A stretch of 32,899 nucleotides of DNA, taken from Pseudomonadota bacterium (lineage in GTDB: Bacteria > Pseudomonadota > Alphaproteobacteria > Rhizobiales > Devosiaceae). Each line of letters opens with the position of its first letter. Within the stretch, counting starts at the first letter, position 1. Positions 1 to 32,899 of the stretch are shown in pieces. The notes below the pieces were generated by a model. That model was not told where the DNA came from. It ran no database searches and worked only from the letters and a program-made list of their open reading frames with translations. Position numbers and translations under genes: made by a program. The DNA lies in the NCBI GenBank assembly GCA_023427545.1, contig JAEZBF010000239.1, positions 1-32,899 of the forward strand. Reading direction: 5' to 3'.

Positions 1-1
1 G

Positions 2-121
2 TTCCTGACCCCGATCGCCTACCTGCTGCTTGCCCGCTTCAGCAAGCCCAAGTCCTTGGAAGAAGCGCGGCTCCAGCGCGAGCTCGACGCCGCCGCGCCG
101 CAGGGCACACCGGCGGAGTAG
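2..121 (+). CDS. 3' end of a CDS truncated by the window edge; possibly the C-terminus of an RND/AcrB-type efflux permease
   Basis: Open frame from position 2 to TAG at 119-121 gives FLTPIAYLLLARFSKPKSLEEARLQRELDAAAPQGTPAE*. This is a hydrophobic helix followed by a charged tail. The family call rests only on remembered AcrB-family C-termini. Confidence 0.35.
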   Translation, partial: FLTPIAYLLLARFSKPKSLEEARLQRELDAAAPQGTPAE

Positions 122-134
122 GGCGGAGTCCCCC

Positions 135-215
135 GGACCTCATCCTTCGACGAGCTCAGGATGAGGTCCTCATGGGCTCAGTAGACTCATGGTGAGCCTG
201 TCGAACCACGAGGTC
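135..215 (+). repeat. Short intergenic palindromic (REP/MITE-like) element, copy 1
   Basis: Perfect 11-bp inverted repeat GGACCTCATCC (135-145) / GGATGAGGTCC (159-169). The core GATGAGGTCCTCATGG ... TGAGCCTGTCGAACCACGAGGTC (160-215) recurs at 1630-1668 in the same orientation. Confidence 0.55.
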
Positions 216-226
216 GTGCCCCCGAG

Positions 227-1432
227 CTAAACCTGATCCAGCCCGGATTCCAGGTCCGCAATCAGGTCCTCGGCCGCTTCCAGCCCCACCGACAACCTCA
301 GCAGGTTCTGGCTGATGCCCATCTCCTCGCGCGCGGACTCCTCGAAGCGCTGGTGCGTCGTAGTCGCCGGGTGCGCGATGATCGACTTGGCGTCACCGAG
401 ATTGTTGGAGGTGACGATGATCGTGAGGTTGTCGGCTGCCCGGAACGCCTCTTCCTTGTCGCCCTTGACTTCGAACGCCACCAGCGTTGAGCCCGCGGCC
501 ATCTGGCGCCGCGCGAGTTCGTACTGCGGATGGCTCGGGTGGTGCGGGTACATGACCCGCGCGACCTTCGGGTGCTGGACGAGGAAATCGGCGATCCGCG
601 TCGCGCTCTCGGTCATCTGCCGGACCCGCAGCGGAAAGGTCTCGAGCCCCTTGAGCAGCACCCATGCGTTGAAGGGGCTGATCGATGGGCCGGTCTGGCG
701 GATGAAGGTATGGATGTCGGCCTTGATCAGCTCCTTGCGCCCAAGGATCAGGCCCCCGAGCACGCGGCCCTGGCCGTCGATGTGCTTGGTCGCGGAGTAG
801 ACGACGAGGTCGGCGCCGAGCGCCAGCGGCTTCTGCCACAGCGCGGTGCTGAAGACGTTGTCGACGATCAGCACCGCCCCGTGCGCATGCGCGATTTCGG
901 CAACGGCCGCGATGTCGACGAGCTCGAGCGTGGGGTTCGTCGGCGTCTCGATGAACACCGCCTTGGTGTTCGGACGCATCGCGTCGGCGAAGTTCTGCGG
1001 CTTGCGGCCGTCGACCAGGGTCGAGCTGATGCCGAACCGTGGCAGATGGTCCTCGACGACGTAGCGGCAGCCGCCGAACAGCGCACGCGAGGCGACTACG
1101 TGGTCGCCGGCCCGCACCTGCGCCATCACCGCCGTGGTCACCGCCGCCATGCCCGTCGCGACCGCACGCGCGTCCTCTGCTCCCTCGAGCAGCGCCATCC
1201 GCTCCTGGAGCATCGTGACGGTGGGGTTGGAGAAGCGCGAGTAGATGTAGCCCGGCTCGTCGCCCTTGAACCGCGCCTCGGCCGAACCCGACGTTGCATA
1301 GACGTAGCCGGAGTTGACGAACAGCGCCTCGGATGTCTCTCCGTGCTGGCTGCGCTCGGTGCCGCCGTGGACGAGTTGGGTTTCCGGCCGGCGGCGCTTT
1401 GGGTCGGCGAGCGGGTTGGACGATTTCGGCAT
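227..1432 (-). CDS. metZ: O-succinylhomoserine sulfhydrylase (PLP-dependent Cys/Met-metabolism family)
   Basis: ORF 227-1477. The preferred start is the ATG at 1432 (MPKSSNPLADP...), since the 15 upstream codons would overlap the leader terminator. Motifs: ETSEALF, ARFKGDEPGYIYSRFSNPT and the PLP-lysine context YSATKHIDGQGR. A SAM-II riboswitch lies upstream, as is usual for met genes. Confidence 0.85.
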   Translation of the reverse strand: MPKSSNPLADPKRRRPETQLVHGGTERSQHGETSEALFVNSGYVYATSGSAEARFKGDEPGYIYSRFSNPTVTMLQERMALLEGAEDARAVATGMAAVTTAVMAQVRAGDHVVASRALFGGCRYVVEDHLPRFGISSTLVDGRKPQNFADAMRPNTKAVFIETPTNPTLELVDIAAVAEIAHAHGAVLIVDNVFSTALWQKPLALGADLVVYSATKHIDGQGRVLGGLILGRKELIKADIHTFIRQTGPSISPFNAWVLLKGLETFPLRVRQMTESATRIADFLVQHPKVARVMYPHHPSHPQYELARRQMAAGSTLVAFEVKGDKEEAFRAADNLTIIVTSNNLGDAKSIIAHPATTTHQRFEESAREEMGISQNLLRLSVGLEAAEDLIADLESGLDQV

Positions 1433-1443
1433 ACGATCACCCC

Positions 1444-1475
1444 AAAACGAAAAAGGCCGGCGCGGTGGCCAGCCC
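1444..1475 (-). terminator. Intrinsic-terminator-like hairpin plus U-tract in the metZ leader (candidate riboswitch expression platform)
   Basis: Minus strand reads GGGCUGGCC-ACCGC-GCCGGCC followed by UUUUUCGUUUU. The stem is about 7-8 bp and GC-rich with one G-U pair. It lies between the SAM-II aptamer and the metZ ATG. Confidence 0.45.
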
Positions 1476-1479
1476 AAAC

Positions 1480-1540
1480 GGTCGTCTTTAGCGAGTTGTT
1501 TTAAGTGGCTGCAATCAGACCGGCCAAATCACCACTGGCG
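1480..1540 (-). promoter_or_regulatory. SAM-II (SAM-alpha / metA-type) riboswitch aptamer
   Basis: Minus strand reads CCAGUGGUGAUUUGGCCGGUCUGAUUGCAGCCACUUAAAACAACUCGCUAAAGACG. It contains the hallmark GAUUUGGC ... UUGCAGCCAC ... AAA ... GCUAAAG blocks. GGUG/CCAC can form P1, and AUUUGGC / GCUAAAG can form the pseudoknot. It sits about 50 nt upstream of a methionine-biosynthesis gene. Confidence 0.75.
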
Positions 1541-1589
1541 TGGTGTGTAGGACGGGGTGCGGACCGCGTCAACGGGCGATGCCACGCCC

Positions 1590-1670
1590 TAGTGGTTCGA
1601 CAACCTCAACATGAGGACTACTGCTGAGACGATGAGGACCTCATGCTGAGCCTTTCGAACCACGAGGTCC
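1590..1670 (+). repeat. Short intergenic palindromic (REP/MITE-like) element, copy 2
   Basis: Core GATGAGGACCTCATGCTGAGCCTTTCGAACCACGAGGTC (1630-1668) closely matches copy 1. GTGGTTCGA (1591-1599) is complementary to TCGAACCAC (1654-1662), and CCTCA-aca-TGAGG lies at 1603-1615. The element can therefore fold into a long hairpin. Confidence 0.55.
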
Positions 1671-1740
1671 GGGCAAACCGGCGATTGTAGCTTTCGCTCC
1701 AATGCCCCTGTCGCTAATCAGGAGCGTGGCAGATGCGGGG

Positions 1741-2856
1741 ATGAAGGTGACCGAAAGAACGTGGCCGAGCGGCATCTTCCCCGCCCGCCTGATCGAAGCG
1801 TTGGAGCGGCAGGGGGCGATTATTCCCGGCGCACCGTTCGACGCAGACCAGGTGCAGCCGGCAAGCCTTGATCTTCGCCTCGGTGATGTCGCCTATCGCG
1901 TCCGCGCCAGCTTCCTGCCCGGTCCTGAGCAGGAGGTTGCCGAGCGCATCGCCGCGCTGAAACTGCACGAACTCGATCTGCGCAACGGCGCCGTGCTCGA
2001 GCAGGGGTGCGTCTATATCGTGCCGCTGCTCGAGCGGCTGGCGTTGCCCGCCGGGGTGGCCGCATCCTCAAACCCCAAGAGCTCGACAGGCCGTCTCGAC
2101 GTTTTCACCCGGGTGATCGGCGACCGCGCGCGCGGCTTCGACACCCTGCCGCCGGGCTATTCCGGGCCGCTCTATCTCGAGATCTCGCCGCGCACGTTCC
2201 CGGTACGGGTCCGCCGTGGCAGCCGCCTCAGCCAGATGCGCTTCCGCGCGGGCGACCCACGCCTCACGGTCGCCGAGCACCGGGCGCTGCATGCCGCCGA
2301 AACCCTGGTGCTCGATCCCAACATGGAAGTCGGGGAGGGCGTCGCCCTCTCGATCGACCTCAAGGGCAAGGAGCGCGATGGCCTGATCGGTTTCCGCTCC
2401 AAGCGGCACACCGACGTCATCGACATGGACCGCAAGGACGCGCTGGACGTGCTCGACTTCTGGGAGCCGCTCATCAACCGCGGCTCGGACGAGTTCATCC
2501 TCGATCCCGACGAGTTCTACATCCTGGTTTCGCGCGAGAGCGTCCACGTTCCGCCCAACTACGCCGCCGAGATGGTGCCGTTCGATCCGCTCGTGGGCGA
2601 GTTCCGCGTCCACTACGCCGGCTTCTTCGATCCCGGCTTCGGTCATTCGGCCGCCGGCGGCAGCGGCAGCCGGGCGGTGCTCGAAGTGCGCAGCCGCGAG
2701 GTGCCGTTCCTGCTCGGCCATGGCCAGACGATCGGCCGGCTGATCTACGAGCGACTCGCCGAGCCCTCGGATCGGCTCTATGGCGCGGGCCTGGGCTCTA
2801 ATTATCAGGCCCAGGGGCTCAAGCTCAGCAAGCACTTCAAGCCGTTCCGCGCCTGA
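1741..2856 (+). CDS. dcd: 2'-deoxycytidine 5'-triphosphate deaminase, long DCD-family form
   Basis: ORF 1702-2856 of about 370-384 aa. The N-terminus GIFPARLIEALERQGAI and the overall size match my memory of the alphaproteobacterial long-form DCD family. The start is uncertain: ATG at 1702 or ATG at 1741, with AGGAG at 1720-1724. Confidence 0.75.
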   Translation: MKVTERTWPSGIFPARLIEALERQGAIIPGAPFDADQVQPASLDLRLGDVAYRVRASFLPGPEQEVAERIAALKLHELDLRNGAVLEQGCVYIVPLLERLALPAGVAASSNPKSSTGRLDVFTRVIGDRARGFDTLPPGYSGPLYLEISPRTFPVRVRRGSRLSQMRFRAGDPRLTVAEHRALHAAETLVLDPNMEVGEGVALSIDLKGKERDGLIGFRSKRHTDVIDMDRKDALDVLDFWEPLINRGSDEFILDPDEFYILVSRESVHVPPNYAAEMVPFDPLVGEFRVHYAGFFDPGFGHSAAGGSGSRAVLEVRSREVPFLLGHGQTIGRLIYERLAEPSDRLYGAGLGSNYQAQGLKLSKHFKPFRA

Positions 2857-3072
2857 TCTCAAAGACGCCGAAAACGCTGAGACTGCCGCGTTTTTGCCGC
2901 ACCGCCGATCGAAAGCACCGGCCGCTGCAGGGGATAGACGTATCGACATTGCTCGCGTGGTGCTGTTTGTTGCACTAGAAGGCCACGGCTCTATCGTGCC
3001 GAATGGCAAAATGTTGACGCAAGGGCCGAACCGCGGGGGCGCGGCGCGGCGACGTAGTGGGAAGGTTACCCA

Positions 3073-3504
3073 ATGAGCAGCACCGAAGAGTTGCGCGAGC
3101 AGCTGATCGACATCATCGCGACGGAAGGCATGGTCGACCGGGCCAAGCTCACCGCGGATGCCACGATCGAAACCATCGGCATGGCTTCGTACGACATGGT
3201 GATGATCCTGATGGCCATCGAGGAGAAGTACGGGGTCTATCTCTCCGTTGACTCCGAGCTGACCGAGGTCAAGACGCTCGACCAGCTGCTCACGGTTCTC
3301 GCCACGCGCATCCAGCAGGGCGGTAATGCGCCGGCGGAAGGCGCTGCGGCGACGGCGGAGAATGGCAGCCCCGAGGCCGACCTGAGGACGGCCGCAGCGG
3401 CGGCGACGACCGTCGGTACGCCGGCGGCGGCTCCGGTCGTGTCATCGACCCCAACCGATGCGCCCGCCAAGGCCGACGAGGACAGCAAGGCGGGAGCCAA
3501 CTAG
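3073..3504 (+). CDS. Acyl-carrier-protein-like protein with a long Ala/Pro/Thr-rich C-terminal extension
   Basis: The first ~82 aa have ACP four-helix spacing (..TIETIGMASYDMVMILMAIEEKYGV..). Ser in GMASYD sits where the DSL phosphopantetheine serine is expected. The last ~60 aa are low complexity (GGNAPAEGAAATAENGS...PAKADEDSKAGAN). The stop TAG (3502-3504) abuts the GTG start of the KAS gene. Confidence 0.7.
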   Translation: MSSTEELREQLIDIIATEGMVDRAKLTADATIETIGMASYDMVMILMAIEEKYGVYLSVDSELTEVKTLDQLLTVLATRIQQGGNAPAEGAAATAENGSPEADLRTAAAAATTVGTPAAAPVVSSTPTDAPAKADEDSKAGAN

Positions 3505-4722
3505 GTGGGTCGTGTAGCCATCACCGGCATGGGGGCCGTCACGGCGGCCGGCATCGGCGTCGACCCGCTGTGGACGGCTGCACGCGACGGCACCTCGACC
3601 GTGAGCCAGATCGACCGGCCTGGCTTCGAGCAGGCGCGGATAAAGCACGCCGCGATCGTCCGCGACTTCGATGCCCTCAAGTTCGTCACCCCGCAGGTGC
3701 TGGCTCAGCTCGATCGCTTCTCCAGCATGGCGATCGCTTCGGCCGACGAGGCGCTGGCCCAGGCCGGCATCAAGGCCGGCGAGCTGGACGAAACCTGTGC
3801 GGTGATCGTCGGCACCGGTATCGGCGGCGCCGAGACCACTGACCTTGCGGCGCGCGCCTACTACCTCGGAGTGACAACGCGGAGCGATCCGATGATCGTG
3901 CCCAAGGTGATGCCGAGCGCTGCCGCCTCGCAGATTTCCATGCGCTACGGCGCCCGCGGTCCGGTGTTCTGCGTTTCGAGCGCTTGCGCCTCCTCGGCCC
4001 AGGCGATCGGCATAGGCGCCCAGATGGTGCGTTCGGGCATGGTCAAGCGCGCGATCGTCGGCGGCACCGAGTGCTTCGTCAACGGTTCGGCGATGCGCGC
4101 CTGGGAAGTGCTGCGCGTGCTCACCCCGACCATGAACCGCCCGTTCTCCAAGGGCCGCGACGGCATGGTGCTGGGCGAAGGCGCCGGCATCGTCGTCCTC
4201 GAGGACATGGATGACGCAATCGCCCGCGGGGCCAACGTCATCGCCGAGCTTGCCGGCTACGGCACGAGCAGCGACGCCGGCGACCTGCTCAAGCCCGATC
4301 CGGTCGGCGCCTCGCGCGCGATGGAGCAGGCCATCGCCGAGGCCGGGCTCGACACGACCGAGATCGGCTACGTCAACGCGCACGGCACCGGAACGGTGCT
4401 CAACGATCTCTCGGAGACGGAAGCGCTGAGCCGAATCTTCGGCAATCGCCTGCCCGACGTGCCAGTGTCCTCGACCAAGCCGGTGCACGGCCACACCATT
4501 GGCGCCGCCGGCGCGGTGGAGCTGATCGTCACCGTCAAGTCGCTGCTCGAGCAGGTGGTCCCGCCCACCATCAACTGGCAGGGGCTCGATCCCAAGTGCG
4601 AGCTGGACATGGTACCCAACAAGGGCCGCCCGAAGTCGTTCAGGGCGGCGATGTCGAACTCGTTCGCCTTTGGCGGGATCAACGCCAGCCTTGTGGTCAA
4701 GTCCCTGGCCAAAGCCGCCTGA
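3505..4722 (+). CDS. Beta-ketoacyl-ACP synthase, KAS I/II (FabF-like) type
   Basis: The Cys-His-His triad contexts are present: VSSACASSAQAIG, YVNAHGTGT and KPVHGHTIGAAG. The C-terminal NSFAFGGINASLVV is also present. GTG start with GGGAG 8 nt upstream. Confidence 0.9.
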   Translation: MGRVAITGMGAVTAAGIGVDPLWTAARDGTSTVSQIDRPGFEQARIKHAAIVRDFDALKFVTPQVLAQLDRFSSMAIASADEALAQAGIKAGELDETCAVIVGTGIGGAETTDLAARAYYLGVTTRSDPMIVPKVMPSAAASQISMRYGARGPVFCVSSACASSAQAIGIGAQMVRSGMVKRAIVGGTECFVNGSAMRAWEVLRVLTPTMNRPFSKGRDGMVLGEGAGIVVLEDMDDAIARGANVIAELAGYGTSSDAGDLLKPDPVGASRAMEQAIAEAGLDTTEIGYVNAHGTGTVLNDLSETEALSRIFGNRLPDVPVSSTKPVHGHTIGAAGAVELIVTVKSLLEQVVPPTINWQGLDPKCELDMVPNKGRPKSFRAAMSNSFAFGGINASLVVKSLAKAA

Positions 4723-4738
4723 CGGCTGCCGCGCGGCA

Positions 4739-5488
4739 TTACCGCTTGCGCAGTAGCCATCTCAGGAAAATCGGCCAGATCCACAACCCGTCGATGACGT
4801 AGCGGCCCAGCAGCCGGCGCGGCTCGGACGCGGCGCGAAACAGCCACTCCAGGTGCATCCTCTGAAGCAGCAGGGGCGCGCGCGGCTTGGCGCCGACGAC
4901 GAAGTCGACAGCAGCCCCAACGCAGAGGATCGTCCCAAACGCTTCGGCGTGATGCGAGCGCAGCCGTTGCGCCACCCGCTCCTGCAGCGGCGCACCCAGG
5001 GCCAGGATGCAGACGTCCGCGGGAGCGCGCGCCAGCTTCTCGCATTCCGCGGCAATCTCGCTATCGGTGAAGCGCGCCCGCCGCGGGAAGTCCACCTGCC
5101 GAACAGACGAACTCCTCGTCAGCGCCTCGAGCTTGGGCTGATAGTGGCACTCGCCTCCGACCACTACGATCTCGAGGTGACGCACGTCGGTCCTGAGCAG
5201 TTCCCGCACGAGGTCGGAGCCCGGCACGAGGGAGACCCGCTCTCCGCCCAGCCGCGCCAGCAAGCGCGCCACCCGGCTGTCGCACACGGCGATATCGGCG
5301 GCGTTGAAGCACGCGCGCACCTCACCGCTTCGCGCCGCGAGAACGAAGAAGTGCACGTTCGGGGTAATCACCACGCCCAGCCGCTGGTTGCTGAGGATTG
5401 CGTCCAGTAGCGAGGCCATCTCGGCGGTGCTCAGGGCGAGCCCCATGACCTCGACCTTCCCCTCGCGGAATCGCGCGGTGGTGTCCAA
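4739..5488 (-). CDS. WecB/TagA/CpsF-family glycosyltransferase
   Basis: Family-typical blocks: VEVMGLALS..., VVITPNVHF, ILALGAPLQERVA and VGAAVDFVVGAKPRAP..WLFR..EPRRLLGRY. The track ORF runs to 5575 but that TTG lies inside the tRNA. The preferred start is the TTG at 5488, with GGAG about 7 nt upstream. The ATG at 5446 is an alternative. Confidence 0.75.
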   Translation of the reverse strand: MDTTARFREGKVEVMGLALSTAEMASLLDAILSNQRLGVVITPNVHFFVLAARSGEVRACFNAADIAVCDSRVARLLARLGGERVSLVPGSDLVRELLRTDVRHLEIVVVGGECHYQPKLEALTRSSSVRQVDFPRRARFTDSEIAAECEKLARAPADVCILALGAPLQERVAQRLRSHHAEAFGTILCVGAAVDFVVGAKPRAPLLLQRMHLEWLFRAASEPRRLLGRYVIDGLWIWPIFLRWLLRKR

Positions 5489-5560
5489 CTCGAATGCTCC
5501 GATGTGTGGCTTGTGCCCGGCTTGACGACGCAGGCCGTCATGTCCCAAATAGCCGCGCGC

Positions 5561-5634
5561 GCGGGTGTAGCTCAATGGTAGAGCAGAAGCTTCCCAAGCT
5601 TACGACGAGGGTTCGATTCCCTTCACCCGCTCCA
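5561..5634 (+). tRNA. tRNA-Gly (anticodon CCC)
   Basis: GCGGGTG-TA-GCTC-AATGGTA-GAGC-A-GAAGC-TTCCCAA-GCTTA-CGAC-GAGGG-TTCGATT-CCCTT-CACCCGC-T-CCA. This is a full 74-nt cloverleaf with a TTCGATT T-loop and encoded CCA. Confidence 0.95.
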
Positions 5635-5723
5635 GCCGCTCATCCCGCATAGCTTGTGGGGCTGCCACTACTTCGAGTGGATGGTGACGGGACCGCGAAA
5701 GCCGCGATCCCGCCGGGCATTCG

Positions 5724-7145
5724 TCAGAACCCGGGCTTCCACTGCACCGACGACTGGCGCGTCAACTCGAGCAGCAGTTCCTGCCCATATCCCGCACCAA
5801 GCCCGCTGGCGCCGACCGGCTCGGACGTGCCGCCCGGTGCCTTGCGCGGTGGGGCGTTGATCTTGATCATCCCCGCGCGGACCTCATGCAGGAACTTCAG
5901 CGACCGCGACGACGAATTAGAGCACAGCACCGCTGCCAGGCCGTAACGGTGGTCGTTGGCGAGCGCCAGCGCCTCGTCGAAGTCGTCGTAGGGCACCACG
6001 GGAGCGACAGGCCCGAACGTCTCGTCCGACATGACGGGCTGGTCGGCGGTCACGCCGGTGATCACCGTCGGCGGATAGAACCAGCCCTTGCGCTCGAGCC
6101 GCGCGCCGCCGGTGTGCACCACCGCGCCCGACGCCACTGATCGATCCACCTGGTCGATGATCTTTTCGAGCTGGATGCGATCGACGATCGGTCCCATCCC
6201 GACATTGTCGAGCAGGCCGTCGCCCTGCACGATCGCCTCGGATTGCCGGGTCAGCGCCGCAACGAACGGTTCGAAAATCTGCCGCGCGACATAGACGCGT
6301 TCGGTGGCGGTGCAGAGCTGGCCGGCGTTGAAGTAGGCCGCGTCGATCGCGAAGGCGGCGGCCTTCTCGACATCGACCGTCTCATCGACGATCAGCGGGT
6401 CCTTGCCGCCCAGTTCGAGGATGACCTTCTTGAGGCTTCGTCCAGCGATCTCGCCGATGCGGCGGCCCGTCGCTTCCGAACCCACGAACAGGATGGCGCT
6501 GACGTCGGGGTGCTGGACGATCGGTTCGCCGGCGCCCGGGCCATTGCCGAGCACGAGGTTCACGACGCCCGGCGGCAGCTTCGAGAACGCCAGTTCCGCG
6601 ATGCGCCGCGAGGTGAGCGGCGTCTTCTCGGACGGCTTCCAAACCACCGTGTTGCCCACGGCAATCGCCGCCGCAACGTTTTCGACTCCCAGCGCCACCG
6701 GGTAATTCCACGGTACGATCACGCCGACCACGCCGCGCGGGAAGCGCTGCTGGAAGTTGAGCTCGCCATAGGCCGCCTGTTGGCTGCCCGCCCGGATGTG
6801 AACGGCGAGCTCGCCGAACTGCCGAGCCGCGCCGGCCGCGCCCGCGATCTCGAGCCGGGAGAGCGAGAGCGGCTTGCCCATCTCGATCGTGTTGAGGCGC
6901 GCCAACTCCTCCTGGTGCGCCATCAGGATGCTGGCGATCTCGTTGAGTGCGGCGCGGCGCGCAACGGGCGCCAGGCCCGACCAGCCCTTGCCCGCGGCAA
7001 GGGCCGCGGCGACCGCCTGGTCGACGTCGTTCCTGCTGCCGCGCGGGATCTGGCCCAGCCGGTCCTCGGTTGCGGGGTTGACGACATCGAGCGCGTCGGT
7101 GCTGTCGGATGGGACGGCGCTGTTGCCGATCCAGTTGGTTTCCAT
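5724..7145 (-). CDS. NAD(P)+-dependent aldehyde dehydrogenase family protein
   Basis: 473 aa with PWNYP, ELGGKDP and the catalytic-Cys context FNAGQLCTATER. It is the last gene of the operon that begins at 9293. Confidence 0.9.
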   Translation of the reverse strand: METNWIGNSAVPSDSTDALDVVNPATEDRLGQIPRGSRNDVDQAVAAALAAGKGWSGLAPVARRAALNEIASILMAHQEELARLNTIEMGKPLSLSRLEIAGAAGAARQFGELAVHIRAGSQQAAYGELNFQQRFPRGVVGVIVPWNYPVALGVENVAAAIAVGNTVVWKPSEKTPLTSRRIAELAFSKLPPGVVNLVLGNGPGAGEPIVQHPDVSAILFVGSEATGRRIGEIAGRSLKKVILELGGKDPLIVDETVDVEKAAAFAIDAAYFNAGQLCTATERVYVARQIFEPFVAALTRQSEAIVQGDGLLDNVGMGPIVDRIQLEKIIDQVDRSVASGAVVHTGGARLERKGWFYPPTVITGVTADQPVMSDETFGPVAPVVPYDDFDEALALANDHRYGLAAVLCSNSSSRSLKFLHEVRAGMIKINAPPRKAPGGTSEPVGASGLGAGYGQELLLELTRQSSVQWKPGF

Positions 7146-7166
7146 CTTCGTCTCTCTGAAATCTGC

Positions 7167-8081
7167 TTACGCGGCGTCGGTCGGCTTGAGCCGGATTTCG
7201 ACACCCGACTGCGCCTCGAAGAGCCGCATCACCGAACCCATGAAATCTTCGTCGCGATATTTCTGCTCGCTCGTTTCGAGCAGGTCGAGAACCGCTTTGC
7301 CGACCGGCAGGTCGATGCCGAGATCGCGGGCGAGACCCATAGCAAGGCGATGGTCCTTGGCGGCCAACCGCGAGGCAAAGCCCGGCGAATAATCCGCTTT
7401 GAACGCCTTGGATGGCAGCACCATGTTGAGCACCTTGTTGGAGGTACCGGTCTTGTCGGAAAGCGCGATGATCTGCTCGAGCGACACCCCGGACTTGATC
7501 CCGAACGAGGCGCATTCGGCAATGATCGCGACCATGCCCGCCGCAAGGTAGTTGTTGACGAGCTTGATGGTCGTGCCGGCGCCCAAGTCGCCGATGTGCA
7601 TGATCTCGCTCGACATGGCCTCGAGCATCGGGCGCACGTCTTCGAGCGTTGCCTTGTCGCCCCCGACCATGAAGGTCACCGTCCCCTTTTCGGCGTCGGG
7701 CACACCGCGGCCCACCGGGCTGTCGAGCATCCTCACGCCCACCTTGGCGAGTTCGGCTCCGACATGGCGGCTGGTCGTGGGGTCGACCGTGCTGAGGTCG
7801 ACATAGATCAGCCCCTCATGCGCGCCGTCCCTGATCCCGCCCGCTTCGAGTGCAACGCGTCGCACGTCGGGCGCATCCGGCACCATCGTGAAGATGACGT
7901 CGACGTTGCGCGCGAGCTCGGCCGCGCTCGTTGCCGCCTTCGCGCCGCGCGCGACGAAAGCATCGATCGCCGGCTGGGCGACGTCCCACACCGTGAGGTC
8001 GAACCCCTTGCGCAGCAGGTTGCCGGCAAGTCCGCGGCCCATGGCTCCAAGGCCGATGAACCCAATCCGTTTCGCAGCCAC
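7167..8081 (-). CDS. Beta-hydroxyacid dehydrogenase family oxidoreductase (3-hydroxyisobutyrate / tartronate-semialdehyde reductase-like)
   Basis: N-terminal Rossmann motif RIGFIGLGAMGRGLAGNLLRKGFDLTVWD. About 300 aa. GTG start with GGAG 9 nt upstream, inside the end of the preceding gene. Confidence 0.85.
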   Translation of the reverse strand: MAAKRIGFIGLGAMGRGLAGNLLRKGFDLTVWDVAQPAIDAFVARGAKAATSAAELARNVDVIFTMVPDAPDVRRVALEAGGIRDGAHEGLIYVDLSTVDPTTSRHVGAELAKVGVRMLDSPVGRGVPDAEKGTVTFMVGGDKATLEDVRPMLEAMSSEIMHIGDLGAGTTIKLVNNYLAAGMVAIIAECASFGIKSGVSLEQIIALSDKTGTSNKVLNMVLPSKAFKADYSPGFASRLAAKDHRLAMGLARDLGIDLPVGKAVLDLLETSEQKYRDEDFMGSVMRLFEAQSGVEIRLKPTDAA

Positions 8082-8086
8082 TTTGG

Positions 8087-8419
8087 CTACTCCTTGAGAG
8101 AAATGGTAAGCAGCGCCTTGAAGCTCGAGCCCTCGGGCAGGACCGTCATGACGCGGAGGAAAGTGCCGAAGTTGCTGATCCGTGCGCTCGAGACTTCATC
8201 GACGCGCGGCACCGGCATCATGCTGCCCTCGTCGATCCAGCGCATGCCGTCGGGCGAGATCTGCACCCAGGCGCGCGCCTGCTCCGGCGTTCCCTCGGCA
8301 CCAAGCGAGCGCAGGTAGATCACCGCCTCGCTCGCCCAGGCCACGTCGTACGGTTCGCTCGCTGCGACGCCGCTCCAGGTGTCGCCACGCGCGACGACGG
8401 CCGTAATGGACTCACGCAT
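8087..8419 (-). CDS. Hypothetical protein, small partner of the uncharacterised two-gene module (copy A)
   Basis: 110 aa with no signal peptide or TM segment. Its ATG overlaps the stop of the upstream gene by 8 nt (ATGCGTGA). It is a clear paralog of 17689-18027: shared AV(V/I)ARG..W...EPY...WA.EA.I, VQIS.DGMRWIDEG and AR...FG. The conserved MRWIDEG differs from the other copy by one synonymous change (GAC vs GAT). Confidence 0.8.
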   Translation of the reverse strand: MRESITAVVARGDTWSGVAASEPYDVAWASEAVIYLRSLGAEGTPEQARAWVQISPDGMRWIDEGSMMPVPRVDEVSSARISNFGTFLRVMTVLPEGSSFKALLTISLKE

Positions 8420-9293
8420 CTTCCCAGTCTCCCGAAACCAGCACCGAGTCGAGGTAGACGAACGACCGCTTGTTGGTATCGGCCTCCACGGTCCAGCACA
8501 CGTTGAACAAGCAGTTGAGGTTCGGCCACGCTTCCATGTGCATCGGCTCGAGCGTCGAGACGTCGAACTCGCGGTCGTTACACTGCAATGACGTGAAGCT
8601 CATCGAACGCAGGTCGAAGCCCATCTTGAAGTAGTGCCAATTATACTTGGTCGGTACCTCGTTGTAGCAGAGCTGCTGGTTGCCCCACGGGATGTCCTCC
8701 CAGCCGTCGGGGCCGAAGTGGTGGTGCGAGCGGGTCTCTCCCAGCGACTGGTCGCCCCCCACGTCGTGCGCCGTTTCGACCTTGCGCTTGAACTGCCACT
8801 TCTCCTGCCGCTCGCCGTTGAAGGCGTTGAGATAGCGCACGTGCGGCATGATGCGATGATTGTTGTCCTGCAGATCGAGCGCCAGGCCGAACGCCCCCGC
8901 ATCCTTTGCGGACAGCTTCAGGTCCGTCGCTTCCGGCTTCAACGCGAAATAGGTCTCGATCTGGATCGGGCACGCCTTGCGGAACGTGAAGCGCTTGAGC
9001 GCCATGTTCACCGAACGGGCGCGCGGCCGCGAAGCGATCTTGAGGGCATAGGTGCCGTCATGCGCCCCATGGGACCCGGTATCCCAGTGCGTGCCGTTCG
9101 ACAGCATGGGCTGGTTCATGTCCCGAAAGCCGGGCAGCACGTTGTCGAGCGTGTGCTCGTAGTTGCCGACCAACGCCGTGTAGCCGCGGAAGCCCTTCGA
9201 GAACTGGTCGAAGGCGATGATACGGGGCAGGGGGTTGAACTTCGAGAGTTCCGGATCCGTCCAGAACGCTCGATTGGCAGCAGTCGACACCAC
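8412..9293 (-). CDS. Hypothetical protein, large partner of the uncharacterised two-gene module (copy A)
   Basis: 293 aa with a GTG start preceded by GAGGAG. No signal peptide or TM segment. It is rich in aromatic residues and His. By eye roughly half its residues are identical to 16835-17689. Shared blocks: PLPRI, PMLSN.THWD.G.HG, YALK(I/L)A.RP, KPEAT.L.LS, NHR..P.VRYLNA.NGE...KWQ, CYNE.PTK.NWHYF..GFD, LQCND, PNL..LFNV and KR.F.Y.DS.L.SGDW. Confidence 0.85.
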   Translation of the reverse strand: MVSTAANRAFWTDPELSKFNPLPRIIAFDQFSKGFRGYTALVGNYEHTLDNVLPGFRDMNQPMLSNGTHWDTGSHGAHDGTYALKIASRPRARSVNMALKRFTFRKACPIQIETYFALKPEATDLKLSAKDAGAFGLALDLQDNNHRIMPHVRYLNAFNGERQEKWQFKRKVETAHDVGGDQSLGETRSHHHFGPDGWEDIPWGNQQLCYNEVPTKYNWHYFKMGFDLRSMSFTSLQCNDREFDVSTLEPMHMEAWPNLNCLFNVCWTVEADTNKRSFVYLDSVLVSGDWEDA

Positions 9294-9313
9294 GATCTCC
9301 TCATGCTGTAGCG

Positions 9314-9328
9314 TGTAGTTTCACTACA
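9314..9328. promoter_or_regulatory. Candidate operator palindrome TGTAG-N5-CTACA (site 1)
   Basis: TGTAGTTTCACTACA, which extends to 6-bp arms. It lies 21 nt upstream of the GTG start at 9293. An extra TGTAG half-site sits at 9307-9311. The same arms recur at 9460-9474. Confidence 0.35.
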
Positions 9329-9459
9329 TCAGTCCCCACCGGAGTCAACCGCCGAAATGAGGCCAATTTGCTCCGCCCACCGTGTGTTGCTGGCCCCACT
9401 CAAACGAAGCGCGCCCGAGGCTCACCGGACCTCGCCAAGGCGACAGATTGCCGGAATCC

Positions 9460-9474
9460 TGTAGTCAAGCTACA
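9460..9474. promoter_or_regulatory. Candidate operator palindrome TGTAG-N5-CTACA (site 2)
   Basis: TGTAGTCAAGCTACA, 9 nt upstream of the rpiR-family ATG at 9483. Confidence 0.35.
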
Positions 9475-9482
9475 CCGCGAGC

Positions 9483-10349
9483 ATGAGTACACGGGTTCAG
9501 GCCGCGCTGACTGCTGCCGCCGCCGCAATGCGTCCCTCCGAGCGGAAGGTGGCGGCGTTCGTTGCGAACGACCCGCAGGCGGCACTGCGCATGAGCATCT
9601 CGGCGCTCGCCGATGCGGCCGGCGTCAGCGAACCGACCGTCCTGCGGTTCTGCCGCGCCCTTGGCTACAAGGGCTTCATGGATTTCAAGATCAGCGTGGC
9701 GGGCGAACTGGGCGGCGGCACCCCGTTCGTTGACCACGATGTGGCGCCCGGCGATGACGGCAGGGCCGTGGTGGCCAAGCTCTTCGGCTCCTCGGTGCGT
9801 CAGATGACGCGCCTCATCGACACCCTCGACCACGAAGCGCTCGAGCGTGCCGTGGAGGTCATCACCAGCGCGAGCCGCATCGATGTCTGCGGCATCGCAC
9901 AGTCCAACTTCGTTGCGGCCGATCTCCAGCATCGCCTCGCCCGCATGGGGTACCCGGCGATCGCCATGCCGGACGTACACATGCAGTTGCAGGCGGCCGC
10001 CTCCCTCGGGCCGGGCGCCGTTGCGATCGTCATGTCCTTCGCCGGTCAGATCCGCGAAACCCTCGATGTCGCGAGGCAGGCGAGGAGCGTCGGCGCGACC
10101 GTGATCGCCATCACCCGCGGCCGTTCGGCGCTGGCGCGGGAAGCCGACATCGTCATCAATGTCGACAGCGACGAGGCGACGTTCCTCTATGGCTCCTCGG
10201 CAACCCGTTTCGCCCATCTGCTTGCCGTCGACCTGCTCGCCACCCTGATCGCGCTGCGTGGCGGCAAGCCGACTCTCGAGCGGCTCCGGCGCTCCCGACT
10301 CGCCACGCAGGATCGCTGGCTGCCTCAGTCGGACGACACCGGCACCTGA
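9483..10349 (+). CDS. MurR/RpiR-family transcriptional regulator (HTH + SIS sugar-phosphate-sensing domain)
   Basis: N-terminal HTH_6 block ERKVAAFV...ISALADAAGVSEPTVLRFCRALGYKGFMDFK. The SIS-like remainder has (V/I)xGxxxS-type motifs. It is divergent from the 9293 operon. Confidence 0.9.
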   Translation: MSTRVQAALTAAAAAMRPSERKVAAFVANDPQAALRMSISALADAAGVSEPTVLRFCRALGYKGFMDFKISVAGELGGGTPFVDHDVAPGDDGRAVVAKLFGSSVRQMTRLIDTLDHEALERAVEVITSASRIDVCGIAQSNFVAADLQHRLARMGYPAIAMPDVHMQLQAAASLGPGAVAIVMSFAGQIRETLDVARQARSVGATVIAITRGRSALAREADIVINVDSDEATFLYGSSATRFAHLLAVDLLATLIALRGGKPTLERLRRSRLATQDRWLPQSDDTGT

Positions 10350-10378
10350 TCGCGTGCGGACGCAGATGAAAGTACGTT

Positions 10379-11434
10379 TCAGGATTGCAGCTTTCGTCCA
10401 ATCCGCTCCAGCTCCTGGTCGAGAAGTGCCACCACGTCGTCGGACAGGTGCAACCCCTGACTTGCTGCCGCTGCCCGCCGTGCGTGAGCCCCCGGTCCGG
10501 GTAACCGCACAGGCGGCCCGCCGGCGGCCGGCCGCGACGCGCGCACCATCTCGCCGAGCTGCCGCGTGCGCGCCTCGTACTGCTCCAGCCCCATGAATGC
10601 CTTGGGATCGATGACCACGAACACGTGCCCGGCATCGGTGGGCTCCGGGCTCTTGTCGTTCGGGTTCCCCACCATGCGCCCTATGGCTGCGCCCGACAGC
10701 ACGCCGGCCAGCATCTCGACCATCAGCGCCAGGGCCGAGCCCTTGGCTCCGGCCATCGGCAGCAGCGCGCCCTTCATGCCCGCGGCCGGATCGGTAGTGG
10801 CGCTGCCGTCTGGCGCCACGGCCCAGTCCCCCGGGATTGACCGTCCCTCGCGCTGCGCCTGCCGCATCTTGCCGAACGCCGCAACGCTCGTTGCGATGTC
10901 AAACGCCACGGCATTCTCGGGCTCTTTCGCCGGAAAAGCCGCCGCGATCGGATTGGTGCCGAGGATCGGATCTGCACCGCCATGCACGGCCATCGCCGGC
11001 GAGCCGTTGGACGCGGTGAATGCGATGTACCCCGCGTCGGTCGCCCGCTGCAGCAGGTAGCCCGCCGCACCATAGTGGTTGCTGCGCCGCACTGCGGCGA
11101 TGGCGATCCCGGCCTCTGCCGCAGTCGCCATGGCGCGGTCGATCGCCACCGCACCCGCCACGACGCCCATGGCGTTGCCGCCATCGACCAGCAGCACGCC
11201 CGGCCGGGTCTGCTCCACCGCGATCTCCGGCCGCGCCGCGATCTTTCCCCGGCGCAGTGCATCGAGGTACATCGGCGCTCGCGAGACGCCGTGCGACGTT
11301 ACCCCCGACGCCTCTGCATCGGTCAGCCAGTCCGCGCAGAGCTCCGCATCCTCTCGCGGCAATCCCGCATCAACGAACAGCGCCACCAGGGCCTCGGCGA
11401 CAGCTGCAACGGGAAAACTGGCCATGTCTCGCAT
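10379..11434 (-). CDS. Ldh_2-family (malate/L-lactate/sulfolactate dehydrogenase type 2) oxidoreductase
   Basis: Family blocks GVTSHGVSRAPMYL, RRSNHYGAAGYL and ILGTNPIAAAFP. The start is the ATG at 11434 or the ATG at 11425. Confidence 0.85.
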   Translation of the reverse strand: MRDMASFPVAAVAEALVALFVDAGLPREDAELCADWLTDAEASGVTSHGVSRAPMYLDALRRGKIAARPEIAVEQTRPGVLLVDGGNAMGVVAGAVAIDRAMATAAEAGIAIAAVRRSNHYGAAGYLLQRATDAGYIAFTASNGSPAMAVHGGADPILGTNPIAAAFPAKEPENAVAFDIATSVAAFGKMRQAQREGRSIPGDWAVAPDGSATTDPAAGMKGALLPMAGAKGSALALMVEMLAGVLSGAAIGRMVGNPNDKSPEPTDAGHVFVVIDPKAFMGLEQYEARTRQLGEMVRASRPAAGGPPVRLPGPGAHARRAAAASQGLHLSDDVVALLDQELERIGRKLQS

Positions 11435-11543
11435 TCAACCATAGAATCCATAGGTACAAGCGACTTTCCTATAAGCAACGGATGGATGATAGTAGCTCCA
11501 CGCTTCACGAAGCTGCTAAATCCGCTCGTCACTGGAGAGCCAC

Positions 11544-12362
11544 ATGGCCCGCGCCTCCGATCTGGAACTGCCGGAGACCGCTGATCAGAGCGACAGGCAG
11601 ACGCGCTACCGCGTCCCCGCCGTCGACAAGGCTCTGGACATCCTCGAGCTGCTCTCGACCGAGGCCACCGGCCTGCCAATGGCGACCCTGGCGGAGCGGC
11701 TGGGGCGCACCATCAGCGAAATCTACCGCACCGTTCAGCTGCTCGAAGCCCGCGGCTACCTCGAGCGTCACAACGACGGCGACCGCTATGCCGTGACCAT
11801 GAAGCTCTTCCGGCTGGCCCACGCCATGCCGCGCGTTCATTCGCTGACCTCGCATGCCATTCCCATCATGGAGGAGCTCGCCAATCAGATAGAGCAGTCC
11901 TGCCATCTCGCCGTGCTCGACGGCCAGGACATCCTCATCATCGCTCAGGTCGATTCCCCGCTGCCGCGCCAGTACTCCGTGGCCCTCGGCGCCCGCCTGC
12001 CGGTGTGGGAGGCGAGCTCGGCAAACCTGCTGCTCGCCTATCAGCCCGAAGCCAAGCGCGAGGCGCTGTTCCGCTCGCTTGCGCGCACCGTCACCCCCGA
12101 TGCGCTGCAGCAGCTGCGCCAGCGCGTCGCCGAGGTCGTCAGCACCGGCCGCGAGGACCGTGAGAGCTACGTTGTCAGCGGCCTGCTGACCTTCAGCCGC
12201 CCGATCTTCAACCACTTCGGCACCGTCGTCGCTGCCCTGACGGTTCCGTTCCTCCACCACAAGCGCCTCGCCGTCCCGCCGGAGGAGGCGAGCGCACGCC
12301 TCGACGCCGCGGCGCTGCACCTTTCCCGCGAGCTCGGCTACCGCGAGCCGAACGGCGGCTGA
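11544..12362 (+). CDS. IclR-family transcriptional regulator
   Basis: The winged-HTH block is VPAVDKALDILELLS...MATLAERLGRTISEIYRTVQLLEARGYLER. The C-terminal effector domain is about 180 aa. Confidence 0.9.
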   Translation: MARASDLELPETADQSDRQTRYRVPAVDKALDILELLSTEATGLPMATLAERLGRTISEIYRTVQLLEARGYLERHNDGDRYAVTMKLFRLAHAMPRVHSLTSHAIPIMEELANQIEQSCHLAVLDGQDILIIAQVDSPLPRQYSVALGARLPVWEASSANLLLAYQPEAKREALFRSLARTVTPDALQQLRQRVAEVVSTGREDRESYVVSGLLTFSRPIFNHFGTVVAALTVPFLHHKRLAVPPEEASARLDAAALHLSRELGYREPNGG

Positions 12363-12364
12363 GC

Positions 12365-13456
12365 TCAGCCCAGCCGGTTCTGCGTCTTGCTGTCGAAGAG
12401 ATGCAGCCGCGCCGCTTCGAAGTTCAGCGTCAGCGGCTGCCCGGCCTGGAACTGCCCCTTGTCCGTGCAGCGCGCGGTGACGATCGCCTCGCCCGCCTTG
12501 ACGGTCACGAGGATGTCGCTGCCGAGCGGCTCGAGCATGTCGATGACGCCGTCGATGTGACCCGCTGCGCCCGGCACCGGCACGTCGCTCAGGTGCTCGG
12601 GGCGTAGCCCCGCGAGCACATCGCCGCCGGCGGGAACCTGGGGCAGGGGCGTCCCTGCCGGCAGCACGATCCGCCCACCGCCGGCGAGCGAGAGGATGGG
12701 CCGGTCGCCGTCCATTCCTCGCGTCGCCGGCAGGATGTTCATCGTCGGCGAACCGATGAACTCCGCCACGAAGACATTGGCCGGCCGGTCGAACAGGTCG
12801 TGCGGCGTGCCCACCTGCGCGATGTGCCCGTCCAGCAGGCAGATGATCCGGTCCGCCAGCGTCATCGCCTCGAGTTGGTCGTGCGTTACGTACATGCTCG
12901 TTGTCTTGAGCGACTGGTGCAGCCGCTTGATCTGCCCGCGCATCTCAGCGCGCAGCTTGGCATCGAGGTTCGAGAGCGGTTCGTCGAAGAGGAAGAGCCG
13001 CGGCTTGCGGACCATGGCGCGGCCGATCGCGACGCGCTGGCGCTGGCCGCCCGAAAGCTCCCGCGGCCGCCGATGGAGAAGATGGCCGATCTGCAGGATG
13101 TCCGCGACCCGCTTGACCTGCGCCGCCCGCTCCTCCTTGGGCACCTTGGCGAGCTCGAGCGAGAAGCCGATGTTCTGCTCCACGCTCATGTGCGGATAGA
13201 GCGCGTAGTCCTGGAACACCATCGCGACCTGCCGCTCCTTGGGCGACAGTTCGTTGACGCGAACGGTCCCCATGCGCAGCTCGCCGCCCGAGATCTCCTC
13301 GAGGCCAGCGACCATGCGCAGGATCGTGCTCTTGCCGCAGCCCGACGGGCCGACGAGCACGAGGAACTCTCCCTCCTCGATGTCGAAGCTGATGTCGTGC
13401 ACGACCTCGAGATTGCCGTACCGCTTGACGAAGCGATCAACACTGATGGCGGCCAC
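12365..13456 (-). CDS. Sugar ABC transporter ATP-binding protein (MalK/UgpC/MsiK type)
   Basis: Walker A GPSGCGKST, signature LSGGQRQRVAIGRA, Walker B LFLFDEPLSNLD. It has a C-terminal MalK-type regulatory (TOBE-like) extension. Confidence 0.92.
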   Translation of the reverse strand: MAAISVDRFVKRYGNLEVVHDISFDIEEGEFLVLVGPSGCGKSTILRMVAGLEEISGGELRMGTVRVNELSPKERQVAMVFQDYALYPHMSVEQNIGFSLELAKVPKEERAAQVKRVADILQIGHLLHRRPRELSGGQRQRVAIGRAMVRKPRLFLFDEPLSNLDAKLRAEMRGQIKRLHQSLKTTSMYVTHDQLEAMTLADRIICLLDGHIAQVGTPHDLFDRPANVFVAEFIGSPTMNILPATRGMDGDRPILSLAGGGRIVLPAGTPLPQVPAGGDVLAGLRPEHLSDVPVPGAAGHIDGVIDMLEPLGSDILVTVKAGEAIVTARCTDKGQFQAGQPLTLNFEAARLHLFDSKTQNRLG

Positions 13457-13473
13457 GGGGATTTCCTTTCAAC

Positions 13474-14349
13474 TCAGCCCTTCACCGAACCGGCGGTGAG
13501 GCCGGCGATGAGGAATCTCTGGGCGAACATCACCAGCAGGGTGACGGGCAGGAGCTGCACCGTCACGCCGGCAAAGAGCACGCCGAAGTTGGTGCCGCTC
13601 ACCGAGTCCATCACTTCCGAAATGATGAGCGGTGCGGTCTTGGCATGCTGCGTCGTGAAGATCAGCGCGAACAGGTACTCGTTCCACGAGAAGATGAAGA
13701 CGAAGATGGCGCAGGCAGCGACGCCCTGCAGCGCCAGCGGAAAGATCACCCGGACCAGCGACTGCAGCGAGGTCGCGCCGTCGACGATCGCCGCTTCATC
13801 CAGCGTGCGGGGGATCTTGTCGATGAACGTCTTCATGATCATCGTGCACATCGAGACCCAGAAGGCGGCGTAGAGCACGATGAGCACGATGTGGGTGTCG
13901 CTGAGCTTGAGCGCATCGACGAGCGGAAACAGCGGCAGCGTCACCACGATGGGTGGCAGCAGTCGGATGGCGATCAGGTAGATCACCGATCCGGCTAGGA
14001 ACCGGCTGCTGTAGCGCGAATAGACGAACCCCGCGAGGATTGCCGCAATGCAGGCGAGCCCTGTCGCACCCGCGGCGATGATCAGGCTGTTGAGCAGCGT
14101 CGGGAAAAATCCGTCCCACTTGGTGACGAGCGCAACGTAGTGCTCCAGCGTCGGCGTGAAGATCACGCTGGGCGGGAACCGGAAGATTTCCTTCTGCGGC
14201 TTGAACGACGACACCACGATGTAAAGGATCGGGAACGCCGACCATACGATCAGCAGCGCGAACAGCGCCGTGCGAATGACGGCGCGGACCGCGCCGGCAG
14301 CGCGCCGCGCCGCCATGTTCGGAAGCTCGATGGGCGCAAGGTCAGTCAT
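13474..14349 (-). CDS. Carbohydrate ABC transporter permease (MalG-like)
   Basis: Six predicted TM stretches. EAA loop PRTLDEAAIVDGATSLQSLVRVIFPL. Paralog of 21455-22282. Confidence 0.9.
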   Translation of the reverse strand: MTDLAPIELPNMAARRAAGAVRAVIRTALFALLIVWSAFPILYIVVSSFKPQKEIFRFPPSVIFTPTLEHYVALVTKWDGFFPTLLNSLIIAAGATGLACIAAILAGFVYSRYSSRFLAGSVIYLIAIRLLPPIVVTLPLFPLVDALKLSDTHIVLIVLYAAFWVSMCTMIMKTFIDKIPRTLDEAAIVDGATSLQSLVRVIFPLALQGVAACAIFVFIFSWNEYLFALIFTTQHAKTAPLIISEVMDSVSGTNFGVLFAGVTVQLLPVTLLVMFAQRFLIAGLTAGSVKG

Positions 14350-15214
14350 TTCCCTTGAGCATCCTTCTGTGCATTGCCCAGAGGTAGACCGATGCGATCA
14401 GCAGCGAGCCGATGACCATCAGCCAGCCGGTCGCCGAGGCGGCGCCGAAATCCCCGCTGCGGAATGCGCTCTGGTAGAGGAACAGCGCCAGCACTTCCGT
14501 CAGCCGCGCCGGACCGCCGCCCGTCAGCAGGTAGACCTCCGAAAACAGGCGGAAGGCGAACACGAAGCGGAAGATCAGCGAGATCAGGATCGCCGGGATC
14601 GTGAGCGGCAGCGTGATGCGCCAGAATTCCTGCCAGCGCGTCGAGCCATCGATGCGCGCCGCTTCATACAGCGACTTCGGCACGGCCAGCATCCCTGCGT
14701 AGATGAGCAGGAAGGTGAACGGCAGGTGGTGCCAGATCGAGATCAGTGTTGTGATCCCCAGCGCCAGCGGCGGCGAGATCGTCCAGTTGATCATCCCCAG
14801 GCCCATGCTCTCGAAGGTGCGCGAAAGGACGCCGCTTCCTGGGGTGAGCATGATCTTCCAGATCAGCACGCCCACCACTTCTGAGATCGCGTAGGGCATC
14901 AGGATGATCGCGAACATCAGCTTGGGATAGCGAACGCCGCCCAGGAACAGGACGGCCATGCCGATCGCGATGAAGAGCTCGATGTAGACGATGGCGTTGA
15001 CCACGATGACCGTGTTGAGCGCCGCCCGCCAGAAATAGGGGCTGCTCAGGACGTCGGCATAGTTCTGCAAGCCGACGAAAGTCAGGTGCGAGCCGTAGGT
15101 GGACTCGTTGAGGCTGAGCCAGAACACATAGAGCGACGGCAGGGCGATCGCCGACAGCAGCAGGAAATGGGTCGGCACCAGCATGAGCAGGGCCGCCGGA
15201 TTGAGACGCCGCAT
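14342..15214 (-). CDS. Carbohydrate ABC transporter permease (MalF-like)
   Basis: EAA loop PKSLYEAARIDGSTRWQEFWRITLPL. It overlaps the downstream permease by 8 nt. Paralog of 22275-23141. Confidence 0.9.
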   Translation of the reverse strand: MRRLNPAALLMLVPTHFLLLSAIALPSLYVFWLSLNESTYGSHLTFVGLQNYADVLSSPYFWRAALNTVIVVNAIVYIELFIAIGMAVLFLGGVRYPKLMFAIILMPYAISEVVGVLIWKIMLTPGSGVLSRTFESMGLGMINWTISPPLALGITTLISIWHHLPFTFLLIYAGMLAVPKSLYEAARIDGSTRWQEFWRITLPLTIPAILISLIFRFVFAFRLFSEVYLLTGGGPARLTEVLALFLYQSAFRSGDFGAASATGWLMVIGSLLIASVYLWAMHRRMLKGND

Positions 15215-15285
15215 GTCAGTCTATCCCGCTGCACGAAAAGGGTCTGCCGCACCCGAGGGCGCGGCAGACCGGTTCAATACGATGG

Positions 15286-16551
15286 TTACTTCGACTTGGC
15301 GACCAGCGCCTCGGCGCGGGTCTGCAGGTCCTGGGCGGCCTGCTCCGGGGTCTTGAGGCCCAGCAGCGCCGAATGCATCTCCTCGAGGAAGATGGTCGTC
15401 GCTTCGACCGCACCGTCGAATGCCGGCACCGCGATGGAGGCATCGCGCAGGCCGGTGGCTTCGGCAGCCGCGTACGGGAGCTTCTCGACGATCCGCGGAT
15501 CCTCGTAGGCACCCGGACGCACCGGACCGTTGCCGTTCAACGCTGCGCGGACGGTGGCGTCCTTGCTCGACAGCTCGCGGATCAGGTCGAAGGCGAGTTC
15601 CTTCTGCTTGGAGTTGGCCGGAATGGCCCACGACCAGAACTCGGTGTTCGCCGCCGACTTGCCCGGCTCGTTGGTCGGATAGGGGATCGCGAGGATCTGG
15701 CCAGGGTACTGCGAGGCGGCCGGATCGTTCAGTGCGGTGTAGCGCGCGAACGGGTTGATCGCGAATGCACCGCGGCCTTCACGCATCGTGGCGATCAGCT
15801 GGTCGAGGCTGTAGGTCGTCGCGTTGGGCGGGATGACGCCTTCCTGGTGCAGCTTGGCCAGTTCGGTCAGGCCGGCGATCATCTCGGGCGAGTTCGCATG
15901 CACGCTCAGGTCGGGCGCGATGTAGGTCGCCCCGAACGCGCTGAGGAACTGCAGCGGCGTCACGTGCGTCTCGGCGGTGATGATCAGGCCGTTGACGCGG
16001 GTGCCGTCGTCACGGGTGAAGGTGGTGTCGCGGATCGCCTTGAGCAGCTCGTCCAGCGTGGTCGGAACGGCAACGCCGCGCTCTTCCAGGATCGCCTTGT
16101 TGTAGAGCAGGGCGTTCGTCGCGTGACGATAGGGGATGGCAACGCGCTTGCCGTCGATCACGGTCGCATCGAGCAGACCCTTCGAGATGCCCTCGAGGTC
16201 CTCGATCGGGTTGGCTGCATTCAGCGGGTCCAGCGGCTCGAGCAGGTTGGCGACGCTGGGAATGACGCGGGTGTTGAGCACCGCGGCCAGATCGATGCTG
16301 GTCTCGCCCAGGCTCATCTCGCGCAGCAGGCGATCGTGCAGCGGTCCGATGTCGAGCGTGATCCAGTTCAGGGTGACGTTGTTCTTCTTGGCCCACTCGC
16401 CGGCGATGTCCTGCGCAGTGGCGAGGTCGCCGCCGGTCGCGGCGGTCTTGTGCACGTTATGCGAAATGATGGTCAGGGTTCGCTGCTCCTGAGCAGCCGC
16501 GCTTCCCATCGCGGCCACCACGAAGGCGGCGGCCAGGAACTTCTTGAGCAT
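15286..16551 (-). CDS. Extracellular solute-binding protein, family 1 (sugar ABC transporter)
   Basis: Signal peptide MLKKFLAAAFVVAAMGSAAAQE. 421 aa. It is the first gene of the SBP-permease-permease-ATPase operon and a paralog of 23214-24467 (shared LHDRL.REM.LG, NGNG.VRP.AY.DPRIVEK). Confidence 0.9.
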   Translation of the reverse strand: MLKKFLAAAFVVAAMGSAAAQEQRTLTIISHNVHKTAATGGDLATAQDIAGEWAKKNNVTLNWITLDIGPLHDRLLREMSLGETSIDLAAVLNTRVIPSVANLLEPLDPLNAANPIEDLEGISKGLLDATVIDGKRVAIPYRHATNALLYNKAILEERGVAVPTTLDELLKAIRDTTFTRDDGTRVNGLIITAETHVTPLQFLSAFGATYIAPDLSVHANSPEMIAGLTELAKLHQEGVIPPNATTYSLDQLIATMREGRGAFAINPFARYTALNDPAASQYPGQILAIPYPTNEPGKSAANTEFWSWAIPANSKQKELAFDLIRELSSKDATVRAALNGNGPVRPGAYEDPRIVEKLPYAAAEATGLRDASIAVPAFDGAVEATTIFLEEMHSALLGLKTPEQAAQDLQTRAEALVAKSK

Positions 16552-16678
16552 AGCTTTTCCTCCTTACGCCACGACTTCTCGTTGAGCGAGGCGATTTTCA
16601 TATAGGATAACCGCTGTCACAGGTGTCAAGCGGAAGTTAACCCCGGCTGCGGCTTCGCAAGGGAAAACAAGGACCATT

Positions 16679-16714
16679 CGGTTAACGACCACGCATCGCA
16701 CTCTCGTTAAGCGG
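16679..16714. promoter_or_regulatory. Candidate operator: inverted repeat CGgTTAACGA-N15-TCGTTAAgCG
   Basis: TTAACGA (16682-16688) and TCGTTAA (16704-16710) are perfect complements, and 9 of 10 positions match when extended. It lies in the divergent intergenic region between the SBP gene and module copy B. A GTTAAC lies nearby at 16636-16641. Confidence 0.3.
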
Positions 16715-16727
16715 CGGTCTGTTAGCG

Positions 16728-16756
16728 TTGACACAGACGAAAGTTGCTTTTATCCG
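16728..16756 (+). promoter_or_regulatory. Candidate sigma-70-type promoter for the 16835 operon
   Basis: TTGACA (16728-16733), a 17-nt spacer, then TATCCG (16751-16756). It is about 80 nt upstream of the ATG. The -10 element is weak. Confidence 0.3.
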
Positions 16757-16834
16757 TGACTCATTAGTCCGCCACGAAGCTCGTCTTTGAGGCAGCGGAC
16801 CACCCCTTGGGACCAAAAGGCAGTCTTCCCTTTC

Positions 16835-17689
16835 ATGACCATCAGCACCGCTGTCGCGCCGCGACCTGATCTCAACCTCAGTCGCTTCGATCCGCTGCCG
16901 CGCATCATGTTCTACGACGACTTCAACAACGGCATGTCTGGGTGGAACGAGCTCCTCGGCAACTACACCGGCAGCCTGCGCAGGATGCACCCCGGCTACA
17001 GGCAGTTCACCCCGCCCATGCTGAGCAACATCACCCACTGGGATGGTGGCACGCACGGCGGGCTGACCGGCTCCTACGCGCTCAAGCTCGCAACGCGTCC
17101 CGGCCGCGGCTCACAGACCGTCAGCCTCAAGCGCATGACGTTCCCGCGTGCCTGCACGATGCAGCTCGAGTGCTTCTTCACCTTCAAGCCAGAAGCCACC
17201 GAGCTCGAGCTCTCCGACAGGGACGTGCGCTCCTGGGGCGTGGTCCTCGACATCCAGGACAAGAACCATCGCGTGCTGCCGCAGGTCCGCTACCTCAACG
17301 CGCTCAATGGCGAGCTGCAGAACAAGTGGCAGTACAAGGAAGAGAGCGTGAAGTTCAACGACGTGGGGGATCGGACCGTCACGATCTACCACTACGGCGA
17401 GGAGAACTGGAAGGATATCCCCGGCGGGCACCAGCTGATCTGCTACAACGAGATTCCGACCAAGATCAATTGGCACTATTTCCGCTTGGGCTTCGACGTC
17501 CATAAGCTGCGTTACACCGAGCTGCAGTGCAACGACCTGGTGCTCGACATCTCCGATCTTGGCACCCTCAAGTTCGACGCGATGCCGAACCTGCAGAACC
17601 TCTTCAACGTCATTCCGTTCGTCGACACCGACTCCGACAAGCGCGCCTTCCTCTACTTCGACTCCATTCTGCTGTCGGGAGACTGGTAA
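16835..17689 (+). CDS. Hypothetical protein, large partner of the uncharacterised two-gene module (copy B)
   Basis: The track ORF starts at a TTG (16787). The ATG at 16835 (MTISTAVAPRPDLNLSRFDPLPRI) aligns with the N-terminus of copy A. About 284 aa, ending ...SILLSGDW*. See 8412-9293 for the shared blocks. Confidence 0.85.
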   Translation: MTISTAVAPRPDLNLSRFDPLPRIMFYDDFNNGMSGWNELLGNYTGSLRRMHPGYRQFTPPMLSNITHWDGGTHGGLTGSYALKLATRPGRGSQTVSLKRMTFPRACTMQLECFFTFKPEATELELSDRDVRSWGVVLDIQDKNHRVLPQVRYLNALNGELQNKWQYKEESVKFNDVGDRTVTIYHYGEENWKDIPGGHQLICYNEIPTKINWHYFRLGFDVHKLRYTELQCNDLVLDISDLGTLKFDAMPNLQNLFNVIPFVDTDSDKRAFLYFDSILLSGDW

Positions 17690-18027
17690 TGCTGGCAGAA
17701 AGCTACACCGCCGTCATCGCGCGCGGCGAGGACTGGATCAACGGCTCCGCCACCGAGCCCTACGAGGCGAGCTGGGCACGCGAGGCGATCATCGTCGTGC
17801 GCACGCTCGAAACCGGCACGCTCGGCGGTGGCGCCAGGGCGCATGTGCAGATCTCGCTCGACGGCATGCGCTGGATCGATGAGGGCACGAGCCTCGAGAT
17901 CAAGCCCGAAGTGGACGGGCTCAGCATGGCGCGCCTCACCCATTTCGGACATTACATCCGCCTGCGCGCCGAAATGCCCCAAGGCATGACCGGCTACATG
18001 CTCGCGACCCTCCAGCTCAAGGCCTGA
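17689..18027 (+). CDS. Hypothetical protein, small partner of the uncharacterised two-gene module (copy B)
   Basis: 112 aa (MLAESYTAVIARGEDW...). The start ATG overlaps the upstream TAA by 1 nt (TAATG). The track ORF 17527-18027 has an N-terminal extension that overlaps the large gene out of frame. Paralog of 8087-8419. Confidence 0.8.
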   Translation: MLAESYTAVIARGEDWINGSATEPYEASWAREAIIVVRTLETGTLGGGARAHVQISLDGMRWIDEGTSLEIKPEVDGLSMARLTHFGHYIRLRAEMPQGMTGYMLATLQLKA

Positions 18028-18029
18028 AC

Positions 18030-19822
<1,793 letters not shown>

Positions 19823-19828
19823 GGCCCC

Positions 19829-19854
19829 GAGGGCGGGCTCAGCCAGCCCGCCTC
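19829..19854. terminator. Hairpin between convergent genes (possible bidirectional terminator)
   Basis: GAGGGCGGGCT-cagcc-AGCCCGCCTC forms a 10-bp stem with one bulged G. It overlaps the stop of the 19839 gene. There is no clear U-tract on either strand. Confidence 0.25.
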
Positions 19855-20726
19855 AGGTCCAGCGTCACGAAGATCGGCTGGTGATCCGAACCCTGCGCCG
19901 CTTCGTCGATCTCCATCGCCTGCATGGCCGGGATCAGGTCGGCCGTAACCGCGCAGTGGTCGAGCCGCTCCCGCTTGCGGCCCGGGCGGATGAAGGTGAC
20001 CCCCTCGAGCTCGCCGTGACCGGTGAGTACCCACGCATCGAACAGCCCGTGCTCGAGGCTTACCCGCGCGCCGGTCATTGGTGAAATCCCACCGAACAAC
20101 GCCTCGTATTCGATATCGGTCGGCGCGAAGTTGAGGTCGCCGATGAGCACGGCGCCGCGAGGCCACGGCACGGCCGGATCCCCGAACCCCGACGGGTTGC
20201 CGGGCACACCCGACCACGCCGGGCCACGCCGCGCCGGTTCCAGCATAAGCTCGCGCAGCACGTCGACCTGCGGCATGCGGGTGACCGGCGACATATGGTC
20301 GAGATGCGCCGTGATCAGCCGCAGCGGCCCCTCGGGCGTTCCGATGATCACCTCGAGCGCCGTGCGCTGCAGGTGCGTCGCGCCGCGCACGGCCAGCTTC
20401 GGCAGCGTGTGGTTCACGATGCTGAGCAGCGGCCAGCGCGACAGGATCACGTTCCCGAATTTCTGCCGCAGCCCCGGATAGCCGCCCGGCACCGTCTCGC
20501 CCAGGTAGATGTCGACGCCGGCGCCATAGGCGGTGTGTTCGTGCCCCAGCAGCCGCGCCAGCTCCGCCGGCTGGTTGATGAGGCCGCGCTTGGGATTGCC
20601 GGCCTCCACCTCCTGCAGCGCGATGATGTCTGAATCGCCGAGTTCCCCGGCGATGCGCGAGAGGTCCAGCACCTCGTCCTTTCCCACGCCGTACTGGATG
20701 TTGTAGCTGGCGAGCCGGATGCTCAG
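19839..20726 (-). CDS. Endonuclease/exonuclease/phosphatase (EEP) family protein, probable CTG start
   Basis: EEP blocks IIALQEV and GSDHQPIFVTL. The conserved N-terminal strand (L)SIRLASYNIQYG lies upstream of the first canonical start (GTG at 20687). The only start-like codon in frame after the TAG at 20736-20738 is CTG at 20724-20726, with AGGAGG 5 nt upstream. Confidence 0.8.
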   Translation of the reverse strand: MSIRLASYNIQYGVGKDEVLDLSRIAGELGDSDIIALQEVEAGNPKRGLINQPAELARLLGHEHTAYGAGVDIYLGETVPGGYPGLRQKFGNVILSRWPLLSIVNHTLPKLAVRGATHLQRTALEVIIGTPEGPLRLITAHLDHMSPVTRMPQVDVLRELMLEPARRGPAWSGVPGNPSGFGDPAVPWPRGAVLIGDLNFAPTDIEYEALFGGISPMTGARVSLEHGLFDAWVLTGHGELEGVTFIRPGRKRERLDHCAVTADLIPAMQAMEIDEAAQGSDHQPIFVTLDLRRAG

Positions 20727-20735
20727 GTGCGCCTC

Positions 20736-21449
20736 CTAGGTGGCCGGGCTGTGCACGGCGAGGACTTCGAGCAGGTCGGTCAGCCGGCCAAGCACGTGGT
20801 CCGGCTTGGCCGCGAGCAGGGGACCCGTCAACTCGTCGACCTGGTGGGCCGCCCCCAGATAGGCCGCAACCCGCATCCCCGCCGCACGGCCCGCCTTGAG
20901 CCCGAAGAGGCTGTCCTCGACCACGAGGCACTGCGCGGGCGGTACACCCATCAGCTCGGCCGCCAGCAGGAACACGTCGGGTTGCGGTTTGGGCACCCCG
21001 ACATCGAGCGCCGATACGATCCGCGGTCCGAAATACGCCAGCAGCCCTGTTGAGCGCAGCATGTGGATCACGCGCTGCCGCGGCGAGTTGGAGACCATGC
21101 AGAACGGCACCGGCATCGCCGCGAGCACCTCGCGCGCATCCGGCACAGGGCGCAGGTCGGTGGCGCAACGCCGGTTGAACTCGCTTTCGATCGCGTCGAA
21201 TACCGCCGGTCCGATCTCGATGCCCGAGCGCGCTGAAAGATCGGCGATCAGCTGCGGATAGCGCACGCCGTTGTAGCGGACCGCCAGCTCCCGCGCGGTG
21301 CAGGCGATGCCCAGCGCCGAAAAGTTTCGCTGGCGCACGTCGTGCATCAGCTCTTCGCTCTCCAGCAGCGTGCCGTCGCAGTCGAACAGCACCAGCCGTA
21401 TCTCTTCGGCCTTGGGCTGGTGCGGCCAGATGCGGCCAGCCCCGTCCAT
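20736..21449 (-). CDS. HAD-superfamily hydrolase, subfamily IA (phosphatase / beta-phosphoglucomutase-like)
   Basis: 237 aa from the ATG at 21449. Motif I LFDCDGTLLESE, motif II MVSNS, motif III KPQPDVF, motif IV VVEDSLFGLKAGRAAG. The upstream 259 codons of track ORF 20736-22226 overlap the permease gene out of frame. Confidence 0.85.
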   Translation of the reverse strand: MDGAGRIWPHQPKAEEIRLVLFDCDGTLLESEELMHDVRQRNFSALGIACTARELAVRYNGVRYPQLIADLSARSGIEIGPAVFDAIESEFNRRCATDLRPVPDAREVLAAMPVPFCMVSNSPRQRVIHMLRSTGLLAYFGPRIVSALDVGVPKPQPDVFLLAAELMGVPPAQCLVVEDSLFGLKAGRAAGMRVAAYLGAAHQVDELTGPLLAAKPDHVLGRLTDLLEVLAVHSPAT

Positions 21450-21454
21450 GGCCG

Positions 21455-22282
21455 CTAACCCTTCACCGCGCCGGCCGTGAGACCGGCAACCAGGAACCGC
21501 TGCAACCCCAGCACCACCAGCACAATCGGCACCAGCTGGATCGTCGCTGCCGAAAACAGAATCCCGTAATTTGTGCCCGTCACCGAATCCATTAGCTCGC
21601 TGAGAATGAGCGGCGTCGTCTTGGCGTTCTGGATCGTGAAGATGAAGGCGTAGAGATACTCGTTCCAAGAGAACACGAAGACGAACACCGCGCAGGCGAC
21701 CATGCCCTGGATGGCGAGCGGCGCCACGACATAGCGCAGGATCTGCGCTTCGCTCGCGCCATCCACCGACGCGGACTCGTCGAGATCGCGCGGGATCTGG
21801 TCGATGAACTCCTTCATCACCAACACGTTCAGCGGCACCCAGAAGGTGGCGTAGAGCAGGATGAGGATCAGGTGCGTGTCGGCAAGCCCGAACTGGTTCA
21901 CCCATGGGAAAAGCGGAATGGTGACGACGAGCGGCGGCAGCAGGCGGATCGCCACGAGATAGAAGGCGGATGCCGAAAGCGCGTCGTTGCGGAAGCGCGA
22001 ATAGACGTAGCCCGCGCAGGCTCCCGCGAACACCGACAGCAGCGTCGCTAGGATCGAGATGGCGAGGCTGTTTCCGACGAACCGGAAGAAGTCGCCGTTC
22101 TGCGTCGCCAGCTCGATGTAGTTGTCGAGCGTCGGTTCGAACAGCAGCGGCGGTGGGAACATGAAGATGTCGCGCTGGAACTTGAACGAGTTCATCACGA
22201 CGTAGGCGACCGGAAAGACCGACCACACCACGATCAGCACGATGGCGATCGCCTTCAGGGCGCTGGAGACGGGCCTACTCAT
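21455..22282 (-). CDS. Carbohydrate ABC transporter permease (MalG-like), second system
   Basis: EAA loop PRDLDESASVDGASEAQILRYVVAPL. The C-terminal block FTIQNAKTTPLILSELMDSVTGTNYGILFSAATIQLVP...AGLTAGAVKG is nearly collinear with the 13474-14349 product. Confidence 0.9.
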   Translation of the reverse strand: MSRPVSSALKAIAIVLIVVWSVFPVAYVVMNSFKFQRDIFMFPPPLLFEPTLDNYIELATQNGDFFRFVGNSLAISILATLLSVFAGACAGYVYSRFRNDALSASAFYLVAIRLLPPLVVTIPLFPWVNQFGLADTHLILILLYATFWVPLNVLVMKEFIDQIPRDLDESASVDGASEAQILRYVVAPLAIQGMVACAVFVFVFSWNEYLYAFIFTIQNAKTTPLILSELMDSVTGTNYGILFSAATIQLVPIVLVVLGLQRFLVAGLTAGAVKG

Positions 22283-23141
22283 TGGAAAAGGATTTCCGGT
22301 ACATCGAACGCAGGTAGAACACCGACAGGAACAGGGCTCCCAGCACCATCAGCCAGCCGGTGGCCGCCGCGCCACCGAAATCGGAGAAGCTGAACCCGGT
22401 GCGATAGAGGTAGGTGCCCAGCACCTCGGTCAGCCGGACCGGGCCGCCCTTGGTCACCAGCCAGACTTCCGTGAACATGCGGAAGGCGAAGATGTAGCGG
22501 AAGACGATCGCCAGCATCGCCGCCGGAATGATCAGCGGAATGGTGATGTTGAGCGTCTGCTGCCACGCGTTCGCGCCATCCACGCGCGCCGCTTCGTAGA
22601 GTTCGCGCGGCACCGAGATGACCGCTGCGTAGATGATCACGAAGGTGAAGGGCAGGTGGTGCCATGTCGAAATCGTGCAGATCAGCGCGAGCGCGTCGCC
22701 GACGTTGCGCGTCCAGTTGAACGTGATGCCGAGCGATGCAAGGCCCTTGGTGATGACGCCGATATTGGGATCGGCAAGGAAGCGCCACGAGAGCACGCCC
22801 ACCACCTCGCTGATGCCGTAGGGCACGAGGATGACGGCGAACAGCAGCATGCGGCCGCGGTTGAGGCTCGCGACCAGCACCGCCATGCCGAAGGCGAGCA
22901 GCAGCTCGACATAGACGACGATGTTGACGATCAGGAACGTGTTCCACGACGCGCGCCAGAACACGCCGTCGGTGAGCACTTTTGCGTAGTTGGCGAGCCC
23001 GACGAACTGCGGGTCCAGGCCGTAGTTCGAGGTCGTGAAGCTCAGCCAGAAGACATAGAGCGCCGGCGCGGCCAGCATCGCAGTTGCAAGCGCCTGCGCC
23101 GGCGCCAGCAACATGAGGTGGAAGAAGCCTAGTCGGCGCAT
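22275..23141 (-). CDS. Carbohydrate ABC transporter permease (MalF-like), second system
   Basis: EAA loop PRELYEAARVDGANAWQQTLNITIPL. It overlaps the next permease by 8 nt. Confidence 0.9.
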   Translation of the reverse strand: MRRLGFFHLMLLAPAQALATAMLAAPALYVFWLSFTTSNYGLDPQFVGLANYAKVLTDGVFWRASWNTFLIVNIVVYVELLLAFGMAVLVASLNRGRMLLFAVILVPYGISEVVGVLSWRFLADPNIGVITKGLASLGITFNWTRNVGDALALICTISTWHHLPFTFVIIYAAVISVPRELYEAARVDGANAWQQTLNITIPLIIPAAMLAIVFRYIFAFRMFTEVWLVTKGGPVRLTEVLGTYLYRTGFSFSDFGGAAATGWLMVLGALFLSVFYLRSMYRKSFSNE

Positions 23142-23213
23142 GTGGTCTCGCGTCGTGTAACAGCAGTCGAAACAAAAGAAGCGCGGCAGCGAACTGCCGC
23201 GCGTCCGGGAGGG

Positions 23214-24467
23214 CTACTGCTTTTTAGGCAGCAGCGGTTCGATCTGCGCCTGGGTCTTGGCGGCCGCTTCTTCTGGCGTCTGGTAGCCCAGCAGAACCGC
23301 GTCAGCTTCCTCCTGGATGATGGTCTGTGCCCGCGAGATGTCCTCGAAGCCGGGAAGGGCGAGGCGAGCGGCTGCGACGGAACGGGCCTGCTCTGCGGCA
23401 GACGCGATCTTTTCGACGATCCGCGGATCCTGATAGGCGGCCGGACGAACCGCGCCGTTGCCGTTCAGCGCTTCGCGGACGGTGGCCTCGGGCGATGACA
23501 GCGCCTTGATCAGTTCCCAGGCTTCCTTCTTGTGGGGAGAGTTCTTGGGGATGACGAGGTACCAGACTTCGGTCTGGATCGGCGGGACGCCCCCGGCGCC
23601 TGGCGGGATCGATGTCACCTTGAACGAGCCCGGGAAGCGCGAGAGCTTGGGGTCGTTCATGACCAGTTCGCGGTTGAACGGGCTGATGCTCATCGCCGCG
23701 CGGCCGTTCTGCATGTCGGAGATCAGCCCGTCGAGGTTGTTGCCGACATAGTTGTCGATGAGCGCGCCGGAATCCGACAGGTCCTTCAGCATCCGCAGTG
23801 CGGAGATATACTCAGGCGTGTTGGCGTTGAGGGTGAAGTCGTCCTCGAGGAAGCGCTTCCCGGTGCTGAGCATGAGCGCCAGGATGAACTCCGGCGACAC
23901 CCCGACCTGGGTGAGGCCGAAGACTTTCTGGCCGTTCGCATCGGTGTGCGGGACCTTCTTGGCGATCTCGATGAGCTCTTCGAACGTCTTGGGCGGACCG
24001 TCGTACCCGGCTTCCTTGAGCAGCGTCTCATTGTAGACGAGCGCGGTGGTGCTGTGGCGGAACGGAATGCCGTAGAGCTTGCCGTTGTAGGTCATGCCCC
24101 CGCGCATGCCTTCGGAAAGCCCGTCGAAGTCCTCGATCGGGTCGGCGGCGTTGAGGTCGTCGAGCGGCTCGAGCAGCTCGAACGCCTTGGGCGAAGCGAA
24201 GCGGTTGAGGAAGAACGCCGCGTCGACATTGCCGGTGCCGAGGGTCATCTCGCGGAACAGCCGGTCGTGCAGCGGCGTGACGTCGGCGGTGATCCAGTTG
24301 ATCGGGCCGTGGGCCGCAACGAACTCCGCGGTGCTGTCGCCGCCGGTCTCGCCGGTCGAAGCGACCTGGTGCACCTTGTGCCCGAGCACATTGAGGCTCT
24401 GGGCGTTCACGCCGGTTGCCAGCGATACGGCAATTGCGGCCGCAGCTGCGGCCTTAATCAGTTTCAT
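23214..24467 (-). CDS. Extracellular solute-binding protein, family 1, second system
   Basis: Signal peptide MKLIKAAAAAAIAVSLATGVNAQS. 417 aa. Paralog of 15286-16551. Confidence 0.9.
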   Translation of the reverse strand: MKLIKAAAAAAIAVSLATGVNAQSLNVLGHKVHQVASTGETGGDSTAEFVAAHGPINWITADVTPLHDRLFREMTLGTGNVDAAFFLNRFASPKAFELLEPLDDLNAADPIEDFDGLSEGMRGGMTYNGKLYGIPFRHSTTALVYNETLLKEAGYDGPPKTFEELIEIAKKVPHTDANGQKVFGLTQVGVSPEFILALMLSTGKRFLEDDFTLNANTPEYISALRMLKDLSDSGALIDNYVGNNLDGLISDMQNGRAAMSISPFNRELVMNDPKLSRFPGSFKVTSIPPGAGGVPPIQTEVWYLVIPKNSPHKKEAWELIKALSSPEATVREALNGNGAVRPAAYQDPRIVEKIASAAEQARSVAAARLALPGFEDISRAQTIIQEEADAVLLGYQTPEEAAAKTQAQIEPLLPKKQ

Positions 24468-24589
24468 GGCTGTCTCCCTCGTAGGATTGCTAGTGACGGT
24501 CCCGGGCCCCGGCCGCCCCGTGCTCGCAAACCGCTCTGCAGCAGGAAGGACGTCTACCTGGATTGGTGCCGTGCGCGTGTACCGCGCAT

Positions 24590-24604
24590 CGATATCGTTA
24601 ATGT
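24590..24604 (-). promoter_or_regulatory. Candidate LacI-family operator half/site (ACATTAACGATATCG on the minus strand)
   Basis: 14 of 15 nt are identical to ACATTAACGCTATCG at 25935-25949. It is oriented toward the minus-strand SBP operon and contains the CGATATCG palindrome. Confidence 0.4.
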
Positions 24605-24806
24605 TGATCTTGCACGCAGTTGTTGCGGCGTCAAGGTCTGGAGGTCAGCATTGATTTCATTGACAATTTCTGCCAAACCCAGCCGCTCTTTACAGCGCAG
24701 GCTCAGTTCAACAATGGTAACGGTAATGACTGTGGGCCAGCGAATGGGCCGATTGGCTGGGGTGCGCCGCACCGGTAAACTGGTCGCCTCGATTGGAGAA
24801 CGGTGA

Positions 24807-25865
24807 ATGACGCATGAGGCGGGCGGGCGGCGTCAGCCGACGCTTCAGGACGTCGCCAGGGTGGTGGGTCTCACCCCCAACACGGTTTCGCGCGCGCTCA
24901 ACGACCGCCCGGGCGTCAATCCTGCGACCCGAGCGCGGATCAAGGCCGAAGCCGAGCGCCTGGGATATGTACCCAACATCCACGCCCGCTCGTTGGTCCT
25001 TGGCGCCCGCAAGACGATCGGCGTGATCGTCCCCAACATCTCCCACCCATTCTTCACCGACCTCGTATCGGAGGTGGAACTCGCAGCCAAGGAGGCCGGC
25101 TACACCGTCCTGCTTCTGCTCTCCTACGAATCCGCCGAGCGCGAGCGCGAAACCATCGGCCGGGCGCTGCGATCGGGGGTCGACGGGCTGATCGCGGCCC
25201 CGGTGCGCGAGCGCTCCAACGCGTGGACCCCCGTGATCAAAACAGGCATTCCACTTGTCATGGTGACGCGCGAACTGCCTGATCAAACAGTAGATTTCTT
25301 CTCAAACGATAATCAGGCCGGCATCCGCCTCACCACCGAGGCGGTGATCCGCGCCGGAGCCCGGGATATCGTGCTGATCGACGAGGACATGCCCACCTCG
25401 ACCATCCGCCTGCGCGAGGAGGGCTTTCGGCGGATGCTCCTTGCGGCAGGCCTGGAGTTCGACCGGCGCAGGAACGTCGCGCCCGTCCCCGCGGCGAGAA
25501 CCTTCCGCGTCTCTCAGTCATGGCAGGCCGACGACGCCTATCGAGTGGCGTGCGAACTGCTCGACCGCGGCCGCCGGCCCGACGCCTTCGTAGTGGGCGA
25601 CGACTACTATGCGCTCGGCCTCTACCGGGCCCTCCGGGAGCGCAGCCTCGCCGTACCCGACGACGTGCTGGTGATCGGCTGGGGCAACCGCCCCTTCACA
25701 CGCTTCATGGAGCCGCCGCTTTCAACGCTCGCGCTGCCCTACGAAGAGGTTGCCCTGCGCGCAACGCGCCGCCTGCTGCAGCTCATCGAGGGCACCCCCG
25801 ATGGCGCGATCGTCACCGAGCGCCTCGTCCCAGAACTTGTGATCCGCGCCTCCTCGATGCGCTGA
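24807..25865 (+). CDS. LacI-family transcriptional regulator
   Basis: The HTH block is PTLQDVARVVGLTPNTVSRALNDRPGVNPATRARIKAEAERLGYVPN. The rest of the protein is a periplasmic-binding-protein-like effector domain. Confidence 0.9.
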   Translation: MTHEAGGRRQPTLQDVARVVGLTPNTVSRALNDRPGVNPATRARIKAEAERLGYVPNIHARSLVLGARKTIGVIVPNISHPFFTDLVSEVELAAKEAGYTVLLLLSYESAERERETIGRALRSGVDGLIAAPVRERSNAWTPVIKTGIPLVMVTRELPDQTVDFFSNDNQAGIRLTTEAVIRAGARDIVLIDEDMPTSTIRLREEGFRRMLLAAGLEFDRRRNVAPVPAARTFRVSQSWQADDAYRVACELLDRGRRPDAFVVGDDYYALGLYRALRERSLAVPDDVLVIGWGNRPFTRFMEPPLSTLALPYEEVALRATRRLLQLIEGTPDGAIVTERLVPELVIRASSMR

Positions 25866-25934
25866 CCTCTCACAAATACATGAGCGTTATCGCAACCTTG
25901 TACGTTGACGCCTCACAGTGGAGCGTGGCAGGGG

Positions 25935-25955
25935 ACATTAACGCTATCGTTTAAT
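25935..25955 (+). promoter_or_regulatory. Candidate LacI-family operator (ACATTAACGCTATCGTTTAAT)
   Basis: Imperfect palindrome ATTAACG-ctat-CGTTTAAT, about 20 nt upstream of the GTG at 25974. It shares its left half with the site at 24590-24604. Confidence 0.4.
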
Positions 25956-25973
25956 GACAGGACTGACCCTCAG

Positions 25974-27347
25974 GTGAAGACTACAATCGCAGAGCCCAGC
26001 CGTGAGGTTGCCGTCGAAGGCGAGTACGACATCATCGTCTGTGGCGGTGGCCCCGCCGGGCTCATGGCCGCGGTTGCCGCGGCCCGAAATGGCGCGAAGA
26101 CCCTGCTCATCGAGCGCTACGGCTTCGTCGGCGGCATGGCGACGGCCGCACTCGTCACGCCAATCAGCGAATTCCGCCATTTCGGCAAGCAGCACATCGG
26201 GGGTTTTCCGTTCGAACTGATGCAGCGGGCGACCGAACTGGGTGGCGCGAGCGTCACGCGCGAGAGCGGCAACTTCCCTGTGAACGACGAAATCCTCAAG
26301 CTCGCCGCCCAGCGCATGCTCCTCGAGGCCGGCGTGACGCTGCTCTACCACACCTGGTTTGCCGACTGCGTAACGGAAGATGGCCGGGTCACCCACGTTA
26401 TCGTTCAGAACAAGGCCGGTCGCATCGCCTACAAGGCGAAAGCTTTCATCGATTGCACCGGCGATGCTGACTTGGTGCGGGCAGCCGGCCTGCCCACGCT
26501 CAAGGGCGATGTCCTCCAGCCCGCGACGCTATGGTTCCAGCTGGGCGGGGTCGACACTGACGCCCTCGGGTACCTCTTCGGCGATGCCAAGGACGGCATG
26601 CTGCCCGTATCAGGCAAGATTCGTGGCCGGCTGCTCGAGTTGAACGCCGCTGGCGAAATCCCAATCTTCGGCGGCCCCTGGATCAATCACTTCTGGCACG
26701 ACGGCATGGTCAGCATAAACCTGCTGCGCGAGGCCACCGACGCGAGCGACCCGGTCTGGTTCACCCGCACCGAATGCAGTCTGCGCGAGAAGATGCACCA
26801 GTTCATCGAGGTGCTGCGCCGCGAGTTCATCGAGTTCAAGGATTGCTGGCTGGCCAAGTCCGGTATTCAGACCGGCGTGCGAGAGTCCTATCACATCGTC
26901 GGTCTCTACAGGCTGCGCAAGGAGGACATCCTCGTTCCCAAGGCTTTTCCCGATACGATTGCCAAGGGCGCGCACGTCATCGACATCCATTCCTCCAGCA
27001 GCAACGAGCAGGATGGCCTCGTCGTGCCGCGGCAGGAATACAACGTGCCACTGCGCTGCCTCATCCCGCAGGGCAGCCAGAACCTGATCATCGCCGGCCG
27101 CTGCATCAGCGCCGATGGGCCGGGGTTCGGCTCGGTCCGCGTCATGGCGACCTGCATGGCGATGGGTCAGGGCGCCGGCACGGCCGCCGCCCTCAGCCTC
27201 AAGCATGGCTGCTCGATGCCCGAGATCGACTTCGGTGTGCTGCGCGAAACGCTGATCGCGCAGGGTGCCGTTGTCGACTACGATAATGTGGTTGCACCCA
27301 AGCCCGCCCTGGAAGTCACCGTCTACCCCTCCGCCGTTCCCGCTTGA
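25974..27347 (+). CDS. FAD-dependent oxidoreductase (FAD_oxidored / GidA-like dinucleotide-binding family)
   Basis: Dinucleotide-binding motif YDIIVCGGGPAGLMAAVAAARNGAKTLLIER. The start is uncertain. The track uses the TTG at 25905. The GTG at 25974 (MKTTIAEPS...) leaves the candidate operator upstream. Confidence 0.8.
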   Translation: MKTTIAEPSREVAVEGEYDIIVCGGGPAGLMAAVAAARNGAKTLLIERYGFVGGMATAALVTPISEFRHFGKQHIGGFPFELMQRATELGGASVTRESGNFPVNDEILKLAAQRMLLEAGVTLLYHTWFADCVTEDGRVTHVIVQNKAGRIAYKAKAFIDCTGDADLVRAAGLPTLKGDVLQPATLWFQLGGVDTDALGYLFGDAKDGMLPVSGKIRGRLLELNAAGEIPIFGGPWINHFWHDGMVSINLLREATDASDPVWFTRTECSLREKMHQFIEVLRREFIEFKDCWLAKSGIQTGVRESYHIVGLYRLRKEDILVPKAFPDTIAKGAHVIDIHSSSSNEQDGLVVPRQEYNVPLRCLIPQGSQNLIIAGRCISADGPGFGSVRVMATCMAMGQGAGTAAALSLKHGCSMPEIDFGVLRETLIAQGAVVDYDNVVAPKPALEVTVYPSAVPA

Positions 27348-27397
27348 TCTCGCAAGGCGGGCACACTGCCAGCCTTGCACGGAAGCATGAGACGACC

Positions 27398-28213
27398 ATG
27401 TTTCGCATCGTACAGATCTCCGACACGCACATCGGACCCGAACGGCCGCTCTTCCATCGCAACTGGCCGGCGCTCGTGGACTGGTTGACGGCGCAGCAGC
27501 CCGACCTCATCGTCCATTGCGGCGACGTCACGCTCGATGGCGCCGATCTCGACGACGACTTCGCATTCTGCCGCGAGCTCCTCGCGACCCTGCCGGTTCC
27601 GTGGCTCAGCCTCCCGGGAAACCACGATGTCGGCGTGCCTGCGAGCACCGGGCGTCAGCCCGTCAACGCCGAGCGCCTGGCGCGCTGGCAGCGTTATTTC
27701 GGCGCCGATCACTGGGTGAAGGACCTCGCCGACTGGCGCCTCATCGGCTTCAACTCGATGATCATGGGCAGCGGCCTGCCCGAAGAAGACGCGCAATACC
27801 AGTGGATCGAGGAGGTCACAGCCGGCGCCGGCGGACGTCGCATCGCCTGGTTTTGCCACCAGCCACTGTTCATCCACACCTACGCCGACCCGGACAACGG
27901 TTACTGGTCGGTGGCGCCCGAACCGCGCTTGCGCCTGGAAGCACTCGCGCGCCGCTTCGATATCGGTCTCGTCTCCAGTGGCCACCTGCACATCTCCCGC
28001 CATTTCACCCTGGGCGACACGCAGTACCTCTGGTGTCCCTCGAGTGCCTTCACCGTGGGTGACAGCCAACCGCCGTACCCGGGCGACAAATACCTCGGCG
28101 CCGCGATCTGCGACTTCGTCAGCAGCGAGGTAACGGTCCGGAGCGTGCAGCTCCCCACGCTTATCCCGGCGGTGATCGAGGAGGTCGGACCGCAGGTGTA
28201 CCCGCGTCCATGA
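27398..28213 (+). CDS. Metallophosphoesterase (calcineurin-like)
   Basis: Motifs ISDTHIG, HCGDVTLDG, LPGNHDVG and SGHLH. The ATG at 27398 has GGAAG upstream. The track's TTG at 27344 is an alternative start. Confidence 0.85.
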   Translation: MFRIVQISDTHIGPERPLFHRNWPALVDWLTAQQPDLIVHCGDVTLDGADLDDDFAFCRELLATLPVPWLSLPGNHDVGVPASTGRQPVNAERLARWQRYFGADHWVKDLADWRLIGFNSMIMGSGLPEEDAQYQWIEEVTAGAGGRRIAWFCHQPLFIHTYADPDNGYWSVAPEPRLRLEALARRFDIGLVSSGHLHISRHFTLGDTQYLWCPSSAFTVGDSQPPYPGDKYLGAAICDFVSSEVTVRSVQLPTLIPAVIEEVGPQVYPRP

Positions 28214-29046
28214 TGGAGCCGCTGCCGCGCCTCATTGCTTCGCTCGACGAGGTTGTGCCCAACTATGACGCCGTCTTCTGCGATGTCTGGGGTGTGGTGC
28301 ACGACGGCATCGCCAAGTTCCCGGCTGCCGAAACGGCACTGACTAGCGTACGGGCCTCCGGCCGCAAGTCGGTGCTGGTGACCAATTCACCGCGGCGCGC
28401 CCAAAGCGTTACCGAGTTCCTCGACCAGATCGGCGTTAGCCGCGAGGCGTACGATTTCATCGCCACCTCGGGCGATGTGACGCGCGCCCTGATCTCCGCC
28501 GCCCCACGCCAGGTCCTCCACATCGGTCTTGATGCCCATCTCGCAATGTTCGAAGACCTTGGCATCGAACGGGTCGACGAAGATCGAGCCGAAGCCATCA
28601 TTGTCACGGGCCTTCGCGGCGGCGAGGACGACACCCCGGAGGCCTACGCCGGGTTGCTGCGGCGGCTGGCGGCCCGCGATCTGCTCATGATCTGCGCCAA
28701 CCCCGACGTGATTGCGCCCAAGGGCGACCGCATGGTCTGGGGCGCCGGCGCGCTGGCCCGCGACTATGCGGCGCTGGGCGGCCGCACGCAGCTTGCGGGC
28801 AAGCCGTTCGCGTCGATCTACGACCACGCCCGCGCCCTCATAGGCGGCATCGACAGGTCCCGCATCCTCGCGATTGGCGATGGTCTCGGCACCGACATCA
28901 AGGGTGCCAACGACTACGGCCTCGACGCCCTGCTGATCCTCAACGGCATCCACGCCGCAACGATCGGCACCACGGTCGAGGAGATTGCCGCCAACCTCGG
29001 CAACGAAGGCCGAACCGCCAGGTACGTCATGCCGGACCTCCGCTGA
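28210..29046 (+). CDS. HAD-superfamily hydrolase, subfamily IIA (TIGR01459-like)
   Basis: The start overlaps the upstream stop (ATGA). Motifs: FCDVWGVVHDG, LVTNSPR, GKP and AIGDGLGTDIKGA. Confidence 0.85.
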   Translation: MMEPLPRLIASLDEVVPNYDAVFCDVWGVVHDGIAKFPAAETALTSVRASGRKSVLVTNSPRRAQSVTEFLDQIGVSREAYDFIATSGDVTRALISAAPRQVLHIGLDAHLAMFEDLGIERVDEDRAEAIIVTGLRGGEDDTPEAYAGLLRRLAARDLLMICANPDVIAPKGDRMVWGAGALARDYAALGGRTQLAGKPFASIYDHARALIGGIDRSRILAIGDGLGTDIKGANDYGLDALLILNGIHAATIGTTVEEIAANLGNEGRTARYVMPDLR

Positions 29047-29060
29047 ACGGAGCAACCTCA

Positions 29061-29837
29061 CTAGTCTTCAACGGCCGCGCCATCCATCCCGCCCTGCGCC
29101 GACAGCGTCGAAACGAACCGCTTGGTGCGATCCCGCTTAGGTGCGCCGAACACCTGCCGCGCGTCACCGCACTCGACGATCTCGCCGCGATCGAGGAACG
29201 CCACCTCGTCGGCGATCGTCGCCGCCAACCGCAGGTCGTGCGTCGCCATCAGCATCGTCGTACCCTCGCGCGCGAGCTGGGCCAGCACCTCGACCACTTC
29301 GATGGCGAGTTCGGGATCGAGCGCCGACGTCGGCTCGTCGCAGAGCAGCACCTTGGGCGAATGGGCGAGCGCCCGCGTGATCGCCACCCGCTGCTGCTGG
29401 CCGCCAGACAGGTTCGCCGGCCAGCTCTCCGCCTTGGGCGACATGCCGACCTTGGCAAGCAGCTCGAGCGCCCGCTCGTGCGCCTTCTCCTTGGACCAGC
29501 GCTGCACCGTGACCAGCCCCTCCATGACGTTCTCGACCGCGGTCAGATGTGGAAAGAGCTGGAAGTTCTGGAAGATCATGCCCGTCTTGCGCCGCACCTG
29601 CAGCACCGCCGCGCGGTCGATCCGGCCCGATGGCGTGAACACGATCTCAGCCTCGTCGATCCGCACCCGGCCCGACTGCGGGATCTCCAGCAGGTTGACG
29701 CAGCGCAGCAGGGTACTCTTGCCGCTGCCTGATGGGCCGATCAGCGCAGTGACGCCGCCCTCGCGCACGGCAAGGCTCACGCTCCTGAGGACGTGGAGCT
29801 CGCCGAAGTGCTTGTCGATGTTCTCGAGCGCGATCAT
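29061..29837 (-). CDS. Polar amino-acid ABC transporter ATP-binding protein (YecC/TcyN-like)
   Basis: 258 aa from the ATG at 29837, which overlaps the permease stop (ATGA). Motifs GPSGSGKST, LSGGQQQRVAITRA and LLCDEPTSALD. The upstream part of track ORF 29061-30551 overlaps the permease out of frame. Confidence 0.92.
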   Translation of the reverse strand: MIALENIDKHFGELHVLRSVSLAVREGGVTALIGPSGSGKSTLLRCVNLLEIPQSGRVRIDEAEIVFTPSGRIDRAAVLQVRRKTGMIFQNFQLFPHLTAVENVMEGLVTVQRWSKEKAHERALELLAKVGMSPKAESWPANLSGGQQQRVAITRALAHSPKVLLCDEPTSALDPELAIEVVEVLAQLAREGTTMLMATHDLRLAATIADEVAFLDRGEIVECGDARQVFGAPKRDRTKRFVSTLSAQGGMDGAAVED

Positions 29838-30514
29838 GAGCCGCCCTCGATGAAACCGCCGTATCGCGACAGCCGCCGTTCGAGCCGCGCCTGCAGGCTC
29901 GACAGTGCCGAGCTGACCACCAGGTAGATCAGCGCCACCTCGACATAGAGGATCAGCGGCTCGTAGGTCGTGGCGACGATGCGCTGCCCCGCCCGGAACA
30001 GCTCCGGCACCGTGATGGCGGCGGCGAGCGATGTGTCTTTCACCAGCGAGATGAAGGTGTTTGAGAGCGGCGGCACCGCCACCCGGCTCGCCTGCGGCAG
30101 GATGGTCCGCCGCATCGCCTGTGGCCACGTCATGCCGATCGAGTAGGCGGCTTCCCATTGCCCCTTGGGCACCGAGGCCAGCACCGCCCGAATGATCTCG
30201 GACGTATAGGCGCCGACGTTGAGCGTGAAGCCGATCAGCGCCGCCGGGAAGGCGTCGAGCACGATCCCGACGCTGGGCAGCCCGTAAAAGATCAGGAACA
30301 GCTGCACCAGCAGCGGCGTGCCGCGGATGATCCAGACGTAGAACCGCACGACCGCCGCAATCGGCGCGGTTCCGAACAGCCGAGCGAGAGCCGCAAGGAA
30401 CCCGACGGCCAACCCGAAGGCGAAAGAGAGCAGCGTCAGCGGAATGGTGAAGAGGATGCACGCCCAGAGCAGGGACGGCACCGACTGAATCATCAGAGAA
30501 AGCCAGTGCGGCAT
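29834..30514 (-). CDS. Polar amino-acid ABC transporter permease (His/Glu/Gln/Arg/opine family, YecS/TcyL-like)
   Basis: 226 aa. It has the TM pattern of this family and the conserved loop QWEAAYSIGMTWPQAMRRTILPQA. Confidence 0.9.
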   Translation of the reverse strand: MPHWLSLMIQSVPSLLWACILFTIPLTLLSFAFGLAVGFLAALARLFGTAPIAAVVRFYVWIIRGTPLLVQLFLIFYGLPSVGIVLDAFPAALIGFTLNVGAYTSEIIRAVLASVPKGQWEAAYSIGMTWPQAMRRTILPQASRVAVPPLSNTFISLVKDTSLAAAITVPELFRAGQRIVATTYEPLILYVEVALIYLVVSSALSSLQARLERRLSRYGGFIEGGS

Positions 30515-30579
30515 CCGGGCAAGCTCGTTCGCGAAGGTGGACCGGCCGCACTCGGGTGCCCGGTCCTTCTTCGCCTAAC

Positions 30580-31350
30580 TTACTGCGAAACGTCCTCGCC
30601 GAAATACTTCTGCGAGATCATTGCATAGGTGCCGTCGGCCTTGATCGCCGCCAGCGCGTCGTTGATCGCCGCCACCAGCTCGGGCTTGCCCTTGGCGAGC
30701 AGCACGCCCGAGTAATCGGCGTCCGGCTGGGTTGCCGCGATCTTCAGCTGCGCGTCCGGCTGCTGCTTTTTGAAATCGAAGAACGAGAGGCTGTCGTTGA
30801 TGGTCGCGTCGGCTCGTCCCTGCAGCACCAGCGCGACCGACTGGTCGAACCCTTCGGTCGGCACCAGCTCGGCGCCATATTGCTGCGCGAGCTTGCCGAA
30901 GTTGCTCGTGAGGGTCTGGGCCGCCTTCTTGCCGGCGAGATCCTCGAACTTGGTGATCGAGGTATTGTCCGCCTTCACCACCAGGGCGGCCTTGGAAGCG
31001 ATGTAGGGTTCGGAGAAGTCGTACTTGGCCTTGCGCTCGTCGTTGATGCCGACCTGGTTGATGACCACGTCGTAGCGGTTGGCGTCGATACCGGCGATCA
31101 GCCCGTCCCACGGACCCTCGACGAACTGCGCCTCCACACCGATGCGCTTGGCGATCTCACGGCCGATCTCGACGTCGAAGCCAACGAGCGCGCCGCTCGG
31201 GTCATGGAAGGTGAAGGGGGCGTAGGTGCCCTCGGTGCCGATTCTCAGCGCGCCGGCCTGCTTGACCTGGTCGAGCGCGGACTGCGCGAAGGCGGGGGAC
31301 ACGAGTGCGGCGAGCGCGGCGAGCGCAACAAGCGATTTCCTGAAGTTCAT
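30580..31350 (-). CDS. Amino-acid ABC transporter substrate-binding protein, cystine-binding FliY/TcyJ-like
   Basis: Signal peptide MNFRKSLVALAALAALVSPAFAQS. The blocks LRIGTEGTYAPFTF and DVVINQVGINDERKAKYDFSEPY closely resemble my memory of E. coli FliY (VVINQVTISDERKKKYDFSTPY). Confidence 0.85.
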   Translation of the reverse strand: MNFRKSLVALAALAALVSPAFAQSALDQVKQAGALRIGTEGTYAPFTFHDPSGALVGFDVEIGREIAKRIGVEAQFVEGPWDGLIAGIDANRYDVVINQVGINDERKAKYDFSEPYIASKAALVVKADNTSITKFEDLAGKKAAQTLTSNFGKLAQQYGAELVPTEGFDQSVALVLQGRADATINDSLSFFDFKKQQPDAQLKIAATQPDADYSGVLLAKGKPELVAAINDALAAIKADGTYAMISQKYFGEDVSQ

Positions 31351-31544
31351 GGCGATCTCCTTGACGGCCTGATTGCGGGCCGTTCGTGGCGCGGAACCTA
31401 TGCCCGGACACGGCGGATTTCATCCACCTGGTAGAATGTTTTTCTCCGCGCCCTCCGCCGGTAACGTGATGCTCCGGCCGCAGTTCCGCATGAGCAAAGG
31501 TTCACCTCCCGCCCTCCTCTCGGGCAATGGCGCTCCACCGCCCG

Positions 31545-32744
31545 CTAGTCGAAGAAGTCCGCGTCTTCTTCGGAAAGGTATTGCTTTGCGGCTTCCGGGA
31601 TCAGCTCGACGCCCAAGCCAGGCCGGTCGGGCACATCGATCATGCCGTTCCTGACCGGCATGCCGTCGAACCCCTCGGTGATTTCGTACCAGAACGGCTC
31701 GAACCGGGCGGGGTACTCGAAAGCGATGAAGTTGTCCGGCACCGTCGCGCAGACCTGGATCAGCGCCGCTAGCCCGAAGATCCCGTTTGCGGTGCCGTGC
31801 GGCGCCATGCCGATGCCGTGCAGGTCGGCGAACTCGGCGATCCACTTGAGCTCGGCGATGCCGCCGACATCGCAGGGGTCGGGGCCGACGATGTTGACCG
31901 CGTGGGTCTCGATCAGCGCCTTGTAGTTCTGCCGCAGGTAGATCTGTTCGCCGGTGTGGATCGGCGTCGTCGTATGGTAGGTCACCTCGCGATAAACGTC
32001 GGGCAGCACGTAGGGCACGTAGTCGCCCGTGATCATGTCCTCGACCCAGAGCAGGTGGAGGTGCTCGACGGCGCGGGCAAAACGCAGCGCGTCATGGGCG
32101 AGGAATCCCGGTCCGGCATCGAGCGCCATGCCGTAGGCGGGACCCAGCGCCTCCTTGGCGGCGGTGACGCACTCGAGCAGGTGGTTGAACCCGTTCTCGC
32201 TCATCAGGCCTTTGTGCGGGTAGGGGAACGGCGCATCGTGCTGCAACGCGCCGTAGTGGAAGTCCGGATAGTCCTTGACCATCGACGAGTGGAACGCCGT
32301 CGGCAGCTTGAACATCGTGAAGCCGCCCTCGAGTGCCTTCCCGTACTCGGCCCACTTCACGTAGTCCTCGGGCGTGTGCTTGGCGCCGACCTCGTGCTGG
32401 TAGAGCGTGCGATAGGTGCGGACCTGGTCGCGCACCTTGCCCCCGAGCAGCCGGTAGACCGGCAGGTTGGCCGCCTTGCCCGCGATGTCCCAGAGCGCCA
32501 TCTCGATCGCGCTGACTGCCGCGCCCCAGGGCTTGAACCCGCCGCGCACCCGGATGCGCTTGACCACGCGCTCGACGTTGACCGGGTCCTCCCCCACCAG
32601 CCACGACTTGAGCTGCAGCACGATCGGCTGCAGGTAGGGCTTGGGCGTCTCGATCTGGCTCCAGCCGGTGATGCCCTCGTCGGTGGTGATGCGGATCACC
32701 GGGCTGCTCGCGATGACCGCACATTTGACGTCAGTGATCTTCAA
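31545..32744 (-). CDS. Enolase-superfamily (mandelate racemase/muconate lactonizing) acid-sugar dehydratase-like protein
   Basis: 399 aa. N-terminal capping domain MKITDVK...GITGWSQIE. Contains SAIEMALWDIAGKAANLPVYRLLGG, and the barrel acidic ligands occur in contexts such as LWVEDM and HTGEQ. Confidence 0.88.
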   Translation of the reverse strand: MKITDVKCAVIASSPVIRITTDEGITGWSQIETPKPYLQPIVLQLKSWLVGEDPVNVERVVKRIRVRGGFKPWGAAVSAIEMALWDIAGKAANLPVYRLLGGKVRDQVRTYRTLYQHEVGAKHTPEDYVKWAEYGKALEGGFTMFKLPTAFHSSMVKDYPDFHYGALQHDAPFPYPHKGLMSENGFNHLLECVTAAKEALGPAYGMALDAGPGFLAHDALRFARAVEHLHLLWVEDMITGDYVPYVLPDVYREVTYHTTTPIHTGEQIYLRQNYKALIETHAVNIVGPDPCDVGGIAELKWIAEFADLHGIGMAPHGTANGIFGLAALIQVCATVPDNFIAFEYPARFEPFWYEITEGFDGMPVRNGMIDVPDRPGLGVELIPEAAKQYLSEEDADFFD

Positions 32745-32811
32745 CGGGTCCCCCTCAACTTGAGCTCGATTGAACGTCTATAACCTTGGCCGTGCGGCTC
32801 CAAGAGCCGCA

Positions 32812-32898
32812 TCAGCTCGTGGCGGCGCGACGCACCGCCAATCCGCTCCAGCCGGAAAATGACGCTGGCCCGCCGAGCTCCTCCTCGATGCGGATGAG
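32812..32898 (-). CDS. 3' end of an unidentified CDS truncated by the window edge
   Basis: Minus-strand frame gives LIRIEEELGGPASFSGWSGLAVRRAATS* with GC-rich third positions and TGA at 32812-32814. It is followed by the perfect hairpin GCGGCTC-caa-GAGCCGC (32794-32810). It is too short to name. Confidence 0.3.
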   Translation of the reverse strand, partial: LIRIEEELGGPASFSGWSGLAVRRAATS

Positions 32899-32899
32899 C

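Follow-up and report, generated by a model that had tools for sequence, protein, structure and literature searches.

The window, a stretch of 32,899 nucleotides from a Devosiaceae bacterium that was analysed as a whole, carries two copies (A and B) of a gene pair consisting of a large and a small gene, each copy being followed by genes for catabolic enzymes (Table 1). For copy A, the coordinates of the two open reading frames, the GTG start of the large gene and the 8-nt overlap between the genes (ATGCGTGA; junction sequence ...GGGAGACTGGGAAGATGCGTGAG) agree with the initial annotation. The sequence GGAG lies 3 to 6 nt 5' of the GTG start, and the ATG of the small gene is preceded at short distance by GGGAG. 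The gene for the beta-hydroxyacid dehydrogenase (HIBADH-type) starts 5 nt after the small gene and is separated by 21 nt from the aldehyde dehydrogenase (ALDH) gene. The earlier description of a translationally coupled pair leading an operon is supported.

The large gene of copy B starts with the ATG at 16835 and not with the TTG upstream at 16787, and it is joined to the small gene by TAATG with a 1-nt overlap. The aldolase gene begins 2 nt past the small gene and overlaps the aldo/keto reductase gene by 4 nt. The second copy is indeed a diverged version of the first, the large proteins being 50% identical (E 3e-110) and the small proteins 46% identical (E 2e-34). The window has a GC content of about 65% and contains many spurious long open reading frames.

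Table 1. Coordinates and family matches of the gene pair copies and the neighbouring genes in the window
Feature	Coordinates	Strand	Description
NAD(P)-dependent aldehyde dehydrogenase, operon A gene 4	5724..7145	(-)	Aldedh E 5e-140
Beta-hydroxyacid dehydrogenase (HIBADH-type), operon A gene 3	7167..8081	(-)	NAD_binding_2 + NAD_binding_11
Small subunit copy A	8087..8419	(-)	110 aa, ATG start; predicted 8-stranded beta-sandwich, sub-threshold DUF6385 relative
Large subunit copy A	8412..9293	(-)	293 aa, GTG start; Pfam DUF6772, predicted concanavalin-A-like beta-jelly roll
RpiR/HexR-type regulator	9483..10349	(+)	HTH_6 + SIS; divergent from operon A
Ldh_2-family 2-hydroxyacid dehydrogenase	10379..11434	(-)	Ldh_2 E 1e-108; sulfolactate / ureidoglycolate dehydrogenase-like
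IclR-type regulator	11544..12362	(+)	KdgR/PcaR-like
CUT1-type ABC importer	12365..16551	(-)	four genes
ABC ATPase	12365-13456	(-)	UgpC/MalK-like
ABC permeases	13474-14349 and 14342-15214	(-)	align to PF00528 genes of locus L007
Solute-binding protein	15286-16551	(-)	SBP_bac_1/8
Large subunit copy B	16835..17689	(+)	284 aa, DUF6772, PF20562 E 9e-112
Small subunit copy B	17689..18027	(+)	112 aa
HpcH/HpaI-family class II aldolase, operon B gene 3	18030..18824	(+)	HpcH_HpaI E 3e-35
Aldo/keto reductase, operon B gene 4	18821..19822	(+)	Aldo_ket_red E 3e-72

The best NCBIfam and PDB matches of the HIBADH-type protein are tartronate semialdehyde reductase, HIBADH and SLA reductase, all below the equivalog cutoffs, and the protein appears to be tartronate-semialdehyde / sulfolactaldehyde reductase-like. 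No assignment at equivalog level was obtained for the ALDH, and the NCBIfam matches of the Ldh_2 protein are all sub-cutoff; an Ldh_2 gene also adjoins the pair in the loci L001, L011 and L013. The aldolase has HpaI, KDR aldolase and GarL as its nearest matches, each below cutoff, and is probably 2-keto-3-deoxy-acid aldolase-like. An RpiR-type regulator gene is placed likewise, divergent from the pair operon, in the Mesorhizobium sp. Z1-4 loci. A substrate guess from the solute-binding protein was dropped because its PDB relatives (sugar, polyol and SQGro binders) are only remote, with E-values of at best 1e-20.

Co-conservation and distribution of the gene pair

The small gene directly follows the large gene in 74 of 82 pairs, and 66 of these 74 have a gap of -8 to +2 nt; for the remaining 8 pairs its position is upstream, adjacent or at a distance of one gene. 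The family is present in at least 524 species genomes, and the pair spans at least 10 bacterial phyla, the pairing being kept in an actinobacterial (Nonomuraea) homologue of 35% identity as well as in divergent second copies. The co-conservation is very strong and the linkage obligate, in line with the earlier proposal of a conserved functional unit. We did not find an obligate small partner in the family description of DUF6772.

Hundreds of conserved homologues exist for each protein and the two genes are adjacent in nearly every genome with the large gene, so that the pair recurs far beyond chance and is a pair of genuine genes. Natural fusions of the large and small proteins were found neither in the homologue searches nor in a profile search against 1.84 billion protein representatives, which returned the family itself and fragments and nothing else. 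The long hits P0175, P0176, P0205 and P0258 were rejected as fusions, being chimeric or frame-shifted calls. The pair also exists as a stand-alone two-gene unit (loci L006 and L099), which fits a self-contained function.

Families and predicted folds of the two proteins

By profile alignment the large protein is a clear full-length member of the uncharacterised family DUF6772 (Pfam ID PF20562), with 376.1 bits (E 1.4e-112) for copy A and 373.4 bits for copy B at a gathering score of 27, both alignments spanning profile positions 6-284 of 284. PGAP already names its homologues "DUF6772 family protein", and no paper mentioning the family was found in the literature searched. DUF6772 is the sole Pfam family reported for the large proteins of copies A and B at E up to 1, and sequence and profile searches of the PDB chains gave no significant match.

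The AlphaFold2 model of the large protein of copy A (pLDDT 90, pTM 0.90) is all-beta and adopts a predicted concanavalin-A-like jelly roll, the two-sheet superfold of lectins and glucanases, which the initial annotation had suspected from motifs. The Foldseek search with this model gave 80 PDB matches with E of 1e-3 or lower, all of them jelly rolls of the lectin, GH16 or X122 type with a probability of 1.0, and non-catalytic lectins are as numerous as enzymes among the hits. The lectin/glucanase-fold matches have E-values of about 1e-5 and TM-scores of 0.3 to 0.5, indicating a likeness at fold level only. Of the more specific hint at LamG, GH16 or 3-keto-disaccharide hydrolases, the superfold stands and a sequence-level link was not seen: the PF06439 (DUF1080 / 3-keto-disaccharide hydrolase) and Laminin_G models are unmatched by either copy, and Pfam Glyco_hydro_16 does not match the large protein at E up to 1. 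The GH16 catalytic motif E-x-D-x(x)-E occurs in 2 of 117 family members and is absent from the window protein.

The best Foldseek match of the large subunit is to the jelly rolls of the CAZy X122 domains, related to Cip1 and the PL20 glucuronan lyase (PDB ID 8q2a; E 7e-6). The two are alike in being beta-jelly rolls whose concave sheet bears a conserved patch, but the identity is 8 to 11% and the TM-score only 0.40 to 0.48. As secreted modules, the X122 domains belong to multidomain redox proteins; they bind Ca and have no small partner, and neither activity nor binding could be found for them (PMC10916295). GH16 and DUF1080 enzymes share the superfold with the large subunit (the GH16 structures 4w65, 5dxd and 6t2s are among the Foldseek matches), and so do the L-type lectins (Emp46p/Emp47p, ERGIC-53 and legume lectins), at 8 to 11% identity and no sequence similarity to the large subunit. 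GH16 and DUF1080 enzymes act on carbohydrates and are single-chain, mostly secreted or periplasmic proteins. The L-type lectins compared here are lumenal cargo receptors of eukaryotes and have no catalytic function. The small protein with which ERGIC-53 works, MCFD2, is an EF-hand protein and not a beta-sandwich.

The large protein retains 50 to 57% identity across Proteobacteria, Chloroflexota, Poribacteria and others, and many of the 42 invariant columns in the family alignment hold charged or aromatic residues. Among the invariant positions are K100-R101-x-T103, E113, K119-P-E-A, R147/H151/R153, W166-Q167, H190-x-H192 (nearly invariant in the family), Y210-N-E212, K216, N218-W219, Y221, R276 and D282-S283. 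Both the large and the small protein are strongly constrained. In hhalign comparisons the large family showed no relation either to the small family or to a PL14 lyase of a neighbouring locus (probability <1% in each case).

The small protein has no Pfam family above threshold. Copies A and B match DUF6385 (Pfam ID PF19912) with 16.3 and 16.9 bits (E 0.01 and 0.007), the gathering score being 26.8, and the same family is matched below threshold by 53 of 55 small-subunit homologues, with a best E-value of 4.3e-7, in a central V-Q-I-S-P-D-G-x-x-W-x-D-E-G region. This points to remote homologues or a divergent sister group of DUF6385 rather than to members of it. DUF6385 is itself uncharacterised, and our literature search found no papers on it. 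Pfam and NCBIfam scans of all four pair proteins gave DUF6772 and the weak DUF6385 match only, and PHROGs and PADLOC gave 0 families for the four proteins at E up to 0.1. A single-sequence PDB match to "Cake10" was rejected as a designed-repeat artefact without a qualifying stretch.

The AlphaFold2 model of the small protein of copy A (pLDDT 95) is confidently predicted to be an 8-stranded beta-sandwich. Its Foldseek matches are generic beta-sandwiches with TM-scores of at most 0.59, including the CBM-like structures 8xmz, 2y64 and 2zez; PirA, phage XepA/YomS and spore-appendage jelly rolls are also on the list. The earlier suggestion of an F5/8-type-C (CBM32) domain was not upheld: none of the 55 small homologues matched F5_F8_type_C (Pfam ID PF00754) at E up to 1, CBM32 was missing from the best 50 Foldseek matches, and the small-family profile found the CBM32-like segments 7nit and 2ls6 among the PDB sequences at E 0.2 to 0.47 only. 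The 8-stranded beta-sandwich is common to the small subunit and to CBM32 and other beta-sandwich CBMs. CBMs are normally fused to their enzyme, unlike the small subunit with its separate overlapping gene.

Neither protein has a transmembrane-like segment, the maximum of the Kyte-Doolittle mean over a 19-residue window being 0.5 to 1.1, and both look cytoplasmic. The profile and structure searches placed neither of them in a characterised family, in agreement with the initial annotation.

Gene neighbourhoods and candidate functions

Unbiased ORF clustering and a panel of 36 families revealed no universally linked third gene. ABC importer parts lie within 5 kb of the pair in at least 58 of 98 cases, the importers that were inspected being of the CUT1 or Opp/Dpp type; NAD(P) oxidoreductases are near in 49 of 98 and MR_MLE (enolase superfamily) proteins in 25 of 98. 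SMP30 or amidohydrolase lactonases and RpiR, IclR, GntR and LacI regulators are recurrent neighbours. Oxidoreductases are encoded immediately downstream of the pair in no more than about 14 of 85 cases, and a constant role of the pair in supplying a dehydrogenase was dropped for this reason. The sugar or sugar-acid setting first assumed for the pair is supported by the catabolic enzymes and ABC import genes around it, and the pair is a genuine, widespread "known unknown" beside importers and enzymes of sugar and sugar-acid metabolism.

As the leading interpretation, to which we assign a probability of roughly 0.4, the large and small proteins would form an obligate two-subunit cytoplasmic carbohydrate-active enzyme whose substrates are glycosides or sugar-acid derivatives taken up by the cell. 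The concave sheet of the large jelly roll would carry the many invariant Arg, Lys, His, Tyr, Glu, Asp and Asn residues as a substrate cleft, and the 110-aa beta-sandwich would be an obligatory accessory subunit, provided in equal amounts through translational coupling. We infer heteromer formation and catalysis as well as the reaction type and substrate class: the complex would most likely be cofactor-independent and cleave or rearrange a C-O bond, in the manner of a glycoside hydrolase or eliminase, in a glycoside, oligosaccharide or sugar-acid derivative delivered by the neighbouring CUT1 or Opp-type ABC importer. In the window, the products might pass to the HIBADH-type reductase, the ALDH, the Ldh_2 protein, the HpcH aldolase and the aldo/keto reductase, yielding pyruvate and C3 units with no phosphorylation. 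Recognised glycoside hydrolases are mostly missing from the pair clusters, which leaves the cleavage step vacant.

Several observations speak against this interpretation. Searches of Pfam, NCBIfam, the PDB and the 1.84 billion proteins gave no sequence link to any characterised enzyme, and the structural matches of the predicted model are weak (TM 0.3 to 0.5), the best of them, X122, having itself shown neither activity nor binding. The GH16 motif is lacking. The neighbourhoods are varied, some of them looking amino-acid-related with PALP, Asp/Glu racemase, AstE-like and RidA genes, and this sits oddly with near-invariant putative active-site residues. The candidate glycosidases present in some clusters (GH127 and a family of about 500 aa that lacks annotation) also count against it.

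If the pair is an enzyme, it would define a new family without a detectable sequence relative among characterised proteins and probably fill an annotation gap in several hundred catabolic clusters linked to ABC importers. Tentatively, the pair may even be the founding example of a two-subunit, sequence-isolated enzyme family built from two lectin-type beta-sandwiches and serving an unassigned step of carbohydrate or sugar-acid catabolism. Examples would be a new intracellular class cleaving glycosides or uronides, or a new activity processing keto-deoxy acids, and such a family would be at work in at least 10 phyla, including sponge symbionts (Poribacteria, Caldilineaceae) and soil Proteobacteria.

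A mutarotase or ring-opening role like that of GalM, FucU, RhaM, NanM or KdgF is unlikely, though it would account for some features of the loci. The complex would then hand the correct anomer, open-chain sugar or keto-deoxy acid to the next dehydrogenase, aldolase or dehydratase, which suits the absence of a single downstream chemistry (sugar 1-dehydrogenase-like SDRs, SMP30/Amidohydro_2 lactonases, MR_MLE dehydratases and HpcH aldolases all occur), and a shared head-group chemistry would explain the high conservation across very different operons. Oxidative sugar clusters such as the non-phosphorylative L-fucose and L-rhamnose pathways carry a mutarotase at a comparable position, and the nearly invariant His and Glu residues of the large protein also agree with such a role. 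However, there is no Pfam similarity to Aldose_epim, RbsD_FucU or rhamnose mutarotase, and an identity above 50% over about 400 residues would be unusual for an accessory, non-essential activity. Known mutarotases are single small or single-chain proteins, none of them a heteromer with the ConA fold, and the adjoining CUT1 and Opp-type importers usually carry oligomers rather than monosaccharides.

We consider it rather improbable that the substrates of the pair are 2-keto-3-deoxy (4-hydroxy-2-oxo) sugar acids or unsaturated uronates, the pair being a non-homologous stand-in for KduI/KdgF-type isomerases, keto-deoxy-acid dehydratases or diketo-acid hydrolases. Many proteobacterial loci have the order MR_MLE-(perm-perm)-pair-SDR, with an acid-sugar-dehydratase-like MR_MLE protein immediately beside the pair, and the adjacent SDRs score as KduD, gluconate 5-dehydrogenase or rhamnose dehydrogenase-like in sub-threshold matches. 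The KdgR-like IclR and HexR-like RpiR regulators and the HpcH aldolase directly after copy B point the same way, and a carboxylate substrate would match the abundance of invariant Arg and Lys residues. Neither KduI nor GH88 was seen in one locus that combines PL8 and PL5 lyases, a TonB receptor, IclR, the pair, an MFS transporter, an SDR and SMP30. On the other hand, MR_MLE proteins are found in only about a quarter of the loci, polysaccharide lyases in 2 of about 95, and an ALDH, which the keto-deoxy dehydratase route requires, in only 7 of 84. The cupin motif 1 of KduI/KdgF (G-x5-H-x-H-x3,4-E-x6-G) is missing from all 117 family sequences, the Glu position not being conserved, and every enzyme name used in this argument rests on sub-threshold family matches.

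Similarly doubtful is a non-catalytic, lectin-like cytoplasmic complex for sensing or sequestering the imported solute, or for modulating the ABC importer or the local regulator. Non-catalytic lectins (Emp46/47, ERGIC-53 and legume lectins) give the strongest structural matches, followed by X122, for which no activity was found; the catabolic neighbours are heterogeneous, and in 19 loci the pair directly follows two permease genes, several of these operons having no ATPase gene. Yet each cluster already has a dedicated regulator, the invariant charged and His residues exceed the number usual in a simple binding site, and the pair is also found away from any transporter; no bacterial ABC importer is known to have a cytoplasmic lectin-type regulator. 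An importer-linked cytoplasmic sugar-binding complex would likewise be new.

An artefact or unrelated origin (chance open reading frames in GC-rich DNA, the remnant of a phage or of a toxin such as a PirA-like binary toxin, or two unrelated genes that are neighbours by chance), for which the base composition, the spurious frames and the toxin and phage jelly rolls in the small protein's Foldseek list might be cited, is refuted by the hundreds of homologues of each protein, the near-universal adjacency, the confident AlphaFold2 models, the PHROG and PADLOC negatives and the metabolic operon setting.

The strict two-gene architecture offers an immediate experimental handle, and the Devosia-type locus, with two diverged copies and a compact set of dehydrogenases and an aldolase, is convenient for finding the substrate. 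The carriers of the family include uncultured sponge symbionts, whose carbohydrate metabolism has been inferred from annotation alone.

The gene pair in the window and in related genomes

The pair consists of a large gene, whose product belongs to Pfam family DUF6772, and a small gene. For copy A, the overlapping reading frames reported in the initial annotation are borne out in their coordinates, their 8-nt overlap and the spacing to the genes that follow. The junction (GAAGATGCGTGAG) places GGGAG immediately 5' of the small start, and the pair leads an operon (operon A) in which the next gene, 5 nt further on, encodes a beta-hydroxyacid dehydrogenase (NAD_binding_2/NAD_binding_11, tartronate-semialdehyde/sulfolactaldehyde-reductase-like); a gene for an aldehyde dehydrogenase (ALDH) comes next, after a gap of 21 nt. 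The diverged second copy that had been noticed is also present: copy B lies on the opposite strand, 7.5 kb from copy A, with 50% identity between the large proteins (E 3e-110) and 46% between the small ones (E 2e-34). None of the four proteins contains a hydrophobic segment capable of serving as a signal peptide or transmembrane segment, in agreement with their proposed cytoplasmic nature.

Coordinates of the gene pair and of other features in the window and in loci from related genomes (L handles)
Feature	Location	Strand	Description
Large gene, copy A	window 8412-9293	-	293 aa, GTG start, GGAG ahead of the start
Small gene, copy A	window 8087-8419	-	110 aa, ATG within the final codons of the large gene
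Large gene, copy B	window 16835-17689	+	ATG start, not the TTG further 5' (DNA read directly)
Small gene, copy B	window 17689-18027	+	TAATG stop/start overlap with the large gene
Loop of the large protein	window ~8682-8741	-	residues 185-204, G-K-T-x-S-H-x-H-L-A-P-x-G-W-E-D-x-P-G-G
Long ORF	window 3442-4494	-	350 aa, no Pfam family at E <=1e-5
Long ORF	window 30556-31434	+	292 aa, no Pfam family at E <=1e-5
Second import cluster	window 20736-31434
496-aa protein	window 20736-22226		C-terminal HAD; N-terminal ~275 aa without Pfam match
CUT1 SBP	window 23214-24467		second import cluster
LacI regulator	window 24807-25865		second import cluster
PF12831 FAD oxidoreductase	window 25905-27347		second import cluster
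Two convergent pairs	L060:9608-11173, 12671-14055		Spirochaetota, 1.5 kb apart
~480 to 530 aa family	L003:17666-19207, 19204-20646, 486-2072; L024:7633-9159; L101:6776-8326
Three genes 3' of the pair	L075:11001-14167		Rubrivivax MAG
PLP enzyme	L090:6028-7056

With one genome scanned for each species, relatives of the large protein occur in at least 524 genomes. For the linkage survey, 80 loci were retrieved from Caldilineaceae and other Chloroflexota, Poribacteria, Latescibacterota, Gemmatimonadota, Spirochaetota, Acidobacteriota, Armatimonadota, Firmicutes, and Alpha-, Beta- and Gammaproteobacteria; six-frame ORFs were searched with HMMs, and start codons were then refined. Practically all large genes that contig ends leave intact adjoin a small homologue. 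The small gene lies immediately downstream of the large one in 74 of the 82 pairs, with a spacing of -8 to +2 nt in 66 of these 74, supporting the earlier claim of a conserved unit. In 8 Caldilineaceae/Litorilinea loci it lies upstream, either adjacent or with one gene between. The linkage is kept in Nonomuraea, where the large homologue is 35% identical, in a Spirochaetota genome for its divergent second copy, and on annotated plasmids of Chelatococcus, Roseomonas, Rhizobium and Terrarubrum, with PGAP naming the products "DUF6772 family protein" and "hypothetical protein". Some genomes carry the pair as a stand-alone unit.

Two pairs per locus, as in the window, are found in Mesorhizobium sp. 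Z1-4 and in a Devosia ginsengisoli MAG, the latter being the closest relative of the window (syntenic, about 79 to 84% nucleotide identity). One of the two pairs in the Spirochaetota locus L060 has a far more divergent large subunit (235 bits versus about 500), and whole-module duplication has therefore happened repeatedly.

When 1.84 billion representative proteins were searched with a profile, all 347 matches were the family itself or fragments, and no natural large-small fusion appears in this or any other match list. Long profile matches considered as fusions were rejected as frame-shifted or chimeric gene calls. The pair is a real, ancient, self-contained, translationally coupled two-gene unit of two cytoplasmic beta-sandwich proteins; its retention across phyla and the lack of PHROG and PADLOC matches rule out an artefact, a phage remnant or a toxin.

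Families and predicted folds

The large protein is an unambiguous DUF6772 member (376 bits versus a cutoff of 27), and no NCBIfam model covers it. The small protein has no family match above threshold, its match to DUF6385 being weak. Because 53 of 55 diverse small homologues, scanned singly, match DUF6385 (best E 4e-7), we regard it as a divergent relative of this uncharacterised family. Both proteins were initially described as uncharacterised, which these family matches uphold, and neither DUF is mentioned in the literature searchable here. The large family already has a DUF entry and is thus a catalogued known unknown, not something unseen before.

The AlphaFold2 model of the large protein, built from the family alignment, is confident and all-beta (pLDDT 90, pTM 0.90). 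Foldseek against the PDB places it in the concanavalin-A-like lectin/glucanase superfold, with matches to TtX122B (PDB ID 8q2a), the carbohydrate-recognition domains of Emp46p/Emp47p and ERGIC-53, legume lectins, GH16 enzymes and calreticulin (E about 1e-5 to 1e-4, TM merely 0.3 to 0.5, identity 8 to 15%). The predicted structure thus argues that the concanavalin-A-like fold first proposed from motifs is right at fold level. The top match, TtX122B, is a domain without assigned function; the authors describing the X122 domain found neither activity nor binding and relate it to Cip1 and PL20 lyases (PMC10916295).

The small protein, modelled in the same way (pLDDT 95), has eight strands and matches only generic jelly-roll beta-sandwiches (TM <=0.59), among them a protease C-terminal domain, a GOLD domain, TNF-like lectins, PirA and several CBMs. 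Its family profile finds nothing better than E 0.2 among PDB sequences, and the suggested F5/8-type-C identity thus receives no specific support. The large-family profile gives no match among 177,635 PDB sequences even at E 10, so that no Foldseek link has sequence-level support.

Conservation is unusually strong in both proteins: it reaches 50 to 57% identity between phyla for the large one, with 42 invariant columns, and about 40 to 50% for the small one, with the invariant core E-P...W-A...D-G..W...G...F. A motif search showed that the large protein lacks both the GH16 catalytic motif and the cupin motif. A near-invariant loop of the large protein, whose HxH is H190 and H192, looks from its residues like a metal-binding motif, with a superficial likeness to cupin motif 1; it is absent in the most divergent family members (P0183 and P0232).

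Catabolic neighbourhoods and proposed function

All ORFs in the related loci were clustered without bias and then annotated with Pfam and a family panel, and the small subunit is the sole universal neighbour of the large gene. Within 5 kb of the pair we find ABC importer parts in at least 58 of 98 (those read being of the CUT1 type, SBP_bac_1 plus two permeases, or the Opp/Dpp type), NAD(P) oxidoreductases in at least 49, acid-sugar-dehydratase-like enolase-superfamily (MR_MLE) genes in at least 25 and sugar-type regulators in at least 24; these are lower bounds, as many contigs are short and six-frame ORFs and single-sequence phmmer panels were used. Gene contexts follow the clades of the large-subunit tree, with clade-specific SMP30 or Amidohydro_2 lactonases, PhyH dioxygenases, IolE-like TIM barrels, GFO/IDH/MocA oxidoreductases, sulfatases and D-cysteine-desulfhydrase-like PLP enzymes. 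Examples are GntR next to MR_MLE-permease-permease-pair-SDR in Chelatococcus and Terrarubrum, SDR-SMP30-ABC next to MR_MLE-pair in Rhizobium sp. Q54, and one locus with PL5, PL8, a TonB receptor, IclR, the pair, MFS, SDR, an esterase and SMP30. The pair is mostly embedded in import-linked sugar or sugar-acid catabolic clusters.

In the window, operon A is followed by a divergent RpiR/HexR-like regulator and then an Ldh_2 2-hydroxyacid dehydrogenase, an IclR (KdgR-like) regulator and a CUT1 ABC importer, and copy B leads an operon with an HpcH/HpaI aldolase and an aldo/keto reductase (AKR). Neighbour functions are family-level assignments throughout, and the substrate is not readable from the enzymes of this catabolic island, since none reaches an equivalog cutoff.

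We tentatively propose, with a probability of about 0.4, that the two proteins form an obligate heteromer and act together as a carbohydrate-active enzyme that needs no cofactor, both complex and catalysis being putative. An enzyme is favoured because the importers belong to oligomer-carrying types, because most clusters lack a recognised glycosidase and because the superfold also serves GH16 and several polysaccharide-lyase families. An imported glycoside, oligomer or sugar-acid derivative would be held in the putative cleft of the large subunit's jelly roll, and the complex would break or rearrange one of its C-O bonds. In the window, a product with a carbonyl group could be reduced or oxidised by the beta-hydroxyacid dehydrogenase, AKR, ALDH and Ldh_2 enzymes, and the HpcH aldolase could split it into pyruvate and a C3 aldehyde. 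This route would be non-phosphorylative; no kinase is encoded in the window.

An anomerase or ring-opening role, which would account for the strong conservation over unrelated pathways, seems unlikely. The MR_MLE, KduD-like SDR, KdgR-like and HpcH neighbours suggest activity on 2-keto-3-deoxy acids or unsaturated uronates, replacing KduI/KdgF-type or dehydratase steps, which we consider less probable still. Equally little weight is given to a non-catalytic lectin-like binding or regulatory complex, suggested by the lectin structural matches and the place after permease genes.

The strict pairing with a DUF6385-like partner, the predicted folds of both proteins, and the wide distribution and catabolic, importer-linked context appear to be undescribed in the literature searchable here. 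We rate the pair as a putative concanavalin-A-fold carbohydrate-active protein, a heteromer of two gene products without sequence link to any characterised family; the probability that a truly new enzyme family begins with it is roughly one in three.

Further genes in the window and in related loci

The second import cluster of the window, seemingly unrelated to the pair, also encodes a metallophosphoesterase, a HAD hydrolase and a two-domain ABC ATPase. The two long ORFs without a Pfam family are uncertain gene calls, because each overlaps an opposite-strand ORF.

In several alphaproteobacterial operons (L091, L092, L095 and L100) the pair directly follows or precedes two ABC permease genes, and the operon has no ATPase gene; presumably a shared MsiK-type ATPase is used. 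A family of about 480 to 530 aa without Pfam match is found near the pair in 23 of 84 loci (Caldilineaceae, Poribacteria), with several paralogues per locus of 23 to 29% mutual identity, and may be an unannotated glycosidase-like family; in L101 a member lies immediately upstream of the pair.

The three genes 3' of the pair in L075 encode an AstE/aspartoacylase-like deacylase, a 277-aa protein that resembles myo-inositol oxygenase by motif reading and has no NCBIfam match, and a PIG-L/BshB1-like deacetylase, which hints at a substrate of N-acetyl-aminosugar-inositol type in that clade. The PLP enzyme of L090 belongs, below equivalog cutoffs, to the D-cysteine desulfhydrase/D-cysteate sulfo-lyase (CuyA)/ACC-deaminase group. 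Genes of this type, with equivalents in L056, L071, L075, L083 and L098, adjoin an MR_MLE gene (acid-sugar-dehydratase-like) in operon order, a short way upstream of the pair, in betaproteobacterial and Armatimonadota loci.

What the first reader, a model, noticed from the sequence alone, without database searches (positions are those of the whole stretch)
16835..18027. Second, diverged copy of the two-gene module (copy B), leading an aldolase/aldo-keto-reductase operon
The large ORF (16835-17689) and small ORF (17689-18027) overlap by 1 nt (TAATG).

- **Similarity to copy A:** by eye the large proteins are roughly half identical and the small ones roughly 40-50% identical.
- **Shared blocks, large:** PMLSN.THWD.G.HG, NHR..P.VRYLNA.NGE...KWQ, CYNE.PTK.NWHYF..GFD, LQCND and KR.F.Y.DS.L.SGDW.
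- **Shared blocks, small:** ARG..W, EPY...WA.EA.I and VQIS.DGMRWIDEG.
- **Selection:** conservation is at the protein level. The MRWIDEG codons differ by a synonymous GAC/GAT change, which is consistent with purifying selection on real genes rather than a recent DNA duplication.
- **Candidate catalytic residues:** conserved His, Asp and Cys positions in the large protein (THWD.G.HG, CYNE, LQCND) could be metal or catalytic ligands.
- **Context:** copy B is followed directly by an HpcH-type aldolase (2-nt gap) and an AKR (overlapping TTGA). It is divergently transcribed from a sugar ABC transporter operon.

Two paralogous copies in one locus, each in first position, suggest substrate-specialised versions of one unknown activity.
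Basis: partly seen in the sequence, partly recalled or inferred. Interest (0 to 1): 0.85.

Follow-up and report, generated by a model that had tools for sequence, protein, structure and literature searches.

The report
Conserved two-protein sugar-pathway module, function unknown
The two overlapping genes are real, strongly conserved partners (a lectin-like DUF6772 protein and a small jelly-roll protein) found with sugar importers in many bacterial phyla, and they probably form an uncharacterised enzyme at the entry of a sugar-acid breakdown pathway.

Summary
16835-17689 (284 aa) and 17689-18027 (112 aa) overlap by 1 nt. They are paralogues of 9293..8412 and 8419..8087: 50% identity (E 3e-99) and 46% (E 2e-29).

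- **Families:** the large protein is a full-length Pfam DUF6772. The small one is only a sub-threshold DUF6385 relative. No paper or solved structure covers either.
- **Folds:** AlphaFold gives a concanavalin-A-like beta-sandwich (pLDDT 90) and a CBM-like jelly roll (pLDDT 95). Both match known structures at fold level only.
- **Distribution and pairing:** at least 566 relatives occur in species genomes across many phyla. In 74 of 79 sampled loci the small gene is adjacent to the large one, usually with stop/start overlap.
- **Selection:** orthologue dN/dS is 0.05-0.15.
- **Phylogeny:** A-type and B-type pairs form separate clades with distinct neighbours. Both types are kept together in at least four genomes.
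- **Context:** the commonest neighbours are CUT1 sugar ABC permeases (46 of 72 loci). Dehydrogenases, lactonases, enolase or UxuA dehydratases, aldolases and PhyH dioxygenases also recur. No glycoside hydrolase was seen.

My best reading (about 0.4) is a cytoplasmic two-subunit C-O-cleaving enzyme (eliminase, hydratase or hydrolase). It would act on the imported, probably acidic, sugar at the entry of an oxidative pathway. The chemistry is inferred, not shown.

The parts
16835..17689 (+). Large subunit B: DUF6772 protein, 284 aa, predicted concanavalin-A-like beta-sandwich, no signal peptide
   Evidence: PF20562 E 7e-112 over the full length. AF2 pLDDT 89.8. Foldseek matches lectin/glucanase folds at TM 0.3-0.44. 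dN/dS 0.05-0.12.
17689..18027 (+). Small subunit B: 112 aa jelly-roll protein, remote DUF6385 relative, 1-nt overlap with the large gene
   Evidence: PF19912 scores 16.9 bits against a cut-off of 26.8. 22 of 23 relatives hit it weakly. AF2 pLDDT 94.6. Foldseek matches CBM6/35, Ena pilins and phage jelly rolls. Adjacent to the large gene in 74 of 79 loci.
18030..18824 (+). HpcH/HpaI class II pyruvate aldolase (2-keto-3-deoxy / 4-hydroxy-2-keto acid aldolase)
   Evidence: PF03328 E 3e-35. Best PDB match 6r62 hydroxyketoacid aldolase, 4e-60. GarL/RhmA/HpaI models hit below their cut-offs.
18821..19822 (+). Aldo-keto reductase, start overlapping the aldolase stop
   Evidence: PF00248 E 3e-72. Best PDB match perakine reductase, 2e-80.
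15286..16551 (-). CUT1 solute-binding protein, first gene of the divergent ABC operon
   Evidence: SBP_bac_1/8. PDB relatives are MalE3, a sorbitol SBP and SmoF, all distant.
13474..15214 (-). Two CUT1 ABC permeases (14342-15214 and 13474-14349)
   Evidence: BPD_transp_1. This is the commonest neighbour family of DUF6772 pairs, 46 of 72 loci.
12365..13456 (-). MalK-type ABC ATPase
   Evidence: ABC_tran + OB_MalK + TOBE_2.
11544..12362 (+). IclR-family regulator
   Evidence: HTH_IclR + IclR_C. IclR directly precedes the pair in the L029, L066 and L070 loci.
10379..11434 (-). Ldh_2-family 2-hydroxyacid/2-ketoacid oxidoreductase
   Evidence: PF02615 E 1e-108. Best PDB matches are L-sulfolactate dehydrogenase (4e-62) and ureidoglycolate dehydrogenase. 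Recurs next to A-type pairs.
9483..10349 (+). RpiR/HexR-like regulator, divergent from copy A
   Evidence: HTH_6 + SIS. HexR model E 2.5e-63, below cut-off. RpiR is upstream of every A-type pair.
9314..9474 (.). Two 15-bp palindromes TGTAG-N5-CTACA (9314-9328 and 9460-9474) in the RpiR / copy A intergenic region; candidate operators
   Evidence: 2 matches against 0.02 expected; none elsewhere in the window.
8412..9293 (-). Large subunit A: paralogous DUF6772 protein, 293 aa
   Evidence: PF20562 E 1e-112. 50% identical to B. Falls in the A-type clade.
8087..8419 (-). Small subunit A, 110 aa, 8-nt overlap with large A
   Evidence: 46% identical to small B. Weak PF19912 hit.
7167..8081 (-). HIBADH-family beta-hydroxyacid dehydrogenase (tartronate-semialdehyde-reductase-like)
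   Evidence: NAD_binding_2/11. 2-hydroxy-3-oxopropionate reductase model E 8e-68, below cut-off.
5724..7145 (-). NAD(P)-dependent aldehyde dehydrogenase, last gene of the copy A operon
   Evidence: PF00171 E 5e-140.
16679..16713 (.). Inverted repeat CGGTTAACGA-N15-TCGTTAAGCG in the divergent promoter region upstream of copy B
   Evidence: Function not tested.

Best explanation
The two genes encode the subunits of one cytoplasmic hetero-oligomeric protein.

- The 284-aa subunit is a concanavalin-A-like beta-sandwich (DUF6772). The 112-aa subunit is a jelly roll.
- They are made in fixed ratio by translational coupling.
- The protein belongs to the carbohydrate catabolic island at 5724-19822. 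That island is fed by the divergent CUT1 ABC importer.

I infer that the complex is an enzyme that breaks a C-O bond of the imported, probably acidic, sugar derivative. The reaction would be either a beta-elimination/hydration made possible by oxidation by a neighbouring dehydrogenase, or a hydrolysis.

Its product would then enter an oxidative sugar-acid route:
- In operon B, the HpcH aldolase would split a 2-keto-3-deoxy acid into pyruvate plus an aldehyde, and the AKR would handle the aldehyde.
- In operon A, the HIBADH-like reductase and the ALDH would handle the corresponding aldehyde.
- A-type and B-type pairs are old paralogues that work side by side in the same pathway.

Shown:
- Both genes are real and under purifying selection.
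- Linkage of the two genes is near-obligate, with tight junctions.
- The predicted folds.
- The cytoplasmic N-termini.
- The neighbourhood statistics.

Inferred:
- Physical complex formation.
- Catalysis.
- The type of reaction.
- The acidic nature of the substrate.
For: **Real, conserved pair**
- Full-length DUF6772 match.
- 990 relatives in the protein collection.
- At least 566 loci in species genomes, from Alpha- and Betaproteobacteria, Acidobacteriota, Caldilineaceae, Spirochaetota, Poribacteria and Firmicutes, plus Actinomycetota.
- The small gene is adjacent in 74 of 79 loci. The other 5 have a contig end at or within about 400 nt of the large gene.
- The junction is -10 to +2 nt in 59 of 62 scored loci.
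- dN/dS is 0.05-0.15.
- Small subunits co-diverged with their large partners: L004 carries a 73%-A-like and a 98%-B-like small gene.

**Enzyme-like conservation**
- About 60 of 284 positions are at least 97% conserved in 119 sequences.
- They are rich in K/R (K84, K99, R100, K118, R146, R152, K210, R270) and in D/E/H/Q/Y.
- The loop Q200-W213 is almost invariant.

**Carbohydrate-type folds**
- Lectin/glucanase sandwich for the large protein.
- CBM6/35-like jelly roll for the small protein.

**Entry-step position**
- CUT1 permeases lie within 8 kb in 46 of 72 loci.
- The recurring order is SBP-(PALP)-(enolase)-perm-perm-LARGE-small.
- Sphingomonads replace the ABC system with TonB receptor plus MFS.

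**Oxidative sugar-acid partners**
- SDR, GFO/IDH/MocA, AKR, SMP30 lactonase, enolase or UxuA dehydratases, HpcH or DHDPS aldolases, ALDH and HIBADH recur.
- In Neorhizobium L003 the set SDR + SMP30 + HpcH + ABC lacks only a dehydratase or eliminase, and the pair sits in front of the aldolase.
- No glycoside hydrolase family was found among the neighbours.

**Precedent**
- DUF1080 proteins are 3-keto-glucoside 1,2-lyases and hydratases that work with GFO oxidoreductases (bioRxiv 10.1101/2024.03.25.586180). That they have a ConA-like fold is from my own memory.
Against: - No biochemical or genetic datum exists for any member.
- Structural matches are fold-level only (TM at most 0.44). They are mostly non-catalytic lectins, and no lyase or DUF1080 structure is in the top 50.
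- GH16 and PL7 signature motifs are absent.
- The missing step differs between loci. B-type loci lack a dehydratase, while the Rhizobium Q54 and Chelatococcus loci have an enolase but no aldolase. So the 'gap-filling' argument does not point to one reaction.
- The very high conservation across phyla, with variable downstream enzymes, would also fit an enzyme acting on one common small molecule.
- The complex itself was not modelled.
- The neighbourhood census rests on 79 loci and on my own ORF calling.
Confidence: 0.4

Rival explanations
1. The pair is an isomerase-type enzyme that breaks no bond. It could be a mutarotase, a pyranose-furanose or lactone isomerase, or an epimerase. It would deliver the imported sugar in the form needed by the anomer-specific dehydrogenase of the oxidative pathway.
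For: - The position immediately after the permease genes is where the mutarotase genes rbsD, fucU and rhaM/rhaU sit in other sugar ABC operons (established knowledge).
- The most constant enzymatic partners are a transporter plus a sugar dehydrogenase (SDR, GFO or AKR), with or without a lactonase.
- Very high conservation across phyla fits a simple common substrate.
- Loci without any glycosidase are expected if the substrate is a monosaccharide or polyol.
Against: - Known mutarotases are small single-chain proteins with few conserved residues. Here two subunits of about 400 aa in total carry about 60 invariant positions.
- Two diverged paralogous pairs around one transporter are hard to explain for a mutarotase.
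- CUT1 systems and TonB receptors usually import oligosaccharides or glycosides (established knowledge).
Confidence: 0.2
2. The pair removes a sulfonate or amino substituent (C-S or C-N lyase) from a sulfo- or amino-sugar acid. The island would then be a sulfoglycolysis-like or amino-sugar-acid pathway.
For: - The Ldh_2 protein's best PDB relative is L-sulfolactate dehydrogenase, 4e-62.
- The HIBADH protein hits the sulfolactaldehyde reductase model at 5e-60.
- The SBP is distantly related to the sulfoquinovosyl-glycerol binder SmoF.
- The PLP enzyme that recurs in 12 loci scores best with cysteate sulfo-lyase CuyA and XcbE.
- AstE-like deacylases and PIG-L deacetylases occur nearby.
Against: - All these matches are far below the curated cut-offs, and other functions score equally well: ureidoglycolate dehydrogenase, tartronate semialdehyde reductase, D-cysteine desulfhydrase.
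- No sulfoquinovosidase was found among neighbours. No sulfite exporter or sulfite dehydrogenase was recognised either, though only the 25 most frequent families of the census were visible and transporters were not screened for these functions.
- The PLP enzyme is absent from the window and from all A-type and B-type loci.
Confidence: 0.1
3. The pair is not an enzyme. It would be a cytoplasmic lectin-like binding, sensing or scaffolding complex that captures the imported sugar or modulates the transporter or regulator.
For: - The best structural matches are non-catalytic lectins and carbohydrate-binding modules.
- The strongest genomic association is with transporters rather than with any one enzyme.
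Against: - In Sphingomonads the pair occurs with MFS/TonB systems, and in Acidobacteriota and Poribacteria without an adjacent transporter. So it is not an ABC accessory.
- The density of invariant charged and polar residues and an invariant loop are typical of active sites.
- It is embedded inside enzyme operons with overlapping stop/start codons.
Confidence: 0.1
4. The ORFs are chance open frames in GC-rich DNA, and the similarity to copy A is a DNA-level duplication remnant.
For: The window is 65.6% G+C and full of long spurious ORFs.
Against: - Codon-position GC pattern is typical of genes, with GC3 0.87.
- Pfam match at E 1e-112.
- Hundreds of homologues.
- dN/dS 0.05-0.15.
- Confident fold predictions.
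Confidence: 0.01

Closest known systems
[quoted passage not shown]
   Same: - Lectin/glucanase-type beta-sandwich used as an enzyme (the DUF1080 fold is from my own knowledge).
- Works in sugar catabolic clusters next to GFO/IDH/MocA oxidoreductases and xylose-isomerase-like TIM barrels. Both recur near DUF6772 pairs.
- No classical glycosidase in the cluster.
   Different: - No detectable sequence relationship.
- Not among the top 50 structural matches.
- DUF1080 enzymes are single proteins, whereas DUF6772 is nearly always found with a small partner gene.
- GFO and TIM neighbours are present in only a minority of DUF6772 loci and are absent from this window.
Two-subunit C-glycoside deglycosidases (CarB/CarC, DgpC/DgpB)
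   Same: - A large and a roughly 110-130 aa small subunit are encoded side by side in sugar catabolic loci with oxidoreductases and ABC importers.
- The small subunit has no activity of its own (my own knowledge of the family).
   Different: - Their large subunit is a metal-dependent xylose-isomerase-like TIM barrel. Here it is a beta-sandwich.
- Their small subunit belongs to a different family.
Beta-jelly-roll carbohydrate-active enzymes (GH16 glucanases; PL7/PL13/PL18/PL20 lyases)
   Same: - Same general fold class. GH16 O-glycanases appear in the Foldseek list at TM about 0.4.
- The lyases use Arg/Gln/His/Tyr on uronate substrates, and such residues are invariant here.
- Uronate-pathway genes (UxuA/UxuB, GarL-like, GarR-like) are neighbours.
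   Different: - The GH16 ExDxxE motif and the PL7 signature blocks are absent from the sequence (read directly; motifs recalled from memory).
- Those enzymes are single-chain and mostly secreted.
- No PL structure is in the top 50 matches.
L-type lectins (Emp46p/Emp47p, VIP36, legume lectins) and TtX122 domains
   Same: Best structural matches of the large subunit: Foldseek E 6e-6 to 1e-4, probability 1.0.
   Different: - TM only 0.3-0.44 and 9-14% identity.
- These are non-catalytic and extracytoplasmic.
- They lack a partner subunit and have no link to catabolic operons.

Membership tests
Pfam DUF6772 (PF20562) | Whole-protein score above the gathering cut-off (27 bits) with a full-length match | tested here: met
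   Large B scores 373.7 bits over profile 7-284 of 284. Large A scores 376.1 bits.
Pfam DUF6385 (PF19912) | Score above the gathering cut-off (26.8 bits) | tested here: not met
   Small B scores 16.9 bits and small A 16.3 bits. 22 of 23 relatives give weak hits, best E 2.6e-5, and two relatives carry the precomputed annotation. This is a remote relative, not a member by the curated rule.
Concanavalin-A-like lectin/glucanase fold | Two curved antiparallel sheets forming a beta-sandwich, with structural similarity to known members | tested here: inconclusive
   The model is all-beta with pLDDT 89.8. Foldseek probability is 1.0 to lectins, GH16 and calreticulin, but TM is only 0.3-0.44.
GH16 glycoside hydrolases | Catalytic ExDxxE motif on one strand (from memory) | tested here: not met
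   No E-x-D-x-x-E in the 284-aa sequence. No Pfam GH16 hit at E up to 0.1.
PL7-type beta-jelly-roll lyases | Signature blocks R(S/T)E(L/V)R, Q(I/V)H and YFKAG(V/I)YNQ (from memory) | tested here: not met
   None of the blocks is present in the sequence. No Pfam hit. No PL structure in the top 50 fold matches.
DUF1080 3-keto-glycoside lyase/hydratase (PF06439) | Sequence match to PF06439 | tested here: not met
   Only PF20562 is reported at E up to 0.1.
DUF1080 3-keto-glycoside lyase/hydratase (PF06439) | Lyase or hydratase activity on 3-keto sugars produced by a partner oxidoreductase | not testable with these tools
   Needs enzymology. GFO oxidoreductases lie within 8 kb in 12 of 72 loci.
Two-subunit C-glycoside deglycosidase (CarBC/DgpBC) | Large subunit is a xylose-isomerase-like TIM barrel (PF01261) | tested here: not met
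   The large subunit is a beta-sandwich with no PF01261 hit.
Heteromeric complex of large and small subunit | Physical interaction of the two gene products | not testable with these tools
   Indirect support only: adjacency in 74 of 79 loci, a tight or overlapping gene junction, and co-divergence. No co-folding tool was available.

The most novel reading that the evidence does not exclude
DUF6772 plus its small partner would be a previously unrecognised, phylum-spanning family of two-subunit C-O lyases or glycoside-cleaving enzymes.

- The enzyme would be built from a lectin-like sandwich and a CBM-like jelly roll, with an active site at the subunit interface.
- It would take the place of classical glycosidases or dehydratases at the entry of oxidative acidic-sugar pathways.
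- The A and B paralogues would act on two bonds of one imported substrate.
Probability: 0.3. Interest if true: 0.75.

Novelty: new variant of a known kind. Interest (0 to 1): 0.6.

Why it matters
- **Scale:** the family has hundreds of members in soil, marine, sponge-associated and freshwater bacteria. It sits in sugar-uptake operons, yet it has no known function, no solved structure and no literature.
- **If it is an enzyme:** it would fill a step now missing from reconstructions of oxidative sugar and uronate catabolism. It would also add a new catalytic use of the lectin fold.
- **What this analysis adds:**
  - It shows that the large protein is almost always encoded next to a small partner that Pfam does not recognise above threshold.
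  - It defines A-type and B-type clades.
  - It names culturable carriers and the transporter whose ligand would reveal the substrate.
  - Together these make the question directly testable.

Tried and rejected
- **Literature:** searches for DUF6772, DUF6385, PF20562 and PF19912 found nothing relevant.
- **PDB by sequence, large protein:** neither the single sequence nor the 42-sequence profile gave a hit.
- **PDB by sequence, small protein:** it weakly matched designed Symfoil beta-trefoils (E 1e-4). I rejected this because the confident model is a seven-strand jelly roll, not a trefoil.
- **NCBIfam:** no model for either protein.
- **Nucleotide search of plasmids:** only the AKR matched.
- **Fusions:** the profile search of 1.84 billion representatives with the small subunit found 292 relatives. 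Almost all are about 110 aa and stand-alone, so no informative fusion exists.
- **SBP ligand inference:** the closest relatives (maltose, sorbitol, SQ-glycerol binders) are too distant to use.
- **A-versus-B dN/dS:** rejected as a measure because synonymous sites are saturated.
- **'ABC-transporter accessory' idea:** weakened by the MFS/TonB contexts.
- **'Missing dehydratase' idea:** fits B-type loci but not enolase-containing loci.
- **Residue mapping:** the invariant residues could not be mapped on the model because coordinates are not exposed.
Full report
**1. The observation**

The window is 65.6% G+C and full of long spurious ORFs. The two frames in question have the codon-position GC pattern of real genes; GC3 of the large ORF is 0.87.

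- The large ORF runs from ATG 16835 to TAA 17689 (284 aa).
- The small ORF runs from ATG 17689 to TGA 18027 (112 aa).
- They share one base (TAATG).

A tblastn of both proteins against the window finds exactly one other match each:

| Query | Match | Identity | E-value |
|---|---|---|---|
| Large B | 9296..8424 (-) | 50% | 3e-99 |
| Small B | 8419..8093 (-) | 46% | 2e-29 |

The GMRWIDEG codons differ only by GAT/GAC. The stated context is also correct:

- The HpcH aldolase follows after a 2-nt gap.
- The AKR start overlaps the aldolase stop.
- A CUT1 ABC operon is divergent.

**2. What the proteins are**

- **Large proteins.** Both are full-length members of Pfam DUF6772 (E about 1e-112).
- **Small proteins.** Both give only sub-threshold hits to DUF6385: 16-17 bits against a cut-off of 26.8. 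This weak hit recurs in 22 of 23 relatives.
- **Other libraries and literature.**
  - NCBIfam has no model for either protein.
  - No paper mentions either family.
  - PDB sequence searches find nothing for the large protein.
- **Localisation.** Neither N-terminus looks like a signal peptide, so both proteins should be cytoplasmic.
- **Large-subunit fold.**
  - AlphaFold2 predicts an all-beta sandwich (pLDDT 89.8).
  - The best PDB matches are L-type lectins, TtX122 domains, calreticulin and GH16 enzymes. TM-scores are only 0.3-0.44.
- **Small-subunit fold.**
  - AlphaFold2 predicts a seven-strand jelly roll (pLDDT 94.6).
  - It resembles CBM6/CBM35 modules, Ena pilins and phage jelly rolls, with TM at most 0.65.

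Both are carbohydrate-binding-type folds without a close characterised relative.

**3. A near-obligate, selected pair**

The family is large and widespread:

- 990 relatives of the large protein are in the protein collection.
- At least 566 loci occur in species-level genomes.
- They span Alpha- and Betaproteobacteria, Acidobacteriota, Caldilineaceae, Spirochaetota, Poribacteria and Firmicutes. A 37%-identical copy in Nonomuraea also has a small partner gene.

The two genes stay together:

- In 74 of 79 fetched loci a small-subunit gene is adjacent to the large gene.
- In 72 of them it lies directly downstream. In two (L030, L062) it lies upstream.
- The other five have a contig end at or within about 400 nt of the large gene.
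- The junction is -10 to +2 nt in 59 of 62 scored loci. The sequences are of the TGATG, TAATG and TAGCGATG types. This is the signature of translational coupling.

The small family has 292 representatives at 50% clustering. Nearly all are stand-alone and about 110 aa long.

Purifying selection is strong, with dN/dS of 0.05-0.15 for both genes of both copies against orthologues. The A-versus-B comparison is saturated at synonymous sites.

Conservation is dense:

- About 60 positions of the large protein are at least 97% conserved in 119 sequences.
- These include many Lys and Arg residues.
- The loop Q200-x2-CYNEIPTK-x-NW is almost invariant.

**4. A-type and B-type**

A neighbour-joining tree separates two clades.

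| Clade | Members | Typical neighbours |
|---|---|---|
| B | Window B, L001, L002, L003, L006, second copies of L004 and L005 | HpcH+AKR or UxuB/UxuA downstream |
| A | Window A, the truncated upstream copy of L001, L022, first copies of L004 and L005 | RpiR upstream, HIBADH with or without ALDH downstream |

Both types are kept together in several genomes:

- The Hyphomicrobiales genome L001 has the same two-copy layout as the window.
- In Mesorhizobium sp. Z1-4 and Cucumibacter marinus both pairs lie in one co-directional cluster around a single ABC transporter. The order is RpiR< A a HIBADH SBP perm perm ALDH SDR ATPase B b ... UxuB UxuA.
- The small subunits co-diverged with their large partners.

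So the whole two-gene module was duplicated long ago, and both copies are retained together.

**5. Genomic context**

I clustered my own ORF calls from the 79 loci and named the clusters with Pfam and NCBIfam. Counts are loci with a family member within 8 kb of the large gene, out of 72.

| Neighbour family | Loci |
|---|---|
| CUT1 ABC permeases | 46 |
| CUT1 SBP | 40 |
| Enolase-superfamily proteins | 20 |
| PhyH dioxygenases | 19 |
| Opp-type ABC (in Caldilineaceae) | 15 |
| GFO/IDH/MocA oxidoreductases | 12 |
| PLP enzymes of the D-cysteine desulfhydrase family | 12 |
| SDRs | 10 |
| AstE-like deacylases | 9 |
| Amidohydro_2 | 8 |

- **Recurring gene order.** The usual order is SBP-(PLP enzyme)-(enolase)-permease-permease-LARGE-small.
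- **Rarer neighbours.** These include HpcH and DHDPS aldolases, ALDH, HIBADH, SMP30 lactonases, UxuA/UxuB, xylose-isomerase-like TIM barrels and myo-inositol oxygenase.
- **Compact annotated examples:**
  - Chelatococcus pTAD1: GntR< enolase perm perm DUF6772 hyp SDR.
  - Rhizobium sp. Q54: FadR SDR SMP30 SBP perm perm ATPase <> enolase DUF6772 hyp.
  - Neorhizobium L003: ATPase perm SBP SDR <> DUF6772 small HpcH SMP30.
  - Sphingomonas sp. Leaf9: UxuA< TonB-receptor< IclR> DUF6772 small SMP30 MFS SDR TonB-receptor ... GPH-type MFS.
- **No glycoside hydrolase.** None was seen among the named clusters. None appeared among the 25 most frequent Pfam families of 115 further neighbours, which is all the tool lists.

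**6. The window's island**

Genes 5724-19822 read, in order:

- ALDH, HIBADH-like reductase, small A and large A (minus strand)
- RpiR (plus strand)
- Ldh_2 (minus strand)
- IclR (plus strand)
- ABC ATPase, two permeases and SBP (minus strand)
- large B, small B, HpcH aldolase and AKR (plus strand)

Closest characterised relatives, all below curated cut-offs:

- **HpcH protein.**
  - It is closest to a promiscuous hydroxyketoacid aldolase (6r62, 4e-60).
  - It is also related to the GarL, RhmA and HpaI models.
- **HIBADH protein.** It scores best with tartronate semialdehyde reductase.
- **Ldh_2 protein.** Its closest relatives are sulfolactate and ureidoglycolate dehydrogenases.

Two 15-bp palindromes, TGTAG-N5-CTACA, occur only in the RpiR / copy A intergenic region (2 found, 0.02 expected). 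They are likely RpiR operators. An inverted repeat lies in the copy B promoter region.

**7. Interpretation**

Shown:
- A real, ancient, co-inherited and translationally coupled two-protein module.
- Cytoplasmic N-termini and carbohydrate-type folds.
- Embedding in sugar and sugar-acid uptake and catabolism loci.

Inferred:
- The two proteins form a complex and are catalytic.

The constant partners are a transporter and a sugar dehydrogenase, while the lower pathway varies. This places the pair at or next to the entry step. My preferred reading (about 0.4) is a C-O-cleaving enzyme acting on the imported, probably acidic, sugar derivative. The reaction could be one of two kinds:

- A beta-elimination or hydration of a carbonyl-activated intermediate. 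DUF1080 proteins do this on 3-keto-glucosides (bioRxiv 10.1101/2024.03.25.586180). That DUF1080 has a lectin-like fold is my own recollection.
- A hydrolysis.

The product would feed the HpcH aldolase in operon B and the reductase plus ALDH in operon A. Support comes from three points:

- The many invariant Lys and Arg residues.
- The uronate and aldarate-type neighbours: UxuA/UxuB, GarL-like, GarR-like, and an enolase whose PDB relatives include the Bordetella 3ozm entry and 4ggb/4hpn. I recall 3ozm being solved with xylarate and lyxarate, and 4ggb as the Agrobacterium galactarolactone cycloisomerase.
- The absence of any classical glycosidase nearby.

Points against this reading:
- The step that appears to be missing is not the same in all loci.
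- The best fold matches are non-catalytic lectins.

Rivals:
- An isomerase or mutarotase-type enzyme (0.2).
- A C-S or C-N lyase in a sulfo- or amino-sugar-acid route (0.1). This is suggested only by sub-threshold similarities.
- A non-catalytic binding complex (0.1).
- Spurious ORFs (excluded).

**8. Novelty and verdict**

- **What is known.** The large protein belongs to a catalogued family that is entirely uncharacterised.
- **What appears undescribed.** As far as my searches show, three things are new: the near-universal small partner, the A/B split and the transporter linkage.
- **Novelty rating.** I rate it a new variant of a known kind, namely lectin-fold proteins in sugar catabolic operons.
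- **Interest.** I score it about 0.6. The chemistry is unknown, but it can now be tested directly.

Noticed in passing
window 9314-9328 and 9460-9474: Two 15-bp palindromes, TGTAGTTTCACTACA and TGTAGTCAAGCTACA, flank the divergent RpiR / copy A promoter region and occur nowhere else in the window (0.02 expected). They resemble HexR/RpiR operators.
   Followed up: partly
window 15241-15270 (- strand): A strong 13-bp GC-rich stem-loop followed by a T-rich tail lies between the SBP gene and the first permease gene. It could be a partial terminator or RNA stabiliser that raises SBP expression relative to the permeases.
   Followed up: no
window 20739-21443 (- strand): A HAD-family hydrolase gene (PF00702, E 4e-25) is hidden inside the mechanical ORF 20736..22226, whose upstream half is an out-of-frame overlap with the permease gene. 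The order EEP-HAD-perm-perm-SBP-LacI is syntenic with locus L006.
   Followed up: yes
window 12362-12365 compared with L001 and L002: The closest relatives carry a GFO/IDH/MocA oxidoreductase gene between the IclR gene and the ABC ATPase gene. In the window these two genes abut, with a 2-nt gap, so that oxidoreductase is missing here.
   Followed up: partly
window 25905-27347: A PF12831 FAD-dependent oxidoreductase sits in the neighbouring LacI-controlled sugar locus. The same family recurs next to DUF6772 pairs in Spirochaetota loci L020 and L023 and in L015, and three more were found in the neighbour census.
   Followed up: no
L051:7633-9159 and tandem copies in L031, L034, L064, L065, L076-L079: A roughly 508-aa protein family with no Pfam match (cluster c6: 33 copies in 16 loci by clustering, 36 by profile search) lies in tandem arrays beside DUF6772 pairs in Caldilineaceae.
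   Followed up: partly
L020:10001-14028: A Spirochaetota genome carries two DUF6772/small pairs in convergent orientation about 1.5 kb apart. This is an independent case of module duplication.
   Followed up: no
L011-L014, L017, L018, L021, L041, L043, L050: The PLP enzyme placed between the SBP and permease genes in many Alpha- and Betaproteobacterial loci scores best with cysteate sulfo-lyase CuyA and CoM-biosynthesis XcbE models (about 245 bits, cut-off 450). This hints at a sulfonated or aminated substrate in those lineages.
   Followed up: partly
window 3073-4722: An ACP-like gene and a beta-ketoacyl synthase gene lie next to a WecG-type glycosyltransferase (4739-5575, - strand). This is a small lipid or polysaccharide-modification cluster unrelated to the finding.
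   Followed up: no
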